The notes beneath the pieces were generated by a model. That model searched no databases and was not told where the DNA came from. It saw nothing but the letters and a program-made list of their open reading frames with translations. From positions 1,760,001 to 1,824,000 of the forward strand of contig CAXWPH010000015.1 in assembly GCA_963666055.2 (NCBI GenBank): a stretch of DNA of 64,000 nucleotides, in the 5' to 3' direction. How positions within the stretch are numbered: position 1 is the stretch's first letter; every line of letters starts with the position of its first letter. This DNA comes from Acidobacteriota bacterium (GTDB lineage Bacteria; Acidobacteriota; UBA890; WLXD01). The translations under genes and the position numbers were made by a program. Shown here in pieces: positions 1 through 64,000 of this stretch.

Positions 1-58
1 GGGCTGCAAGCGGCCACGAACAAGAGATAGTCTTGTTCGCAGCGACTATGGAGGGTTC

Positions 59-3000
59 GTGGTGATCGGCACGCGACTGGCGCACTACGAGGTCGTGCGC
101 AAGCTCGGCAGCGGTGGCATGGGCGAGGTGTTTGCCGCCCGCGATACCAAGCTCAACCGCCAGGTAGCGCTGAAGCTCTTGCCGGAGAGTCTGGCCGACG
201 ACCCGGCGCGTCTGGCGCGCTTCGAGCGCGAGGCCAAGAGCGTTGCCGCGCTGAGCCATCCGAACATCGTCACGATCTACGCGGTCGAAGAGGCTGACGG
301 CATTCGCTTCATGACCATGGAGCTGATCATCGGTCAAACGCTCGACCAGCTCATTCCGCGCGAGGGGATGCCGGTCAAGGAGTTCCTGGAGATCGCCGTG
401 CCGCTGGCCGATGCGGTGGCGGCCGCTCATGAGCGCAACGTCCTGCACCGCGACCTCAAGCCGGCCAACGTCATGGTGGACGATGCCGGGCGCGTCAAAG
501 TGCTCGACTTCGGACTCGCCAAGATCGATGAGCAGCGTAGCGGACCCGACGGCATGACGCAGATGCTGACCGGCGACTTCACCGGCGAGGGAAAGATTCT
601 CGGGACCATCGCTTACATGTCGCCGGAGCAAGCCGAGGGACGCAGTCTCGATCACCGGTCGGACATCTTCTCGCTCGGAATCCTGCTCTACGAGATGATC
701 ACCGGGAAGCGTCCCTTCGACGGCGAGACCAACATTTCGGTACTCTCGTCGATCCTCAAGGATGACCCCGATTCGGTCAGCGATGTGCGCCCGGCGATCC
801 CGGTGTCGATCGCGCGCCTCATCCAGCGAACGCTGGCCAAGCAGCCCGACCAGCGTTACCAGTCGGCATCCGACCTGCGACAGGATCTGATGGAGATCCG
901 CCGCGATCTCGAGACCGGCGAGTTGCTTTCGTCCGGGCTCCATGCCGACGTCAGCAGGGCGTCGGAGCTCGGAGCCTACCTTCGCGGCTCCAGGATCGTC
1001 GTGGTAGAGGCTCCGTCGTGGCTCCGCTACGGTGCCCTCGCGGCCGCTGTCGTGGCCGTCTTGGCGATCGGCTATTTCGGTCTCCGCGGTAGGCTGGGGT
1101 CCGATTCGGGCGTCGGCCGACCAGCAGCATTTCCGGCCTCGTTGGACGCCCGACTCTCGGTTGCGGTGTTCTACTTCGACAACATCAGCGGCGACACCGA
1201 GCTCGAATGGCTACGCAGCGGCCTCACTGAGATGTTGGTTACGGATCTTTCCCAGATTCCCGGCGTCCGTGTGCTGGCCACCGATCGCCTGTACTCGATG
1301 CTGCAAGGCATGGGACATCTGGGCGATTCCACCACCTCCGGCGAAGTGGTCGGCGAGATCGCCCGCCTGGCTGGCATGAACCGAGTAATCGTCGGCAGCT
1401 TCGCCCGCGCCGGCGACGAGATCCGCATCAACGCCCGCATCCAAGACCCGGACTCGAGCGAGGTGTTGTCGTCCGGATCGGTACAGGGGAGCGTCGACGA
1501 GCTATTCGACCTGGTCGACGAGCTGCATGCGTGGATCGAGGCGAGCTTCGACATGAGTCACGCCGACCACGACGCGACGTTGTCGGGCGGCGCTATGGGC
1601 CATCGAGACATCGAGGAGGTCACGACCGACAACATCGAGGCGTTCCGCTTCTACAACGAGGGCATCGAGCTCAACTTGCAGTCCAAGTACCGCGACGCTG
1701 TTCCGCTGCTCGAGAGGGCGGTTGAGCTGGACCCCGACTTCGCCATGGCGCACGCCAAGCTCTCGGTGGCGCACGGCAATCTCGGCGACAAGGAGATGGC
1801 GGCTCGCTACGCCAAGCGAGCCTTCGACATGACCGACCGCTTACCGCCGCGCGAGCGCTACTACATCCGTGGACGCCACTTGGGGATGGATCCGAGCACC
1901 ATCACCGAATCGCTGGCCGAGTACGCCAAGGCCGTCGACTCGTACCCCGACCACCTCGCGGCGCGCACCAACCTTGCCCAGGGCCTCATGGAGCTGGAGC
2001 GGTTCGACGAGGCAATCGAGCACTTCGAGGAGCTGCGGCAAACGCGTGATCCCTTCGCGCCCAACGCCTCCTCGATGGCCTTCGCCTACGCGGCAGGAGG
2101 GAGGAATACCGATGCCGTGACCGTGCTCCGACGGTACGTCGAGGCGAACCCGGACAACGCCGAGGGGTACTTCAACCTCGCCGCCGGGCTGGCGCGCAAC
2201 AGCGCCTACGACAAAGCCCTAGACGAGCTCGCCACCGCGAACCGTCTGGCACCCGAGTACCGCAAGCGCGTACTGCGCTGGGGCATCCTGGTGATGCAAG
2301 AGCGCTGGGACGAGGCCCGCGCCGAGACTCGCACGATGCTCCAGGATCCCAATCCGAAGGCCAAGCTCGAGGGCTACTTGGCACTCTCGACGCAGAACTT
2401 GTATTTCGGCCAGGCAGCCACGGCGAGAACGGCGCTGCAGGAGGCGGAGGCGCTGTTTCCGCCCGGCAGCCTGGAACACCAGCGCGCGCTTGAGGCGCAG
2501 ATCGAGCTGGCGCGTAGCCTGGAGGACGCGGAGCTGACGCTCGAGCTCACCGAAGAGCTGCGTCAGACGGCACCCGAGCCGGCGAACCCACAGCTCGTGG
2601 CGTTGAACGAGATGGTCGGGCGCATGCTGGCCGGCGATGGGGCGAGGGCACGCCAAGCGGCCGGTGCGTTCCGCGAGTCGATCGCCGGAATGCAGCTGAC
2701 CGAGATCCGCCAGCGCCGTGCGGAGGCTCAGATCGACGGGATACTCGCCTGGGCATCAGGCGACCTCGAGGCCGCGGTTCCCTACCTACGGACCACCTTG
2801 GAGCTGCTGCCGACCCGCGACCTGAGCGATGAAGGGTTCGCGCTGAGATTTATCCTCGCCGAGTCGTTGTGGCGCGGCGGCCACAAGGAGGCCGCCGCGC
2901 GTGAGCTCAGGGCCGTGGAGGAAGCGTCGATGCCGCGGGCCAGCAACCCGATCATGTGGCTCCGTGCGCTGAACTATCTGGGCATGTATCACGCAGAACG

Positions 3001-3112
3001 CCAAGAGCGGGCACAGTCGGAGAGCTACTTCCGACATTATCTGCGCTACTGGGGCGACGGTGAGATTGACCGCGACGAGGTTGCGACGGCCCGTGCCCAT
3101 CTATCCCGGTAA
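59..3112 (+). CDS. Hanks-type Ser/Thr protein kinase with TM segment, TolB-N/FlgO-like domain and TPR repeats
   Basis: GSGGMGEV, VALK, HRDLKPAN, DFG and YMSPE kinase motifs. Hydrophobic stretch at ~aa 325-342, then VAVFYFDN..GLTEMLVTDLS and TPR-like helices (LERAVELDPDFAMAH). GGAGG RBS before the GTG. Confidence 0.93.
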   Translation: MVIGTRLAHYEVVRKLGSGGMGEVFAARDTKLNRQVALKLLPESLADDPARLARFEREAKSVAALSHPNIVTIYAVEEADGIRFMTMELIIGQTLDQLIPREGMPVKEFLEIAVPLADAVAAAHERNVLHRDLKPANVMVDDAGRVKVLDFGLAKIDEQRSGPDGMTQMLTGDFTGEGKILGTIAYMSPEQAEGRSLDHRSDIFSLGILLYEMITGKRPFDGETNISVLSSILKDDPDSVSDVRPAIPVSIARLIQRTLAKQPDQRYQSASDLRQDLMEIRRDLETGELLSSGLHADVSRASELGAYLRGSRIVVVEAPSWLRYGALAAAVVAVLAIGYFGLRGRLGSDSGVGRPAAFPASLDARLSVAVFYFDNISGDTELEWLRSGLTEMLVTDLSQIPGVRVLATDRLYSMLQGMGHLGDSTTSGEVVGEIARLAGMNRVIVGSFARAGDEIRINARIQDPDSSEVLSSGSVQGSVDELFDLVDELHAWIEASFDMSHADHDATLSGGAMGHRDIEEVTTDNIEAFRFYNEGIELNLQSKYRDAVPLLERAVELDPDFAMAHAKLSVAHGNLGDKEMAARYAKRAFDMTDRLPPRERYYIRGRHLGMDPSTITESLAEYAKAVDSYPDHLAARTNLAQGLMELERFDEAIEHFEELRQTRDPFAPNASSMAFAYAAGGRNTDAVTVLRRYVEANPDNAEGYFNLAAGLARNSAYDKALDELATANRLAPEYRKRVLRWGILVMQERWDEARAETRTMLQDPNPKAKLEGYLALSTQNLYFGQAATARTALQEAEALFPPGSLEHQRALEAQIELARSLEDAELTLELTEELRQTAPEPANPQLVALNEMVGRMLAGDGARARQAAGAFRESIAGMQLTEIRQRRAEAQIDGILAWASGDLEAAVPYLRTTLELLPTRDLSDEGFALRFILAESLWRGGHKEAAARELRAVEEASMPRASNPIMWLRALNYLGMYHAERQERAQSESYFRHYLRYWGDGEIDRDEVATARAHLSR

Positions 3113-3158
3113 CGCCGCGTAACGGGTTCTGAAGAACTCTGGTGGGAGGATTGCTTCT

Positions 3159-4955
3159 ATGCTTCGAGCTGCCACTTGTCTGCTGATTCTTTTCACCTCG
3201 TTGGCGTGCGCCGCAACGGGCGATGGTCCGGCCACACCGGCAGCCGCCGAGGCTTTCATCGCCGAGTCCGAGGAGCAGTTGGCAGCACTGGGCCGAGCGC
3301 AAGCCAACGCTGACTGGGTGCAGGCGACGTACATCATCTACGACAGCACCAAGGTCGCCGCCGCCGCACAAGAGCGCATCACCGCCGCGGCGGTCGATCT
3401 GGCCAACGCATCGACCCGCTTCGACGGACTCGACCTGGCTTTCGACACCAGGCGCAAGTTGGGAATGCTGAAACGAGCTCTTTCGGTGCCGGCACCGGCT
3501 GACGAACAGTTGATCGCGGAGCTCGCGCAGCTCTCCAACGAGCTGACCGGAACCTACGGCTCGCACGAGTACTGTCGCGACGATGGCGAGTGCCTCCAAG
3601 AGCCGCACATGGTCGACATCATGGCAAACAGCCGCAACCCGGATGAGCTTCTCGAGATTTGGCAAGGCTGGCGCACCATGGGCCCGCCCATGCGCAACGA
3701 CTACATGCGGCTGATGGAGATCGCCAATCAGGGCGCGCGCGAGCTAGGGTTTGCCGATCTCGGAGCATTGTGGCGCTCCAACTACGACATGGAGCCCGAT
3801 GCGTTCGCGGCAGAAGCCGAACGCCTGGTGCGCCAAGTGCAGCCGCTCTACGAGGCGCTCCAATGCCACGTCCGCGCCGGCCTCCACGACTACTATGGGT
3901 CGCGCATCGTTCCCCCGGACGGCCCCATCCCGGCCCACCTCCTGGGCAACATGTGGGCACAGAGCTGGACAAACATCTACGACCTCGTGGCGCCGGAGTC
4001 GTCGGCAGCAGGGTACGACCTCACGGAACGCATCCAGCGCTCGCGGATGAGCGAGCTCGACATGGTCAGCACCGGTGAGGCGTTCTTCACATCGCTGGGC
4101 TTCCAGCAGTTGCCGGAGACGTTCTGGGAACGTTCACTGTTCACCAAGCCGCGAGACCGCCAGGTTGTGTGCCACGCCAGCGCTTGGGACATGGGGGACG
4201 GCGAGGACTACCGCATCAAGATGTGCATCGACAAGACGGCGGACTCGTTCGATACCATTCATCACGAGCTCGGCCACAACTTCTACCAGCGCGCCTACCG
4301 CGACCAGCCAACGTTGTATCAGGGCGGCGCCAACCCGGGCTTTCACGAGGCCATCGGCGACGCCATTGCGCTGTCGATCACCCCCGAGTACCTGCACCGG
4401 ATCGACCTCATCAACGAGGTCCCTGCCGCATCCGGTGACATCGGACTGCTCCTGAACATGGCGCTTGATCGCGTCGCAGCGCTACCGTGGACCTACCTGC
4501 TCGACCAGTGGCGCTGGCAGATCTCCAGCGGTGAGATCGGCGCCGACGAGCTCAACAGCACCTGGTGGGAGCTGCGTGAGCGCTACCAAGGCGTGGCGCC
4601 GCCGATCGAGCGAACCGAGGAGAGCTTCGATCCGGGCGCCAAGTACCACATCCCGGCAATGGTCTCGTATACCCGGTACTTCATCGCCCGGATCCTGCAG
4701 TTCCAGTTCCACCGCGCCATGTGCGACGCGGCCGGATTCGAGGGCCCGCTGCATCGCTGCACGATCTACGGAAGTGAGGAGGCCGGAGCGCGACTCAACG
4801 CCATGCTCGAGCTGGGCGCCAGCCGCCCGTGGCCCGAGGCTCTCGAGGCTCTCACCGGCGAGACCGAGATGGACGCCACCGCAATTCTCGACTACTTCGC
4901 CCCCCTGCAAGCATGGCTCGACGAACAGAACGCCAACCGCCAGTGCGGATGGTAG
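3159..4955 (+). CDS. M2 family metallopeptidase (ACE-like peptidyl-dipeptidase), exported/lipoprotein
   Basis: [34 protein letters not shown] and [10 protein letters not shown] are M2 motifs. N-terminal signal with LAC. GGAGG RBS. Confidence 0.93.
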
Positions 4956-4959
4956 GCGC

Positions 4960-5622
4960 TTGCCGCCCGGCGCTCAGGTATCGATCCGTCGTCTCGCGGT
5001 CGCAGGCTGTGCGTTGCTTGTAGTCGCCTCTTCGACGAACCGAGCCGGTGCGTCGGTGCAAGGGTATGGCCCTCTCGACAATCGCGACCCGATCGGCTTC
5101 TACGTTCCAGCGGGTGAGCCGGACACCGGGTTTCGTGCCCGCGATGACGAGCTCGCGGCGTGGGCGCTGCGCGCTTGGGAGCGTGCCGCAAACGGCCAGC
5201 TGGTACTCGAGCCGGCGCCATGGCAGGACGCGCTGCTCCATCTCTATTGGGTGTCGGCCTCCGGAGGCCTATTCGGCGAGATGCGACCGTTCAGTTACCA
5301 AGGTAAGCCCGGGGCTGCGATTTTCGTGCGTCCGGCCACCGACGGGTTGGGGCCGGAAATCGACCGCCGTGCTCGCCGCGATCCGCTATACCGCGACACC
5401 GTGGTGTACTTGACTTGTTTGCATGAGTTCGGGCATGCGCTCGGGCTGCCGCACAGTGGGGAGTTCGAGGATGTCATGTACTCGTTCCGGCTCGGCGGTG
5501 ATATCCCGATGTACTTCCAACACTATCGGGCTCGTCTCGATGAGCGTGCCGACATCGAAGCCACCGACGGATTGTCGGATGCCGACAAGGCGGCGTTGGC
5601 TACTCTCTATGCGGCCCCGTAG
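4960..5622 (+). CDS. Matrixin (M10-like) metzincin metalloprotease
   Basis: HEFGHALGLPHS zinc motif plus a DVMY Met-turn. Hydrophobic signal-like N-terminus. Start uncertain: in-frame TTG 4960; the ORF-track 5' part overlaps the M2 gene. Confidence 0.75.
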   Translation: MPPGAQVSIRRLAVAGCALLVVASSTNRAGASVQGYGPLDNRDPIGFYVPAGEPDTGFRARDDELAAWALRAWERAANGQLVLEPAPWQDALLHLYWVSASGGLFGEMRPFSYQGKPGAAIFVRPATDGLGPEIDRRARRDPLYRDTVVYLTCLHEFGHALGLPHSGEFEDVMYSFRLGGDIPMYFQHYRARLDERADIEATDGLSDADKAALATLYAAP

Positions 5623-5756
5623 CCAGCCGCTGGTGCACTCGTGGCGCCCCATATCGACGGATTGCATGCCAGACGGTGGCACACGGCGCAACGCAGCGGC
5701 CAGCGGGAGGACACGGAGGCGACCCCATTCAACCGGCGCGCAGCGACGAGCGTCCG

Positions 5757-6089
5757 TCAGGCCGGCAGAACGATCGCCCGGCGCTTGGCGTCGGCCCGAC
5801 GCCGGTAGAGGATCACGACGCCGCCGATTGAGCCCACGTGTTCGGCGCCGCTCGCATCCGCCAGCATGGCGGCGATGGCTGGCCGCGAAGAGCGCTCGGC
5901 GTCGAGTCGCACCTTGATGAGCTCGTGATCTTCTAGTGCCGAGTCGAGCTGTGATCGCACCGCCGGCGTGAAGCCCTGCTTGCCAACGTGGACCACTGCG
6001 GCCAAGCCGTGTGCCAGGCCCCGCAGATGACGTCGCTGCTTGCTCGTCAGCGCCGACGGGGACAACCGATCCGTGGGGTTCAAGCGCAC
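5757..6089 (-). CDS. yhbY: CRM-domain RNA-binding protein YhbY
   Basis: LTSKQRRHLRGLAHGL..VHVGKQG..LEDHELIKV..IGGVVILYR matches the YhbY/CRM pattern. Confidence 0.9.
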   Translation of the reverse strand: MRLNPTDRLSPSALTSKQRRHLRGLAHGLAAVVHVGKQGFTPAVRSQLDSALEDHELIKVRLDAERSSRPAIAAMLADASGAEHVGSIGGVVILYRRRADAKRRAIVLPA

Positions 6090-6113
6090 GCTCCTCGAAG
6101 CTCCGACAACAAC

Positions 6114-6175
6114 CTAGTGGCCTGTAACAGATGATCGTTGCGTATCGTGGTGTCGAAATGGGTCCGGATGACTAG
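6114..6175. mobile_element. Truncated end of MITE family A
   Basis: 6114-6170 matches the reverse complement of the right end of 14448-14725 (2 mismatches) and is followed by a second CTAG at 6172-6175. Confidence 0.85.
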
Positions 6176-6327
6176 CAGGGTGCTTGTGGTTATACCGCGC
6201 CACCGCCGCTCGCACAGTTGGCTCACACCCATCGTGCAGACGTGAAACGGGTTGGTGCCGTGCGGCACAGTTATTAGGTATAGCGGGTCCCCTCGCGGCC
6301 GCCCAAGTGGCGGCAGGAGGTGCTGCG

Positions 6328-7581
6328 ATGGCAACGAAGAAGGCTGCCACGGTCAAGACCGACGCTACCCCAAGCTTGCGGCCGGCCACCCACAAGAGCC
6401 CAAAGGCCGCGCCGGGTTCGGGGAGCCGGGGGTCGCCTGACAAGCGACTCAGCTCCCGGTCGTTCCGTCGCATCGCCGGCGAGCGCACCCCGATGCGTCC
6501 TGATTGCCGCCTCGAGAGCAGCGAGCCGCTAGCGCAACATCTGAGCCGTCGCGTCATCGGACAGGGCGACGCCATCGACGCGCTGGTCTGCTCGTGGTCG
6601 AGGGTGCTGTCGGGGCTGCGAGATCCTCGCCGCCCGTTGCTTACCGGCATGCTGCTCGGGCCGACCGGCGTGGGCAAAACCGAGACCGCGCTGGCGCTGG
6701 CCGAGGCACTCTTCGGATCCGCCTCGGCGCTACATCGCATCAACTGCGAGGAGTACGCCCACGGACACGAGGTCGCCAAGCTGCTGGGCTCGCCGCCCGG
6801 CTATGTCGGTGGCGACATCGAGCCACTGCTGAGCCAACAACGCATCGATCTGCCGCACTGGCAGATGCGCCAAGCCGGCGGACAACGAGATGACGAACAG
6901 CCGGCGCTCATCGACCGAGCGCACGATGCCGGCAACGGTCTGTGCTCGATCATCTTGTTCGATGAGATCGAGAAGGCTCATCCAACGCTTTGGAACGCGT
7001 TGCTTGGCATCCTCGAGGAAGGACAGGTAACCCTCGGCAACAACAAGACCACAGACCTGACACGGTCGATCATCTTGATGACATCGAACGTGGGCAGCCG
7101 CGAGATGAGCCAGGCAATGGAGCGTGTCTCGATCGGGTTTCGCGCCGCCGACACAGCGGACGACACCGAGCACACCCTGCGCGACATTGCCAGCAAGGCG
7201 GCGCGCGATGTGTTCCCGATCGAGTTCCTCAACCGTTTCGACGAAGTTCTCGTGTACCGGCCGCTGCGGAGCGATCATCTGGGGCAGATCTTCGACAAGT
7301 TCCTTGCCGATATCAATCAGCGAGCCCTCGAGCAGGCCGGCGTGCCGCTGCTGATCAAGATGAGCCCGGCAGCGCGGGCGTTCGTGATCGACGCGGGCAC
7401 TGACCCAACTCTCGGCGCGAGACCGCTGAGACGCGCCACCGAGCGCTTGATCGTCGACCCGGTGTCGCGACTCCTAGCATCGGCTCAGATCACCGCCGGT
7501 GACGTGGTGGAAGCAGAGCTCGAGGACGGCGCGCTCAGCTTCTACCGGTGGCCACGATCAGCGGATTCCATCGTCGCCTGA
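6328..7581 (+). CDS. Clp/Hsp100-type AAA+ ATPase containing only the NBD2 (D2) module
   Basis: AGGAGG at 6315-6320 before ATG 6328. RVIGQ, Walker A GPTGVGKT, pore loop GSPPGYVG, Walker B ILFDEIEK, MTSNVG, IGF, EFLNRFD and GARPLRR. No N-domain or NBD1. Confidence 0.88.
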   Translation: MATKKAATVKTDATPSLRPATHKSPKAAPGSGSRGSPDKRLSSRSFRRIAGERTPMRPDCRLESSEPLAQHLSRRVIGQGDAIDALVCSWSRVLSGLRDPRRPLLTGMLLGPTGVGKTETALALAEALFGSASALHRINCEEYAHGHEVAKLLGSPPGYVGGDIEPLLSQQRIDLPHWQMRQAGGQRDDEQPALIDRAHDAGNGLCSIILFDEIEKAHPTLWNALLGILEEGQVTLGNNKTTDLTRSIILMTSNVGSREMSQAMERVSIGFRAADTADDTEHTLRDIASKAARDVFPIEFLNRFDEVLVYRPLRSDHLGQIFDKFLADINQRALEQAGVPLLIKMSPAARAFVIDAGTDPTLGARPLRRATERLIVDPVSRLLASAQITAGDVVEAELEDGALSFYRWPRSADSIVA

Positions 7582-7593
7582 AGCCGCCTGGTA

Positions 7594-7618
7594 CCGGCAA
7601 GCCGTGGTGGAAATGTGG
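7594..7618. repeat. Degenerate MITE-B terminal repeat remnant
   Basis: CCGGCAAGCCGTGGTGGAAATGTGG resembles CTAGCAGGCCGTGGTGAAAGTGTGG and lies between convergent stop codons. Confidence 0.6.
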
Positions 7619-7621
7619 CTC

Positions 7622-7975
7622 TCAGTCGGTTCGTAGCGGCATGTGCTGTTGACGCAGGATTGTGTCGAGATCGGCCCACAGCACCCGGCGTCTCTGCAAG
7701 CTTGGAGTCGACTCGATCTGAACCACGAGCCGGCGCGCTCGCCGGTGCCAATCTGCAGCGCGATGTGGACACGCAAAGCGGTCGATCAGCCTCGGCGGTC
7801 CATTTTCAGGTGATGTCGCGATGATCGCCCGAGCCTCGTCACAACGGCTGCCACAGACACGGCAGGGCACTTCGTGGCGGCGGCGTGGGCCGGTCACAAA
7901 GGTGTCGTAATCGATCTCGGCATCGGCACCGAAGAGATGTGCCCGCCAGGTCGAGAGCCAGTTGGAAACGTACAT
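7622..7975 (-). CDS. Hypothetical Cys/His-rich, putative zinc-binding protein
   Basis: AAGGA RBS upstream of ATG 7975. CRVCGSRC and FACPH..WH motifs. Fills the gap with no overlap. Confidence 0.6.
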   Translation of the reverse strand: MYVSNWLSTWRAHLFGADAEIDYDTFVTGPRRRHEVPCRVCGSRCDEARAIIATSPENGPPRLIDRFACPHRAADWHRRARRLVVQIESTPSLQRRRVLWADLDTILRQQHMPLRTD

Positions 7976-8189
7976 CACACACGTCCTTTCGAAGAGATAC
8001 CGCACGTCGGGCGCGGCTGATTTCGCACATGGTTCCGGGCTGTTGCCCAGCCGGCGGTACCACCGTCAGGACGACGGTTGGCGAGCGGGTCTGCGAGCCG
8101 GTCCTCTCACCGCTCTCTTCATGTCGCGGCCCCTGGCCGCGTCGTGCGTGCTTACGATACTTTCCTCCTGGGTGGACACAGTCTCAACC

Positions 8190-8217
8190 AAAAAAGCTCG
8201 CGGCAGATGCCGCGAGC
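8190..8217 (-). terminator. Intrinsic terminator
   Basis: Minus strand reads GCTCGCGGCA-TC-TGCCGCGAGC followed by TTTTTT. Confidence 0.8.
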
Positions 8218-8380
8218 GCGGCAACTTAGATGGTCTCTGCTTGCTGCCCCGCACGGTCCATCAAGTTGCTGCAAATCACCGCATCGGTACACATACATGT
8301 AGCACGGTGGGATGCCGCGTTCAACGGCAACAACGCGGCATCCGGATGCTACCGAGCCGTCAAGGAAACCGGCCCGAGCG

Positions 8381-8413
8381 CTAGCAGGGCGTGGTGGACA
8401 CGTGGCCTGCTAG
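8381..8413. repeat. Collapsed MITE-B (two fused termini)
   Basis: CTAGCAGG-GCGTGGTGGACACGTGG-CCTGCTAG. The right CTAG supplies the DoxX stop codon. Confidence 0.75.
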
Positions 8414-8790
8414 TTGGCGTCGTTCCCCTTGGCGGCGAAGTAGAACGAGGTCGCGAAGATGAGCAGTTGGAACTCGAACCCCATGTTGCCGATCGAGTTG
8501 AAGCCGTTGGCGGCGTGCACCATGCCGATCGCGCCCACCATGACGATACAGAAGATCAGCCCGGCGATGCGCGTCGCCGAATCGGAGCCGACGCCCCCGT
8601 ACAGCATCAGCGCCGCACCGGCGATCTCCGCCACGCCGAGCAACATGACCGCAATCGCCGGCATGCCCATCATCTCGGCCATGGCGCCGGATTCGGTCAA
8701 CTTTGGCAGCGCGTGAAACGCAAAGGTGGCGAAAAGCGACAGGCGTGGAAGCCAGTGCGCGAAACCCGCAAAGCCCTTGAGAAAGTCCAT
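8410..8790 (-). CDS. DoxX family membrane protein
   Basis: RLSL..TFAFHALPK, GVAEIAG, TRIAG, MVGAIGMVH and GFEFQLL. GAGGAGG RBS. Confidence 0.85.
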   Translation of the reverse strand: MDFLKGFAGFAHWLPRLSLFATFAFHALPKLTESGAMAEMMGMPAIAVMLLGVAEIAGAALMLYGGVGSDSATRIAGLIFCIVMVGAIGMVHAANGFNSIGNMGFEFQLLIFATSFYFAAKGNDAN

Positions 8791-8837
8791 TTCTCCTCCT
8801 CGGGTCGTACAAGACTACGGACCATGGTTCGCGGTAT

Positions 8838-8861
8838 CTAGCAGGCCGTAGTGGAAGTGTG
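8838..8861. repeat. MITE-B terminal repeat remnant
   Basis: CTAGCAGGCCGTAGTGGAAGTGTG, 2 mismatches to the MITE-B TIR. Confidence 0.75.
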
Positions 8862-8934
8862 TCAACCGGCGGCCTGTACCGGGGCTCACGCCGCGGCTCG
8901 CGAAATCGCCCGGCAGGCAACGGGCTCGAGAGCC

Positions 8935-10431
8935 TCAGCCGCCCCGAGCGCGTTCGAACAACCGGTCCAGGGACGGGGATTCCACCACCGCCGAGCGCCT
9001 GGCGGTGAGGACATACAAGAGAGTCGAAAGGAAGACTGCAGGAAAGACCTGATGCACGGTGGACGCGATCGGCAGCCGCGGCCACAGCAGCAGGGTCGTC
9101 AACCCGCCGGCAAACGACGCCAGCACGGCCGCCCCGGTTCCGCGACGCCAGTACAACCCCAGCAGCACTGCAGGCGCGAAACAGGCGGCGAACACAGCGC
9201 CCGAGAGCGCCGTCAAAGCGACGATCCCGCCGGGGGGACGCAGCGCGATGATCGCCGTAACCAAGGCGAACGCCGCCACCCACAGCCGCGTCTTGCGAAG
9301 CTCTGCCCCCTCGGCGCCGGTGCGACCGAGCACACCGGCGATATCACGCTCGGCGGTCGACGCCATCACCAGCAGGACGCTATCAAGCGACGACATCGCC
9401 GCGGCGACCATCGCCAGCAGCAAGAAAGCGGTAATCCCGGGACTGAACACCTCGCCGCCGGTGAGCAGCAGCGGAACGATTTGATCGGTGTCGTCGATTC
9501 CGCTCGGGTAGATGCGCCGGGCGTAGAGACCAAGCGGCACCAGCAGCGAGTAGACCAGTGCGAACGCCAATGTCGATGTCCAGAATCCGGCGCGCACCGC
9601 ATCGACGCTCTTCAGGGCATAGAAGCGCGATAGCTGGCGAGGGTCGGTAACGAACTTCGCCGTACCGGCGATGAGCACGCCTAGCACGTATACGAACGGT
9701 ACCGCGCCGTTCCAGGAGAACAGATGCGCCGTCTCCGCCGCGGCGCGGACCTCGGCGAGCGCGCCCACTCCTCCGGCGGCGCGCACCACACCACCGAACA
9801 GCAAGACGGCGGCGACGATCATCACCAGCCCCTGCACGGCATCGGTCCTCACCACCGAGATGAAACCGCCGATCATCGTGTACGCCACCACGATCACGAA
9901 CACGACAACGATTGCGGCCTCGTAGGGGATCCCGAGGAACGCCTGTACCAGTGTTCCGATGCCTTTGAACACCGCGATCATGTAGAAGATGCTAGCGAAC
10001 AAGACGATCACCGCGGCCATGACCCGCGCCGACGTGCTAGCGAATCGAAACCCGATAAAGTCGGGGATCGTCAACGATTCAAGCTCCTCGGTGAAGAGGC
10101 GCAGCCGTGGTGCGACGCAACGCCAGGCCAGCGCCGACATGATCACGGTCAGCGGCGCCAGCAGCAGCCAGGCGATCCCCCACTCGTAGCTCTGACCGGC
10201 AAAGCCGACGAAGCTATTGGTACTCGAGTAGGTCGCGAAGAACGACAGCCCCAAGGTGACCCCGCCCATCGAGCGCCCGCCAACGTAGTAGTCGGCCAGG
10301 CCGCGCGTCTCACGACTTCCTCGCCAGGCGTGGTAGGCGAGCAACCCGGTATAGGCCGCCAGCAGCAGGTGCACCGGCCAGTAGGTCATCAAAGAATCGA
10401 GTATCGTGCTCAGTTCAAACACCCCCGGCAA
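8935..10431 (-). CDS. Sodium:solute symporter (PanF/PutP-like)
   Basis: DYYVGGRSMGG, SFFATYSS, TIPDFIGFRF, GGFISVVRTD and AAAMSSLDS, with multiple TM helices. Start may be ATG 10389. Confidence 0.9.
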   Translation of the reverse strand: MPGVFELSTILDSLMTYWPVHLLLAAYTGLLAYHAWRGSRETRGLADYYVGGRSMGGVTLGLSFFATYSSTNSFVGFAGQSYEWGIAWLLLAPLTVIMSALAWRCVAPRLRLFTEELESLTIPDFIGFRFASTSARVMAAVIVLFASIFYMIAVFKGIGTLVQAFLGIPYEAAIVVVFVIVVAYTMIGGFISVVRTDAVQGLVMIVAAVLLFGGVVRAAGGVGALAEVRAAAETAHLFSWNGAVPFVYVLGVLIAGTAKFVTDPRQLSRFYALKSVDAVRAGFWTSTLAFALVYSLLVPLGLYARRIYPSGIDDTDQIVPLLLTGGEVFSPGITAFLLLAMVAAAMSSLDSVLLVMASTAERDIAGVLGRTGAEGAELRKTRLWVAAFALVTAIIALRPPGGIVALTALSGAVFAACFAPAVLLGLYWRRGTGAAVLASFAGGLTTLLLWPRLPIASTVHQVFPAVFLSTLLYVLTARRSAVVESPSLDRLFERARGG

Positions 10432-11911
10432 AGTATCGGTGCAGCGCCAGCTTAGTCACCTTACCCATCGAGTTACGGGGGAGCTGGTCGAGATACCGTA
10501 TGCGGCGAGGCACCTTGTATGGCGCCAGCCGTTCCTTGCACCAGCTGCGGATGGCCTCCGGGCGCGGCTCATCGCCACCCACCACGACGATCGTTGCGCA
10601 CACACGCTCGCCCCACTCCTCGTCGGCCACGCCGACCACCGCCACGTCGGCGATCGCCGGGTGCTGGCGTAGGGTCTCCTCGATCTCCAGGGCCGAGACC
10701 TTGTACCCACCGGTCTTGATGATGTCGACACTGCGGCGCCCGAGGATGCGGAAGTAGCCGTCTTCCAGAACTCCCTCGTCGCCGGTCATGAACCAACCCT
10801 CGCGAAACGCCACCGCAGTCTCCTCGGGTCGCCGCCAATACTGGCGGAACACTTGCGGACCACACACCTCGATCTGGCCGGACGTACCCTCCGCTACCTC
10901 GATGCCGGCGCCATCCACGATACGGGCCTCGACGCCGGGCAGCGGCTGCCCTACCGTGCCGGCGCGGCGCTCTCCGTCCAGCGAATTGGACAGCGCCATG
11001 CCGATCTCGGTCATACCGTAGCGCTCGAGAAGACGGTGTCCGGTGATCTCCTGCCAGCGTTCCATTGTCGATACCGGTAGCGCCGCCGAGCCCGACGTCA
11101 TCAAGCGCAATCCCGCCGCCGCCCGCGACCATCGGTCTCGTGCCGCATCCGAGGCGTTCTCCCAGGCACGGATCAACCGACCATAGATCGTCGGGACGGC
11201 CATGAACACGGTGATATCGCCCGAGGCGAACCGCTCCCACACCACCTCCGGATCGAACGGCGAGGAAAATTCGCAACAAGCGCCCGACCAGAGCGCCGTG
11301 TCCATCGCGACGATCATCCCGTGCACGTGGTGCAATGGCAGCACGTGCAGAATGCGATCGTCGGCACGCCAGCCCCAGGCCTGCGCGAGCGCCGTGATCT
11401 GCGCTTGGACCATCGAGTGCGTCGTAACGACTCCCTTCGGCACACCCGTTGTACCGCTCGTGTAAACCATGAGCGCCGGACGATCGGGCGCCACCTCCGG
11501 GAGCGCCGGCACGGCGGCTGCAGCGCTCAGCGCCTGCACGGCCAGGAGCTCGATTCCGGCGCGGCCTGCAATGCCACGCAGGCGCTCTGCCTCCGCGTCG
11601 GATCCGATCAGAGCAGTGGGCTCACAGTCGGCAACGGCGCGCTCGAGCTCAGGCCCCGGGTGTGACAGCGCCAGGGGTACCGCCATTCCGCCGGCGCGCC
11701 AGATACCCCACCGCACGGCAACATGATCAACGCCCGGCGACACCAGAAAGGCCACGCGTCGATCGCGCAGGTCGTCTCGGTCGCCCAGCAGGGCTGCTGC
11801 GACCGCACCCGAGCGCGCCAGCAGCGCCAAGTATGTCGCCGTCCCGCCTGACCCGTCGATCGCCAGCCGATCGCCAAAGCTGCCGGCTTTGCGAGCAAGC
11901 TCGATTCCCAT
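10415..11911 (-). CDS. Acyl-CoA synthetase, malonyl-CoA synthetase (MatB/ACSF3)-like
   Basis: YTSGTTGVPKG AMP-binding motif, LPLHHVHG, SGSAALP, LLERYGMTE (MatB-type) and PRNSMGKV. Confidence 0.85.
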   Translation of the reverse strand: MGIELARKAGSFGDRLAIDGSGGTATYLALLARSGAVAAALLGDRDDLRDRRVAFLVSPGVDHVAVRWGIWRAGGMAVPLALSHPGPELERAVADCEPTALIGSDAEAERLRGIAGRAGIELLAVQALSAAAAVPALPEVAPDRPALMVYTSGTTGVPKGVVTTHSMVQAQITALAQAWGWRADDRILHVLPLHHVHGMIVAMDTALWSGACCEFSSPFDPEVVWERFASGDITVFMAVPTIYGRLIRAWENASDAARDRWSRAAAGLRLMTSGSAALPVSTMERWQEITGHRLLERYGMTEIGMALSNSLDGERRAGTVGQPLPGVEARIVDGAGIEVAEGTSGQIEVCGPQVFRQYWRRPEETAVAFREGWFMTGDEGVLEDGYFRILGRRSVDIIKTGGYKVSALEIEETLRQHPAIADVAVVGVADEEWGERVCATIVVVGGDEPRPEAIRSWCKERLAPYKVPRRIRYLDQLPRNSMGKVTKLALHRYFAGGV

Positions 11912-12115
11912 GCGCGTAGACTCTATACACGCTGCATGGCCAGGGTCCGAATTCTATGCGGGCCAGTATCGAACACCTGTGCGCCTGGATGGCCAGCAAT
12001 GGGGCCGACACCTTCGACGGTGGGCCACTCTTACGACCCCCGCTGTTGGTTTCCGCCGGTGCAGCGGATAGATTGCAGAGGTACTTGCAAGCTGTGCTGT
12101 GTAGGAGTGTGCCCG

Positions 12116-14437
12116 ATGAAGAGGTCCCGTCCGCCCGTTCTCACCATCGCGCTGTTGATGCTGGTATCGGCAGCCGTGCTGCCCTCATCGAACCGCGCCG
12201 CCGCCGCGATCCACTCCAACGCCATGGCGCATCCAGGGCTCGGCATCGCTCAGGAAGCGCTGCCGGCGCAGACGCCGCTGTTCCGCAGCGCGGTGACACG
12301 AGTGCGCGTCGATGCCATCGTCACCGACAACGACGGCAATTTTGTCGACAACCTCACTCAGGAAGACTTCCAGATCTTCGAGGACGGCGTCGAGCAGCGA
12401 ATTCTCAATATTCAGCTGGTCGACCTCGAGACCGGCGAAACGGTCGACGTGCCATCGGAATCTGCCGCGCACGAGAGCGCCAGCTCGAGCACCGGCGGCA
12501 ACGGTGCGTACGACGCTGGTGCGGAGCTCACAGCGATCGCCAGAACGCCCGGTACGCTCGGTGCGATCGTCTACCTCGTCGACCTGCCAAGCCTGGATCA
12601 AAAAAACAAGCCCAGGCTCGCCGCGACTTTCCACGACTTCATCGAGGGTTCCGAGACACTGCACGTGCCGCGTAGCGTGTTCATGATCGACCAGCATGGC
12701 GCAGTGCAGGAGCTCGCCCCCCTGACCACCGATCGTGACGTGCTACGCGAGGCGGCCGAGAAGTTGTCTGTGGCTGGGCTGACACGCAAGACCATATTCA
12801 CGCGCATCACGACGGACTACGAGCCCGTGATGCAGCTGGCGATCGAGGCAGTGAACTCCGCCACCACGGGCGCCGGTTTCGCCGTGGGGACACCGCTCCA
12901 ACAAAATGTAAGACTGCGCGAGATCGTCGGCAACCTGGAAGAACAGGCGCGGCGAGACGGGGATCTGGAGCGCCAGCGGGGTGAGGCGACACTCACCACC
13001 CTTCTCCGCTTCACCAACGCCCTGTCGGCGATGGAGGGGCGCACGGCGCTGGTGTGGATCTCCTCCGGGGCCATGCTCAGTGAAGGCGGCCCGTACCAAG
13101 CCTACGCGGCCGCCGTTCGCGATGCGGTTGCCGTAGAGGCCGGCCGATCGCGGCTCGGGCGGGCCGCGCCGAACCGTCGCATCCTGGACCTACTGGAGGA
13201 GCTGTACGAAACCGCCAACACCGGCAACGTGAGCATCTATACGGTGGATCCGCGACCGATCTCCGAGCTCAACAATCTCGGGACCGCGGCTAGCGTCAGC
13301 GACAATCTCGTTTCGCAAGCGCTGCGTCGGCACGTTCGCCCTGCATATCGCGACCTCACTGCGCCTCTGCACGAGATTGCCAGCAGGACCGGCGCCCGGG
13401 CGTTCATCGGCTGGAGCAACCTGTCGGACGCCTTCGAGCAGCAAGTCCGCGACGCGAGCCGCTTCTACCTGGTGTTCTACGAGCCGCCACCGCCGCACGC
13501 CGATGGCGAGTACCACCAGATCGAGGTGACCCTGCGGCGGCAGGGCTTGCAGGTCCGCGCCCGCTCAGGCTACCGCGATCTGGCAGAGCCCGAGCTGAAG
13601 ACGCGCCAGATCGCCGCCGCGCTGGCGCTGCCCGGCTCGGTCATGGGTCGTCCGGTTCCGACTGCGGCGTATCAGCGATTCGCCGACGACGGCACGCCAA
13701 CCATCCTGCTAGTCGCTGGTCTGCCGCTGCCTGCGGAATCAGTCGACGGCAGCTGGGCTCCGGCGTTCGAGAGCATCGATATCTCGAGCCCCGACGTCAC
13801 CGCTGCCGACGGCTGGGTCGAGACCCTCGGTATCCGATACTTCCGGGTGCACGCCATCGCGCTGAACCGCGCCGGCAAAGTCGGCGCCGAGAGCCATGTA
13901 GTGGTCGAGCCGAGGCCGGACCTGTTTCGATACGCGCCCGACAACGCCTTCCGGCACTTCCGGTATACGGCCGAGTGGAGCGTCGATCCGGGTGAGTACG
14001 ATCTGCGCGTCGTGATCGCCGAGGACGGCGGCGACCGTGTGGGCACGGCGCGCCTCGAAGTTGAGGTGCCGTCTCCGGCAGACGGTTGGAACATGGGAGA
14101 CCCGATGCTCGTGGCGGTGGATCAGCGCACCGGGCTGATGCCGTTGCTCGGGCAAGGCGTGCCGGCGGGCATGCCGATCGCAGCCAGTGTCGAGGTTATA
14201 CATGGCATCGATCCGTTCGTGTCGGCAACGATTTTCCGTCGCGATGCGCGACGACCGGTTGCCGACATACCGGGGCAGTCGCTACCGCCCACCGGCCTGA
14301 CGGTGCACCGAGGAGCGCTCAAGCTGCCCACCAACCTCGAGCCAGGGAACTACCTGGTCGAGGTTCGGGTCATCGATGTCGACGCCAATGGGCAGGCGAT
14401 TCGACTGCTGCCCCTGGAAGTAGTCGCCCGCAACTAG
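12116..14437 (+). CDS. Exported VWA-domain protein (VWFA-related acidobacterial type)
   Basis: AGGAG RBS before ATG 12116. Signal peptide, FRSAVTRVRVDAIVTD..FVDNLTQEDFQIFEDGVEQ, SIYTVDP, DGEYHQIEV and VRARSGY. Confidence 0.85.
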   Translation: MKRSRPPVLTIALLMLVSAAVLPSSNRAAAAIHSNAMAHPGLGIAQEALPAQTPLFRSAVTRVRVDAIVTDNDGNFVDNLTQEDFQIFEDGVEQRILNIQLVDLETGETVDVPSESAAHESASSSTGGNGAYDAGAELTAIARTPGTLGAIVYLVDLPSLDQKNKPRLAATFHDFIEGSETLHVPRSVFMIDQHGAVQELAPLTTDRDVLREAAEKLSVAGLTRKTIFTRITTDYEPVMQLAIEAVNSATTGAGFAVGTPLQQNVRLREIVGNLEEQARRDGDLERQRGEATLTTLLRFTNALSAMEGRTALVWISSGAMLSEGGPYQAYAAAVRDAVAVEAGRSRLGRAAPNRRILDLLEELYETANTGNVSIYTVDPRPISELNNLGTAASVSDNLVSQALRRHVRPAYRDLTAPLHEIASRTGARAFIGWSNLSDAFEQQVRDASRFYLVFYEPPPPHADGEYHQIEVTLRRQGLQVRARSGYRDLAEPELKTRQIAAALALPGSVMGRPVPTAAYQRFADDGTPTILLVAGLPLPAESVDGSWAPAFESIDISSPDVTAADGWVETLGIRYFRVHAIALNRAGKVGAESHVVVEPRPDLFRYAPDNAFRHFRYTAEWSVDPGEYDLRVVIAEDGGDRVGTARLEVEVPSPADGWNMGDPMLVAVDQRTGLMPLLGQGVPAGMPIAASVEVIHGIDPFVSATIFRRDARRPVADIPGQSLPPTGLTVHRGALKLPTNLEPGNYLVEVRVIDVDANGQAIRLLPLEVVARN

Positions 14438-14448
14438 TCGCCCGCAAC
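14421..14448 (+). repeat. 14-bp tandem duplication at the MITE junction
   Basis: TAGTCGCCCGCAAC at 14421-14434 and again at 14435-14448. Confidence 0.9.
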
Positions 14449-14725
14449 TAGTGGCCTGTAACAGATGATCGTTGCATATCGCAGATGGGATTTGCGGGTG
14501 AGATCAAGGCGCGGCGAGGAAGGCGATGCAGTGGGCATCGTCGATGAGGCGCAACGCCGAGATCGCCCGCAACTGCCCATCTGTCCGCAGGATGGCGGCG
14601 AAATCGGCCCGTCTGCGGCGTTGCTCCTCCTCGAGGATGGGCAAACATCGTCTCGTCGTCGCGCCTGGCATCCGGACCCATTTCGCCACCACGATATGCA
14701 ACGATCATCTGTTACAGGCCACTAG
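14448..14725. mobile_element. MITE family A, complete (278 bp including both CTAG)
   Basis: Perfect 34-bp TIR CTAGTGGCCTGTAACAGATGATCGTTGCATATCG. Two internal hairpin arms at 14482-14583 and 14593-14691. No credible ORF. Confidence 0.9.
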
Positions 14726-14746
14726 TGTCCTGAGTCAGGACACTAG
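14722..14746. repeat. Perfect 25-bp CTAG-bounded palindrome (collapsed element of a third family?)
   Basis: CTAGTGTCCTGA-G-TCAGGACACTAG, sharing its left CTAG with MITE-A. Confidence 0.8.
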
Positions 14747-14771
14747 AGCGCCGTGGTGGAAGTGTGGCGGG
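14743..14771. repeat. Degenerate MITE-B terminus
   Basis: CTAGAGCGCCGTGGTGGAAGTGTGGCGGG resembles the MITE-B TIR. Confidence 0.65.
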
Positions 14772-14781
14772 CCGTCAGATT

Positions 14782-16014
14782 CTACGAGGCTCCTTGACCC
14801 GGCTCCGTGGCGTTGACCAACGCTCCCATGTTGCCGTAGGGGTGGCGGTTCTCGTGCATCAGCTGATGCGCCTCGCCGATCTCATCGAACGCGAAGGTCT
14901 GTGACAGGCAAGGATCCACTTTCTTGTCGATGATCAGCTGGTTGACCGCCGCTGCCTGCTCGTCGTTGGACAGGTGGCTGCCCTGGAAGCGCTTCTGACG
15001 CATCCAGTGATACCGCAAATCGAGCGTCGCGTTGTAACCGGTGGTGCCGGCGCAGATCACCACCATGCCGCCAGTCGAGGCCACGAAGATCGACGTCGGG
15101 ATGGTCGCTTCTCCCGGGTGGTCGAAGACGATCGTCGGGCTTACGCGCCCGCCGGCAGCCTCCCAGATCGCCTTGCCGAAAGCTCGTGCCCCCTTCGCCC
15201 AGGCGCCGTACTCCGGGCTGTTGGTGTCGGGCATCACCCCCCAGTGGTCGAAGTCGCTGCGATTGATGACACCGATGGCACCGAGCTGCTTGCAGAAGTC
15301 GACCTTGTCCTCGCTCGAGACAACCGCGATCGGCCGGCCGCCGACGGCGGCGGCGATCTGGATCCCCATCGAGCCTAGCCCCCCCGCGCCTCCCCAGATC
15401 AACACCACGTTGTCGGGCTCGACGACGTTCGGCGCCCATCCCATCAACATGCGATAGGCAGTCGAGGCGCAGAGCATATAGCAGCCGGCCTGCTCCCAGG
15501 TGAGGTGCTCGGGCTTGGGTTGGCACTGGTGCGCTTGTGCTTTGGCGAACTGGCAAAAACTGCCGTAGTTGGTCTGGTAGCCCCAGATCTTGGTGCTCTC
15601 GGCGAGCATCGGGTCGCGCCCCGACAGCACCCACGGATCCTCCGGATGCCACCAACCGCTATGAACCACGACCTCGTCACCTGGCTTCACGTTGGTGACA
15701 TCGTCGCCGACCTTCCAGACAATCCCCGAGCAGTCGCTGCCTCCGGCGTGGAAATCCTCGGGCTCGCCGCCCTTCTGGCGCACCGCGATGACGTCGAGCG
15801 GCTTGCCGAGCGCCGCCCATACGTTGTTGTAGTTGATTCCCGTCGCCATGTTGTAGATCAGCACCTCGTCGGAACCGATCACAGGCGTCGGGATGATCTC
15901 GTGCTTGAACGCGTCGCGAGGCTCACCAAAGCGGTCCTGCCGGATGATGCAAGCGTGCATCTCGTCCGGAACCTCACCGAGTGGCGGGCGTTCTCCAAGC
16001 TCACAAATCTTCAT
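14782..16014 (-). CDS. ccr: Crotonyl-CoA carboxylase/reductase family (ECR) enzyme
   Basis: [72 protein letters not shown] and [19 protein letters not shown]. Confidence 0.88.
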
Positions 16015-16158
16015 GGGGTCTCCTGACCGAGGCAGTTCGCAAGTCTCTTACTCAAGCGGCGTGGCACGAACGCCAGGACGCCAGTGGATCCCCTCATATC
16101 GCCGTTCCGCCCGTCGATGTCAAGTCGGCAGGGCGGCAAGACCAGCGGCTGACACCTG

Positions 16159-16436
16159 CTAGCAGGCCGTGGTGAAAGTGTGGTGGGTCTGGTTACGGCG
16201 AGTTAGGGCCAGGTGCAAGGCGGCCTGACACAGGCGATGCCCCGGCCATCGTCGAGGAAGGCCAACGCCGCAAATGGCCCCAAATCGCCATAACCCTTCG
16301 GGCGACAGGGGGTTGCGCGCGTATGCTGCGTCGTTCCTCGTCAACGATGGGGTAACCATCGCCTCCTCCTCTCTCCTTGCCTCACTTCGCAAGACCCTGT
16401 CGCCAGACCCGCCACACTTTCACCACGGCCTGCTAG
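16159..16436. mobile_element. MITE family B, complete (278 bp)
   Basis: 34-bp TIR CTAGCAGGCCGTGGTGAAAGTGTGG(T/C)GGGTCTGG with 1 mismatch. Near-identical to 17887-18143 and, inverted, to 41242-41521. Confidence 0.92.
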
Positions 16437-16448
16437 TGTGCGCCCTAC

Positions 16449-17240
16449 ATGCATGCAACAAAGCCCGGGGGAGCCCTCGAAGCCACGCTCCGTAACGACC
16501 GCCTGTTCGTGCTGGGCGGGTTGATCGCCGCCTCACTGCTCGCCTGGGTGTACACGGTCAAGCTGGCTCGGGAGCTCCCGCACCTGCCCGCAGCGCACAT
16601 CGGCGCAGCGCGAACCCTCCCCTGGAATCCGGGTGACTTGGGGCTGCTGTTCCTGATGTGGACGGTCATGATGACCGCCATGATGGTACCAACCGCCGCG
16701 CCGATGGTGCTGGCGTTCGCCAAGATCAAGCGCAAGCAGGGCCCAGATCTTGCACCGATGTGGCCGGTGGTCGCCTTCGTGCTCGGCTACGTTGTCGTGT
16801 GGACGGTGTTCAGCGGCTTGGCAACTATTGTGGAGTGGAGGCTGCATGTTGCCACCCTGGTAGACGTCGACGGCGCCGCCGCCAGCCCACTCTTCGGCGG
16901 GGTGCTCCTGTTCACGGCCGGAGTGTTCCAATGGACGCCGTTGAAGCAAGCCTGCCTCAGACACTGCCGTTCGCCGCTGGCATTCTTCATGACCAGCTGG
17001 CGCGACGGCTGGCGCGGTGCCCTGGCCATGGGGCTCGAACACGGCATCTACTGTGTCGGTTGTTGCTGGGCGCTCATGGCCCTGATGTTCGTCGCCGGGG
17101 TCATGAACCTGCTATGGCTGGCGGTAATCGCCGCCTTCGTGCTGCTGGAAAAAGTGGTCCCGTCCGTGCGACTGGTGAGCAATACCGCCGGCGTCTTGCT
17201 GACCGTCTGGGGGTTGTACTTGATCCGCCTGGGCTTCTGA
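16449..17240 (+). CDS. DUF2182 predicted metal-binding membrane protein
   Basis: MWTVMMTAMMVP, QWTPLKQACLRHCRSP, HGIYCVGCCWALM and GVMNLLW..LLEK. Confidence 0.88.
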   Translation: MHATKPGGALEATLRNDRLFVLGGLIAASLLAWVYTVKLARELPHLPAAHIGAARTLPWNPGDLGLLFLMWTVMMTAMMVPTAAPMVLAFAKIKRKQGPDLAPMWPVVAFVLGYVVVWTVFSGLATIVEWRLHVATLVDVDGAAASPLFGGVLLFTAGVFQWTPLKQACLRHCRSPLAFFMTSWRDGWRGALAMGLEHGIYCVGCCWALMALMFVAGVMNLLWLAVIAAFVLLEKVVPSVRLVSNTAGVLLTVWGLYLIRLGF

Positions 17241-17278
17241 CAGGTGCTAAGGTCCTGACTCGAGAAACGGGAGGAGCT

Positions 17279-17890
17279 ATGGCGGCAGGTTGGAGGATCC
17301 GTGGCGAGATTGTGCTGAGCTGCAACTGCGATGTGTTCTGTCCGTGTGTGGTGTCGCTCGGAACCGCGCAGCCCAGCCATGGTGTCTGCCACACCTGGTA
17401 CGCCATCAACATTCACCAGGGCAATGCCGGCCGGTTGAAGCTTGACGGCCTCAAGGTCGCTGTCCTGATGGATGTACCTGGCGCGCTCGCCGACGGAGGT
17501 TGGACGGTAGGGCTCTACGTCGACGAGAAAGCCAGCGCGGCAAAAGTGACGGCGCTCGAGAGGATCCTGTCGGGCAAGGCAGGTGGGCCCATCAGCTGGT
17601 TCTCGATCATGATCGCCGATTTTCTCGGCACCAAGCAGGTACCGATCAGCTTCGAAAAAGAGGGGCGCGGCTGGCGTGTCGGCATCCCTAAGATCATCGA
17701 CGGCCACGTGGAGCCCATAAAGGGGCGCGGCGGTAAGGGAGTCACCAAGGTGACCAACAGCGGCTATTGGATGGCGCCCGATATCGTCGTGTGCAGCGCA
17801 AAGGTGAGCCGGTACCGTGACTGGGGACGGAACTGGAACCTCGAGGGCCAGAGCGGCGAGTACGCCAAGATCGACTGGCAGGGGCCCTAG
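17279..17890 (+). CDS. DUF1326 domain protein
   Basis: GGAGGAG RBS before ATG 17279. WRIRGE..SCNCDVFCPC..HGVC and ILSGKAGG. Its TAG stop lies in the CTAG of MITE-B. Confidence 0.88.
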   Translation: MAAGWRIRGEIVLSCNCDVFCPCVVSLGTAQPSHGVCHTWYAINIHQGNAGRLKLDGLKVAVLMDVPGALADGGWTVGLYVDEKASAAKVTALERILSGKAGGPISWFSIMIADFLGTKQVPISFEKEGRGWRVGIPKIIDGHVEPIKGRGGKGVTKVTNSGYWMAPDIVVCSAKVSRYRDWGRNWNLEGQSGEYAKIDWQGP

Positions 17891-18143
17891 CAGGCCGTGG
17901 TGAAAGTGTGGCGGGCCTGGTTACGGCGAGTTGGGGCCAGATGCAAGGCGGCCTGACGCAGGCGATGCCCTAGCCATCGTCCAGGAGGGCCAACGCCGCA
18001 GATGGCCCCAAATCGCCGTAACCCTCCGGGCGATAGGGGGTTGCGCGCATGTGCTGTGTCGTTCCTCGTCAACGATGGGGTAACCATCGCCTCCTCCTTT
18101 CTCCTTGCCTCCACCTCGCAAGACCCTGTCGCCAGGCCCGCCA
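17887..18143. mobile_element. MITE family B, right TIR truncated
   Basis: Co-linear with 16159-16436 in the same orientation. Similarity stops ~10 bp into the right TIR. Confidence 0.88.
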
Positions 18144-18182
18144 AGCTACGGATCACGACCCGCGCATTCGTCTCAGTCGCCG

Positions 18183-19907
18183 TTAGTCCCGTCGGGCGAC
18201 CACGCCACGCTCCTGATCGACGACGATCTGACCGGGCGCCACATCGGTGAGCACCGTCTCCTCCCCGACGCCCCAAATTACCCGGAGCTCGTCGGCGCGG
18301 CCTGACGGCAGGTAGATGAGTAGCCGCGCGTCGTTGCTGCCGAGATAGCCATCGCCGCTGCTCATCTGCAGCACCTGCACATCATCGCCCGAGCGCACCA
18401 CGAGGCGCGATCCGTAGCCCATCCGGTTGGCCTCGCGACCCACCAGCCGCACCTGCAGCGCGGCAAGCCGTGGCTCGGTGTCGTTACGCAGCAGGTCCGG
18501 AGCACCGTTGATGTTGGTCACCAGCACATCGGCATCGGCGTCGTTGTCGTAGTCGCCGATGAGGGCGGCGCGCGACGTCGCCTCGATCGCCATCCCGGGT
18601 CCCGCCTGCTGCCCTATCTCCTCGAACTGCGCCTCACCGGTTTCGCGCCGTCGATTCAACAAGAGCAGGTTGCGTTGTGCGTAGGGCTCAAACTCGTCGA
18701 GCTGCGGATAGATGTGGCCGTTGGCAACGAACACGTCGACGTCGGCGTCGCCGTCCGGGTCGAAGAACTGCACCGCCCAACCCATGTATGGAAGGCTGCT
18801 GGCAGCCAACCCGAGCAGTTGGCTGACTTCTTCGAAGGAGCAGTCGCCGAGGTTGCGGTAGAGGGCGTTGTTGTCGTTCTGAAAGTTGCTGACCAGCAGG
18901 TCGAACTGCCCGTCGGCATCGAAGTCTGCCGACGTGGCGCCCATCCCCGCCTGCTCCAGGCCCTCGCTGCTATAGCCGGCGCCCGAGAACAAGCCCCATT
19001 CTTCGAGTACGCCGGTGGCGTCGCGGCGATACAGCAGGTTGATGGTCGAGTCGTTGGCGACGTAGATCTCGGGCCGCGCGTCACCGTCGCAATCGGTGGC
19101 CACCAGCGCCAGCCCGTAGGTTGATTCGCGATCGACTCGTTGACTCGGCCACGGCTCGAACGTGCCGTCCGCCCGGTTTCTGAAGAACACATCGCGCGCG
19201 CCATCGAGCCCCTCCGGCCCGCAGAAGACATCGACGCCCTGATACATACAGTAGCGGTCGCCCACCGTGTGAGTGTTGGCACCGTCGAAATCGACGTACT
19301 TGGCAACATAGACATCGACCCAGCCATCGCCGTCCCAATCGAGAAAGGTGGCGCTTGCGCCCCAGCCCTTGTCCTGCACTCCGGCCGGCCACGCGCTGAA
19401 CGTGCCGTCGCCGTTGTTGCGGTACAAGCGATCGGGACCGATGGCCGTAACCAGCAGGTCGGGGAAGCCATCGTTGTCGACGTCGGCGACCGCTGCACCA
19501 TTGCCCCAAACGTGATCGCCGGCACCGCCTCCACCGGGCACGCGATCATAGCCGCCTTGCCTGCGTCGGTAGAGAGCGTGCCCACCACTGGAATACCGAC
19601 CCGCGAGACCCGCGATCGATGCAGCAACCGGGTCGGCGCCGGAGCCCTCGAGGCCGTTCACCAGGAACAGGTCGAGGCCACCATCGCGATCGTAGTCGAG
19701 CCACGCCCCGCCCGAACCGCCGAACTCCGATATGTACGCCTTCTCGGCTCCACCGTAGTCGTGCGTAAACGTGATCCCGGCATTGTCCGGCACACGCACG
19801 AAGCGTACTTCTTGTCCCTGGGCGGCGGTCGAGCTGGGCGGCGACGCGAGCAGCAACAGTGCTCCGAGCATTGCGCACCGGGCACGAGAAACCCTGCCGA
19901 GACGCAT
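18183..19907 (-). CDS. CRTAC1/ASPIC-UnbV family FG-GAP repeat protein, exported
   Basis: Repeated DxDxDGxxD motifs, MGATSADFDADG, VANGHIYP and a C-terminal GYLGSND (UnbV-like). Start 19907 or 19952. Confidence 0.88.
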   Translation of the reverse strand: MRLGRVSRARCAMLGALLLLASPPSSTAAQGQEVRFVRVPDNAGITFTHDYGGAEKAYISEFGGSGGAWLDYDRDGGLDLFLVNGLEGSGADPVAASIAGLAGRYSSGGHALYRRRQGGYDRVPGGGGAGDHVWGNGAAVADVDNDGFPDLLVTAIGPDRLYRNNGDGTFSAWPAGVQDKGWGASATFLDWDGDGWVDVYVAKYVDFDGANTHTVGDRYCMYQGVDVFCGPEGLDGARDVFFRNRADGTFEPWPSQRVDRESTYGLALVATDCDGDARPEIYVANDSTINLLYRRDATGVLEEWGLFSGAGYSSEGLEQAGMGATSADFDADGQFDLLVSNFQNDNNALYRNLGDCSFEEVSQLLGLAASSLPYMGWAVQFFDPDGDADVDVFVANGHIYPQLDEFEPYAQRNLLLLNRRRETGEAQFEEIGQQAGPGMAIEATSRAALIGDYDNDADADVLVTNINGAPDLLRNDTEPRLAALQVRLVGREANRMGYGSRLVVRSGDDVQVLQMSSGDGYLGSNDARLLIYLPSGRADELRVIWGVGEETVLTDVAPGQIVVDQERGVVARRD

Positions 19908-19932
19908 GCGGATCGACCTTCGGCGAGCGCCG

Positions 19933-21513
19933 TCAGTCTGGCGTCGAATCATCGCCGAGACGCTGGCCGTCCTCGTCGTATTCCACCACTGGCAGAGGCG
20001 GCGTGGCGAGCGCCTCGCCGTAGTCCTCGAGCAGGTCCTTCACGAAGGCCCACGCGAGCACATATAACGCGAGCAGCACCGGCAGCGCCATCACGATGGA
20101 GGAGGCCTGGAGTACCTCGAGGCCGCCGATGCTAAGCATCATCATGGCGGTCAAACCGAGGACGGCCGCCCACAGCACGCGATTCCAGCGCGCCGGCTCC
20201 TCATCGGCGTGAAGCTCACGCGTCGAAACCGCGGCGAGAATGTACGCCGAGGAGTCGATGGTGGTCGCCATGAAGATGAACAGCACCACCACGATGGTCG
20301 GCAACACCACGCCGCTCATCGGCAGCGACGCCAGGATCGCCGCGCCCGTTTCCGCCGGGCCCACCTCGGTGAGCAGCCGGCTGACGTCGAGAGCGCCGGT
20401 GACCTGCAGGTGGAGCGAGTAGCCGCCGAAGACGGCAAAGTAGGCCCAGCAGCCGACCGAGCCCCAGAAACACATTGCAAAAACGACCTCGCGGAAGGTG
20501 CGGCCTCGGGAGATGCGGGCAACGAACAGCCCCATCATCGGCGCGTACGCCACCCACCAGGCCCAATAAAACACCGTCCAGGTCTGTGGAAACCCTTCCT
20601 GGGCGATGGGGTCGGTCCATAGGCTCATACGAAAAAAGTTGTCCAGCATCAGGCTCATGCTGTTGCTGAACATGTTGAGGATGAACACCGTGGGGCCAAC
20701 CACCAGCACGAAGGCGACCAGGAGGAGCGCCAGGTAGGTGTTGATGTTGCTGAGCCGCGCGATTCCACGCTCGAGACCGAGATAGACGCTGGTGCCGAAT
20801 ATGAGCGTCCAGATGAACAAGATCACCAGGTTCAGTCCGAGGCCTTGCGATATGCCGAGGATCTCGGCCGAGATCGCCGCGATCAGAGGCGTACCCAGAC
20901 CCAGTGACGTACCCACGCCGCCGATAATTCCGAACATCACGGCGACGTCCATGGCGATCCCTAGCGGGCCGGTGGTGTGCCGCCCGAGCACGCTCTTCGA
21001 GGCCATGCTGAAGGTCAGCCGGGGCTGGCGCCGCACGTAGTACGAGTAACCGATGATGATCGCCGGGACGGCCCAGAAGGCCCAGGCGCTGAGCCCCCAG
21101 TGAAAGTTGCCGTACATGGCGGCCCACTCGTAGGAAAGGGCGGAGCCGCTCTCGAGCGCGAAGGGAGGCGTCTGCAGATAGTAAATGGGCTCGAGCAGGG
21201 CCCAGTAGGTGAGGCTGGAACCGATACCGCCACAGAAGAGCATCGCGATCCAGGTGAAGGTGGAGAACTCGGGCTCGTCATCAGGTCGGCCGAGCTTGAC
21301 GCCGGCGAAACGGCCGAACGTCAGCCAGGCGAGCAATCCGAAGCACGCGATGCCGGAGAACAGGTAGAGCCAGCCGAAGTTGTAGCTCACCCAGTTTCGC
21401 GCCTGGTTGACCACCACCCCGCCGGCCTCGGGCCAAATCATGGCGGTAGTGCACATCGTCAGGATGACGATCAACGCCGGCCAGAAGACACGAGGTTCGA
21501 TCTGTCTATCCAT
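19933..21513 (-). CDS. BCCT family (betaine/carnitine/choline) transporter
   Basis: PEFSTFTWIAMLF, FHWGLSAW, WTVFYWAWWVAYAP, FVARISRGRT and ATTIDS. Start 21513 or 21549. Confidence 0.92.
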   Translation of the reverse strand: MDRQIEPRVFWPALIVILTMCTTAMIWPEAGGVVVNQARNWVSYNFGWLYLFSGIACFGLLAWLTFGRFAGVKLGRPDDEPEFSTFTWIAMLFCGGIGSSLTYWALLEPIYYLQTPPFALESGSALSYEWAAMYGNFHWGLSAWAFWAVPAIIIGYSYYVRRQPRLTFSMASKSVLGRHTTGPLGIAMDVAVMFGIIGGVGTSLGLGTPLIAAISAEILGISQGLGLNLVILFIWTLIFGTSVYLGLERGIARLSNINTYLALLLVAFVLVVGPTVFILNMFSNSMSLMLDNFFRMSLWTDPIAQEGFPQTWTVFYWAWWVAYAPMMGLFVARISRGRTFREVVFAMCFWGSVGCWAYFAVFGGYSLHLQVTGALDVSRLLTEVGPAETGAAILASLPMSGVVLPTIVVVLFIFMATTIDSSAYILAAVSTRELHADEEPARWNRVLWAAVLGLTAMMMLSIGGLEVLQASSIVMALPVLLALYVLAWAFVKDLLEDYGEALATPPLPVVEYDEDGQRLGDDSTPD

Positions 21514-21707
21514 ACAGGCCTCGATCTCCTTCGTGTCGTTCTGTTGCATGCGCGTGCTGCTCCGCGTGGTATCACATCCGGCGGCCGCTGACCTTGTCTG
21601 GCCGGCCACGCGCTGTGGAACCGGCGGATTCATTTCGTCCGTCAGACCCACACTGTAACTTACCAACTAGCCGCGTCGTCGAGCCTCAGCGCCCCCGGAC
21701 CCTGGTC

Positions 21708-24311
21708 GTGCAGAAGCCCAAGTCAGTTCTCTTCCTGTGCATCGCGCTCGTCGTGGCTGCCGGCCCGCCGTCGGAATCCATCAGCCAGTCCAGCGCTGGC
21801 TCGGCGGGACGCAACCGTCAGAGCCGAGCCACCCGGCAGCCACAGCAGGCGGAGCGGCGGCGCCCGATTCCCGTACGCATGGTCATTCCGGGCCCGCGCG
21901 TCACCCTGCCGAGGGTGCCGCTGGCCGGGAGCGGAAGCGCACCACCTGCGCCGCTCATGGTGCCGACCCGGTCACCGAGAAGACAGATTCCGGTGCGGAT
22001 GGTCACGCCGGGCGAGCTGCACGCGCCCGTTCGTGGCACCGACGCTCCGGTCATCGGCCCGGCCGGCATGCGGCCGGCGCCCGCCGGTGCCATTGTACCG
22101 ACACCGCCGTTGGATGCGACCGACGATGCCGTCGCTCCAACACCCACCGCTCTGGAGATGGCGCTCGGTGCCACCCGACCCCGACCGCGGTCTACGCGGG
22201 CACCCGGTGAGGCACCAGACATGGCGGTGACGCGTACCAACCAGGCTCCGGTGATGGACGGGATCGTCGACGACGCTAGCTGGGCCCTTGCCGATGTCGC
22301 CAGCGACTTCCTTCAGCGCGAGCCACAAGAAGGGCAGCCAGCCTCGGAACGCACGGAGGTCCGTGTTTTATACGACGACGAGAACCTCTATGTCGGCGTG
22401 ATTGCGTACGACAGCAACCCGAGCGCCGTGCTCGCCACCGAGATGCGACGCGACGCGCTGGGCTCACGATTCGGCGGATCCGACGACACCTTCAGCATCT
22501 TGCTGGATACCTTCCACGATGGTCGCAGCGCCTTCCTGTTCACCGTGAACGCACTCGGCACCCGCTACGACGCCACCATTCGCAACGAGCGCGAGATCAA
22601 CTCCGACTGGGATGAGGCCTGGGAGGCGGCGGCGCAGGTCACCTCGCGTGGCTGGGAGGCCGAGATGGTCATCCCGCTGGGGATCCTGCGCTTCTCGTCC
22701 GGTATGGCCGACTGGGGCGTCGATTTCGAGCGTCAGATCCGCCACAAGAACGAGCAGGTGGCCTGGAGCAACTACCGGCGCGACTTCCGCTTCATCGCCG
22801 TATCGCAAGCCGGCGACCTGCGCGGCTTCGAGAACCTGTCGGTGACCCAGCGCTTCCGGCTCAGGCCCTACTTTCTGGGCAGCGCTATCTCGCTATTCGA
22901 CGACCCCGGCCGCACCAACGACGTCACCGACGAGTTCGGCATCGACGACTTCAAGATCCAGATCACCTCGAACCTGACCGCCGACCTCACCTACAACACC
23001 GATTTCGCGCAGGTCGAGGTCGATCAGCAACGCGTCAACCTGACGCGCTTCTCGCTCTTTTTCCCCGAAAAGCGCGACTTCTTCCTCGAGGGGGCCAATA
23101 ACTTCAGCTTCGGCCAGCAACGCGGTGGCTTTGGCGGCTTCGGAGCCCCAACGTTGCGTCTCTTCCATTCGCGCAACATCGGCCTGTCGGAAGACGGCGA
23201 GCCAACGCCTATCGACTTCGGCGTCAAGATGACGGGCAAGGTGGGCAGCGGCAACATCGGCTTTCTCAACGTCCAGACGGGCGACTCCGAGTTCGGTGAA
23301 GGGCAAAACTACACGGCGCTGCGCTGGCGTCAGGACGTGCTGGCCCGATCGAGTGTCGGCGCGCTGATAACGAACGTCGAAGGGGCGGACGGAGCAACCA
23401 ACACGGTTATCGGAGCCGACGCCAGCTTCACCTTCTTCGACAATCTCAACATCTCGGCCTTCGCGGCGCGGGCCACCGACGATGACCTCGAGGAAGGCAA
23501 GTTCGCCGGCCAGTTCCGCGTCGGGTGGGACAGCGACCTGTGGAGCGCCAGCGTCGACATCCTGCGCATCGACCCCGACTTCCAGAGCGATCTGGGCTTC
23601 GTCCTGCGGAATGACATCGTGCGCCGCGCCTACCGGACTTCATGGAACCCGCGGCCGGGCATTGCATGGATGCGACGGGTGAGCATCGACGCCAGCCTGT
23701 CGACCTTTCACGATACCGGTGGGACGCTGGTCAGCCGCCGGGGAGAGGTCTTTGCGTTCCTCGAGCTCGAGTCGGGAGACTCGATTGGCGGCGGCTACGC
23801 CCGGGACTTCGAGCGGCTCGACGTCCCCTTCGAGATCCACCCCGACGTGACGATCCCGCCCGGCGAGTACAGCTTCGGCAGCTTGGATGTGTTCCTGTTC
23901 ACTTTCGGTGGCCGCAGGGTCAGCGGCAGCCTCAGCACCAACATCGGAGAGTTCTTCGATGGAACGATACTGACGCTGTCGCCACGACTGACGTTTCGGC
24001 TCAGCGAGAGGCTCCGCGTAGCTCCAACCTTCAGCTACAACAAGATCGATCTTCCGGGGGGGAGCTTCACAAGCAACGTGCTCAACGTGCGCGCCAACTA
24101 CAGCTTCTCGGACCGCTGGCTCACCGATGCGCTGGTTCAACACAGCAACGTGTCGAACGACATCGCGATCTTCGCGCGCCTGCGCTACATCTACCGCATC
24201 GGTGACGACATCTATCTCGTCTACCGTCAGGCGGGCGAATACGATGGTCTTCGCTTCGGTCGGCACAACCGCTCGCTGACGTTGAAGGTCACGCGCTCGT
24301 TGAACTGGTAG
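21708..24311 (+). CDS. CBM9-like/DUF5916 outer-membrane protein with a Pro-rich N-terminal extension
   Basis: ERTEVRVLYDDENLYVG, LDTFHD, NTDFAQVEVD and RFSLFFPEKRDFFLEG, with a beta-strand-rich C-terminus. Start uncertain. Confidence 0.85.
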   Translation: MQKPKSVLFLCIALVVAAGPPSESISQSSAGSAGRNRQSRATRQPQQAERRRPIPVRMVIPGPRVTLPRVPLAGSGSAPPAPLMVPTRSPRRQIPVRMVTPGELHAPVRGTDAPVIGPAGMRPAPAGAIVPTPPLDATDDAVAPTPTALEMALGATRPRPRSTRAPGEAPDMAVTRTNQAPVMDGIVDDASWALADVASDFLQREPQEGQPASERTEVRVLYDDENLYVGVIAYDSNPSAVLATEMRRDALGSRFGGSDDTFSILLDTFHDGRSAFLFTVNALGTRYDATIRNEREINSDWDEAWEAAAQVTSRGWEAEMVIPLGILRFSSGMADWGVDFERQIRHKNEQVAWSNYRRDFRFIAVSQAGDLRGFENLSVTQRFRLRPYFLGSAISLFDDPGRTNDVTDEFGIDDFKIQITSNLTADLTYNTDFAQVEVDQQRVNLTRFSLFFPEKRDFFLEGANNFSFGQQRGGFGGFGAPTLRLFHSRNIGLSEDGEPTPIDFGVKMTGKVGSGNIGFLNVQTGDSEFGEGQNYTALRWRQDVLARSSVGALITNVEGADGATNTVIGADASFTFFDNLNISAFAARATDDDLEEGKFAGQFRVGWDSDLWSASVDILRIDPDFQSDLGFVLRNDIVRRAYRTSWNPRPGIAWMRRVSIDASLSTFHDTGGTLVSRRGEVFAFLELESGDSIGGGYARDFERLDVPFEIHPDVTIPPGEYSFGSLDVFLFTFGGRRVSGSLSTNIGEFFDGTILTLSPRLTFRLSERLRVAPTFSYNKIDLPGGSFTSNVLNVRANYSFSDRWLTDALVQHSNVSNDIAIFARLRYIYRIGDDIYLVYRQAGEYDGLRFGRHNRSLTLKVTRSLNW

Positions 24312-24368
24312 GCCCTGTCCAGCGACCCGGCCTCGCTCAGTGGAGCGCACGCTGGGCACAGCGCAGGC

Positions 24369-26102
24369 TCAGAAGCCCCCGGCGCGGAAGACTTTCTCGC
24401 CGTCAAGCAGCGTGAGCAACACCCGCACATCCTCGATCTGCGTCTTCGGGATGTCGAACAGATTGCGATCGAGCACCACCAGGTCCGCCTGCTTGCCGAC
24501 CATGATCGAGCCGGTGATGTCGGCCTGGTGCAGCAGGAACGCGGCATCCAGCGTCAGCATGCGGATGGCGACGGCGAGTTTGCCGACCGGTTCGGTGAAA
24601 CGCGTCAGGGCGCGCTGGATGGTGCCCAGCGGCGACAGCGGGCCGGCGTCCCAATCGCTGCTCAGCACGGTCTTCGCTCCGGCGTCCAGCAGCGATTGCA
24701 CCGGCAGCAGCCCGGCGGCCGCGTCATCGCCGACCAAGCGACTCAGATAGCGCGCGTAAGCACGGTTGACCGCGTCGGGGGGCATCTGCAGGTCGGCGAT
24801 CACACCGAGCTCGAGGAACCGCCCCCGGTCCTCTTCGTCCACCAGATAGAGGTGGGTGACGCGATGCCGCCGATCCGCAGCACCATTGCGCGCCCGCGCC
24901 GCCTCGACAGCGTCAAGCGCCATTCGCACGCCACGATCACCGGTGGCGTGGAAGTGCAGTTGAAATCCGATCTCGTCGAGCACCCGGACATACTCCTGGA
25001 GCACATCCTGCTCGAAATAGACGAACCCCGAAGGCGACGGGCTCGGGGGAGACGCTTTCTCGAGGTAGGGATCCAGCAGCGCCGAGGTTCCGAAATCGAG
25101 AATGCCGTCGATGTAGATCTTTGCCTGGTTGAATCGCAGCAGGCTCCCGGACTCGTTGGCATACAGGCGCCGAAGGTCGGCGATCTGGGCATCCAATGGA
25201 CGGTCCGGAAACACGTACAGCGCGTTGCTGGCGCGGACCGTGAGCTCACCTAGGCGCTGGGCGCGCGCCCACACCTCGTGGTGGCCACGCGTCCAGTAGC
25301 CGCCGGCATCGCTGACCGAGGTGATCCCGTGCATGTTGAGCTCGGCGAGGCTGCCGATCAGCCCCTGATACGTCTCTTCGAGGTTTTGTTCGGTCGGTGG
25401 CCAGGCTGCGTCGCGCAGCTTCTGCTGAGCGTTCTCGAACACGATTCCGGTCAGACGCCCGCTTACTGCGTCGCGATCCAGGATTCCGCCTGGCGGGTCC
25501 GGGCTGCCGCGACGATATCCAGCGGCTTCCATGGCCATTGTGTTGGCCCACGCGCCATGCCCCAGGTCGTCGAGAATCAGCACCGGCCGGTCCGGCACGG
25601 CGCGATCCAGCACATCAATCGGCAGCTCGTCTCCTTGCAGCAGCGCCGCCACAAACACTCCCGCCCCGACTACCCAGTCGCGGCTCCGCTGGCGGTTGGC
25701 GCAGTTGCGAGCCGACTGCTCGTAAGTCGCCAACGGACGTCGCCAGGGAAAGAGACAGAGGCGCTCGTTGACCCCCGCCTCGACCACGTGGACGTGCGGA
25801 TCATGGAAGCCGGGAAGCACCATGCGACCGTCCAGGTCGATCAGCTCGGTCATGCTGCTGCCCAGGCCGAGCACCTCGGTGTCGTCGCCCACGGCAACGA
25901 TCTTGCCTGCCTCGATGGCAATCGCCTCGGCCCAAGGTCGAGCCGGATCGATCGTGTAGATGCGGCCGCCGTGAAGGATCGTCTCGGGCGCACGACGCGC
26001 CGGCGCCGCTTCCCGCCCGCCCGCGGCGCCCAGAACCAAGAGCGCCAATGCGAGAACTAGCGTCCCCGTCAGAGGCGTGCGGTTGGCTCGCTTGGATTCC
26101 AT
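24369..26102 (-). CDS. Amidohydrolase-3 (YtcJ-like), exported
   Basis: PGFHDPHVH, KIYIDG, HFHATGDR, SSDW and GKQADLVVLD. Signal peptide. Confidence 0.9.
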   Translation of the reverse strand: MESKRANRTPLTGTLVLALALLVLGAAGGREAAPARRAPETILHGGRIYTIDPARPWAEAIAIEAGKIVAVGDDTEVLGLGSSMTELIDLDGRMVLPGFHDPHVHVVEAGVNERLCLFPWRRPLATYEQSARNCANRQRSRDWVVGAGVFVAALLQGDELPIDVLDRAVPDRPVLILDDLGHGAWANTMAMEAAGYRRGSPDPPGGILDRDAVSGRLTGIVFENAQQKLRDAAWPPTEQNLEETYQGLIGSLAELNMHGITSVSDAGGYWTRGHHEVWARAQRLGELTVRASNALYVFPDRPLDAQIADLRRLYANESGSLLRFNQAKIYIDGILDFGTSALLDPYLEKASPPSPSPSGFVYFEQDVLQEYVRVLDEIGFQLHFHATGDRGVRMALDAVEAARARNGAADRRHRVTHLYLVDEEDRGRFLELGVIADLQMPPDAVNRAYARYLSRLVGDDAAAGLLPVQSLLDAGAKTVLSSDWDAGPLSPLGTIQRALTRFTEPVGKLAVAIRMLTLDAAFLLHQADITGSIMVGKQADLVVLDRNLFDIPKTQIEDVRVLLTLLDGEKVFRAGGF

Positions 26103-26106
26103 CGGG

Positions 26107-27867
26107 TCACTTTACCTCGACCCGGATGCGCGTCTGCGGCGCCTGATAGACGATCTCTCCGTTGACCAGCGTCAACTCGCAGCGCATCTCCTTGATCTGG
26201 TCGGTCGGCACCGAGTAGAGATCACGATCCCATACGGCGATGTCGGCGTACTTGCCGAGCTCGAGGGTACCGATGCGGTCCTCCATGAACAGCTGCCGGG
26301 CGTTCCAGGCAGTGTAGGAACGCAGCGCGAGCCGAATGTCGACGGACTCTTCGGTACCGAAGGGAGTCGCACCGTGGGTGCCCATGAGCGTCTCTCGAGC
26401 CACCGAGGCCCAGAGGCCGTAGCGCGCCGCAAACGGCGTGACGTCGTAGTCAGAGCCGCTGCCCCAGCGGATACCGCGATCGAGGTAGGTCTTGAGGCCC
26501 AGCAGCCGTTGATTCCGCTGCGGGCCGAAGTTGCCGGCGTAGGTGTCGCCGATCCACCATGTAAAGCCCGGTTGGACTTCCGGGTAGACGGCGTCGTAGT
26601 CGGCCTGCAGGCGGGCGATCTTGTCCAATGCCGCGTCGGTCGGGATGTTGGAGTGGATGATGCTGTGCCGCAGCCCGTATGCCGGATTCTGCTCGAGCGC
26701 ATCGGCAAAGGCATCCACCACTACATCGATGGCGCGATCACCGATGGCGTGCACGCCCAGGTGCAGACCAGCGTCGTGGACGGCGATGATCTGCTCGCGA
26801 AGCACCTCAGGCGTGGCTCGCGGCACACCGTAGTTGCCCTTATCGACCTCGGTGAGGTTCTTGTTCCACTCATCGTGCAGCCACGCGGTGCGTGCGCCGC
26901 CGCTACCGTCGGCGTACAGCTTGATACCTCCCGAGACCAGCATGTCGTCGCCGGTGGTTATCCATGGCTTGGTAAACGGGCCAACCTGTTCGATGAGCCG
27001 ATGCGTATCCTCGACGGTTCGCCCGACGCGCCACAGCACGAATACCCGGGCGGTGAGCTTCCCCGACGCCAGCACCGCCTGGTAAGCGCGCCAGGTGCGG
27101 AAGCCGATCTCCGGGTCCTTGATCGCCGTCATCCCTTCCTTGTGCAGCTCGGGAACGTAACGTTCGATGGCCTCGCGCAGGCGATCATCGTCGCGGCTCG
27201 GAATGTGGCGTCGCACCAGCGACGTCGCGGTGTCCTTGAACACGCCCGTCGGCGTGCCATCGGGCTGGCGGTCAATCACCCCTCCAGGCGGGTCTGGTGT
27301 GTCGCGCGTCACACCGGCCAGATCGAGCGCCAGGGAGTTGCCAACGCTGTAGTGCGCCGTCGTGTGCGTCAGCCAGACCGGGTTGTCGGGCGACACCGCA
27401 TCCAGATCACGGGCATAGATATAGCGCTGTTCCTCGAGCTTTCCCTCGTCCCAGCCACCGCCGGTGATCCATTCGCCGGGCTCGCTCTCGGCGACCGCGG
27501 TGCGAACCACCTCCACGACGTCGGTGATCGACTCGACCTCCGGGTACGACACGTCGAGGGTGAAGAGCGCTCCGACGGCGCCCACCGCGAAGTGGTTGTG
27601 GGTATCGATGAGCCCGGGTGTTGCGGTCAGGCCACCAAGATCAATTCGACGCGTGGCGTCTCCCGCCAGCGCTTCGATCTCGTTCGTCGACCCTAGCGCG
27701 ACGATCTTGCCGTCACGAATCGCCAGCGCCTCGGTGATCGAGTCGTCCGGATCGACGGTAATCACCTTGCCGTTGACGACAATGGTATCGGCCGGCAGCT
27801 GCAACGCCGGGGAGCACCCGGCGCACAGCGTGACGGCGGCGACCAGCGCCCCAGCATGGAGCCTCAC
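26107..27867 (-). CDS. Amidohydrolase-3 (YtcJ-like), lipoprotein
   Basis: PGLIDTHNH, KLYADG, HAIGDRA, GSDY and GKYADIAVWD. CAGC lipobox-like motif. Confidence 0.9.
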   Translation of the reverse strand: MRLHAGALVAAVTLCAGCSPALQLPADTIVVNGKVITVDPDDSITEALAIRDGKIVALGSTNEIEALAGDATRRIDLGGLTATPGLIDTHNHFAVGAVGALFTLDVSYPEVESITDVVEVVRTAVAESEPGEWITGGGWDEGKLEEQRYIYARDLDAVSPDNPVWLTHTTAHYSVGNSLALDLAGVTRDTPDPPGGVIDRQPDGTPTGVFKDTATSLVRRHIPSRDDDRLREAIERYVPELHKEGMTAIKDPEIGFRTWRAYQAVLASGKLTARVFVLWRVGRTVEDTHRLIEQVGPFTKPWITTGDDMLVSGGIKLYADGSGGARTAWLHDEWNKNLTEVDKGNYGVPRATPEVLREQIIAVHDAGLHLGVHAIGDRAIDVVVDAFADALEQNPAYGLRHSIIHSNIPTDAALDKIARLQADYDAVYPEVQPGFTWWIGDTYAGNFGPQRNQRLLGLKTYLDRGIRWGSGSDYDVTPFAARYGLWASVARETLMGTHGATPFGTEESVDIRLALRSYTAWNARQLFMEDRIGTLELGKYADIAVWDRDLYSVPTDQIKEMRCELTLVNGEIVYQAPQTRIRVEVK

Positions 27868-29351
27868 TGACGGATGCCGTACAGAGCTCTGGTCCGCGCT
27901 TCGATGCTGTTAGCGAGAGCCTCTCCCAGGCGCCAGCCGTTGAGCGCCTCTGTGCCGCTGTAGTAGGTCAGGTATCGCCGAGCAAGCTCCGGCGCATCGG
28001 CCTCGAAAAGCTTCAGCGCGGTCCGCTCGACGCTCTCCTGGCGCTCGATCAATCGTGCTTCGAAGGCCTCGAGCGCCTCCGTGACCTCGGGCAGGAACTT
28101 CTCCTGATGCTCCTCGGTCAGGTAGAGCAGGCGTTTGTAGGTGCGCAGTGCGAAGCGGGTGGACTCGACGCCACGCGCCGCATCCGACATGAATCCCGTG
28201 GCCTCGCCGCTGCTTAGGTAGCGGTGGCGTCGAAGCTCGAGCGGCACCTCGGTGGTGCCGATATAAAACGGGATGAACGGCGCCATCGACGACGTCGTTG
28301 CAGCGACCCAAAGCACCCCGAGCTCCGGGTGCATGCCCTTGCGCAGATGAGCCACCTGCCCGTAGCCGGCAGAGTCGCCGGTCAGCTCGGTGGTACGGAC
28401 CACGGCGATCATGTCCGTCAGGCCGACCTTGCCGGCCAGCTTCCGCAGTCGCTCCTCGATCATCACCACTGCCGGATGCCGCATCTGGCCGTCGCCGTAG
28501 ATCTTGTTGACGTTGAACGGCTCACCGGAGTCCGGGTGGTACCAGCCCTGCTCGACGGCGAACGACACCAGGTTGGGTGAGCCCATGTGGTCAGCGCTGG
28601 CCTCGAAGTCCACCGGGATGTCGCCGATATAACCGGGACGTGAGACTCGCACGTCGTCCGGACCGAGCCGCTCTGCCGCCCACAGCCCGTTGCCGCCGGC
28701 GAAGTTGATGAATACCCAGCCCTCGTCGGCATCGGCGAACAGGTGCGAGTTGCCGCCGTAGCTGGTGTAGCCGTACTCGTTGATCAGGCCGCCGATGATC
28801 TCGACCGCGCCGCGCGCCGTGCGCGCGCGCTGCAAGGCAATGCGCGCCAGATCGCTGTAGTTCGGACCGCCCAGTTGCGGATTGGGGGTCATCTCCACCA
28901 GCTCGCGCCGCGACGGTGACCAGACGTCGCGCGCCGCCACGCCGTGCTCGTTGAGACCGCCGTTCGTGAGCGGCTCCGGATAGCCAGCGTACTCGGAGTA
29001 GTTCATCGTGATGTACTTCGCGGTGCGCGCCGCCTGCGGGATCTGCGACATGCTGGCAGGCAACCTAGCGTTTTCCGTCGCGCCCACCCAGATCATCGTG
29101 CCCGGCGCATGGGTGCGCGCCGGCAAGATCTCCAGCCAGTGGCTCGAGGGCTCGTCGCCGTAGCCGCCGAGGAACACGCTGCCGTCGATCGTGAGGTTCT
29201 TGCCCACGTACACGCAGTAGCTCGCCCAGGCCGGGTTGGCAGAGGCCACAAGGGCGACCAGAACCATCGCCAGAACCCGCTTCGCCTTGGCTGTCGCGCT
29301 CTGGTCTCGAGCACCTAACGTACGCACCACGAAACGTTGCCGCTTCTTCAT
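27864..29351 (-). CDS. C69 dipeptidase-like Ntn hydrolase, exported
   Basis: SYCVYVGKNLTIDGS, GGLNEHGV, ARTARGAVEIIGGLINEYGY, ADADEGW and PFIPFY. GAGG before ATG 29351. Confidence 0.8.
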   Translation of the reverse strand: MKKRQRFVVRTLGARDQSATAKAKRVLAMVLVALVASANPAWASYCVYVGKNLTIDGSVFLGGYGDEPSSHWLEILPARTHAPGTMIWVGATENARLPASMSQIPQAARTAKYITMNYSEYAGYPEPLTNGGLNEHGVAARDVWSPSRRELVEMTPNPQLGGPNYSDLARIALQRARTARGAVEIIGGLINEYGYTSYGGNSHLFADADEGWVFINFAGGNGLWAAERLGPDDVRVSRPGYIGDIPVDFEASADHMGSPNLVSFAVEQGWYHPDSGEPFNVNKIYGDGQMRHPAVVMIEERLRKLAGKVGLTDMIAVVRTTELTGDSAGYGQVAHLRKGMHPELGVLWVAATTSSMAPFIPFYIGTTEVPLELRRHRYLSSGEATGFMSDAARGVESTRFALRTYKRLLYLTEEHQEKFLPEVTEALEAFEARLIERQESVERTALKLFEADAPELARRYLTYYSGTEALNGWRLGEALANSIEARTRALYGIRQ

Positions 29352-29443
29352 TACCACCACCTCTTCTCTCAGGGTTGCGGCTCCACCGGCCCTCCGACTC
29401 CGCCGATGTTCTCGAATCATCCGTTCCAGCGCCAAGACGGTAG

Positions 29444-31588
29444 TCAACGCCGCGCCTCGATCGCACGCAATAGTTCATCGTAGCGCCGGTTCGCCTCCAC
29501 GACGCGCTGCCGTATCAGCGGACGCTGGCGTTGCCACAGGGACTCGAGGTCGTCGTCCGTCTCCCAGAACTCCAGCTCGTGTACGGGAACGATCGGTGTA
29601 TCCACGAGTCGGCTCAATCGAGCTCGCATCACGTCAATGAGCGCCGGCGCACGCTCGGCGCTCCAGGAACCGTGGCCATCAACCTCAACGTAGACCGGCG
29701 ACGAGTGGGCGAGGGCCTGCGCCTTGCCGTAGGCGCGCACCGCCAACCAGGCCCCTGTTTGTGCGGTCAGCTGGTGGCGCAGCGTCAGGGTGCCTTCTGA
29801 GTCGGACGTCGACACGCTCGCCACAACATCGCCGTGAGCTACGAGCTCCAGCCGATCGAGCTCATCGATGTCGGGGTTGATGCGGGCGGTCGCCTCGATG
29901 TTCAGCACATCACCGCGCCCCGCGCTCATCGCTGAGCCCATGCCCTGCCCGTTGATCTCGAACGTCAGCATCGGACCGTTGGTCACGAAGGTGTTGCCTT
30001 TCTCCAGCGCGCCGTACCAGGCCTGCGGGGTGAACTCACCTTCTACGCGGGCGTAGCTGCGCACCGCGCCGGCCTGGTCGTAGTAGGGAAAGTCGGACCC
30101 TGCCACCGGGGTCAACTGGTAGCCGAGGTTGAGAAACTCGTACCACAGCTCGGTGTACAGCGATCCGCCCTGGAGAATCTCCACGAAGTCAACAAGGCCG
30201 AACGGAACGTCGAGCGCCAACCCCCAGGAGCCGTTGAACTCTTCCTGTCCTACGTGCGCGTAGCCGCTCACTCCACCTTGTTGGGCGTAATCCTCGAAGA
30301 CCTCGTGGTAGAGGAAGTACTGCTCGGGCCGGTGCAAGGGCTCGAGGATATTGAGCGATATGGTGTGGCCTCGTTGCGCCGTGCGCGGACCCTCGATGCC
30401 GGGGACGACGACGTGATCACCGACAAGGTGTTGCCCGTCAATTCCCCAGGCATATTGCGCGAAGTGAACTGCGGCCGGATTGTTCATCTCCAACGTGTTG
30501 GAAACGTGCACATCCTCGGCGCGGAGGTAGGCGCTGATGCGATCGTCGCCCGACTTGTCGGGGCGCGCGACGTGGATGTGAACATCGCCCGAATACCAGT
30601 TCCTGGCTGGCATATCGTCCCAGCGCGGAATCACCACTTCGAGCTCGAGCTCGCGCCCGACCTCGACCTTGAGCTGTCGTTCGATGATCCGATACTCGGG
30701 CCCCTTGGATACGACGAGGTGATAGGTACCCGCAGCAACCTCGGCGCGGTACCTGCCGTCGGCGTAGAACACGTGTCGGTTGTCGGCCGGCCAAGGCTGC
30801 GACAACCCGAACGTGCCGCCGCGCAGGAAGATCTGCCTGGCCTCGTCATCGTAAAAGTTGACGATCAGAGCATCGTCGCTGGGCAGCGGCATGCGACCGG
30901 TGGCGTCGTACAACCCGAGCCGCACCGGCGTGGGCTCGCCGCTTGCTCCGTCGATAAGACTCATCTCGACGTGCCCGAATCCGGCCGGCGCCGTGCTTCG
31001 GTATGAGCGCTTCAAAGCTACGGAGCACACGCTGAGGGTGTTCGGCTCGTCGGTGGCGCGCCGGCGGTTGGCACCGATCGCCGACAGAGCGATATCCGTC
31101 CCTCCCATGCCGCGGTTGGCGAAACGGGCGCGCTCGAGCGTGATGACCTCGCGGCGCCAGCGGCCGGCGGCGCGCTCCGGCGGCGCAATCTCGCTGACCG
31201 CCTCACTCCGTCCACTACGATCGTAAGAAAGCATGATGGTACCGGTGGCCTCGCTGTCGAGCTCCAGCTCGAGCTCCACCGTCTCATCGATATCGAACGC
31301 GAACGCGTCATCGACATCGAGCGCGATGAAGCTGGCCTCAACACAACGGCGTCCGTCGATCTCGTGGACCGTAGGAAGCTCGCGGCGCGGAAAAGCGAAC
31401 AGGCCGAGCGAATCCGGATAGCCGCCCGACAATGTGCGACCGACGTTCGGCATCGGCCAGTGAATCTCGACCAAACCGAGCGGGTTGGTATGCGCCAGCG
31501 CCTGGCTCGCCGCCCAGGCCAGCAGCAGCGCTACTGCGCCGGCCGCACAGAGCGTGGAACGTATTGGTACGGAGGTCATCCTTATCAT
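29444..31588 (-). CDS. CehA/McbA-family (PHP-like) metallohydrolase, exported
   Basis: WYSGDVHIH, GYAH, WYEFLNLG, AGSDFP, FVTNGP and AHSSPVYV. Confidence 0.82.
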   Translation of the reverse strand: MIRMTSVPIRSTLCAAGAVALLLAWAASQALAHTNPLGLVEIHWPMPNVGRTLSGGYPDSLGLFAFPRRELPTVHEIDGRRCVEASFIALDVDDAFAFDIDETVELELELDSEATGTIMLSYDRSGRSEAVSEIAPPERAAGRWRREVITLERARFANRGMGGTDIALSAIGANRRRATDEPNTLSVCSVALKRSYRSTAPAGFGHVEMSLIDGASGEPTPVRLGLYDATGRMPLPSDDALIVNFYDDEARQIFLRGGTFGLSQPWPADNRHVFYADGRYRAEVAAGTYHLVVSKGPEYRIIERQLKVEVGRELELEVVIPRWDDMPARNWYSGDVHIHVARPDKSGDDRISAYLRAEDVHVSNTLEMNNPAAVHFAQYAWGIDGQHLVGDHVVVPGIEGPRTAQRGHTISLNILEPLHRPEQYFLYHEVFEDYAQQGGVSGYAHVGQEEFNGSWGLALDVPFGLVDFVEILQGGSLYTELWYEFLNLGYQLTPVAGSDFPYYDQAGAVRSYARVEGEFTPQAWYGALEKGNTFVTNGPMLTFEINGQGMGSAMSAGRGDVLNIEATARINPDIDELDRLELVAHGDVVASVSTSDSEGTLTLRHQLTAQTGAWLAVRAYGKAQALAHSSPVYVEVDGHGSWSAERAPALIDVMRARLSRLVDTPIVPVHELEFWETDDDLESLWQRQRPLIRQRVVEANRRYDELLRAIEARR

Positions 31589-31675
31589 CCTGGTAGTGAT
31601 AGCAAGCAGCCGGGGACCACACCAGCGTTGTCCGGGGGCGATCCTGAGCCGGCGCTAAGGTATCGTACCGGCGCC

Positions 31676-33292
31676 ATGATTTGCCGAAGCCCGTTTCCGG
31701 ACGTGGAAATCCCGCACGACGTGTCGCTCACCGACTTCGTCCTGCAAGGCGCAGCCGAGTACGGCGACAAGCCGGCGATGATCAACGGCGCGACCGATGA
31801 GGTCACCTCGTTCGCGGCGTTTGTCGCTGCCGTGTCGAACGTCGCCGCCAATCTTGCCGAGCGCGGGTTCAGCAGAGGCGACATATTCGCCTTCTACGCT
31901 GTCAACTCCCCTGAGTACGCCATCGCTTTCCTGGCGGTCGCGAAGCTCGGCGGCACCGTCACCACCGTCAACCCGTTGTACACCGAGGGCGAGCTCCAGC
32001 ATCAGCTCGAAGACTCCGGCGCCAGCTTTCTGATCACCAACCCAGATTTCTTCGACCGGGCAGGCGCCGCCGCGCGAGCAGCCGGCGTTACGCAGCTCTA
32101 CGTCTTCGGCGAGACCGAGGGCGCCACTTCGTTTGCCGAGCTCATGGTCTCCGAGCGGACAGCTTCGACAACGCCGCAAGAAGTACCGGCAGCGCAGATC
32201 GACCGCCGCACCGATCTAGTGGTGCTCCCTTACTCCAGCGGCACCACCGGCCTTCCCAAGGGAGTGAAGCTGACCCATTACAACCTGATAGCGAACCTGC
32301 AGCAGATCGCCGGGGTCGCACCGGGAAGCGACTACGCGGTGACCGAAGACGACACGCTGATCGGCGTGCTGCCGTTCTTCCACATCTACGGCATGATCAT
32401 GATGCTCTACTCGCTGATGCGAGGCTGCACGTTGGTCGCCCTGCCGCGTTTCGACCTGGAGCACTTCCTGACCACGTTGGAGCGTTACAAGGTGACCTAC
32501 ATTCACATAGTGCCGCCGATCGTTGTCCTGTTGTCAAAGCACGCCGCAGTCGATGAGTACTCCCTATCGCATCTGCGGCAGATAATCTGCGGCGCCGCAC
32601 CGCTCGGCGAGGACGTCGCCACGGACGTCGCCAAACGCCTTGGTGTACCCGTCAACCAGGCGTGGGGAATGACCGAGCTCAGCCCTGTCGGGCACATGAA
32701 TCCCGACCCACCCGAGATCATCGATACGTCCTCGGTCGGTCCGTGCGTTCCCAACGCCGAGTCCAAGATCATCGATGTCGACAGCGGCGAGATCCTGGGG
32801 CCGAACGAACGTGGCGAGCTCTGCCAGCGCGGTCCGCATGTCATGGTCGGATACCTCAACGCGCCCGAGGCCACGGCCCACTGCATCGACGAGGAGGGGT
32901 GGCTGCACACCGGCGATATCGCCTATGCCAACGACGCCGGCTACGTCTGGGTAGTGGATCGCGCCAAGGAGCTCATCAAGTACAAGGGCTTCCAGGTGGC
33001 GCCGGCTGAGCTCGAGGCGCTGATTCTGACCCACACCTCGGTGGCCGACGTGGCGGTGATCGGCGTCCCAGACGAGGAAGCCGGCGAGCTTCCGAAGGCC
33101 TTCGTGGTCACCAAGGACGTCCCGCCCGACGACGCCAACGACCAGCTGGCGGCGGATATCCAGAGCTTCGTCGCCGAACAGGTGGCGCCCCACAAGAAGA
33201 TCCGCACCATCGAGTTCATCGACGCTATTCCGAAGTCGGCGTCGGGAAAGATCCTCCGCCGTGAATTGGTCGAGCGGGAGCGTGCCAGGTGA
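31676..33292 (+). CDS. 4-coumarate-CoA ligase-like adenylate-forming enzyme
   Basis: LPYSSGTTGLPKG, LPFFHIYG, GELCQRG, IKYKGFQVAPAELE and PKSASGKILR. Confidence 0.88.
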   Translation: MICRSPFPDVEIPHDVSLTDFVLQGAAEYGDKPAMINGATDEVTSFAAFVAAVSNVAANLAERGFSRGDIFAFYAVNSPEYAIAFLAVAKLGGTVTTVNPLYTEGELQHQLEDSGASFLITNPDFFDRAGAAARAAGVTQLYVFGETEGATSFAELMVSERTASTTPQEVPAAQIDRRTDLVVLPYSSGTTGLPKGVKLTHYNLIANLQQIAGVAPGSDYAVTEDDTLIGVLPFFHIYGMIMMLYSLMRGCTLVALPRFDLEHFLTTLERYKVTYIHIVPPIVVLLSKHAAVDEYSLSHLRQIICGAAPLGEDVATDVAKRLGVPVNQAWGMTELSPVGHMNPDPPEIIDTSSVGPCVPNAESKIIDVDSGEILGPNERGELCQRGPHVMVGYLNAPEATAHCIDEEGWLHTGDIAYANDAGYVWVVDRAKELIKYKGFQVAPAELEALILTHTSVADVAVIGVPDEEAGELPKAFVVTKDVPPDDANDQLAADIQSFVAEQVAPHKKIRTIEFIDAIPKSASGKILRRELVERERAR

Positions 33293-34752
33293 CCGGGCAA
33301 ACGATCGCCGAACAGGCACGCGCCGAAAAGAGCAAGCTCAAGAAGGTCATGGGACCCCGCGACCTGGTGCTCTTCTACATCGCCTGCATCGTCACCATGC
33401 GCGTTGTGGCGCTATCGACGGAAAACGGTCCGAGCGTGCTGGTGCTCTGGGTGCTGGGCTTCGTCCTGTTCTATGTTCCGCAGGCGTTCACGACAATCGA
33501 GCTCACCGCCCGGCACCCCGAAGAGGGCGGTATCTACATCTGGGTGCAACGCGCCTTCGGCGATTTTCATGGGTTCATCACGGCGTGGTTTTACTGGGCC
33601 ACCAACCTCGTCTACTTCCCCGCCGCGCTGCTGTTCTCGGCCAGCAACGCCGCGTTCGTCATCCCGCGCTGGTCGTATCTGGCCGAACGCCCGGGCTTCC
33701 TCGCCGCGTATTCGGTCGTCGGGATCACCATCGTCGTTGTGGTCAACGTCCTCGGCCTCGACGTCGCCAAGCGCCTCCACAATGCCAGCGGCTACCTGAA
33801 CATGTGGGTGCCTGGGCTGATCGTCGTTGCGTTGGGCTTTCTCACATGGGTCAACTACGGCTCGGCAAACGAATTCTCGGCGCGCACCGTGACCCCCACC
33901 TTCGGAGGGCTCTCCGATCTCATCCTGCTGGCGGCGGTCGCCTACGGGTTCACCGGCCTCGAGTCGGCCTCGGTGATGAGCGAAGAGGTGCAGGACCCCA
34001 AGCGCAACGTCCCCCGAGCGCTCGCCATCGCCGGCGTGATGATGCTTGGCATGTTCATCCTGATCTCCTGGGCGATTCTGACGGTGCTCCCGGTGGATCA
34101 GGTGACCGGCCTGACCGGGCTGACCGACACGGCTCGAGTTGCCGGCACGAGGCTGGTCGGCTCCACGATGGGCGGCTTGCTGGGCTCGCTGGTTGCGCTC
34201 TGCCTGTGTATCGCAGCGATCGGCACGGTAAGCGCCTGGATGGCTACCTGCGCCCGGCTGCCATTCGTCGCCGGCCTCGACCGCTATCTGCCGAAAGCCT
34301 TTGGAACCTTGCACCCGAAGTACGCCACCCCGCACGTCTCGGTGATCACGCTCGGCGTCGCCACGGCGGTATTGATCATCCTCGGCAGCATGGGCGGCAC
34401 GGCGCAACAGATCTATCGCATCTTCATCAGCCTCGAGATCGTCGTCTACTTCATCCCGTTCATGTACATGTTCGCGGCGCTGCTGGTCATGCAGCGGCAC
34501 CCGGCAGCCGAAGGCATCCAGCGCGCGCCGTTCGCACCCTATGGCGCCTACCTCGCCGGCGGTACGGGCTTCGTGGTAACCGCTGCGTCGCTGGTTTTCG
34601 CCCTCATCCCGGGCAACAGCGTTGCCGACCCGACGTTCTTCTACATCACCGTCTTCGGAATGCTGGCGCTGCTGACCGTCCTCGGCGTAAGCCTCTACGC
34701 CAACGGCATGCGACGCCGGCGGCGCATCGAGACGGTGCCCGAAGCGGTCTGA
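33289..34752 (+). CDS. APC-family amino acid/polyamine permease
   Basis: PEEGGIYIWV, FTGLESAS..EEVQDPKRNVPRA, ~12 TM helices. GTGA overlap with the upstream gene. Confidence 0.9.
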   Translation: MTGQTIAEQARAEKSKLKKVMGPRDLVLFYIACIVTMRVVALSTENGPSVLVLWVLGFVLFYVPQAFTTIELTARHPEEGGIYIWVQRAFGDFHGFITAWFYWATNLVYFPAALLFSASNAAFVIPRWSYLAERPGFLAAYSVVGITIVVVVNVLGLDVAKRLHNASGYLNMWVPGLIVVALGFLTWVNYGSANEFSARTVTPTFGGLSDLILLAAVAYGFTGLESASVMSEEVQDPKRNVPRALAIAGVMMLGMFILISWAILTVLPVDQVTGLTGLTDTARVAGTRLVGSTMGGLLGSLVALCLCIAAIGTVSAWMATCARLPFVAGLDRYLPKAFGTLHPKYATPHVSVITLGVATAVLIILGSMGGTAQQIYRIFISLEIVVYFIPFMYMFAALLVMQRHPAAEGIQRAPFAPYGAYLAGGTGFVVTAASLVFALIPGNSVADPTFFYITVFGMLALLTVLGVSLYANGMRRRRRIETVPEAV

Positions 34753-34798
34753 GCATCACCGCCGCTTCCGGGCAACCCGGGAGATCGCGGCGCGGCGA

Positions 34799-36688
34799 CT
34801 AACCGGACAGTAGCTCGTGGACCGCTCGGTGCGCCTGACCGATGGCCTCTTCGGTCATGGCGATGGCACCCGCGTCTGAATTGGCGATGGAGATGCGACC
34901 GAACGGTCGGCGGCCGCGTACCCAGGTGCGCTTCTTTTCCGGCCACTCCTCGGTAGTCCAGTAGATGTCGCCGCTTTCCGGGTCGTATCCCCAGGCGTAG
35001 CCGTGCGGCCAGCGGTTGACGGTAATCGCCTCGATGTCGCGCGCCGGATCGAACCCGCCAGCCGACAGCATGCGGCCAAGCTGATCGCGGATCTCACGCT
35101 CGAAGGTCTCAAAGCTCGTGGTCAGCAGATTCCAACGACCCGCTTTCCACTGGTCGGCGATCGGCAGGCCCGGGCTGAGCGGCACACGCGTGAGCTGCAA
35201 CACCATGGGTTCCTCTGGCGTGCGCGGACACTCATAGGTGCCCATGCTCACCGGATCGCCGAGGCGTACGCCGGTGTGATAGCCACCCGGGCAGTGGGCG
35301 CTGTTCAGCTTCAGGTTGGCGAACGACGTCCAGTCACGCAGCAACACCCGCGTGTACACCAGCGGCGCCTTGAGCGCATACGACAGAGCCTTGCGTTGCG
35401 ACTCCGGCAGCTCCGGGCACAGATGCGGAATCACTGCGTTGTAGCAGGCCATCACGCACTGGCGTGCGTGCACGGTTTGGGCGACGTCGTTGCGCACATA
35501 AGTCACGTCGACAGTGTCGGCGCTCTTTGCATCCCCCACGTGTTCGACATGGACGGCGGTGCTGTTGAGTCGGATCCGTACCGCCGCCCCCTCACGATCG
35601 AGCATGGAGTAGTCGAAGCGAGCGGTGACGATGTCCTCCATGCCGCCGGCTGGGGCCACCTCGGGAATCATCGACCGCACCATCAGGCGAATGATCGATG
35701 CGTTGCCATCGGGGAACCGGAAGTACGCGCCGCTGCGCTGATGCGGCGCCAGGCCCAGCGCGTCGAGCCCCGGGTAGCCTGACCATATTGCCGGCGATAT
35801 CGGTAGCGATTCGATACCAGCGTTCCAGTAGCCGTGGCCGCGTGAGTGCAGGTACGGAAGGACCCCGGTGTCGACCTTGGCAAGGTCGAGCAGGAAATCC
35901 TGGTATGTCATGCCCTGCAGACGGGCCCGCTTTTCCTCGGGTGACAGGCCCTCCAGGTAGTCGATCCCACCCTCGTGCAGTCGGATCAGGTCCTTCTTGA
36001 CCTGCTCGGACAGCGGCGCGCCGGCGAGAAACTCCGGCCATGGCTTCGACCCCTGGCCTACCGCCAGATGATCGGCGCCGAACGTCTCGCGGTCGAAGAA
36101 CACCCCACGCTGCAACCCGAGCTTGCGGTAGATCTGCCGATCGACGTACTCGGAATAGCGCTCGGGCTCGATTCCCAGCGCGCTGATCAGCCCCTTGGCG
36201 GCCTCCCCGTATTGCGAGTAGTCCTCGATTTCCACGGTGCCGCCGTTCATCAACAGCATGCGGTCGCCGGAGATGAATTCGTTGCGCTTGGCGTGCCCGC
36301 CGAAGTCGTCGTGGTTGTCGATCACCAGGATCTTGGCGCCCGGGCCGGCCTCCTGGAGAAAGAAGTAGGCGGCAGCAAGGCCGCTCATCCCACCGCCTAC
36401 CACCACCAGGTCGTAGGTCTCGCCACTATCGGTGGGCTGCCAGCGCTTGCCATCACGCAGCGCGTGGGCGACATCGAACGAGCCCGGATGGCTGCCCCGC
36501 ATACCGGTGAGCGCCGGCGGGTAGTACTCAGCGCCTTGAACTGACGGCGCCGCTCCCTCTGAGGCATAGGCGCGCGCCTGAGCCCACGGGAAGAGCAGTG
36601 AGCCGGTAATCGCCACCCCGGCGCCGTCGATAAAGTCCCGGCGGCTTATCTTCCGCCCCATTCCTAACTCACCGTCGCGACGCTTCAT
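34799..36688 (-). CDS. Tat-exported flavoprotein, spermidine dehydrogenase (SpdH)-like
   Basis: ISRRDF Tat motif, YYPPALTGMRGSHPGSF, VVVGGGMSG, DNHDDFGGHAKRNEF, FPDGNAS and ITVNRWPHGYA. ATGA overlap with the upstream gene. Confidence 0.85.
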   Translation of the reverse strand: MKRRDGELGMGRKISRRDFIDGAGVAITGSLLFPWAQARAYASEGAAPSVQGAEYYPPALTGMRGSHPGSFDVAHALRDGKRWQPTDSGETYDLVVVGGGMSGLAAAYFFLQEAGPGAKILVIDNHDDFGGHAKRNEFISGDRMLLMNGGTVEIEDYSQYGEAAKGLISALGIEPERYSEYVDRQIYRKLGLQRGVFFDRETFGADHLAVGQGSKPWPEFLAGAPLSEQVKKDLIRLHEGGIDYLEGLSPEEKRARLQGMTYQDFLLDLAKVDTGVLPYLHSRGHGYWNAGIESLPISPAIWSGYPGLDALGLAPHQRSGAYFRFPDGNASIIRLMVRSMIPEVAPAGGMEDIVTARFDYSMLDREGAAVRIRLNSTAVHVEHVGDAKSADTVDVTYVRNDVAQTVHARQCVMACYNAVIPHLCPELPESQRKALSYALKAPLVYTRVLLRDWTSFANLKLNSAHCPGGYHTGVRLGDPVSMGTYECPRTPEEPMVLQLTRVPLSPGLPIADQWKAGRWNLLTTSFETFEREIRDQLGRMLSAGGFDPARDIEAITVNRWPHGYAWGYDPESGDIYWTTEEWPEKKRTWVRGRRPFGRISIANSDAGAIAMTEEAIGQAHRAVHELLSG

Positions 36689-37677
36689 TTGAGGAACAGC
36701 TCCCAGATCAGATCGCTGGCCGAGATGTCGCTGGTGGTGTAGGCGCCACCTTCCCGCTGGACGCCGCCCGGCCAAGTATGGCCACCGCCTTCGACGCGGT
36801 ACCACTCGGTGCTGGCCTCGCAGCCAGCCCACGAGAAGTGGACCACCTCATCGCTGACGGACTGCTCGATTGGCCCGCCCTCACAGCCATTGTGATCTGC
36901 CCACCTCTGCATCGCTTCGGGCACTGGTGGGTCGTTCCAGGGGTCGTCCGAGCCCTGGATGGGCACCACTGAGTCGGCGGTACCGTGGAAGTAGATGAAT
37001 GGCCGCGGCGGCGCGGCGCCGCACTCCGCCTCGTTGTAGTACATGTACGTGACCGGCCCGTAAGCGTTGAACGGACTGACGGGCAAGCAGGCCAGTGCCG
37101 AGACCATGTCGCCGCCGGCTGACATCCCGGTAGCGAAGAAGTCGCGGGTGTTGTACTCGCTCTGCAGGAGGTCGACGACCTCGAGGATGAAGTCGATGTC
37201 GAAATCCCTCTCCCGCAGATTCGCCTCCCACGCCCTGCCCCAGTAGCCCGCGAGCCTATGCGTGTCGTCGGGATAGACCCTGTTGTTGGCGTTGGGCATC
37301 ACGAGGATGACTCCATCGCGGTCCGCTTGCGCCATGAAGTCGCTGTAGGTGAACTGCGCCAGGGCGTTCGAGCCGGCGCCGTGGAAGCTGAAGACCACGT
37401 CGGCGAGCGTCCCTTCCTCGTAGCCAGCGGGCAGCCGGAGCAACCAGACGCGATCGGTGCCATCCGGAGCAGGGAGGGTGCGCTCCATATAGGGGCCCTT
37501 GAGGTCCCCCCCGGGGCCACTCAGGGAGCCCCCGGAGCCTCCTGAACCCTCGGGGCCTCCCGGCGCGTTTTGGGGGCCTCCGGAGCCTCCGGTAACGTCG
37601 TCGCCCGCCGGCTCGGCAGGCGTACCACAGGCAGTGAGGACGACGGCGGCGAGTAGCAGAGACCCATAGCGAAACAC
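36685..37677 (-). CDS. Alpha/beta-hydrolase lipoprotein (LpqP/PHB-depolymerase-like esterase)
   Basis: LTAC lipobox, Gly/Ser/Pro linker, FHGAG, GMSAGG nucleophile, FHGTAD and GGGHTWPG. Start uncertain. Confidence 0.82.
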   Translation of the reverse strand: MFRYGSLLLAAVVLTACGTPAEPAGDDVTGGSGGPQNAPGGPEGSGGSGGSLSGPGGDLKGPYMERTLPAPDGTDRVWLLRLPAGYEEGTLADVVFSFHGAGSNALAQFTYSDFMAQADRDGVILVMPNANNRVYPDDTHRLAGYWGRAWEANLRERDFDIDFILEVVDLLQSEYNTRDFFATGMSAGGDMVSALACLPVSPFNAYGPVTYMYYNEAECGAAPPRPFIYFHGTADSVVPIQGSDDPWNDPPVPEAMQRWADHNGCEGGPIEQSVSDEVVHFSWAGCEASTEWYRVEGGGHTWPGGVQREGGAYTTSDISASDLIWELFLK

Positions 37678-37851
37678 GCTGCGGAGGCCCACTGCGCTCG
37701 TCGGCCGTGCGCGGGCTCGACCCGTTGCGAGGGCGACCCTGTCCCGGATCCGGAAGAGATTGTCGAAACGCATCGGCTCACCTTAGGCGGATTGAGATCA
37801 ATGCAGGCAGTGTACTCCGGCAGCTTTGGCGGGCCGATATGCTGGGTGGCC

Positions 37852-38655
37852 ATGAGCCACGACGAGACAATGGACTACAACGACATCCTCGGCCTGTTGG
37901 AGCTGGTCTGGGGTGAGGGGTACATGTCGCCCGGCGGCCCGGTGGAGGTCGCGCTCCTCTTGGAGGGCATCGATCTGACGCGACTCGAGGTCCTCGACGT
38001 GGGCTGTGGCACCGGCGGTATCGACGTCGAGCTCGTCCGCAACCACGGCGCTGCCAGGGTTCTGGGCATCGACGTCGACCCGGCCTTGATCGAACGCGCC
38101 ATCGCCCGGGCCGAGCACGAGCGACTGACGCATCAGCTCGACTTCCGGACGGTGAAACCAGGGCCCCTGTCCGTTGCGGACGAATCGATCGACGTCGTCT
38201 TCAGCAAGGACGCCCTCCTTCATATTCCCGACAAGGCCCCATTCATCGACGATGTGTTCCGGGTGCTCCGACCGGGTGGGCGCTTCGTTGCCAGCGATTG
38301 GCTGTGTCGCGACGACGAGCCCCCGACGCCCGATATGCGCCACTGGATCGAAAGCGAGGGACTCGGTTTTTTTCCGGCCTCGCCCAGAGACTACGACGAG
38401 GCGTTCGCGGGAAGCGGCTTCGGTACCGGAGCACTGACCGACCGGAACCACTGGTATCGTGACCTCGCCCGCAACGAGCATGCCCGAATTGCGGCAGGCG
38501 GCGATCTGAACGAGCGGGTGCACGAGCTGCTAGGCGATGAGAACGCGAGGCGAGAGATCGAGGTATGGCGCGCGATGACCGTGGTGCTGGACAGCGGCGA
38601 GCTACGCCCGACCCACCTTCGCGCAGTGAAACCCGACGACCCCAGCCCACGCTAG
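37852..38655 (+). CDS. SAM-dependent methyltransferase, phosphoethanolamine N-methyltransferase-like
   Basis: WGEGYMSPGG, VLDVGCGTGG, FSKDALLHIPDK and VLRPGG. Confidence 0.82.
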   Translation: MSHDETMDYNDILGLLELVWGEGYMSPGGPVEVALLLEGIDLTRLEVLDVGCGTGGIDVELVRNHGAARVLGIDVDPALIERAIARAEHERLTHQLDFRTVKPGPLSVADESIDVVFSKDALLHIPDKAPFIDDVFRVLRPGGRFVASDWLCRDDEPPTPDMRHWIESEGLGFFPASPRDYDEAFAGSGFGTGALTDRNHWYRDLARNEHARIAAGGDLNERVHELLGDENARREIEVWRAMTVVLDSGELRPTHLRAVKPDDPSPR

Positions 38656-39876
38656 CGCCGCGTGCAGCAGGACATTGGCGCCGGCCTCGAGATCGTCAGG
38701 CTCGGCGTGCTCGGCTTCGTTGTGGCTGATCCCGTTCTCACAGGGCACGAAGATCATGCTCGTGGGTGCGACCCGGGAGACGTAAACCGCATCGTGTCCG
38801 GCACCGCTGACGATCTCCATCGCCGCGCAGCCGACGGCCTCGGCAGCTTGGCGCACCGCGGCGATACAACCGGAGTCGAACGCCACCGGAGCGGCGGACC
38901 AGATGTGGTCGATCGAATACTCCAGCCGAGCAGCGGCGGCCACTTCCGCGGCCGCCGCGCGCAGACCCGCATCCATCGCCTCGAGCTCGGCTTCCTCGGG
39001 GTGTCGAATATCGACGGTGAACTTCACACTCGCCGGAACCGTGTTTCGTGAGCCCCTGCCGGTGTGCAGCTCGCCTACCGTTGCCCGCCCCGACGGCGCC
39101 CGATCGGTTGCCAGCGCGTAGATCTTCGATAACAGCGCCGCGGCGCCGGCGAGCGCGTCGCGACGCATCTCCATCGGGGTGGGCCCAGCGTGCGCCTGGT
39201 CACCGGTCAGCACGACGTCGTACCAGCGCATGCCCTGCACGCCGGTGACGATGCCGACCGGCGTAGCAGCGCGCTCGAGAATCGGACCCTGCTCGATGTG
39301 CAGCTCGAAACACGCCCCCAGGGGGTGGTCGCCGACCGTCTCGTCGCCGCGGTAGCCGATCCGATCCAGCTCCTGGCCGATGGTCAACCCTTCGTGATCG
39401 GCGCGGCTCCAGGCGTACTCGAGGTCGAACACGCCGGCGAACGCTCCCGACGAGATCATCGCTGGAGGAAAGCGGGCGCCTTCCTCGTTGGTCCAGTTGA
39501 TCACCTCGAGCGCCGCCTCGGTCTGCACGCCGGCGTCGTTGAGCGTGCGTACTACCTCCAGGCCAGCAAGCACGCCGTAGGCGCCGTCGTACTTCCCACC
39601 GGTTGGCTGGCTGTCGAGATGGCTGGCCATGGCCACCGGGGGCAGGCTGTCGTCGGCGCCTGGACGACGGGCGAACATGTTTCCCATCGCGTCCACGGCG
39701 ACGCTGCAGCCGGCATCTGCGCACCAGCGGGCAAACAAATCTCGCCCTTCTCGGTCGCCGTCCGTCAGCGCCTGACGATCGACGCCACCCTTCGGGGTGG
39801 CTCCGATCGACGCCATCTCCATCAGGCTCGAAAGCAGGCGCCCACCGTCAACGCGCAGGCCGTCCGCCACGCTCAA
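38602..39876 (-). CDS. M20 Zn-dependent amidohydrolase (N-carbamoylase/beta-ureidopropionase-like)
   Basis: SHLDSQPTGGKYDG, NWTNEEGARF, ELHIEQGP, SGAGHDA and GISHNEAE. Confidence 0.9.
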   Translation of the reverse strand: MSVADGLRVDGGRLLSSLMEMASIGATPKGGVDRQALTDGDREGRDLFARWCADAGCSVAVDAMGNMFARRPGADDSLPPVAMASHLDSQPTGGKYDGAYGVLAGLEVVRTLNDAGVQTEAALEVINWTNEEGARFPPAMISSGAFAGVFDLEYAWSRADHEGLTIGQELDRIGYRGDETVGDHPLGACFELHIEQGPILERAATPVGIVTGVQGMRWYDVVLTGDQAHAGPTPMEMRRDALAGAAALLSKIYALATDRAPSGRATVGELHTGRGSRNTVPASVKFTVDIRHPEEAELEAMDAGLRAAAAEVAAAARLEYSIDHIWSAAPVAFDSGCIAAVRQAAEAVGCAAMEIVSGAGHDAVYVSRVAPTSMIFVPCENGISHNEAEHAEPDDLEAGANVLLHAALAWAGVVGFHCAKVGRA

Positions 39877-39936
39877 GGCGACCCCGGACCCGATTGCAGC
39901 AGCAGCGCCGAGGTCGCCAGAACCGAGAACACGCGA

Positions 39937-41109
39937 CTACGATCCGGCGCGCTGTTCGTGCGGACGCAACAGCATGCGCCCGATGATATGGCGCTGGATC
40001 TCGCTGGTCCCCTCCCAGATCCGCTCGACGCGAGCGTCGCGCCACATGCGCTCCAGCGGCAGCTCCGACACCAAACCCATGCCGCCGAAGATCTGTAACG
40101 CCTCGTCGGTCACACGTCCGAGCATCTCGCTGCTGTAGAGCTTTGCCATGGCGGCGTCTTGCTCGGTCATCGTTCCCTGGTCGTGCTTCCAAGCGGCTCG
40201 AAACGTCAGCAGCTCGGCCGCCTCGAGCTCGGTGGCCATGTCGGCAAGCTTGAACGACACGCCCTGGAAGCGGCCGATGGTTTGGCCGAACTGCTTGCGC
40301 GTGGCGGCCCACTCGGTGGCGATCTCCAGAGCACGCCGTGCTTTGCCAATGGAGTTCGCCGAGGTGCCGATGCGCGCCGCCGACAGCCAGGTATTGGCCA
40401 GATCGAATCCCTTGCCCTCCTCACCGAGCATCTTCGAGGCCGGAACGCGGCAGTCGTCGAAGAACAGCTCGCAGTGGTGGAAACCGCGAAGCCCTACGGC
40501 CTGGGAGCCACGGTGCCAGGTGAACCCCGGGGTGCCCTTGTCGACCAAGAACGTCGTAATGCGGGCCTTCGGGCCGCGCCGCGTCTCGTCGACCCCGGTG
40601 GAGACGAACAGGATGATGAAGTCGGCCACGTCGGCATAGGACGCGAAGTGCTTGGAGCCGTTGATTACCCAGTCATCGCCGTCCTGGACGGCGCGCGTGG
40701 TGATACCGCGAACATCGGAGCCGGCGTCAGGCTCGCTCATCGAGACGCAGTCGAAGCGCTCGCCGCGAATGCACGGCATGAGGTATTCCTCGATCTGCTC
40801 CGGCGTGCCCCCTTGCAGGATGTTGCTGGGGCGGTAGACCTCCCAGTGCAGCGCCAGGTTGGTGCGACCGAGCTCACGCTCCATCAGCATGTGAGTCACG
40901 GTATCGAGTCCACCGCCGCCCAACTCCTCGGGCATGTTGGCGGCCCAAAGCCCGGCGTCCATCGCCGCCTTTCGTATTTGCTGGCGCAGCTCGTCCGACA
41001 GCTCGCAGGTGCGCTCGACTTCCTCCTCGTGCGGAACGAGCTCTTTTTCGACGAAGGCGCGGACGGTCTCGACGACCATCTCCTGCTCATCGGATAGCTG
41101 GAATTCCAT
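39937..41109 (-). CDS. Acyl-CoA dehydrogenase
   Basis: MSEPDAGSD, INGSKHF, RKQFG, QIFGGMG and RDARVERIWEGTSEIQ. Confidence 0.93.
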   Translation of the reverse strand: MEFQLSDEQEMVVETVRAFVEKELVPHEEEVERTCELSDELRQQIRKAAMDAGLWAANMPEELGGGGLDTVTHMLMERELGRTNLALHWEVYRPSNILQGGTPEQIEEYLMPCIRGERFDCVSMSEPDAGSDVRGITTRAVQDGDDWVINGSKHFASYADVADFIILFVSTGVDETRRGPKARITTFLVDKGTPGFTWHRGSQAVGLRGFHHCELFFDDCRVPASKMLGEEGKGFDLANTWLSAARIGTSANSIGKARRALEIATEWAATRKQFGQTIGRFQGVSFKLADMATELEAAELLTFRAAWKHDQGTMTEQDAAMAKLYSSEMLGRVTDEALQIFGGMGLVSELPLERMWRDARVERIWEGTSEIQRHIIGRMLLRPHEQRAGS

Positions 41110-41241
41110 GGCGTCACGCTTCCTTCAGCCTTTGATGGGCGTTGTCCGTCATCCTCTCGCGAGCACGGGGGGAGATTCCACGGTGCGCGGATGGTACCGG
41201 CCCCCCACCGCCGACGCGAACCGTGCGAGTATACGGAGCGC

Positions 41242-41521
41242 CTAGCAGGCCGTGGTGAAAGTGTGGTGGGTCTGGCGACAGGGTCTTGCGAAGTGGAGGC
41301 AAGGAGAGAGGAGGTAGGCGATGGTTACCCCATCGTTGACGAGGAACGACGCAGCATACGCGCGCAACCCCCTGTCGCCCGAAGGGTTACGGCGATTTGG
41401 GGCCATCTGCGGTGTTGGCCTTTCTCGACGATGGCTAGGGCATCGCCTGTGTCAGGCCGCCTTGCATCTGGCCCCAACTCGCCGTAACCAGACCCACCAC
41501 ACTTTCACCACGGCCTGCTAG
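41242..41521. mobile_element. MITE family B, complete (280 bp), inverted relative to the 16159 copy
   Basis: Perfect 34-bp TIR with CTAG ends. Interior is the reverse complement of the 16159 copy. Lies between divergent genes. Confidence 0.92.
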
Positions 41522-41586
41522 AGTCAGAATTCCCGGGAGGCGCGTGGCGCTTCCAGATCGAGCTTCGATCCGATCGCGAGCGACCG

Positions 41587-42507
41587 ATGGACACATCCTT
41601 CAGAACACGACACCCGGGCGGCAACACCCCGGCCCTCGACGACTGGGGCATCAGCTCTGAGCACGGCGCTCTGCGGGACGTGCTGCTGGGGCCGCCGGAC
41701 AGCTTCTACTGGATGGCGGACAACGCTCAGTTCAGCTCGATCTCGCGCGCCACGCTGGAATCAGGCGAGGAGTTCGACCACGAGCTGGCGACGCGGCAGC
41801 ACGTCGAGATGGTGGATGCGTATCGATCCGCGGGAGTGACCGTGCACCTGCTCGAGGTCGACGAGTCCACCCCGTACCAGGTATACGCGCGCGACTCCAG
41901 CTTCATGACGCCCTACGGCGCCGTCGTCTGCCAGCTCGCCAACCCGCGAAGGCGCGGTGAGTACGCCTCGGTCCTGCGGTTCTATGCCAGCGCTGGGATC
42001 CCGCTCTACGACCTGGTGTCGGCGGGCAATTTCGAGGGCGGCGACTTCAACATCATCGGCCCCGACTGTGTGCTCATCGGCTATACCGGATTTCGCTGCG
42101 AGGAGGTCGCCGCAAAACAGATCGGCGGCTGGATGGAGGCTGAGGGCTGGGAGGTTCGCTACGCCCCGATCGACCCGTTCTACGTGCACATCGATCTGAT
42201 GGTCTGCATGCTGGCCGAGAAGGCATGCGCCGTGTGTCTGGAGACCACCGATCCGTCGATTGTGTCGTGGCTCGAGGGCAAGGGCATCGAGATCGTGCCG
42301 GTGAGCTTCCAGGACACCATGACGCTGGGCTGCAACGTAATGTCGCTGGGCGACGATCGCATCCTGTCGACCGCCGACAGCACCGACCTGAACGCGCGCC
42401 TGCGCGCCATGGGTTTCGAGGTCTACGATCCCGACGTGTCGATGTTCACCAAGGGCGGTGGTGGCGTGCACTGCATGGCGCAGCCGTTGCGGCGCGATCC
42501 TGTCTGA
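41587..42507 (+). CDS. Amidinotransferase/dimethylargininase (pentein) family protein
   Basis: YARDSS, RRGE, FEGGD, HID and a C-terminal GGGGVHCM catalytic Cys. Confidence 0.88.
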   Translation: MDTSFRTRHPGGNTPALDDWGISSEHGALRDVLLGPPDSFYWMADNAQFSSISRATLESGEEFDHELATRQHVEMVDAYRSAGVTVHLLEVDESTPYQVYARDSSFMTPYGAVVCQLANPRRRGEYASVLRFYASAGIPLYDLVSAGNFEGGDFNIIGPDCVLIGYTGFRCEEVAAKQIGGWMEAEGWEVRYAPIDPFYVHIDLMVCMLAEKACAVCLETTDPSIVSWLEGKGIEIVPVSFQDTMTLGCNVMSLGDDRILSTADSTDLNARLRAMGFEVYDPDVSMFTKGGGGVHCMAQPLRRDPV

Positions 42508-42650
42508 GCGGAGAGCGCCTGCCGAAACGACGCCCGGCAACTATCGCGGCGCCGACCTACGTCAACTGACTTCGATTCTCCACACCGCCGGCCAGCCTCT
42601 TATGATCAAGTCGAGCCGCGGAACGGGGGGAGGCATTGGCCGGTAACCGA

Positions 42651-44960
42651 ATGAAAGAACCGCAATATCTGCCGCCGGCGCTGCGAACGCTGGTGGGCGA
42701 TGTCCAGGCGATCCTCGGCGAGGTCGTGGCCGTGGCCGAGGGCGCCGAGCTCTACGAGATCATCGAGCGGGTGCGGCGCGACATGGTCGCGTTCCGCGAA
42801 GCTTCGAGTCGACGCGGGCGTGCCGGTGCGCTCGCGCGCGGCAGGCGACGGCTTGTCGCCCTCCCGGTAAAACGCCAGCTGCTGGTGGCTCGCGCCTACA
42901 CCCTTTACCTGGAGCTGGTGAACGTGTGCGAGAACGCCTTCCGGACCCATCGGCTGCGCGAACGCCGGCGCGCGCCGTCGGAGGCGCGGGCGTGCATGAC
43001 CTTCGTGCTGACGGCGCATCCCACCGAGTCGCGCTCGCCGGAGAACATCCGGCTGCTGCGCCGCGTCCAGGATCTGCTGGTGGAATCGCTGGAGGCGGGT
43101 CGACCCATCGACCGATCGCAGCTCGGCAACCTTCTCCAGCTCGCCTGGCGCGTCGGCACCCACCCGCCGCACAAGCCGACGGTCGAGGACGAGGCGGCGC
43201 ACCTGTACTCGCTACTCACCGACCCGATCCTCGACGAGATCGTCGCGCTCAACGCCTCGGGCCACCGGTTGCTGCTGCGCACCTGGGTCGGGGGCGACAA
43301 GGACGGGCATCCGGGCGTGGGAGCAGCCCAGAGCCGGGCGTCGCTGCAGCTCGCTCGGCAGCGATTTCTCGAGTTCGTGGAGACCGGCCTGATGGCGGCG
43401 GTTCGCGAGGACGCCGCGTTGCTCGGCAGCCTGCCGGTCGATCGGGCGCAGGCGGGCCTCGAAGAGGCGCTCGCAGCGGTCCGCAGGGTGAGGGCCGGCG
43501 ACGGCGGCCGCATCCTGAAGCTCCAGCGAAGCGTCCAGCGCTTCCAGTCGGCCTACCGGCGCCGTCTGTCGGCCGAGCAGCCGCAGGTGACGAGCCTGGC
43601 CACGCTGCTCGACGTCTTCCCCGCGCTCGTCGTGCCGCTGGAGCTGCGCGAGGAGCGCGGCCGGTTCGAGCGCGGCACCCCGATCGCCGCCATGCTGCGC
43701 ACTCTGGGTCGAATCGCCGACGGCGGGCAGGTCGACTGGTACGCGCGCGGCTGCGTGGTGAGCATGACGTCCGAGGGATCTGACCTGATTCAGGCGCAGC
43801 GCCTCGTGACGCGGATGCTTGGCCGGCCGCTCATCCCGGTGATCCCGCTCTTCGAGTTGCCCGAGGTGATCGCGCGGGCTCGCGTGATTCTCAGCGATGC
43901 CTGGACGGATCGTGAGTTCCGCTCCTGCGCACGTCGGCGGGGCCAGGTCGAGGTGATGCTTGGCTACTCCGACACGGCCAAGCGCATGGGCATGCTGGCC
44001 AGCCGAGTCGGGGTCCATCGAGCAATGCGCGAGCTGGGGGCCTGGGCCGAGCGGCAGGACGTGCGGATGGTTTTCTTCCATGGCTCCGGCGGCAGCGTCG
44101 GGCGGGGCGGGGGCACGATCGACGACCTGGCGGCGACCTGGCCGCCCGCCGCGCTTTCGCTGTACAAGCACACGCTCCAGGGGGAGATGATCGAGCGCAC
44201 CCTGGCGACACCGGAAATTCTCCGCAGTCTCGTGCACAAGGTGGCTTCGATCCAGACCGACCCGCCCGCCTATCGCGGCGTCGGCAAGCTCGCCGCCGAG
44301 CTGGCGGAAAGCTCGGAGCGCGTCTTCGCCGAGCTCGTCGGCTCCGAGACGTTCCACGACCTGCTCCGCGACGCGACGCCCTACGCGCGGCTCCAAGCGC
44401 TGACGATCGGCTCACGTCCCACGCGGCGCGCAGGCGCCGCCGAGAAGGCGGGTCTCGAGAAGCTGCGCGCCATTCCGTGGGTGCTATGCTGGACTCAGAC
44501 GCGGCTTCTGCTCCACGCCTGGCTCGGAATCGGCGAAGCGTGGAGCCGGCTGGCTGAATCGCGCGACGCCGTCAAGCGCCTGACCTCAGCGCGGCGCCGC
44601 GACCCGCTGCTGCGCAGCTACCTGCGCCTGCTGTCGTTCACCCTCGCCAAGACCGAGCCCGAGCTCTGGCTCGCCTATCGCCGGGCGCTGGCGCCGCGGG
44701 CGGTACGCAAGCTGGCGCGCAAGCTCGATGGCAGCTATGCCGCCGCCGTCGAGCTCGCCTGCTCAGCCACCTCCGAAGGCACCCTGCTGCCCGATCGACC
44801 TTGGCTCGAGGAATCGATCCACTACCGGGCGCCGATGATCCACCCGCTCAACTTGCTGCAGATCGAGCTGCTCTCGAAGCCGCGCTGGAGCCGCGCTGAG
44901 CAAAGCCTCTTCCGCGAAACCGTCACCGGCATCGCGTCCGGAATGCTCACGACGGGCTGA
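42651..44960 (+). CDS. ppc: Phosphoenolpyruvate carboxylase, compact and divergent
   Basis: VLTAHPTE, WVGGDKDG, VMLGYSD, FHGSGGSVGRGG, QGEMIE, IGSRP, LRAIPW and C-terminal GIASGMLTTG. Confidence 0.88.
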   Translation: MKEPQYLPPALRTLVGDVQAILGEVVAVAEGAELYEIIERVRRDMVAFREASSRRGRAGALARGRRRLVALPVKRQLLVARAYTLYLELVNVCENAFRTHRLRERRRAPSEARACMTFVLTAHPTESRSPENIRLLRRVQDLLVESLEAGRPIDRSQLGNLLQLAWRVGTHPPHKPTVEDEAAHLYSLLTDPILDEIVALNASGHRLLLRTWVGGDKDGHPGVGAAQSRASLQLARQRFLEFVETGLMAAVREDAALLGSLPVDRAQAGLEEALAAVRRVRAGDGGRILKLQRSVQRFQSAYRRRLSAEQPQVTSLATLLDVFPALVVPLELREERGRFERGTPIAAMLRTLGRIADGGQVDWYARGCVVSMTSEGSDLIQAQRLVTRMLGRPLIPVIPLFELPEVIARARVILSDAWTDREFRSCARRRGQVEVMLGYSDTAKRMGMLASRVGVHRAMRELGAWAERQDVRMVFFHGSGGSVGRGGGTIDDLAATWPPAALSLYKHTLQGEMIERTLATPEILRSLVHKVASIQTDPPAYRGVGKLAAELAESSERVFAELVGSETFHDLLRDATPYARLQALTIGSRPTRRAGAAEKAGLEKLRAIPWVLCWTQTRLLLHAWLGIGEAWSRLAESRDAVKRLTSARRRDPLLRSYLRLLSFTLAKTEPELWLAYRRALAPRAVRKLARKLDGSYAAAVELACSATSEGTLLPDRPWLEESIHYRAPMIHPLNLLQIELLSKPRWSRAEQSLFRETVTGIASGMLTTG

Positions 44961-44970
44961 CGGCGTTCGC

Positions 44971-46896
44971 CTACTCCTCGTCGTCGGCGACCGCACCCGA
45001 TTTCACGATCGGCAGGATCACGTGCGACGGGTACTGCGCCGAGTGGTGGACGATCTGGTTGGCCACCACCCACTCGGTCTCGTCGTAGTTGTTGCCGCCG
45101 GTGTTGAGGTTGCGGTCGAAGCGCGGGAAGTCGCTGCTCGTCACGTCGACGCGGATCCGGTGCCCCTTGCCGAAGTAGTTGGACGACGAGTGCAGGTCGA
45201 GGCGGATCTCGTAGACCTCGCCTTCCTCCATCCAAACGGGTACCGAGTCGTTGTCGCGGTAGCGCACCCGGCGCGCGCCTTCCTGGATGTTGAAGGCGCG
45301 TCCATCCGGGTAGACGTCGACGAGCTTGAGCATGAAGTCGGTGTCCTTGGCGTCGGAGCCGACGTAGAGAACCGCGCTGATGTCGCCGCTCATCTCGAGG
45401 CCTTCCTCCAGCGGCTCGGACGTATAGACGAGGATGTCGGCGCGCATCTCGTTGTTCGACTGGTCATAGCTACCTGAACCGTCAGGCAGGCCCGTGCAGC
45501 AGGTGTTGCCGCCGCGCGTCGGCACCGGAGTGCCCGGATCGTAGGTGTAGCGATCGGCCGGCTGATCGCCGCTCGGCGCGCTCCAAGACAGCGTGCCGTC
45601 GCCGAAGCGGCTGTTGGCGCGGCCGTCCGACTGCAGGAAGATCTTGGTATCGGTGGTCCCCTGCGGCGGCCACACTTCCGACTCGCGCCACTCGTTGGCG
45701 CCCATCAGGTAGTACTGCACCCGCGGCATGTCGGTGATGCCGTTGTCCTCACCGTCGAGCCAGTGCGACATCCAGCGCATGTAGATGTCGAGGAAGTCCT
45801 TGCGGGCGTCGCCGAGCTCACGCTCGCCGATGATGGTGTTCTCGGTGGCGCGGGTCCAGCCGCAGTGGGTCGACGGGGCGACGATGACGAACTGGTTGCT
45901 GCGGGCGTGCTCGCTGACCGCATTGTCGCGCATCTGGTTGAACATCGTCAGCGTCTCGTCGACGCCGAAGTCGTACCAGGAATCGATGTACAGCGCCGGT
46001 ACGTCGAAGGTGTCGTCGGAGCGGATGAAATCGTTGTCGTAGAAGTAATCAGACTCGGGCGGGTTGGTGAGGTACTCCTCGTAGTCGGTGTGCGTCATGC
46101 CGGTGTTCTTGACGAGGTCGATCACCGGTAGAGCGTCGAAGGCGCCGACGCGGCTGCGGCGGCCGCCACCTTCGGCGCCACGACGAGGGTCGGCGTAGTT
46201 CTCGAACTTGCGCGCCATCTCGCCCTTGAACCACTCCTCGCGGTCGACCCAATCCGGTGGCTGCAGGAACACTTTGCTACCGGCGCCCATGAACCAGCCG
46301 GCGGTCTGCGCCAGCTCGAACACGCCGCCGTCGTAGGACGCCCAGGGCCGCCCCGGTGGGTAGTAGGCCGACGAGGGCGCCGCGGGTATCGCGGCGATGT
46401 GATTGGGGTGCTTGGAAGCCGCCAGCGCCAGCTGCGTCTCGCCTAGGTACGAGCAGCCGAAGCTGGCCACCTTCTGGTTGGACCACGACTGGTTGATCAT
46501 CCACTCCACTGTGTCGTAGCCGTCCTCGCGGTCGGAATAGCGCAACCGGTAGTTGCCTTCAGACTCGTAGCGGCCACGGATGTCCTGCACCGCCACCACG
46601 TAGCCCTTGTCGACGAACATCGAAACGGTGGTGCCTCGGCCACTGTTCTCCTTGTTGTAGGGCGTCCGGATGAGGACGGTGGAGCGCGGACCCTCGGCAC
46701 CAACGGGGAAATAGATGTCGGTCGACAGCCGTACGCCATCGCGCATCGGCACCATGTTGCTGCGGTCCCGACGCACCTCGTAGCCGTCCTGGGAGGCACC
46801 CTCGGAGGCCCAGCCAGCAGCACCACCGGGCACCGATAGGGAAATGACCAACACTGCGATCGCGATCAGGGACCAGCTTGCTTTCTTTCCACGCAC
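44971..46896 (-). CDS. CocE/NonD (S15) family hydrolase, exported, paralog 1
   Basis: PMRDGVRL, IRTPY, QDIRGR, GCSYLG, WYD and RFDRNLNTG. GGAGG 5 nt before GTG 46896. Confidence 0.9.
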   Translation of the reverse strand: MRGKKASWSLIAIAVLVISLSVPGGAAGWASEGASQDGYEVRRDRSNMVPMRDGVRLSTDIYFPVGAEGPRSTVLIRTPYNKENSGRGTTVSMFVDKGYVVAVQDIRGRYESEGNYRLRYSDREDGYDTVEWMINQSWSNQKVASFGCSYLGETQLALAASKHPNHIAAIPAAPSSAYYPPGRPWASYDGGVFELAQTAGWFMGAGSKVFLQPPDWVDREEWFKGEMARKFENYADPRRGAEGGGRRSRVGAFDALPVIDLVKNTGMTHTDYEEYLTNPPESDYFYDNDFIRSDDTFDVPALYIDSWYDFGVDETLTMFNQMRDNAVSEHARSNQFVIVAPSTHCGWTRATENTIIGERELGDARKDFLDIYMRWMSHWLDGEDNGITDMPRVQYYLMGANEWRESEVWPPQGTTDTKIFLQSDGRANSRFGDGTLSWSAPSGDQPADRYTYDPGTPVPTRGGNTCCTGLPDGSGSYDQSNNEMRADILVYTSEPLEEGLEMSGDISAVLYVGSDAKDTDFMLKLVDVYPDGRAFNIQEGARRVRYRDNDSVPVWMEEGEVYEIRLDLHSSSNYFGKGHRIRVDVTSSDFPRFDRNLNTGGNNYDETEWVVANQIVHHSAQYPSHVILPIVKSGAVADDEE

Positions 46897-46998
46897 AGGT
46901 GCCTCCGGAGGCGAGGTGATTCGGGCAGACACAGATCGGCTGGCGGATCTGTATCACGTTCGCCGCCGCGTGTAGAGGGGCAGCGAGGTTGCCGCCGG

Positions 46999-48945
46999 CT
47001 AGTTTTCGTCGTCGGCCACCGCTCCCGATTTCACGATCGGCAAGATCACGTGCGACGGGTACTCAGCGGAGTGGTGCACGATCTGATTCGCCAGCACCCA
47101 CTCGGTCTCGTCGTAGTTGTTGCCACCGGTGTTCAGGTTGCGGCTCCAGCGCGGAAAATTGGAGCTCGATACCTCGACACGGATGCGGTGGCCCTTGGCG
47201 AAATAGTTGGACGCGGCATGCAGGTCCAGTTGAATCTCGTACACCTCGCCCGCTTCCATCCACACCGGGACGGAAAGATTGTCGCGGTAGCGCATCCGCC
47301 GCGCGCCCTCCTGGATGTTGAAGGCACGACCATCCGGATACACGTCTACCAGCTTCAGTGTGAAGTCGGTGTCCTTCGCATCGGAGCCTACGTACAGCAC
47401 CGCGCCGAGATCACCGGTGACCTCGATGCCTTCCTCGAGCGGCTCGGAGGTGTAGACCAAGATGTCGGCACGCATCTCGTTGGTCGACTGGTCGTAGCCG
47501 CCGGAGCCCTCGGGAAACCCGGTGCAGCAGGTGTTGCCGCCCCGGGTGGGGACGGGCGTCGCCGGATCGTAGGTGAAGCGATCGGCCGGCTGATCGCCGG
47601 AGGGCACTGACCACGACAGCGTGCCGTCGCCGAAGCGGCTGTTGGCGCGACCCCCCGACTGCAGGTAGATCTTCTCGCTCGTCGTGCCCGAAGGCGGCCA
47701 GTAGTCGTCGCTGCGCCACTCGTTGGCGCCCATCAGGTAGTACTGCACCCGCGGCATGTCGGTGATGCCGTTGTCGTCGCCCTTGAGCCAGTGGGCCATC
47801 CAACGCATGTAGATGTCCTGGAAGTCCTTGCGCGCATCGCCCAACTCACGCTCGCCGACGATGGTGTTCTCCGTGGCGCGCTCCCAGCCGCAGTGGGTCG
47901 AGGGGGCAACGATAACGAACTGGTTTCTGCGCGCCCGCTCGCTCACCGCCTTGTCGCGCATCTGGTTGAACATCGTCAGCGTGTCGTCGACGCCGAAGTC
48001 GTACCAGGAGTCGATGTAGAGCGCCGGCACGTCGAAGGTGTCGTTGGAGCGTATGAAGTCGTTGTCGTAGAAGTAGTCCGACTCCGGCGGGTTGGAGGCG
48101 TATTCCTCGTAGTCCGTGTGGGTCATGCCCCGGTTCTTGACGATGTCGACGATCGGCAGATGCTGGTACGCCTGGAAGGCATTCTCGCGACCGGCGTCCG
48201 GATAGACCATGAACTTGCGCGCCATATCGCCCTTGAACCACTCCTCGCGATCGATGTGGTCCGGCGGCTGCATGAACACCGTCGTGCCGCTGTTGAGGAA
48301 CCAGCCGGCGGTCTGCGCCAGCTCGAACACGCCCCCGTCGAACGACGACCACGGCCGCCCCGGAGCGTAGTACGCGGCCGACGGCGCCTGCGGCATCGCC
48401 GCGATGTGGTTCGGATGCTTGGCAGCCGAGAGCGCCAGCTGCGTCTCGCCCAGATATGAGCAACCGAAGGTGGCGACCTTCTGGTCCGACCACGGCTGGT
48501 TGATCAGCCACTCGACGGTGTCGTAGCCGTCGTCGCGGTCCGAGTAACGCACCCGGTATCGCCCCTCCGATTCGAAGCGGCCGCGGATGTCCTGCACCAC
48601 GACCACGTACCCCTCGGAAACGAACGTCGGGATCCAGCCGGGGTCGTCGGCCAACCGAGTGCGGCGATAAGGGTAGGTGTTCTCCTTGTTGTAGGGAGTG
48701 CGGATCAGGATCGTGGAAAGCGGCCCCTCGGCGCCGTCCGGAAAGTAGATGTCGGTCGACAGGAGCGCCCCGTCGCGCATCGGCACCATGTTGCTGCGGT
48801 CCTTGCGTACCTCGTAGCCGCCTTCGTGACCCTCCTGTCCGGAAGCCGGGGCAGCCGACCATCCTGCGGCGCCGCCGGGAGTGGCCAGCGCGATGGCGAG
48901 CGCGGCGATTACGATCACGGACCAGCTTGCCTTCTTTCCAGGCAC
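46999..48945 (-). CDS. CocE/NonD (S15) family hydrolase, exported, paralog 2
   Basis: Same motifs and highly similar to paralog 1. GGAGG 5 nt before GTG 48945. Confidence 0.9.
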   Translation of the reverse strand: MPGKKASWSVIVIAALAIALATPGGAAGWSAAPASGQEGHEGGYEVRKDRSNMVPMRDGALLSTDIYFPDGAEGPLSTILIRTPYNKENTYPYRRTRLADDPGWIPTFVSEGYVVVVQDIRGRFESEGRYRVRYSDRDDGYDTVEWLINQPWSDQKVATFGCSYLGETQLALSAAKHPNHIAAMPQAPSAAYYAPGRPWSSFDGGVFELAQTAGWFLNSGTTVFMQPPDHIDREEWFKGDMARKFMVYPDAGRENAFQAYQHLPIVDIVKNRGMTHTDYEEYASNPPESDYFYDNDFIRSNDTFDVPALYIDSWYDFGVDDTLTMFNQMRDKAVSERARRNQFVIVAPSTHCGWERATENTIVGERELGDARKDFQDIYMRWMAHWLKGDDNGITDMPRVQYYLMGANEWRSDDYWPPSGTTSEKIYLQSGGRANSRFGDGTLSWSVPSGDQPADRFTYDPATPVPTRGGNTCCTGFPEGSGGYDQSTNEMRADILVYTSEPLEEGIEVTGDLGAVLYVGSDAKDTDFTLKLVDVYPDGRAFNIQEGARRMRYRDNLSVPVWMEAGEVYEIQLDLHAASNYFAKGHRIRVEVSSSNFPRWSRNLNTGGNNYDETEWVLANQIVHHSAEYPSHVILPIVKSGAVADDEN

Positions 48946-49109
48946 GGGTGCCTCCGGAGTCGAGTGGGTCGAGCGCACGATTGGATGGTGGATCTGTACC
49001 ACGTTCTGCGTCGAGGTTGGAGGGGTGCTTGCGTACTACCCGCCCTCGCCGAGGCGTGCCGGGCCTCACGATCGGAAGAGACCGATCACGGGGTACATCC
49101 AAACGCGCT

Positions 49110-49931
49110 TCAGTCGAAGTCTGCGAATCGCGCGTCGCGCCAGGCGATCGCTGCCTTGAGGCCGTCTTTGCGGGCGATGGCCATGAACTCCTCGCGTTCC
49201 GGCACCACCGCGGCCTCGATGAGCACGCCCATGTCGTGGGAGTCGCCGAGCGCCTCGCGCATACCCATGATGTCGTAGGTACGGTTGATCGCCTTCTTGG
49301 TGGTGGTCATCGAGAAGGGATCGATGACCGCTATCTTGCGCGCCATCTGCAGCGCCGCCTCGAGGTGCTCGCCCTCGGGGACCACCTTGTTGATGAGCCC
49401 CATCTCCAGGCAACGCTGCGCCGACACGCGATCGTCGCCGGTCATGTACAGCTCCTTGGCCTGCTTGGGCCCGGTGAGCCAGGGCAGCAGCATCACCACC
49501 ACGCCGGCCCCGAAGCGCAGGTCGGGCTCGCCGAGCTTGAAGGTCTCGTCGGCAACGGTGAGGTCACAGGCAAGCGCGAGCTCGCAGCCGCCGGCGATGG
49601 CGTAGCCGTGCACCGCCGAGATCGTCGGCTTGGGGAAGTTCCAGAAGCGCATGATGGAGTCAAAGTCACGCTGCAGCGGCGGCGCTAAGTCGACAACGTT
49701 GGCGCTCCCCGAAGAATCGGCCTCGTCCTTCAAGTCGAAGCCGGAGCAGAAAGAGCGCCCGGCGCCATGCAGGACGACCACCCGCACGTCGGCGTCCTTC
49801 TCGATCTGGTCGAGCACCGCGTCGAGGTCGTCGAGCAGCTGCGCGTTCATGGCATTGAGCACCTGCGGCCGGTTCAACGTGATGATGCCGATGGCGCCGC
49901 GGCGCTCGTACTCGATGGTCTCGAAGGCCAT
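49110..49931 (-). CDS. Enoyl-CoA hydratase/isomerase family
   Basis: ITLNRP, FCSGFDL, KPTISAVHGYAIAGGCELALACD and GLINKVV. Confidence 0.92.
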   Translation of the reverse strand: MAFETIEYERRGAIGIITLNRPQVLNAMNAQLLDDLDAVLDQIEKDADVRVVVLHGAGRSFCSGFDLKDEADSSGSANVVDLAPPLQRDFDSIMRFWNFPKPTISAVHGYAIAGGCELALACDLTVADETFKLGEPDLRFGAGVVVMLLPWLTGPKQAKELYMTGDDRVSAQRCLEMGLINKVVPEGEHLEAALQMARKIAVIDPFSMTTTKKAINRTYDIMGMREALGDSHDMGVLIEAAVVPEREEFMAIARKDGLKAAIAWRDARFADFD

Positions 49932-50008
49932 TGGCTCGTCCTGTTCATGTATGCGGTCTGCAGGCGCGCGACGCGCGTCAACCGCGGCGAATAATCGGGC
50001 GCGCGGCG

Positions 50009-51527
50009 CTATCCGTGACGGATCCAGGCCGATTTCGTGTCCGTATAGTTCAGCAGGCTCTCAAAGCACTTGTCCTTGGCGTTGCCGGACTGCTTCATGC
50101 CGCCGAACGGCTGCGTCATGTCGCCCTCGTCGAAGCAGTTGACCCAGATGACCCCGGCCTCGATGTCGCGGATGAGCCGATGCGCGGTGTTCAGGTCGCG
50201 CGTCCAGATGCCAGCTGCCAGCCCGTAGACGGTGTCGTTGGCCACCGCCAACGCCTCCTCGACGCCGTCGACCGGGATCACCCCGGTCACCGGCCCGAAG
50301 ATCTCCTCGCGGGCGATCTTCATGTCGTTGTTGACGCCGGTGAACAGGGTCGGGTTGACGAACGCACCGGCAGCCAAGTCGCCGTCCGGCACATCGCCGC
50401 CGAACTCCACCTTGGCGCCCTCGTCCTTGCCGGCCTCGATGTAGCCGAGCACGCGCTGCTGCGCTTCCGCCGTCACCAGCGGGCCCATGTTGGTATCGGG
50501 ATCGAGTGGGTCGCCGGGCTTGTAGGCGTCGCGGCCGGCGGCAACGAACTGCTCGACGAACTCATCGTGGATGGAACGGTCCACCAGCAGCCGCGAGCCG
50601 GCGTTACACACTTCACCCATGTTGGCGAAAACGCCGTTGAACGCTGCCGACACCGCTTGCTCCATGTCAGGCAGGTCACCCATGAAGATCTGTGGGTGTC
50701 TTGCCGCCGCATTCCAGGGAGACGCGCTTCATGTTCGACTGCCCGGCGTACGTCAGGATCAGCTTGCCGACCTCGGTCGACCCGGTGAAGGTGATCTTGG
50801 CGACGTCGCCATGTAGCGCCAGCGCCTTGCCGGCAACTTCGCCCATACCGTTGACGACGTTGAACACCCCCGGCGGGCCACCAGCCTCGACGAACAGCTC
50901 GGCGAGCCGGATGCAGCTCAGCGGTGACTGCTCGGCCGGCTTGAGCACCACCGAGTTGCCGGCCGCCAGTGCCGGCGCCACCTTCCAGGTAGCCATCAAC
51001 AGCGGGTAGTTCCACGGCGAGATCGCGCCCACCACGCCAAGCGGCTGGCGCAACGTGTAGTGCAGCACATCGAACTCGGTGGCAGTCACCGTGCTCTCGA
51101 TCTTGTCGATGCACTCGCCGAAGTACTGGAACGTCTCGACGCAGGCCGGCAGGTCGACGGAGATCACATCGGCGATGGGCTTGCCCATGTCGAGCGTCTC
51201 GAGCACCGCGAGCTCCTCGGAGTGCTCGTCGATAAGCGCGGCGAGGTTGTAGAGCACCTGCATGCGCTGGCGCGGTGCCATGCGCGCCCAGGAGCCGGAG
51301 CGGTAGGCGCGCAGCGCCGAGGCTACGGCAGCATCGATATCCTCTTCGGTACCCGCGGCGACCTCGGCGAACACCTCGCCGGTGGTCGGGTTGATGCTCT
51401 CGAAGCGGCCTCCGCGGATGGCGTCGACGTGCTCGCCGTCGATGAACAGCCGCACCTCGGGGGTCACAGCGTCGGCAACAGTGCGCCACTGGGCGCGATC
51501 GTACGTCTCGAGTGTGCTCAGGGACAC
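50009..51527 (-). pseudogene. PuuC/PauC-like aldehyde dehydrogenase split by a 1-nt frameshift (or a sequencing error)
   Basis: ETLDMGKPI, PWNYP, FTGSTEVG and LECGGK in one frame. GEVCNAGSR, EEIFGP and PFGGMKQSG in another. An extra base at GGG 50694-50696 separates them. Confidence 0.82.
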
Positions 51528-51559
51528 GACACCTCTCCTTCGTTGCTGGCAGTTCGCCG

Positions 51560-52771
51560 CTAGAAAGTCCGTATGGATGGGGGTGGGGTACGCGATTCCG
51601 GCAGCGCCAGCTCGTCGGCCCAACGCGGATCGAAAACGCCGCGACGGTACGTATGGGCGACCATCGCCAGGTGATGATAGAGCGCTTGCTCGTCGTCCGA
51701 CAGCGGGCCGGCGCGGTAGGCGCCGGTGTCCATGCCGCGCTGCGCGCCCTCACACACCGCCCAGTCCTGCTGGTTGGTCAGGTGCCAGAAATCGCACGCG
51801 TAGGCAGGATCGAAACCCTCCCGCGCCACAACCTCGGGAGCGAACAGCCAGCGGCACTCGACGCGTGTGCGGTCAGTGGCCAACGGCTCGAAGGTGTGGG
51901 TCAGGACGTAGTCGGGGTGAGCGCTGATAAGCAAGTTCGGGAACAACTCGAGATAGAGGACCTGTCGCAGCTGCGCACCGCTGAGACCCGGCAGCGGCTC
52001 GGCGCCGCTCGCCCCGGTCAACGAAAGCGTCTCGGCACTGGGCACAATGTCCATCGAGCCGCCAACCCAGGCGCCGTCCGGCTGCCACAGGTAGCCGCTG
52101 TCGGCCGGGCTGACCCGGCACAGCTCTGGATGAATCAGCGGGCAGTGGTAGCACTCATGGTAGTTCTCGATGATCAGCTTCCAGTTGGCGTTCACCACGT
52201 ATTCGTGGCGCGCGCCCTCGACGAGCTCGTCGGCGCCGTACGCCGCCATAGTCGTGCTGAGGCGCTCGCCCGTGTAGGTGACAAGGTCCACCGCCGATCC
52301 CGAGATGTTCACGAACAGCCAGCCACCCCACTCACCGACCGACACCGGCACCAGGCTGAAATCGGCGGGGTCGAAGCTCGCATCCTCGCAATGCCGGGCG
52401 CTGGCGACCGTCCCGTCGAGGTCGTAGCTCCAGCCGTGATAGGGACACCTCACCCGGCCGCCGGTGCGCGCCTCGCCGCAGGCGATGAGCTCGTGGCCAC
52501 GGTGGCTGCAGACGTTGAAGAAGCCCCGGATCGACCCGCCCTCGGCGCGCGTCAGCAGCAATTGCCTGTCGGCGACCGAAAGGCCGAGCTGCGAACCGAC
52601 CTGGTGCAGGTCCTGGACGCGGCCGACGCACACCCAGGTGTCGGCGTAGATGTGCTCCAGCTCCCACGCATAGACCTCGGGCGAGGTATACGCCTCACCG
52701 GGAAGCATGCGGCTGTCCCCGAATGGCTCGAGTACCGCCTGCAGCGCCGACGCCGGAATCGGTGCGGACAT
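51560..52771 (-). CDS. Rieske non-heme iron oxygenase alpha subunit (GbcA/Stc2/choline monooxygenase-like)
   Basis: CSHRG..CPYHGW Rieske site, NWKLIIENYHECYHC..IHP iron site and QDWAVCE. Confidence 0.9.
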   Translation of the reverse strand: MSAPIPASALQAVLEPFGDSRMLPGEAYTSPEVYAWELEHIYADTWVCVGRVQDLHQVGSQLGLSVADRQLLLTRAEGGSIRGFFNVCSHRGHELIACGEARTGGRVRCPYHGWSYDLDGTVASARHCEDASFDPADFSLVPVSVGEWGGWLFVNISGSAVDLVTYTGERLSTTMAAYGADELVEGARHEYVVNANWKLIIENYHECYHCPLIHPELCRVSPADSGYLWQPDGAWVGGSMDIVPSAETLSLTGASGAEPLPGLSGAQLRQVLYLELFPNLLISAHPDYVLTHTFEPLATDRTRVECRWLFAPEVVAREGFDPAYACDFWHLTNQQDWAVCEGAQRGMDTGAYRAGPLSDDEQALYHHLAMVAHTYRRGVFDPRWADELALPESRTPPPSIRTF

Positions 52772-52799
52772 CACCTGTGTCTCCTCTCACCAGCTCTTC

Positions 52800-52815
52800 T
52801 TGAACCGCTGTTCAA
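52800..52815. promoter_or_regulatory. Candidate TetR/BetI operator 1
   Basis: Palindrome TTGAAC-CGCT-GTTCAA, abutting a minus-strand TTGACG-N18-TACACT promoter at 52845-52816. Confidence 0.75.
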
Positions 52816-52908
52816 AGTGTAGCGACCCCTTTCTCGGGCCGTCAAGATCGACCCGCCGCACAAGTGCGCCGGCTATGTAGACTTGGTCGATCGGCTACCG
52901 CTATCATG

Positions 52909-52924
52909 GTGAACCGCTGTTCAA
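52909..52924. promoter_or_regulatory. Candidate TetR/BetI operator 2
   Basis: GTGAACCGCTGTTCAA; the 17-mer TGAACCGCTGTTCAAAG is identical to site 1. Just 3' of TAGACT-N18-TATCAT at 52878-52907. Confidence 0.75.
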
Positions 52925-52948
52925 AGAATACTCACGGAGTAGGCTGTG

Positions 52949-54328
52949 ATGTCCGAGACCACAGAAGCAATTGCCCGTAGCAAAGCACCCCTCGTCGAGC
53001 TCACCGAGAAGCAGGAGCGCATCTTCGTTGAGCGTCAGCCGAGGTCGGGGGAGCTGTCGGCGCGGGCGCTTCGATCGCTGGCCGGCGGAACCACTTCGAG
53101 TTGGCAGATGGCGCGACCACAAACCGTGTGGGTCAGCCACGGAAGCGGCTCGAAAGTCTACGACGTCGATGGCAACGAGTACGTCGACCTTCACGGCGGC
53201 TACGGCGTCGGCCTCGTCGGCCACGGGCACCCGGCGCTGGTGCGCGCCTTGAGCGAGCGGGCTCCGCTCGGCACGCACTTTGCTCAGCCGACCGAGGACG
53301 CGATTCTCGTCGCCGAGGAGCTGGCACGACGATTCGATCAACCGCTTTGGCGCTTTACCAACTCGGGGACCGAATCGACGCTCGACGCATTCCACCTGAT
53401 GCGCTGCGCCACGGGTCGGGACATCGTTCTCAAGGTGGAGGGCTGCTACCACGGCCACCATGATTCGGCGATGGTCTCGGTGGCCAACGAGGCCGACGAG
53501 ATCGGGCCGGTGGAGCGACCGCACAGCCCCCAAGCCGGCAGCGGCTTGCCTGCCGCGACTACCGATCTGACCTGGATCGTTCACTACAACGATCTGGAGA
53601 TCGTGGAGCGCCTGCTGGTAGAGAACCCCGGTCGAGTCGCCGGGATGATCCTCGAGCCGATCATGATGAACGCCGGTATCATTGGCCCACAGGATGGCTA
53701 CCTGGCGGGTTTGAAGGACCTACTCCATCGTCACGGTGCGCTGCTGACCTTCGACGAGGTCAAGACAGGCCTCACCGTCGGCCCCGGGGGAGCCACCCGG
53801 CGGCTCGGCGTAACCCCGGATCTGGTCACCCTTGCCAAGGCGATCGGTGGGGGGGTGCCGTGTGGCGCGGTCGGTGGCAGCGAAGCGGTCATGGGTCTGA
53901 TCGTCGAGCGGGAGTACGAGCAGATCGGCACGTTCAACGGCAACCCATTGACCATGGCGGCGTGCCGAGCGGTGCTCACCGAGATCCTCGACGACGACGC
54001 CCACGCGCATGTCGAGTCGCTCCGAGAGCACATGCAACGCGGCGTCGAGGCGATCATCGAGGAGTACGGGATGGACGCCCACGTGATGGCTTTCGGAGCC
54101 AAGGGCTGTGTGACGTTCTCGTCGACGCGACTCGACAACTACCGCGGCTTCCTCGAGATCGACGGCGATCTCAGCCACCTTCACTGCTTAGTGCAGCACA
54201 ACGGCGGTGTGTTCCTGCCGCCGTGGGGCAAGGCCGAGCAGTGGACACTGTCGATACAGCACACGCCGGGAGACGCGCAGCGGTTCGTCGATAATTTCAG
54301 GACGTTCGCGCAGGCGCTCTCGGGGTGA
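52949..54328 (+). CDS. Class III PLP aminotransferase (GSA-mutase-like subfamily)
   Basis: DVDGNEYVD, FTNSGTE, EGCYHG, FDEVKTG, LAKAIGGG and GTFNGNP. Confidence 0.9.
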   Translation: MSETTEAIARSKAPLVELTEKQERIFVERQPRSGELSARALRSLAGGTTSSWQMARPQTVWVSHGSGSKVYDVDGNEYVDLHGGYGVGLVGHGHPALVRALSERAPLGTHFAQPTEDAILVAEELARRFDQPLWRFTNSGTESTLDAFHLMRCATGRDIVLKVEGCYHGHHDSAMVSVANEADEIGPVERPHSPQAGSGLPAATTDLTWIVHYNDLEIVERLLVENPGRVAGMILEPIMMNAGIIGPQDGYLAGLKDLLHRHGALLTFDEVKTGLTVGPGGATRRLGVTPDLVTLAKAIGGGVPCGAVGGSEAVMGLIVEREYEQIGTFNGNPLTMAACRAVLTEILDDDAHAHVESLREHMQRGVEAIIEEYGMDAHVMAFGAKGCVTFSSTRLDNYRGFLEIDGDLSHLHCLVQHNGGVFLPPWGKAEQWTLSIQHTPGDAQRFVDNFRTFAQALSG

Positions 54329-54418
54329 GGCTCGGGGGCTGCGGAGGTCATCGCCGGGAGGCGGCGCGCCACGCCGAGAGGGTGCTTACCAACGTGACGC
54401 GCCCCCCGGCGTAGCCCG

Positions 54419-55510
54419 GTGCAGACCGATGAGCACGGCGGCCACCTGCAGCTCAGCGGGCTAGCCAAGGAGTACGGCGACTTCACCGCTGTGCGCGATG
54501 TCGACCTCGAGGTCGCGCCGGGGGAGTTCTTCTCGCTTCTCGGACCGTCGGGGTGCGGTAAGACCACCATGCTGCGTATGGTGGCGGGCTTCGAACGGCC
54601 GACGCGCGGCAAGATCTACCTGGACGGCGAAGACCTGTCGGAGACCCCCCCACACAGGCGCACCGTCAACACGGTTTTCCAGAGCTATGCGCTCTTCCCG
54701 CACCTCACGGTGGGCGACAACGTCGCTTTCGGGTTGCGCTTTCGGGATATCTCGAGGGCGGAGGAGGGCGCCAAGGTCCGAGCGACCCTCGAGTTGGTGC
54801 AGATGGAGGGCATGGCCGACCGCAAGCCGGCACGCCTGTCCGGCGGACAGCAACAACGAGTTGCTCTCGCCCGCGCCTTGGTGCTGGACCCTGCGATACT
54901 GCTGCTCGACGAGCCGCTCGGCGCCCTCGACGCTCAGCTCAAGAAGTTGTTGCAGGTCGAGCTGAAGCGAATCCAGGAGCGCGTCGGGATCACCTTCGTC
55001 TACGTGACCCACGACCAGGAGGAGGCGATGGCTTTGTCCGACCGGATGTGCGTCATGCACGAGGGCACGATCCGGCAGGTGGGTCCGCCGCGACAGGTGT
55101 ACGAAGAGCCGGCCAGCACCTTCGTCGCCGACTTTCTGGGCGTATCCAACGTCATCGCCGCCAAGGCTCTCGGACGCCATGCGAACGGCGGTTGCCGGGT
55201 GGCGATCGGCGACCGCGAGCTGGTTGCCGAGGCCGGCGACATCGACGCTACCGGAGAGGTGAAGGTCATGCTACGGCCAGAGCACCTGCGTGTCGGAGAG
55301 CCTGAGGAGTCGGGGTTGAATCGGCTACACGGGATCATCGAGCGTCTCGTCTATTTGGGGCCGACGACGCAGATGTTCATTCAGCTCGACGGCGGCCAGA
55401 CGGTGCAAGCGTTGATCTCGAACCGTGGCGACGCCATCGAGTACCCGCGGGGCAGCCGCGTCTCGGTAGGCCTACCGTCGTCGGCGCTGCGCGTTCTGAC
55501 CACCGGCTGA
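54419..55510 (+). CDS. potA: Polyamine ABC transporter ATPase (PotA-like)
   Basis: GPSGCGKT, NTVFQSYALFPH, LSGGQQQR, LLLDEP, FVYVTHDQEEA and a TOBE C-terminus. Confidence 0.88.
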   Translation: MQTDEHGGHLQLSGLAKEYGDFTAVRDVDLEVAPGEFFSLLGPSGCGKTTMLRMVAGFERPTRGKIYLDGEDLSETPPHRRTVNTVFQSYALFPHLTVGDNVAFGLRFRDISRAEEGAKVRATLELVQMEGMADRKPARLSGGQQQRVALARALVLDPAILLLDEPLGALDAQLKKLLQVELKRIQERVGITFVYVTHDQEEAMALSDRMCVMHEGTIRQVGPPRQVYEEPASTFVADFLGVSNVIAAKALGRHANGGCRVAIGDRELVAEAGDIDATGEVKVMLRPEHLRVGEPEESGLNRLHGIIERLVYLGPTTQMFIQLDGGQTVQALISNRGDAIEYPRGSRVSVGLPSSALRVLTTG

Positions 55511-55561
55511 CGGTCTCCTGTCGGAGCGTCGGCGCCCCCCGGGCCGGTTCGCGCCGGCAGG

Positions 55562-56443
55562 CTAACTGAGTCGCGCGAACTCCTCGACCGCCGACCCGCC
55601 GGCGCCCGAGCGCGCCCGAGCGCGGCGCATGATCAGCGCCGCTGCCAGCACCGCGAGCAGCGTCAAGAACAGCAGGATGCTGGCCAGCGCGTTGAGCGCC
55701 GGCGTCGGCGCCAATCGCGCCGCGCTGTAGAGACGCACCGGGATGGTAGCCGACTCCGCCCCACCCGAGAGAAAAGCGCTGATCACAAAATCGTCGATCG
55801 ACACCGCGAAGGCGATCATCAGGCTGGCGAAGATCGCCGCCGCCATGAGCGGCAACAGAACCATGCGCACTGCTTGCGCCGGGGTCGCGCCGAGGTCCAT
55901 CGCCGCCTCTTCATAGTCGCGGCCGATCGCGAAGAGGCGGCCGCGTACCACGATGACGACGTACGAGATGGTGAACGTGACGTGGCCGATGAGCTGCGCC
56001 CACGTGCCGAGCTCGATGAACGGGAACAAGTAGATGAATACCATGAGCAGCGACACGCCCATGACCAGCTCAGGGGTCGCCATCGGCAGCAGCAACAGGA
56101 AGTTGGCGGGCTTCGAGCCGCGACCTCTCCACCGTGCCAGGCCGAGCGCCAGCGCCACTCCGAGGGGCGTGGCAACCAGCATCGTCAGCCCGGCGAGCTT
56201 GAGGCTTTGCTTCAACGCTGCTATCAGCGACCCATCGTTCCAGACAGACAGGTTCGGATCGGTGAAGTACCAGCGCAGCGAAAACCCCTGCCAGACGCTG
56301 CGCGACCGGCCCTCATTGAAACCGAATTGCACCGCAATGAGCACTGGCAGCAGTGACCATGCAATGTAACCCCAGACAAACAGCTGTAACAATCGCGGTT
56401 GGCCCCACGGGTCACGCCACCGGCGAATGAACCGGTTGATCAT
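55562..56443 (-). CDS. potC: Polyamine ABC transporter permease (PotC-like)
   Basis: GFSLRWY, EEAAMDLGA and SIDDFVIS. Confidence 0.85.
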   Translation of the reverse strand: MINRFIRRWRDPWGQPRLLQLFVWGYIAWSLLPVLIAVQFGFNEGRSRSVWQGFSLRWYFTDPNLSVWNDGSLIAALKQSLKLAGLTMLVATPLGVALALGLARWRGRGSKPANFLLLLPMATPELVMGVSLLMVFIYLFPFIELGTWAQLIGHVTFTISYVVIVVRGRLFAIGRDYEEAAMDLGATPAQAVRMVLLPLMAAAIFASLMIAFAVSIDDFVISAFLSGGAESATIPVRLYSAARLAPTPALNALASILLFLTLLAVLAAALIMRRARARSGAGGSAVEEFARLS

Positions 56444-57351
56444 TGTTGGCTCTCTCGCGCCGCACCCATGACGGTAAACAGATAATAGGCCATCAACATC
56501 GCAATAAGCGCCATCAAGACCACCGTCAGTGCGGCTCCGGTCGCACCGCCGACGCCACTGTTGATGAACAGATCGATCTCATTGCCGATCATTCGCGTGC
56601 GCGGCGACCCTGAAAGAAGATTCGGCGTGTAGTAATCGCCGAACAGCGGCAGCATGATGATCACCACGCCGGCCAGAACTCCCTGTTTGGACAGCGGCAA
56701 CGTTACGTGCAGGAAGGTACGCACTGGACCCGCGCCTAGATCGCGTGCCGCTTCAAGCACGCTGCTGTCGATCTGATCGAGAGCGGCGTACAGCGGCAGT
56801 ATCAGGAACGGTACATAGCCGTATACGAGCCCCAGAATCACCGTCTCGTGGTGGCCCACCAGCCAGGCGCGCGGGGCATCGAGCACGTTGACGAACACCA
56901 GGAACCGGTGCACGTAGCCGTCGACTGCCAACAGGTTCTGCCAGGCCATCATCCGCATCAGGTAGTTGATCCAGAAGGGAGCGACGATCAGACCGAGTAG
57001 CAATCCTCGCCAGCGACCGGCGTGGCGAGCGAGGTAGTAGGCGACCGGATAGCCGATCAGCAGACAGAGCATGGACGCGGTGCCGACGTAGACGAAGGTG
57101 CGAATGAAGATCGCCGTCAGGCGGCCGCCGAACAGCTCGCCCAGTACCTCGGGGAAGATCGCCGGGTTCCAGCGGATCGGATTCCACACCGGCTCGGCGC
57201 TACTGAAGACCGGGTCGAGGCGTCCCATCGCCACCGATAGCAACGCGTAGAACGGGGTAACGAAGAAGAGCAGCAACCATGCGATCCCGGGAGCGGCGAG
57301 CGCTCGCCACAACCACGTTCGATTGCGCGAGAGGTCAGCGCCGCTAGCCAC
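56440..57351 (-). CDS. potB: Polyamine ABC transporter permease (PotB-like)
   Basis: GYPVAY, PFWINYLMR, LPLYAAL, EAARDLGA and MIGNEI. Confidence 0.85.
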   Translation of the reverse strand: MASGADLSRNRTWLWRALAAPGIAWLLLFFVTPFYALLSVAMGRLDPVFSSAEPVWNPIRWNPAIFPEVLGELFGGRLTAIFIRTFVYVGTASMLCLLIGYPVAYYLARHAGRWRGLLLGLIVAPFWINYLMRMMAWQNLLAVDGYVHRFLVFVNVLDAPRAWLVGHHETVILGLVYGYVPFLILPLYAALDQIDSSVLEAARDLGAGPVRTFLHVTLPLSKQGVLAGVVIIMLPLFGDYYTPNLLSGSPRTRMIGNEIDLFINSGVGGATGAALTVVLMALIAMLMAYYLFTVMGAARESQQ

Positions 57352-58645
57352 CTGACTGAACCGACGCCCAGACCTTCATCCATTCGATCTCGACTTCGGG
57401 TGGCAACTGAAGCGGCAGCTGGCCAATCGAAAAATCGTCTTCGGTGGTGATCGTACTAGCGAGGTTCGGCGGTATGTGCCCCTCGGAGACGAACGTCTCC
57501 GGATTGACCGTCCTGAGCGGCGGTGGGTTACCGATCCAGCCGAAATTGCTCAGGGCGTTCGCGGTCTCGAGCATGAAGTTGATGAAGTGATGCGCCAACA
57601 CGGGATGCTCGGCGTTGCGAGGGATCGCGAAGGTTTCCACCGCGACCATACCGCCGGCGCTCGACTGCTCGGACCGTGGAGGCCAGAAGTAGCGCATCAC
57701 GGACGGGTCCTCATCACGCGGAAAGTAGGCTCGCGACTGAACGACGTCGCCCGACCAGGCATGATGCAGGGCGAACCCACGCTCCGGGATCTTGGCGTAG
57801 ACACCATCGATTGTGAAGCGCACGTTGATCAGATCGATGAGCTCGAGCAGCTTACGGCGAGCCTTCTCGAGCCGCGCCGGATCCGCGGTGTTGATGTCGT
57901 TGGTTCCGGTGGCGTACAGGCCGACCCCGATGGTCTCCTTGAAGTCGTCGTACATGCCAGCGATCCCGTGGTATTGAGGATCCCAGAAGACGTGCCACGG
58001 ATTGGTCATCGCCTCGAGGTCGGGGGACACCATGTCTTCCCGCCATGCGATACCCGTTTGGTACACCGTGTACGGAGCCGTGTACCGCGCCCCCTGATCG
58101 TAGAAGGGGCTTACGAGGCTCGGCCACACGTTGGCGAGGTTGGGCAGGTAGGCGTGGTTGAGCGGCTGCAATAGCTGACCAGCAATGCACTTGGGTATCT
58201 GCTCGAGGGGCGGGAAATAAACGTCGAAGCGGCCCGCCTTGGTGCGCAGCTTCCGGATTGCCTCCTCGTTGTTGTAAAAGGTCGTGTACTCCCAGTCGAC
58301 GCCGTAGCGCTCCGAGAACGCGTTCAAGACCGGGATGTGGACGTACTCGGCCCAGTTGAAGATCTGCAGCGGTCCTGACTCGATATCCAGGCCGCTATCG
58401 ATCGGCGGGTTGTCATCGAATAGCGGATGCTGAACGGGGTTTTCCGGCGTCCCGACCAGGACGCGCCGCCGGTCGTCCGTGGCAAAGCTGGCACCGGCTC
58501 CGCAGCCGGCGAGGCTGGCGCTGAGCCCAGCGCCACCGACGATGCGCAGCAGCTCACGGCGGTTGAGAGCGCCGCGGCGCCAGGCAGGGTCGCGAGGGTG
58601 GAAGACCATCGAGGGAGCCTCGCCGACGGCGCCCATCGAACGCAA
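57344..58645 (-). CDS. potD: Polyamine-binding protein (PotD/PotF-like) with a Tat/lipoprotein signal
   Basis: LNRRELL, LAGC, IFNWAEY, AWSGD and AHHFINFM. Start uncertain. Confidence 0.82.
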   Translation of the reverse strand: MRSMGAVGEAPSMVFHPRDPAWRRGALNRRELLRIVGGAGLSASLAGCGAGASFATDDRRRVLVGTPENPVQHPLFDDNPPIDSGLDIESGPLQIFNWAEYVHIPVLNAFSERYGVDWEYTTFYNNEEAIRKLRTKAGRFDVYFPPLEQIPKCIAGQLLQPLNHAYLPNLANVWPSLVSPFYDQGARYTAPYTVYQTGIAWREDMVSPDLEAMTNPWHVFWDPQYHGIAGMYDDFKETIGVGLYATGTNDINTADPARLEKARRKLLELIDLINVRFTIDGVYAKIPERGFALHHAWSGDVVQSRAYFPRDEDPSVMRYFWPPRSEQSSAGGMVAVETFAIPRNAEHPVLAHHFINFMLETANALSNFGWIGNPPPLRTVNPETFVSEGHIPPNLASTITTEDDFSIGQLPLQLPPEVEIEWMKVWASVQSGG

Positions 58646-58705
58646 GTGCGCAGGGCGATTATCGTACGCTCCAACGACCCGCCGCTCCTCGAGGTCGCAA
58701 CGGTT

Positions 58706-59341
58706 TCAAACCTTCGCGGTCACCAAGGCCGGCACCCCGAAACCAAGGGACTCCGACGCCATGCAGACACAGATCCGGCGGGCGCGCTCGTAGTCGGCCT
58801 CGGGATCCCCCAGCACATGTTGCACGGCGATGCCATCGAGGAGGCAGGCTAGGTGCATGGCGAAATCCTCGACGTCGACAGCATCGAACTCGCCAGCCGA
58901 CTGGCCCTCACGGACGATATCGGCAATCGTGGCGCGCCAGCGACGATCGCCCGCGGCTCGCTTCTTTGCGGCAGCGTCGTCGCGGAGTGCCCGCGACCAC
59001 AGCTCGATCCAGAGGGCGAAGTCGTCGCGCAGCACTGGTGCCATGGCTTCGTGACCGCAGCTGAGCTCGATGAGCCGCACGAGCTTCTCGCTGGCGCTCT
59101 TCAACGTGGTCAGCTCGGCAAAGATCGCCAGATAGAAGCGGTCCTCGGCATAGGCCAGCGCCTCGGTGAGCAATCGGTCCTTGGACTCGAAGTAGTAGAG
59201 CACCAGCGCGGCACTCGTTCCCGTGCGGTCGGCAACGTCGGCAATTCGCGCCTTGCAAACGCCGCGTTCGACAATTGTCTCCACCGCGGCCTCGAGGATC
59301 TCCTGGCGCCTTTTGCGGCTGATCTTGGGTCGTGGAGCCAT
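58706..59341 (-). CDS. TetR family regulator with a BetI-type C-terminal domain
   Basis: RRQEILEAA..IADVA..LVLYYFESKDRLL HTH, WIELWSRA and LLDGIAVQ. Confidence 0.9.
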   Translation of the reverse strand: MAPRPKISRKRRQEILEAAVETIVERGVCKARIADVADRTGTSAALVLYYFESKDRLLTEALAYAEDRFYLAIFAELTTLKSASEKLVRLIELSCGHEAMAPVLRDDFALWIELWSRALRDDAAAKKRAAGDRRWRATIADIVREGQSAGEFDAVDVEDFAMHLACLLDGIAVQHVLGDPEADYERARRICVCMASESLGFGVPALVTAKV

Positions 59342-59357
59342 ACCTACGCGGGAGTTA

Positions 59358-59373
59358 CTGAACCGGTATTCAA
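59358..59373. promoter_or_regulatory. Candidate operator 3 (autoregulatory)
   Basis: CTGAACCGGTATTCAA, 16 bp upstream of the tetR start. Confidence 0.65.
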
Positions 59374-59456
59374 GATGTTGATGAATTAACGATGCCGTGA
59401 TTCTAGACCATGCGCGCCTTTCCTTCCCGGGTTCTGCGAGATATCGTCTGCGGCGG

Positions 59457-59472
59457 CTGAATGGTCAGTCAG
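59457..59472. promoter_or_regulatory. Candidate operator 4
   Basis: CTGAATGGTCAGTCAG, with the same TGA-N8-TCA spacing, upstream of the CoA-ligase gene. Confidence 0.45.
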
Positions 59473-59551
59473 TTTTTGGGACTCCAACACCCGCCGGCAG
59501 AAACCGAGGCGAGCGCTTCGATCACGCGTCGGCTTCACGGCGGCTCGAGTG

Positions 59552-61681
59552 ATGTCGGACACGGTCACCCTTCAACCGCACCTGGCGCCGATGCTGGCGG
59601 CGCGATCCGTGGCGATCGTGGGGGCGAGCAACCGCCCCGGATCCGCCGGCTACACCATGGTGTCCGAGCTCAAGATCGGCGGCTTCGCGGGCCCCATCTA
59701 CCCGGTCAACCCGGGCTACGAAGAGGTGCAGGGACTGCGCTGCTACGCATCGCTCGACCGCCTGCCGGAAGCGGTCGACCTGGTGATCCTCGGGATCAAG
59801 AACTCGCTGCTCGAGGGCCAGTTGCAACTGGCCGCGGACTGCGGCGCGGGTGCGGCGGTGATTTTCGCCAGCTGCTACGAGGAGCCGCAGGAGAGCGCGC
59901 CCGGGCTTCCCCAGCGACTGTCCGAGATCGCCCGCGCACACGCAATGCCGGTCTGCGGCGGCAACGGGATGGGCTTCTTCAACCTCGAGAACGGGCTCCG
60001 GGCGTTGGCGTATCCGGAGCTCGCCGATCTGGAGGCCGGGCCGATCACCTGGCTTAGCCACTCGGGCTCGGCCTATACCGCCATGACCCACAACCAGCGC
60101 GGGTTGAAGTTCAACCTCGCGGTCTCCACTGGTATGGAGCTGGCAACGACCGTAGCCGACTACATGAAATACGCGCTCGAGCTCGAATCGACCGGCATGA
60201 TCGCGATGTTCCTGGAGACGGTTCGTGATCCGCGAGGATTCCGCCAGGCGCTGCAGCTGGCGGAGGCGAAGGATATCCCGGTGGTGGTGCTGAAAACCGG
60301 CCGCGAGCCGCTCGCGCAGGAGCTGGTGGTGGCACATTCGGGTGGGCTCGCCGGAGAGGATGGAGCCTACGAGGCCGTGTTTCGCGAGTACGGCGTAGTT
60401 CGTGTCGCCAACCTCGACGAAATGGTCGACACGATGGAGCTGCTGAGCGCTGGCCGAGGTGCAGCGCCGGGAGGACTGGCGGCAGTTCACGACTCGGGAG
60501 GCGAACGCGCCCACCTCATCGACGTGGCCGCCGACGTGGACCTGCCGCTGGCACAGATCTCGGACGAGACGGTGGGCCGTCTGGCGGCGGTCCTGGACCC
60601 CGGCCTGCCCGCCGTCAACCCGGTCGACGCCTGGGGCACTGGAGCCGATCACGAAGCGATCTTCCTGGAGTGCATGCGCGCGTTGCTTGCCGACCCTGAT
60701 ACCGCCGCCCTCGGCTTCGTCGTTGACCTCGCAGACTACGTCCGCGACCCGGGTCACGGCTACGATCAGATGGCGGCGAAGATCTTCGCCGGGACCGACA
60801 AACCCGTGGCAGTCTTGAGCAACCTGCCAACGTCGATACCGGAGGAGTCCGCCGAGCTGATACGCAACGCCGGCGTCCCGTTGCTCGAGGGCACGGCTAC
60901 CGGGCTGCGAGCCTTCCGGGCGCTGTTCGACCGCCGCGACTTCGCAGCGCTGCCGACCTTTGCCTCCCCTGCGGCGGTTGAGGCGGAAGTGCGCGAGCGC
61001 TGGCGACGACGACTGCGCGAAAGCACTCGCTGTAGTGAGCAGGAAGGGCTGGCGCTGTTGAGCGACTACGGTCTCCCGACCATCGAGGGAGAAACGGCCG
61101 ACAGCACCGCGGACGCCGTCGCGGCGGCCAAGCGCTGCGGATGGCCAGTAGCGCTCAAGACCGCGGCCCCCGGAGTGGCGCACAAGTCGGACGTAGGCGG
61201 GGTCATCCTGGGGCTGGACAACTCGGTGGCCTTGGAGCGCGCGTGCAACAGGCTCATCGAGCGGCTTGGCCCTCCGGTGTTGGTGCAGAAGATGGCTCCC
61301 GCCGGCGTGGAGTTGGCGCTCGGCGTTGTCCGCGACGCCCAGTTCGGCCCACTGGTGATGGCGGCCACCGGCGGCGTGCTGGTGGAAATTGTCCGCGACC
61401 GCGCCTTCGCACTGCCGCCACTGGACGCGCCACGTGCCGAGCGGCTGCTGAACGGCCTAGCGGCCCGACGGCTCCTGTCTGGCGTCCGCGGAGCATCGCC
61501 CGCCGATACCCGCGCGGTCGTCGACGCCCTCGTACGACTCTCGGTGCTCGCCGTGGATCTGGGTGATCTCATCGACGGACTCGACATCAACCCGTTGATC
61601 GCCGGCCCTAAAGGCTGTGTAGCAGTGGACGCTCTCGTCGTTCCCCGAGCGCACGAGAGCCTGCCTGAACAGGACCCCTGA
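59552..61681 (+). CDS. ADP-forming acyl-CoA synthetase (acetate-CoA ligase family, fused alpha/beta)
   Basis: SVAIVGAS, IYPVNP, SHSG, AHSGGLAG, NPVD, HKSDVGGV and DINPL. Confidence 0.88.
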   Translation: MSDTVTLQPHLAPMLAARSVAIVGASNRPGSAGYTMVSELKIGGFAGPIYPVNPGYEEVQGLRCYASLDRLPEAVDLVILGIKNSLLEGQLQLAADCGAGAAVIFASCYEEPQESAPGLPQRLSEIARAHAMPVCGGNGMGFFNLENGLRALAYPELADLEAGPITWLSHSGSAYTAMTHNQRGLKFNLAVSTGMELATTVADYMKYALELESTGMIAMFLETVRDPRGFRQALQLAEAKDIPVVVLKTGREPLAQELVVAHSGGLAGEDGAYEAVFREYGVVRVANLDEMVDTMELLSAGRGAAPGGLAAVHDSGGERAHLIDVAADVDLPLAQISDETVGRLAAVLDPGLPAVNPVDAWGTGADHEAIFLECMRALLADPDTAALGFVVDLADYVRDPGHGYDQMAAKIFAGTDKPVAVLSNLPTSIPEESAELIRNAGVPLLEGTATGLRAFRALFDRRDFAALPTFASPAAVEAEVRERWRRRLRESTRCSEQEGLALLSDYGLPTIEGETADSTADAVAAAKRCGWPVALKTAAPGVAHKSDVGGVILGLDNSVALERACNRLIERLGPPVLVQKMAPAGVELALGVVRDAQFGPLVMAATGGVLVEIVRDRAFALPPLDAPRAERLLNGLAARRLLSGVRGASPADTRAVVDALVRLSVLAVDLGDLIDGLDINPLIAGPKGCVAVDALVVPRAHESLPEQDP

Positions 61682-61707
61682 CGCGACGCCGCAGGGCGCC
61701 GATCGGA

Positions 61708-61758
61708 CTAGCAGGCCGTGGTGAAAATGTGGTGGGTCTGGCGACAAGGTCTTGCGAC
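61708..61758. mobile_element. MITE-B terminal fragment
   Basis: CTAGCAGGCCGTGGTGAAAATGTGGTGGGTCTGGCGACAAGGTCTTGCGA matches the start of the 41242 copy with 2 mismatches. Confidence 0.85.
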
Positions 61759-61782
61759 GTCGATACCAACAGGAGCGAAACG

Positions 61783-62967
61783 ATGCTACCGACACCCTTT
61801 CATTCGAGAACCGCGCCGCTGTGCGTCAGCAACAGCTGGGTCGAGTGGGCGGGCTACCAGTCGGCCGCCATGTACGAGCTCGAGCACACCCACGAGTACC
61901 ACGCCGTGCGCATGGCGACGGCGCTCTTCGACGTCTCGCCGCTGTACAAGTTCCATATTCACGGACCCGACGCCACGCGGTTGCTCGACAGGGTGCTGAC
62001 GCGCGACGTGACCCGATGCGCGGTCGGGCAGGTGATGTACGCGGCCTGGTGCGATGACGCCGGCCACATCATCGACGACGGCGCGCTGGCGCGACTGGAA
62101 GACAACCTCTACCGACTGACGACTGCCGACCCGAGCTTGGCGTGGCTACAAGACAACGGCTACGGCATGGATGTCCAGGTGGAAGACGTGTCCGAGTCGC
62201 TCGCGGCGCTGGCGCTGCAAGGGCCGACGTCACGCGACCTCCTGCAGGCTGCCGCGAGCACGGACCTATCGAAGCTCGGGTACTTCCGCGCCACCCAGAC
62301 CGGCATCGGCAACGCCCGGGTGACCGTGACCCGCACCGGCTACACCGGCGACCTCGGCTACGAGGTCTGGATCGACCCCGACGATGCCGAACACGTGTGG
62401 GACGTGTTGATGGATCGGGGCCGCAGCTATGCGATCAAGCCGGCCGGCACGCTGGCGCTCGAGATGGTGCGCGTCGAGGCCGGTTTGCTGCTGTCTGAGG
62501 TCGACTTCATCTCCTGCCGCAAGACGATGTTCGACGTCCAGAAGTCGACCCCGCTGGAGCTCGGCCTGGGTTGGATGGTGCACCTCGACAAGCCGTTCTT
62601 CGTCGGCCAGCAGGCGCTCAGGGAGGAGAGGGCCCGGGGGCCGGCGTGGAAGACGGTCGGGGTGGAAATCGACGTCCTCGCACTGGAGGCGATCTACGCC
62701 GAGTTCGGCATGCCGCTGCAGCTTCCCTGGGAGGCGTGGAGCACGGCCGTGCCGGTGTACGTCGGCGGCCGGCAGGTGGGCAAGGCTACCAGCGGCACCT
62801 GGTCGCCGACCCTCAAGAAGTACATCGCGCTCGCCCGCGTCAAGCCCCAGCACACCGCGCTGGGCGGCACGCTCGACATCGAGATGACGGTCGAGGCGAT
62901 ACGTAGCACGGTTCCCGCGAGGGTCGTCAAGACACCGTTCTTCGATCCCGCGAGGAAGAAGTCGTGA
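61783..62967 (+). CDS. GcvT-family THF-dependent aminomethyltransferase/demethylase
   Basis: AGGAG RBS before ATG 61783. TPFH, ALFDVS, IIDDG, LQGP, RTGYTGDLGYE, RVEAG and PFFDP. Confidence 0.88.
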   Translation: MLPTPFHSRTAPLCVSNSWVEWAGYQSAAMYELEHTHEYHAVRMATALFDVSPLYKFHIHGPDATRLLDRVLTRDVTRCAVGQVMYAAWCDDAGHIIDDGALARLEDNLYRLTTADPSLAWLQDNGYGMDVQVEDVSESLAALALQGPTSRDLLQAAASTDLSKLGYFRATQTGIGNARVTVTRTGYTGDLGYEVWIDPDDAEHVWDVLMDRGRSYAIKPAGTLALEMVRVEAGLLLSEVDFISCRKTMFDVQKSTPLELGLGWMVHLDKPFFVGQQALREERARGPAWKTVGVEIDVLALEAIYAEFGMPLQLPWEAWSTAVPVYVGGRQVGKATSGTWSPTLKKYIALARVKPQHTALGGTLDIEMTVEAIRSTVPARVVKTPFFDPARKKS

Positions 62968-64000
62968 GCGCTACCAGTAGCGCCATTGGGATCACCACCA
63001 AGTACGACGCCATCGTCGTCGGGGGCGGCCACAACGGATTGACGACCGCCGCCTACCTCGCCAAGGCGGGGCGCAAGGTGCTGGTGCTCGAGCGCCGGCA
63101 CATCCTGGGCGGTGCGGCGGTCAGCGAGGAGGTCTACCCGGGGTTCACGTACACAGTCTGCTCGTACGTCGTCAGCCTGCTGCGCCCCGAGGTCATTCGC
63201 GAGCTCGAGCTCGCCAAGCACGGGCTCCAGATCGTGCCGTTGACCGGCGCTTTCACACCGATGGAGGACGGCAACTACATCGCCTTCTGGCCCGACGCCG
63301 CCAGCACCCGCGACGAGATCAAGCGCCATTCGGTGCGCGACGCCGACCGCTACGAGGAATTCCACCAGCTCATGTTCGAAATGGCCTACGCGGTCAAGCC
63401 GATCCTCGGCATGGTGCCACCCGACCTGGTGTCGCCGAGCCTGCGCGACCTCGGCACCCTGCGCGAGCTATCACGCCACATGAAGGGGCTCGGCAGGCGC
63501 AAGTTTCACTACCTCCACAAGATCATGACGATGAGCGCCGCCGACTTCCTCGCTGAGTTCTTCGAGACCGATGTGATGAAGTCGGCAATGTCGATCAGCG
63601 GCATCATCGGCACCATGCTCGGCCCCTGCTCGCCGGGCACCGCGTACGTGCTGCTACACCACTACATGGGCGAGCTCGACGGTGCCTTCACCGCCTGGGG
63701 CTCGCAGAAGGGCGGCACCGGCGGTGTCAGCGAGGCGCTGGCCAGCGCCGCCCGCAGCCACGGGGCGGAAACCCGCTGCAACGCCGCGGTCGAGCAGGTA
63801 ATCGTCAAGAACGGACGAGCGGTTGGCGTGGCGCTGGAGAGCGGCGAGGAGATTTTCAGCAAGGTCGTGGTGTCGGGATGCGACCCGAAGGTCACGTTCC
63901 TGAAGCTGCTCGATCACAAGGATCTGCCCGGCGAGCTGGTCGAGTCGATCAAGAAGTTCAAGTTCCGCGGCTCCTCCGGAAAGGTCAATCTGGCGCTCGA
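62964..64000 (+). CDS. COG1233 phytoene-desaturase-like/PYROXD2-like FAD oxidoreductase (runs off the window end)
   Basis: Translated by hand from GTG 62964 (GTGA overlap): YDAIVVGGGHNGLTTAAYLAKAGRKVLVLERRHILGGAAVSEEVYPGF. Absent from the ORF track, consistent with no stop before 64000. Confidence 0.88.
   Translation, partial: MSATSSAIGITTKYDAIVVGGGHNGLTTAAYLAKAGRKVLVLERRHILGGAAVSEEVYPGFTYTVCSYVVSLLRPEVIRELELAKHGLQIVPLTGAFTPMEDGNYIAFWPDAASTRDEIKRHSVRDADRYEEFHQLMFEMAYAVKPILGMVPPDLVSPSLRDLGTLRELSRHMKGLGRRKFHYLHKIMTMSAADFLAEFFETDVMKSAMSISGIIGTMLGPCSPGTAYVLLHHYMGELDGAFTAWGSQKGGTGGVSEALASAARSHGAETRCNAAVEQVIVKNGRAVGVALESGEEIFSKVVVSGCDPKVTFLKLLDHKDLPGELVESIKKFKFRGSSGKVNLAL

What the first reader, a model, noticed from the sequence alone, without database searches (positions are those of the whole stretch)
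14448..16436. Two MITE families with unrelated TIRs carry the same two-hairpin, ERIC-like cargo
Seen: family A (14448-14725) and family B (16159-16436; also 17887 and 41242) are both 278-280 bp with 34-bp TIRs ending in CTAG, yet the TIR sequences differ. Inside, each has two ~100-nt imperfect hairpins arranged head-to-head (A: 14482-14583 and 14593-14691; B: 16191-16295 and 16301-16404), separated by a tiny hairpin (CCTTCGGG in B). All four arms follow roughly CAAGG(C/A)G..GCGATG-loop-CATCG..GAGG..C(A/G)ACGC, while the basal stems differ in sequence but still pair. Knowledge, from memory: the enterobacterial ERIC repeat contains GCAAGGCGGC..GCCAACGC, as arm 1 of B does, and CTAG targets are typical of IS5/IS701-type DDE elements. 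Inference: a structurally selected hairpin module, either an RNA element or an ssDNA recognition site, travels as an inverted pair under interchangeable IS ends. That would be a two-layer mobile/regulatory system rather than a plain IS deletion derivative.
Basis: partly seen in the sequence, partly recalled or inferred. Interest (0 to 1): 0.8.

Follow-up and report, generated by a model that had tools for sequence, protein, structure and literature searches.

The report
Four-way hairpin cassette swaps transposon ends
Two small gene-less jumping elements with ends from unrelated transposase families carry the same pair of folded hairpins, each a relative of the core of E. coli's classic ERIC repeats, held at a fixed distance from the ends in many bacteria, which likely means the folded DNA strand helps these elements move.

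Summary
A and B are real MITEs: the genome has about 85 full B, 10 A and 6 copies of a third family, C, and relatives have empty sites. A's ends are IS630-type, B's match an IS1182-like IS, C's an IS5. The arms are absent from those IS. Each arm is a covarying, strand-specific hairpin module found in at least nine phyla, in two lengths about 21 nt apart. A model built without enterobacterial sequence picks E. coli ERIC copies (11 of 13 hits), so the ERIC lead is right. This scan found the core before on other DNA. Added here: the two-arm form is itself a conserved cassette. It is predicted to fold into a gap-free four-way junction with a GNA-triloop mini-hairpin (107 of 121 loci), 33-34-nt ends and a 54-56-nt end-to-motif distance under many unrelated ends. 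There is no linked gene, no HUH/RAYT partner, no Rfam match and no general orientation to transcription. Best reading (0.45): a folded-DNA mobility element, re-housed when transposases change. Function is untested.

The parts
14448..14725 (.). MITE family A, complete copy, inserted at the TAG stop of the upstream VWA-domain gene
   Evidence: site empty in G001
14448..14481 (+). Left TIR of A (34 bp, IS630-type)
   Evidence: 23 of 30 bases match the right end of an IS630 in G007, 18 of 30 the genome's own IS630
14482..14583 (+). Arm A1, type II module, motif face on + (motif halves at 14505 and 14552)
14584..14592 (.). Mini-hairpin of A, 3-bp stem with GCA triloop; fourth arm of the predicted junction
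14593..14691 (-). Arm A2, type I module, motif face on - (motif halves at 14668 and 14623)
14692..14725 (-). Right TIR of A
   Evidence: I11
14722..14773 (.). 25-bp palindrome made of an IS630 end, followed by a TIR-B remnant, stacked at the same CTAG hot spot
16159..16436 (.). MITE family B, complete copy
   Evidence: single CTAG at the empty site in G001, G003, G004, filled in G002
16159..16192 (+). Left TIR of B (34 bp); first 21 nt identical to the left end of an IS1182-like IS of G011
16193..16293 (+). Arm B1, type I module, motif face on + (motif halves at 16216 and 16263)
16294..16302 (.). Mini-hairpin of B, 3-bp stem; TTC loop on +, GAA on -
16303..16402 (-). Arm B2, diverged type II module, motif face on - (motif halves at 16379 and 16333); missed by both covariance models, similar to the other arms by direct alignment
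16403..16436 (-). Right TIR of B
   Evidence: I12
17887..18143 (.). Family B copy, right TIR truncated, at the TAG stop of the upstream gene
41242..41521 (.). Family B copy, complete, opposite orientation
61708..61760 (+). Family B fragment (TIR plus base of arm B2)
6114..6170 (+). Family A fragment, followed by a TIR-C remnant

Best explanation
A and B are non-autonomous transposons whose ends match IS630 and IS1182/IS5-type elements and whose shared interior is a conserved two-hairpin cassette that likely acts as folded single-stranded DNA and is predicted to promote the element's own mobilisation. Inferred mechanism: when a strand is exposed (lagging strand, transcription, supercoiling), the two TIRs pair, and the strand forms a gap-free four-way junction of TIR stem, arm I, GNA mini-hairpin and arm II. 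A conserved internal-loop motif then lies about 55 bp from the TA end, where an unknown, widely conserved factor would bind and favour end processing or copying. The inverted pair gives each strand one working motif. Because all these elements insert at TA in CTAG and rebuild CTAG at their ends, new IS ends keep landing beside the cassette. Replacement of the old TIR at the same length would re-house the cassette under whichever transposase is available. ERIC is a single-arm, long-class member of the same module family.
For: Shown: TIR-transposase matches to two unrelated transposase groups. No arm in 30 IS loci by HMM and 30 by covariance model, the two sets sharing 28 loci. Covariation in 46 long and 29 short non-redundant modules: 172 and 181 double-change cells, 0 of 500 shuffles, slid controls low. 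One strand is preferred: G-T 92 vs A-C 34 in basal stems. Motif spans are bimodal, 57-62 nt (56) and 76-85 nt (66), with 1 of 123 between. TA-to-motif is 54-57 nt in 14 of 26 short-class elements with callable ends. In metagenome two-arm loci, TA-to-junction is 33-34 nt in 26 of 31 and end-to-motif 54-56 in 24 of 30, under up to 25 TIR clusters, although only about 21 nt match the IS. The free triloop is GNA or its complement in 107 of 121 loci against about 19% background; C-GNA-G is a DNA-stable loop (own knowledge). 16 of 21 shortened B copies lost arm B1 at many different breakpoints, as expected if it folds as DNA. An IS630 of G007 abuts B-type ends in 8 of 9 copies examined, and hybrid B/C and C/A' elements exist.
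Against: No binding factor is identified: 148 neighbouring ORFs show no enrichment. DDE transposases are known to act on duplex DNA, and the autonomous IS move without the module. TNC followed by G also reads as an RNA UNCG loop, and G-T pairs suit RNA as well. Apical loops show no DNA- or RNA-type signature. Long-class end distances vary from 23 to 54 nt. Only 43 of 91 full-flank loci passed the strict junction script, and I ran no random control for it. Within B copies, G-T vs A-C events are even (18 vs 17 in arm B1). The own-genome orientation bias (40 vs 6) fits an RNA-level effect for B. The 20 fixed motif letters in the alignments come from my search pattern.
Confidence: 0.45

Rival explanations
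1. The module works as RNA. It is a processing, protection or anti-termination element that makes an insertion next to a stop codon tolerable, as reported for ERIC in Yersinia, so MITEs carrying it survive.
For: Motif face folds better as RNA in 114 of 123. B between co-directional genes is type-II-first on the mRNA in 40 of 46, p 3e-7. 43 of 85 B copies sit at a TAG stop. Some copies lie in rRNA spacers and tRNA clusters. An orientation-dependent RNase E effect of ERIC is reviewed in PMC2229807.
Against: No bias in G007 (5:6), G011 (6:3), G012 (2:3), G046 (3:5) or in pattern-found modules of other phyla (18:25). No GNRA or UNCG enrichment in apical loops. No Rfam family. It does not explain a fixed distance to the TA end.
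Confidence: 0.25
2. The module is its own mobile unit, cut and inserted by an unidentified structure-specific nuclease (REP/REPIN-like). The IS ends are secondary captures.
For: An inverted pair with a mini-hairpin recalls REPIN/BIME layouts (recalled). Some modules have stems with no obvious IS end. Fixed lengths suggest a measuring enzyme.
Against: No Y1/RAYT gene in this genome or in five relatives rich in copies. Y1 occurs in 16 of 22 module-positive and 24 of 36 module-negative gammaproteobacteria. No module beside 30 Y1 loci. Nearly all arms in this genome lie inside TIRs. Empty sites lack the whole element, TIRs included.
Confidence: 0.17
3. No function. One ancient MITE core persists because template switching keeps palindromes paired and DDE transposases amplify whatever lies between their ends.
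For: The motif is not more conserved than the rest among 85 B copies (4.7 vs 3.6 changes per column). Left and right TIR variants are concordant, as copying between arms would give.
Against: Palindrome correction would erase, not keep, the asymmetric loops. Bases not fixed by my pattern are conserved across phyla (104, 94 and 113 of 117 just upstream; 110 of 117 before the 3' half). Strand bias, quantised lengths, the GNA loop and constant TIR length are unexplained.
Confidence: 0.13

Closest known systems
ERIC / IRU / RU-1 of Enterobacterales and Vibrionaceae (127 bp; PMC2229807, parts 1-2 of 3 read)
   Same: Same hairpin core. A model from non-enterobacterial modules hits ERIC at full length, and 11 of its 13 hits on an E. 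coli chromosome are ERIC (10 overlap BLAST copies on the same strand, 1 is a diverged copy judged by eye). TA ends, intergenic, no coding capacity for a transposase.
   Different: ERIC has one long-class arm about 25 nt from its end. A and B have two short-class arms, 34-bp IS-matching TIRs and a predicted four-way junction. The short-class model does not hit ERIC.
IS-derived MITEs such as RUP (IS630-Spn1) and IS5/IS1182-end MITEs (PMC2229807; PMC3184786 passages)
   Same: TIRs match autonomous IS ends; TA duplication in CTAG; many dispersed copies; empty sites.
   Different: The interior is not IS-derived and is shared across transposase families and phyla, whereas whole MITEs are reported as about 97% genus-specific at 95% identity (PMC11602168, abstract and passages).
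Geobacter metallireducens Gmet_R10xx 'predicted short RNA elements' (PMC2700814, Fig. S1 legend and supplement table read)
   Same: The printed alignment shows, by eye, the reverse complement of both motif halves and the same apical palindrome as long-class modules.
   Different: Described as one family of 24 RNAs with relatives in four deltaproteobacteria. No link to ERIC, IS ends or a two-arm form in the passages seen.
REP / BIME / REPIN with RAYT (TnpA-REP) (PMC3184786 passage; rest recalled)
   Same: Strand-specific imperfect hairpins arranged as inverted pairs.
   Different: Arms here are about 100 nt and sit inside DDE-type TIRs, and no Y1 enzyme is present in the genome.
CIR repeats of Caulobacter (PMC2229807)
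   Same: Two stem-loop arms joined by a linker.
   Different: CIR lacks TIR pairing and carries GANTC. Sequence relation not tested.

Membership tests
MITE | Terminal inverted repeats around a short non-coding interior | tested here: met
   34-bp TIRs, 278 bp
MITE | Multiple dispersed copies and empty sites with target duplication | tested here: met
   85 B, 10 A, 6 C full pairs; single CTAG at empty sites; variation at the outer base favours TA duplication
MITE | Ends shared with an autonomous IS | tested here: met
   B 21 of the first 21 nt with an IS1182-like IS (model score below cut-off); A 23 of 30 with IS630; C 20 of 21 by eye with IS5
MITE | Mobilisation in trans by that transposase | not testable with these tools
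   needs a transposition assay; the B- and C-matching IS were found only in relatives
Plain IS deletion derivative | Interior derived from IS subterminal sequence | tested here: not met
   no arm inside the IS at 30 loci by HMM or at 30 loci by covariance model, best 13 bits
ERIC | Core hairpin motif | tested here: met
   one model hits window arms A1, A2, B1 (36-54 bits) and ERIC (24-45 bits) over background up to 15 bits
ERIC | 127-bp single hairpin with ERIC termini | tested here: not met
   278 bp, two arms, other termini; arm HMM finds no ERIC
ERIC | RNase-dependent effect on co-transcribed mRNA | not testable with these tools
   only RNA contigs were available
REP/REPIN-RAYT system | Cognate Y1 (HUH) transposase in the genome or beside the repeat | tested here: not met
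   (genome 95.7% complete)
REP/REPIN-RAYT system | GTAG or CGTC tag before a 20-40-bp palindrome | not tested
   arms are about 100 nt; tag not scored
Curated RNA family (Rfam 15) | Match to a covariance model | tested here: not met
   none on the module in the window or at 40 loci from other genomes

The most novel reading that the evidence does not exclude
A large part of bacterial MITEs, ERIC included, are not decayed IS but one ancient structured-DNA parasite that borrows transposon ends. It moves as a folded single strand whose paired TIRs rebuild a transposon end at a measured distance from a host-factor binding motif. The two-arm, four-way-junction form makes both strands competent, independent of the transposase family.
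Probability: 0.3. Interest if true: 0.9.

Novelty: new variant of a known kind. Interest (0 to 1): 0.72.

Why it matters
ERIC repeats have been known since 1990 without an explanation for their conserved interior. Here that interior is one member of a cross-phylum module that sits under ends of unrelated transposases with a fixed geometry. That gives precise variables to test in E. coli K-12: motif, spacing, junction and triloop. If the fold promotes mobility, it changes how non-autonomous elements are thought to amplify and points to an unknown conserved nucleic-acid-binding activity. It may also give a portable enhancer for mini-transposon tools.

Tried and rejected
Rfam: nothing on the module. 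An arm HMM did not find ERIC; only the long-class covariance model did. A strict inner-core pattern found 0 viral loci; the loose pattern found 13, about 5 real by eye. Pfam scan of 148 neighbouring ORFs (one per side, from 80 of the 121 loci): no family in more than 4 members, no transposase in the top 25. Leading/lagging bias of B (27 vs 51, p 0.009, local skew as proxy) is weaker than, and confounded with, gene direction. A general transcription-orientation rule was rejected (direction caller agreed with my gene calls in 71 of 82). Apical loop signature: none. A first end-finding script over-extended and was discarded. The arm tree (43 rows, 71 columns) is weak, and my type labels were swapped for ownB, L121 and L259 and unsure for L029; read with corrected labels it puts A1 with B2 on a 92/96 branch and separates the gammaproteobacterial arms. 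RNA run X1 gave one 164-nt contig on A's interior with 5 differences: uninformative. Promoter/terminator scan at chance level. Literature: 10 full-text searches found no paper describing the cross-phylum module or the two-arm cassette. Subscription papers, including the primary ERIC papers, are not held, 6 of 19 supplements of PMC2700814 were not seen, and ISfinder could not be searched.

Full report
Observation. Both elements are at the stated places, 278 bp with 34-bp TIRs. The four arms are alike beyond chance: every pair beats 1000 of 1000 shuffles that keep hairpin symmetry, and the likeness is face-specific. The window is G000:C15. The host is probably an Acidobacteriota member (an acidobacterial VWA model hits the gene beside A; earlier notes say the same).

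Copies and mobility. TIR pairing gives 85 full B, 10 full A, 6 full C (a third TIR type) and 21 shortened B copies. B-like elements match in 22 of 41 genomes searched, G000 included, nearly all in the same order. The B site of the window is a single CTAG in G001, G003 and G004 and filled in G002; the A site is empty in G001. Of 85 B copies 68 have CTAG at both ends, and most exceptions differ at the outer base, which favours a TA duplication. 43 of 85 sit at a TAG stop by my own gene calls.

Ends. The first 21 nt of TIR-B are identical to the left end of a 1.5-kb IS of G011 whose transposase scores best, below cut-off, with IS1182. TIR-C matches an IS5 of G007 (20 of 21 by eye). TIR-A matches an IS630 end of G007 at 23 of 30 and the genome's own IS630 at 18 of 30. 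IS630 and IS5/IS1182 are unrelated groups (established knowledge). None of these IS carries an arm. The cargo is therefore not subterminal IS sequence.

The module. Spans fall in two groups, 57-62 nt (56) and 76-85 nt (66; the pattern stops at 85), with one chance match between. The difference, about 21 nt, is one helical turn of stem. Letters the pattern left free are conserved as well. Non-redundant alignments of 46 long and 29 short modules covary strongly against both controls; the shuffle control ignores relatedness, and the invariant motif pairs are fixed by the pattern. Basal stems hold G-T 92 times and A-C 34 times, so one strand is the folding one. The long-class model finds copies in 5 of 15 genomes of the same phylum and 22 of 81 of the class of a Pseudomonas genome, again in two length groups. 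A third group in G035 has a side hairpin that leaves the main axis unchanged.

ERIC. Model R1 contains no enterobacterial and no window sequence. It scores window arms A1, A2 and B1 at 36-54 bits and two ERIC copies at 24 and 28 bits, with background up to 15. On a whole E. coli chromosome 10 of its 13 hits overlap BLAST-defined ERIC copies on the same strand, one more is a diverged ERIC by eye, and two are chance; it missed 7 of the 17 BLAST matches. The short-class model hits the window arms but not ERIC or B2. The elements share ERIC's core but are not ERICs.

The two-arm cassette. A script that allows no unpaired base between TIR, arm, mini-hairpin and arm found 22 cassettes among the loci held, 7 of them from Pseudomonadota, with the motif mostly 20-24 nt from the junction. 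With DNA energies, A folds into exactly this four-way junction; B's minimum-energy fold opens the mini-hairpin by a 2-bp shift. A junction pattern on metagenomes hit its limit at 121 loci. The three free loop bases are GNA or the complement in 107 of 121, against 23 of 124 and 397 of 2028 in background. 43 of 91 loci with full flanks pass the strict script; no random control was run. Among those, TA-to-junction is 33-34 nt in 26 of 31 and end-to-motif 54-56 nt in 24 of 30, under IS630-like, IS5-like and other ends. Single-arm short-class elements keep the same distance: 54-57 nt in 14 of 26 short-class elements with callable ends (of 52 examined, two-arm ones included); six Streptomyces copies at 81-84 carry a side hairpin. 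Long-class distances vary (15 callable of 79). Most cassettes pair a canonical type I arm with a variant type II arm; a weak tree puts A1 with B2 rather than with A2.

How ends may be swapped (inferred). All families target CTAG and rebuild it. An IS630 of G007 abuts B-type ends in 8 of 9 copies examined. Hybrid B/C and C/A' elements exist in this genome. Variants of the left and right TIR are concordant within copies (p about 1e-7 at three positions; subfamily structure contributes). Capture of a new end and copying to the other side would fit, but no intermediate was traced.

DNA or RNA. For DNA: constant TIR length beyond the part that matches the IS, fixed end-to-motif distance, GNA triloop, quantised lengths, and repeated loss of arm B1 (16 of 21 shortened copies keep only B2, many breakpoints). 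For RNA: B is type-II-first on the mRNA in 40 of 46 co-directional sites, and ERIC is reported to affect mRNA decay (PMC2229807). The bias does not recur in four other genomes and may reflect B2's C-rich tract acting as a Rho site in the rarer orientation (inference). No partner gene, Y1 enzyme or Rfam family was found.

Prior knowledge. Ten paper searches found no description of the cross-phylum module; one Geobacter family was printed as predicted short RNAs. Earlier notes of this scan filed family B as an ordinary MITE and reported the ERIC-like core on other DNA several times; I read the latter. A word search of the notes for the four-way junction and fixed distance returned nothing, which is a narrow test.

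Verdict. Real, MITE-borne, ERIC-related and geometrically constrained across transposase families. Mechanism inferred, not shown. New variant of a known kind; interest 0.72.

Noticed in passing
window 14430-14773: The TAG stop of the VWA gene is a hot spot: a 14-bp direct duplication, element A, a 25-bp IS630-end palindrome (6 matches in the genome) and a TIR-B remnant are stacked there; relatives carry other remnants at the same site.
   Followed up: partly
G000:C11:160030-160420: The loop of arm B1 often contains CTAG, and B inserts into itself, giving tandem 83-bp units of TIR plus half arm (four in a row here).
   Followed up: no
L257, L260, L279, L270, L271: Single modules sit in 16S-23S spacers just before a tRNA or the 23S gene, and between tRNAs, in several gammaproteobacterial genomes.
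   Followed up: partly
L228-L236 (G035): A 30-nt G/C-rich side hairpin is inserted at one position in many long-class modules without changing the main axis.
   Followed up: partly
L082, L095, L099, L131, L132: Long-class modules under IS5-type ends have a doubled TIR on one side only (53-54 nt versus 22-23 nt to the TA).
   Followed up: no
G007: At least 150 DUF772 transposase copies and 43 IS630 copies in a 5.1-Mb genome.
   Followed up: no
window 44968-49002: Two tandem paralogous genes of about 2 kb, 75-90% identical in stretches.
   Followed up: no
window 14782-17890: Crotonyl-CoA carboxylase/reductase gene divergent from two genes without NCBIfam match; B sits in the shared upstream region.
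   Followed up: no

Follow-up and report, generated by a model that had tools for sequence, protein, structure and literature searches.

A predicted TetR-controlled cluster for import and breakdown of N-methylated di- or polyamines in an Acidobacteriota genus, with a dispersed counterpart in uncultured Actinomycetota

In DMSP demethylation (DmdA-B-C-D), a folate-linked demethylation is followed by a CoA ligase, an acyl-CoA dehydrogenase (ACAD) and a crotonase. The 14-gene cluster described here, from an Acidobacteriota bacterium, is predicted to resemble this route in joining folate-linked demethylation to a ligase, an ACAD and a crotonase that would free the heteroatom group, whereas its substrate heteroatom would be nitrogen and its ligase is ADP-forming. 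With the Pot/Spu and Puu/Pau systems it shares a PotABCD-like transporter and an aldehyde dehydrogenase (ALDH) with PuuC as best model; in contrast to Puu/Pau, it has no PuuA or PuuD in the window (the whole 64-kb stretch of DNA analysed), its aminotransferase is of another subgroup and its PotD pocket is altered. The BetI, GbcAB and proline-betaine systems (Stc2, HpbB-HpbA) are alike in their Rieske ligands and in the logic of stepwise N-demethylation, passages of PMC3950512 describing Rieske and flavin demethylase steps for proline betaine. Unlike BetI/GbcAB/Stc2, the cluster combines a polyamine-type transporter, an aminotransferase, a CoA arm and PYROXD2-like flavoproteins with GcvT, falls below every curated cut-off of these systems and lacks a linked reductase; its regulator is a TetR protein, whereas HpbR of the proline-betaine system is a LysR regulator. 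A variant of human PYROXD2 accounts for 50% of plasma N6-methyllysine variance and is also linked to dimethyl- and trimethyllysine, N-methylpipecolate and N-acetyl-isoputreanine, according to passages of PMC8109053; in contrast to the human protein, the bacterial COG1233 proteins are paired and have a GcvT partner gene. A literature search, thin on subscription journals and weak as evidence, found neither PYROXD2 enzymology nor a pathway with this gene set.

We consider, with a probability of about 0.55, that the cluster serves the import and breakdown of an N-methylated di- or polyamine that ends on one side in a free primary amine and probably carries an aminopropyl arm, a substrate class predicted from sequence. 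The gene families are those named in a preliminary description of this DNA and are confirmed by profile matches. The features are as follows, with model matches given as score/cut-off.

49110..49931, minus strand: crotonase-family hydratase (PF00378), predicted to hydrate 3-amino-acryloyl-CoA with amine release
50009..51527, minus strand: ALDH, 505 aa long in congener G002 and here split at 50694 by a spurious base
51560..52771, minus strand: Rieske oxygenase alpha subunit, Stc2/CntA/GbcA group (GbcA model NF058607, 190/670)
52801..52814: operator 1, TGAACCGCTGTTCA, with -10 TACACT (52821-52816, minus strand) just upstream
52910..52923: operator 2, TGAACCGCTGTTCA, with -10 TATCAT (52902-52907) just upstream
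52949..54328, plus strand: class III PLP aminotransferase, GSA-aminomutase-like, predicted omega-transaminase
54419..55510, plus strand: PotA-type ABC ATPase (TIGR01187, 379/356, above cut-off)
55562..56443, minus strand: PotC-like permease (model match)
56440..57351, minus strand: PotB-like permease (model match)
57344..58645, minus strand: PotD-like solute-binding protein, probably starting near 58612
58706..59341, minus strand: TetR repressor with BetI-type C-terminal domain (PF13977), predicted cognate regulator; nearest structures 4nel/4ich/4jnn/4kwa
59359..59372: operator 3, TGAACCGGTATTCA, tetR start 17 bases on, conserved TAGAAT upstream at 59405-59400
59458..59471: operator 4, TGAATGGTCAGTCA, 10 bases past conserved TATCGT (59442-59447)
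59552..61681, plus strand: fused alpha-beta ADP-forming acyl-CoA ligase (profile matches)
61783..62967, plus strand: stand-alone GcvT-family folate-binding protein (NF053776 298 bits; GcvT 238/300)
62964..64000, plus strand: COG1233/PYROXD2-like flavoprotein Ox1, 536 aa, continuing past the window
G000:C15:1824574-1826160, beyond the window after Ox1: second COG1233 flavoprotein, Ox2
G000:C15:1826218-1827378, beyond the window: ACAD

All four TGAA-N7-TCA sites claimed in the preliminary description were found, each one base to the right of the positions it gave (52800, 52909, 59358 and 59457). A single consensus, the 14-bp palindrome TGAAY-N4-RKTCA, covers the four boxes, which lie at the divergent promoters of the cluster and are retained in an alignment of four congeners; operator 4 has the form that is usual in the TetR spacer of the Actinomycetota. 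Sites 1 and 2 begin 1–2 bases after sigma70-like -10 boxes, as had been described. In the alignment, conserved -10-like hexamers can be picked out by eye upstream of sites 3 and 4; promoter-like matches in 15 kb numbered 3 against 2.0 ± 1.3 expected, no excess. Within the window, the loose TGAA-N7-TCA pattern had 10 strand-matches at 7 places, where 3.25 ± 1.81 would be expected, and none of 100 shuffles reached 10; across the genome the pattern is unspecific (246 places). The tighter TGAACCG.T.TTCAA occurs three times in 5.7 Mb, each time within the cluster. A matrix built solely from 67 sites of non-congener loci matched the window at exactly the four operators; the two spacers held four matches, whereas 5000 shuffles averaged 0.001 and never gave more than 1. 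A genome-wide regulon in the host was not supported, most of the 8 further matrix matches lying in coding or unrelated DNA and a loose pattern reaching just about double the control count across the genus.

The regulator passes PF13977 (68 bits, cut-off 27) and falls under the cut-offs of the BetI models TIGR03384 (88/201) and PRK00767 (71/118); the earlier label "BetI-like" thus holds for the C-terminal domain and not for BetI membership. No betA, betB or betT gene is linked in the cluster, and BetA-like genes occur in 3 of 124 loci. A TetR protein from Saccharomonospora viridis (4ICH, 4KWA, 4NEL, 4JNN) is both the best sequence-profile match (E ~1e-42) and the best fold match (TM ~0.8), is 31–32% identical to the cluster TetR and has in common with it a DEW-x-x-W-x-x-x-W segment. 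Its structures hold choline (4KWA) and an "N,N-dimethylmet..." compound, which supports the earlier proposal of a methylated amine as signal. These crystal ligands come from a structural-genomics protein at that level of identity and need not be physiological.

Among 61 relatives the TetR is restricted to this Acidobacteriota genus; it is also found in 92 of 121 genomes of one class of uncultured Actinomycetota, and 76 of 78 TetR upstream regions carry the box. Across these 121 genomes, which are related and not independent, the box count per genome has a median of 9, and of 0 where TetR is absent; at least four sites occur in 85 of the 92 TetR-positive against 7 of the 29 TetR-negative genomes (reversed-pattern control mean 0.44), or in 83 of 90 against 7 of 28 without the unpublished G071, G097 and G155. 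The same box heads all four units, as the proposal of one TetR operator over four units had it, and TetR presence tracks the motif; we regard a four-box regulon with the cluster's own TetR as predicted repressor as very probable. The four units are syntenic in four congeners and two metagenome loci, and largely so in L025. Both checks named in the preliminary description, gene co-occurrence and a Rieske enzyme other than a plain glycine-betaine demethylase, came out for its reading. Its regulon and co-occurrence stand; the COG1233 flavoprotein and the CoA ligase (68 of 78 TetR loci), which it had put in brackets, are nevertheless the genes most tightly linked to TetR, and its ligase-GcvT-COG1233 unit, whose genes are present, runs on into the second COG1233 gene and the ACAD. 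Within 10 kb of TetR, transport genes occur in 9, the aminotransferase in 5 and the crotonase in 5 of the 78 loci, in which most Rieske and GcvT matches near TetR are paralogues (29–37%).

The PotD-like protein scores 86/582 against the polyamine-binding model and is predicted to have an acidic, two-ended pocket of polyamine type, from which the W255 aromatic of PotD is missing; the PotD numbering and presumed residue roles (168, 171, 232, 257, 85 and W255) were mapped through an alignment. W34, E36, Y37, D168, E171, W229 and D257 (as E) are retained, while W255, Y85 and Y293 are changed. Among 17 subfamily binding proteins, an acidic residue occupies positions 168/171/232/257/85 in 15/16/16/17/14 and position 255 is non-aromatic in all 17, and this shared acidic pocket supports the polyamine-type transporter proposed earlier. 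An Asp lies in the pocket where opine-type relatives carry an Arg, which we assume to be functional in those proteins. PA0222, annotated as PotD, binds GABA according to passages of PMC6829864, so that such proteins can take other ligands.

The Rieske protein, with 3vca, 4qup and 6y8j as best PDB matches, is a predicted N-demethylase or C–N cleaving enzyme for a quaternary amine; its GbcA score lies far below cut-off, which speaks against a plain glycine-betaine demethylase. Its motifs CSH..CPYH and ENYHECYHC..H and a C-terminal Asp align with 3vca/6y8j, and we take these residues to be the Rieske cluster ligands, the mononuclear iron ligands and the bridging Glu. Two PF00175 reductase matches occur in the genome, both outside the cluster. 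The frameshift that splits the ALDH comes from an assembly error, because the extra base at 50694 is missing from otherwise identical contigs in two of four runs (two studies; contigs of the other two do not bridge the position) and from four congeners. The intact congener ALDH is under cut-off for both PuuC (537/850, best model) and BADH (504/669), and the earlier PuuC assignment does not hold in the strict sense. Nor is the aminotransferase of the polyamine type first proposed: models (PRK00062 307/398, PRK07046 272/425, putrescine transaminase 125/612, GABA transaminase 130/639) and PDB matches place it as GSA-aminomutase-like, not SpuC/PatA/PuuE-like. Its orthologues (50%) are operator-headed in four of five actinobacterial genomes. 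Crotonase orthologues in Actinomycetota are operator-headed too; the nearest PDB chain to the crotonase is 4k29 (281 bits), and no DmdD-labelled chain is among the 60 crotonase matches listed. As had been noted, the window has no glutamine-synthetase-like or PuuD-like match, and the host genome has no full-length PuuD-like protein; elsewhere the host encodes a TMAO demethylase and a type III glutamate–ammonia ligase (GmaS-like), both above cut-off.

The best model for the GcvT-family protein, NF053776, is the GcvT domain of TMAO demethylase. Ox1 is 36–37% identical to eukaryotic PYROXD2-like proteins over ~520 aa, nearly its full length, and is far under the cut-offs of the CrtO and CrtI models; its top Atlas clusters carry a PYROXD2-like name, these names being generic. 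A quick COG1233 tree, in which the human sequence is not included, gives SH-aLRT 91 to a grouping with eukaryotes that leaves Ox1 outside, and does not establish orthology with PYROXD2. Candidate GcvT-COG1233 and ligase-COG1233 fusions (P0015, P0016, P0018, P0003) look like frameshifted assemblies; a clean-looking Ox-Ox fusion is seen only in P0001, on a single contig.

In the Actinomycetota class, the same regulon is, as read from boxes and gene content, dispersed, with genes of C1 oxidation and assimilation added: the box heads the same gene families together with folate-C1, serine-cycle-like and isocitrate-lyase genes. This C1 side is invisible from the 64-kb window alone. In stretches from five genomes, one of them (G065) barely sampled, 39 of 51 sites lie within 330 bases upstream of a gene or operon of a regulon family, the labels having been picked after the data were seen (TetR, COG1233, ACAD, aminotransferase, Rieske, GcvT, crotonase, PotD/amine oxidase, ALDH, Fhs/FdhD, isocitrate lyase and a class V aminotransferase operon); the other 12 head other genes or none. 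Fhs and isocitrate lyase are above cut-off, and DmdA-like GcvT pairs (298–355, under the 410 cut-off), MTHFR, FDH-like and formiminotransferase genes, up to four operator-linked COG1233 paralogues near TetR, a second Rieske gene, sarcosine oxidase and, in 3 loci, a BetA-like gene also belong; the DmdA-like, second Rieske, sarcosine oxidase and BetA-like genes are compatible with a broad methyl-onium regulon. Isocitrate lyase follows a site in four of five genomes and is the sole serine-cycle-arm gene above a specific cut-off. In two of five, a site precedes a class V aminotransferase, an HpcH/HpaI lyase, a Suc/Mtk-like pair and a glyoxylate-reductase-like gene; a serine cycle is suggested here by gene order, because the mtk-like genes pass the succinate-CoA ligase and not the malate-CoA ligase cut-off (546/604). 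The host genome has no isocitrate lyase or malyl-CoA lyase match. Flavin amine oxidases and PotD share one operator-bearing spacer in L161, L076 and L090. A CoA-acylating malonate/methylmalonate-semialdehyde dehydrogenase (721–733 bits, cut-off 448) is present in 15 of 78 TetR loci, in L061 co-oriented behind an operator-headed ACAD; the host's best match is 39% and unlinked. Single queries for 3-hydroxyacyl-CoA dehydrogenase and BKACE had no match in 124 loci. FumC was rejected as a regulon member because the site lies beyond its end. The Acidobacteriota genus carries the compact form, likely acquired by transfer.

In our preferred reading, that of an N-methylated di- or polyamine, a methylammonium head group would enter the tryptophan-rich TetR pocket and lift repression, and PotABCD would bring in the polycation. 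The Rieske enzyme would take a methyl off, or cleave at, the quaternary nitrogen, and the PYROXD2-like pair would oxidise the remaining N-methyls while the GcvT protein puts the C1 unit on tetrahydrofolate. At the primary-amine end, the aminotransferase and ALDH would generate an omega-amino acid that is N-substituted and most likely a beta-alanine, on which the ligase, ACAD and crotonase would act in the manner of DmdB/C/D, an analogy that we assume; hydration of the enamine-CoA would free the shortened amine and malonate semialdehyde. The C1 genes, the TetR-structure ligands and PYROXD2 genetics argue for methyl groups in the substrate, the acidic PotD pocket and the amine oxidases sharing the PotD spacer for its polyamine nature, and the malonate-semialdehyde dehydrogenase in TetR loci for the C3 product. 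More tentatively, and with the odds against the full version, this may be a widespread and so far undescribed route that supports growth on N-methylated aminopropyl polyamines, with PYROXD2-family and GcvT proteins as folate-coupled N-demethylases, DmdBCD-like aminopropyl stripping, TetR-coupled serine-cycle methylotrophy and a module moved into the Acidobacteriota genus. With its operator and probable regulator, the regulon occurs in three quarters of the genomes sampled from the uncultured class, where the box is tied to C1 metabolism. It points to a glutamylation-independent fate of methylated polyamines and would offer PYROXD2, an orphan enzyme in humans, a bench context, and its bacterial relatives a first testable role.

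The TetR could instead be a general trimethylammonium sensor over parallel routes (choline, betaines, carnitine-like, sulfonium and polyamine compounds), with the cluster acting on a quaternary omega-amino compound, for instance butyrobetaine, valerobetaine or the amine precursor of such a betaine. This is somewhat unlikely. The butyrobetaine-to-carnitine route uses ligase, ACAD and crotonase-type steps, which those of the cluster resemble; choline sits in the nearest TetR structure, a probable betaine-type ATPase (judged by eye) follows an ECH-ligase operon in L180, and genes near TetR include two Rieske types, up to four COG1233 paralogues, DmdA-like GcvTs, sarcosine oxidase and dimethylglycine-dehydrogenase-like genes. 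However, both ends of the binding pocket are acidic, with Asp replacing the opine-type Arg, the 124 loci have no match to carnitine-dehydrogenase-like genes or BKACE, and just three have BetA-like genes. For an imported trimethylated diamine, the two readings would overlap.

An ordinary polyamine (spermidine, spermine or norspermidine), degraded through putreanine-type acids and not by glutamylation, with COG1233 enzymes cleaving secondary amines and folate genes handling glycine/glyoxylate, would leave unexplained the quaternary-amine-type Rieske and the GcvT in an operon with COG1233, as well as the DmdA-like pairs that share the box with MTHFR, Fhs and FDH, and the choline-type TetR pocket. 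We think it unlikely, although PotD D168/E171 are retained, amine oxidase and agmatinase-like genes lie nearby, malonate-semialdehyde dehydrogenase and isocitrate lyase are present and, in passages of PMC8109053, PYROXD2 is also associated with N-acetyl-isoputreanine. Lysine carrying one to three N6-methyl groups, which would be removed step by step before degradation, is a distinctly improbable substrate: the aligned PotD pocket has no apparent carboxylate-binding residue, the aminotransferase is of the omega/beta type and lysine has no need of a CoA ligase, ACAD or crotonase, even though PYROXD2 genetics, in the same passages, points most strongly to N6-methyllysines and a Shinella zoogloeoides analogue has a Rieske enzyme, an OYE flavoprotein and Ox-Ox-GcvT as three successive kinds of demethylase, paralleling proline betaine demethylation. 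The decarboxylated products of such lysines, N-methylcadaverines, would belong to our preferred N-methylated amine class. A plain glycine-betaine/choline (BetI-GbcA) cluster whose neighbours are unrelated to it, suggested by the BetI-type domain and by GbcA as best NCBIfam match of the Rieske protein, is already largely refuted and highly improbable, since BetI (88/201), GbcA (190/670) and BADH (504/669) scores are far under cut-off, betA, gbcB and a betaine transporter are missing from the cluster, and one operator serves four units that stay together in congeners, metagenome loci and largely L025.

A link to a Ruegeria pomeroyi megaplasmid, where a 35% ligase match lies beside an ABC transporter (probably SPOA0381-0384, by inferred tag mapping), was rejected because the binding protein is MotA-like. 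The plasmid of S. zoogloeoides ATCC 19623, where the TetR is 25% identical, provides a cultured alphaproteobacterial analogue open to genetics.

The 14 genes of the cluster fall into four units, each headed by a putative operator for TetR, the predicted repressor of the cluster. Ox1 and Ox2 are COG1233/PYROXD2-like flavoproteins, ACAD is an acyl-CoA dehydrogenase, and the ligase is a fused ADP-forming acyl-CoA ligase.

Units of the cluster
Left unit: Rieske, ALDH, crotonase
Second unit: aminotransferase-potA
Third unit: tetR-potD-potB-potC
Fourth unit: ligase-gcvT-Ox1-Ox2-ACAD, with Ox2 and ACAD outside the window

This whole gene order is retained in four congeners and two metagenome loci. 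The frame break in ALDH is one extra base at 50694, absent from otherwise identical contigs (two runs, two studies), and ALDH is in frame in the four congeners. In the congener G002, locus L008 carries a 280-base insert (6098-6377) that separates the ligase from gcvT and matches the host contig (G000:C15) near 1801242-1801522 at 97%, and its potD is in two pieces (9437-10731), possibly through an assembly error. Immediately left of the host cluster (window 42636-49002) lie two tandem CocE/NonD hydrolase genes and a short PEP carboxylase gene, a region in which a matrix scan of the window found no operator. A DAO-family oxidoreductase gene 12 kb beyond the cluster (L001:17263-18699) has relatives near PotD or TetR in L021, L102 and L164.

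The four operator sites claimed in the preliminary description are present, at 52801, 52910, 59359 and 59458, the first two directly downstream of -10 boxes. The operator is better described as a 14-base palindrome, TGAAY-N4-RKTCA. The original looser pattern gives 10 strand-matches in the window, an enrichment over the 3.25 ± 1.81 expected, and occurs at 246 places across the host genome; the strict form is limited to three places there, always within the cluster. All four sites are conserved blocks in the alignment with four congeners, the single deviation being site 4 of G003 and G004. A matrix built from 67 sites of non-congener loci matches exactly these four operators in the window and 12 places in the host genome; in shuffled spacers it averages 0.001 matches. 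Another site with a high score, the fifth, precedes a short-chain dehydrogenase gene (G000:C5:90983, L099); its 14 bases recur identically in G002 and G003, and it may be a remote regulon member or chance. Two boxes resembling the operator (TGAA..ATCATTCA) lie in the promoter of a different TetR gene (G000:C15:45749-45790); other TetRs may recognise boxes of this type.

Among 61 relatives, TetR occurs in 5, every one of them in the host genus, which is placed in Acidobacteriota. The next 78 loci (76 labelled Actinomycetota; identity 45-63%) carry the motif upstream of TetR in 76 cases. Co-occurrence elsewhere, proposed earlier as a check, is borne out: TetR lies near COG1233 in 73 and near the ligase in 68 of the 78. 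ACAD (48), Rieske (29), GcvT domain (27), PotD (9), aminotransferase (5) and crotonase (5) genes follow, counts taken from loci many of which are short, and the Rieske and GcvT matches are mostly paralogues. Locus L025, from an acidimicrobiian, has nearly the full gene set. The closest organism-named relatives of the host GcvT are mostly from Anaerolineae, which suggests that the cluster may be a mosaic. A further gene with the operator in front of it, at seven loci (L039, L048, L059, L067, L071, L081 and L087), encodes a cysteine-synthase-like PALP protein and often lies close to sarcosine oxidase genes.

Within one actinomycetotal class (that of G061), TetR is present in 92 of 121 genomes, and the median number of sites matching YTGAMYSNNSRKTCAR is 9 in these and 0 in the 29 TetR-negative genomes, the reversed-pattern control averaging 0.44. 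Seven TetR-negative genomes hold 4-7 sites each and may be incomplete. With the unpublished G071, G097 and G155 set aside, at least four sites occur in 83 of 90 TetR-positive versus 7 of 28 TetR-negative genomes, among which kin are not independent. A survey of five genomes covered 40 stretches surrounding sites or paralogues, plus five TetR loci. Of the 51 sites scoring at least 16.5, 39 have a member of a labelled gene family no more than 330 bases downstream, and 12 front other genes or no gene. TetR very probably governs this regulon.

Gene families headed by the operator in the survey
Tandem aminotransferases, about 50% identical to that of the window (four of five genomes)
COG1233-GcvT operons (four of five genomes)
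GcvT pairs with MTHFR or formiminotransferase
Rieske orthologue, and also a second Rieske
ACAD; crotonase-ligase; ALDH
PotD with flavin amine oxidase
Fhs with formate dehydrogenase genes
Isocitrate lyase (four of five genomes)
Class V aminotransferase-lyase-Suc/Mtk operon (two of five genomes)

The regulon is real and conserved, and what it serves is probably methylated-amine catabolism in a new variant; we give catabolism of a methylated amine with folate-linked demethylation a probability of roughly 0.8. No description of this gene set was found in the literature searched, whose coverage left most subscription journals outside. The substrate would enter through the Pot transporter and undergo betaine-type demethylation joined to a DmdBCD-like CoA route; we infer every catalytic step. 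The demethylation likely works as in betaine demethylation (PMC3950512). Ox with GcvT stands beside the ligase and TetR in the window and in L025, most Actinomycetota having a single other COG1233 gene there, and a folate-binding partner of Ox would fit a C1-releasing step. In the loci searched, no 3-hydroxyacyl-CoA dehydrogenase or BKACE accompanies the ligase, ACAD and crotonase, and a malonate-semialdehyde-type dehydrogenase occurs in 15 of the 78 TetR loci, which together favour amine release from a beta-alanyl-CoA over full beta-oxidation.

We lean slightly towards an N-methylated di- or polyamine as substrate. The binding protein retains the PotD/PotF acidic residues, has a further acidic one in place of Y85 and lacks W255, a pocket for which a bulkier polycation is the likely ligand; it has Asp where opine-type relatives have Arg. 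The best profile and fold matches of TetR are to a Saccharomonospora viridis regulator whose structures hold choline, benzamidine and 'N,N-dimethylmet...', which we take to be probably trimethylamine, and W111, E113, W115 and D169 are invariant among 48 TetR orthologues. The Rieske protein shares its ligand residues with the Stc2/CntA group. A regulon for trimethylammonium compounds in general, serving a betaine-like substrate, is a less probable alternative. Plain polyamines are an unlikely substrate. The cluster failed the membership tests for the Puu pathway. Family labels alone are an unsafe guide to ligand (PMC6829864). Ox1 is PYROXD2-like, and variants of the human PYROXD2 gene are associated with N6-methyllysines, N-methylpipecolate and N-acetyl-isoputreanine (PMC8109053). 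Methyl-lysines are a decidedly improbable substrate. A plain BetI-GbcA cluster is scarcely credible, as TetR, earlier called BetI-like, failed the membership tests for BetI, the cluster failed those for GbcA, and the Rieske protein is not GbcA.

Elsewhere in the host genome, Fhs and MTHFR are present, TMAO demethylase and a GmaS-like ligase score above cut-off, and isocitrate lyase and malyl-CoA lyase gave no matches. Rieske alpha-subunit matches number 19, versus only 2 reductase-type NAD_binding_1 (PF00175) matches in the genome, and a Rieske reductase is missing from the cluster. A methylamine island (G000:C1:48000-78000; L183, L184) holds TMAO demethylase and type III glutamate-ammonia ligase genes above cut-off, Sox/Mgd-like genes, an OYE flavoprotein, another Rieske and, judged by eye, BetB-like, Amt-like and glutamate-synthase-like genes. 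A second GcvT-Ox-Ox triad (G000:C14:324039-328445, L097; identities 44%, 58% and 39%) and a lone COG1233 gene paired with a DAO-family gene (G000:C12:277128-279890, L098) have no matrix match at a score of at least 15.

An analogous cluster on a Shinella zoogloeoides plasmid, with Rieske, aminotransferase, Pot ABC, TetR (25%), Ox-Ox-GcvT and OYE flavoprotein genes, has three copies of the same motif; a similar Parasedimentitalea cluster has no motif match. On a Shinella sumterensis plasmid (NZ_CP132306.1, L093), Pot-type ABC, crotonase, ADP-forming ligase, 3-hydroxyacyl-CoA dehydrogenase, COG1233, GcvT and BKACE genes lie under LysR genes, and this is a carnitine-like variant built from the same parts. 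On one contig, a 1037-aa protein (P0001) is a seemingly clean fusion of both COG1233 types, hinting at a heterodimer of the two.
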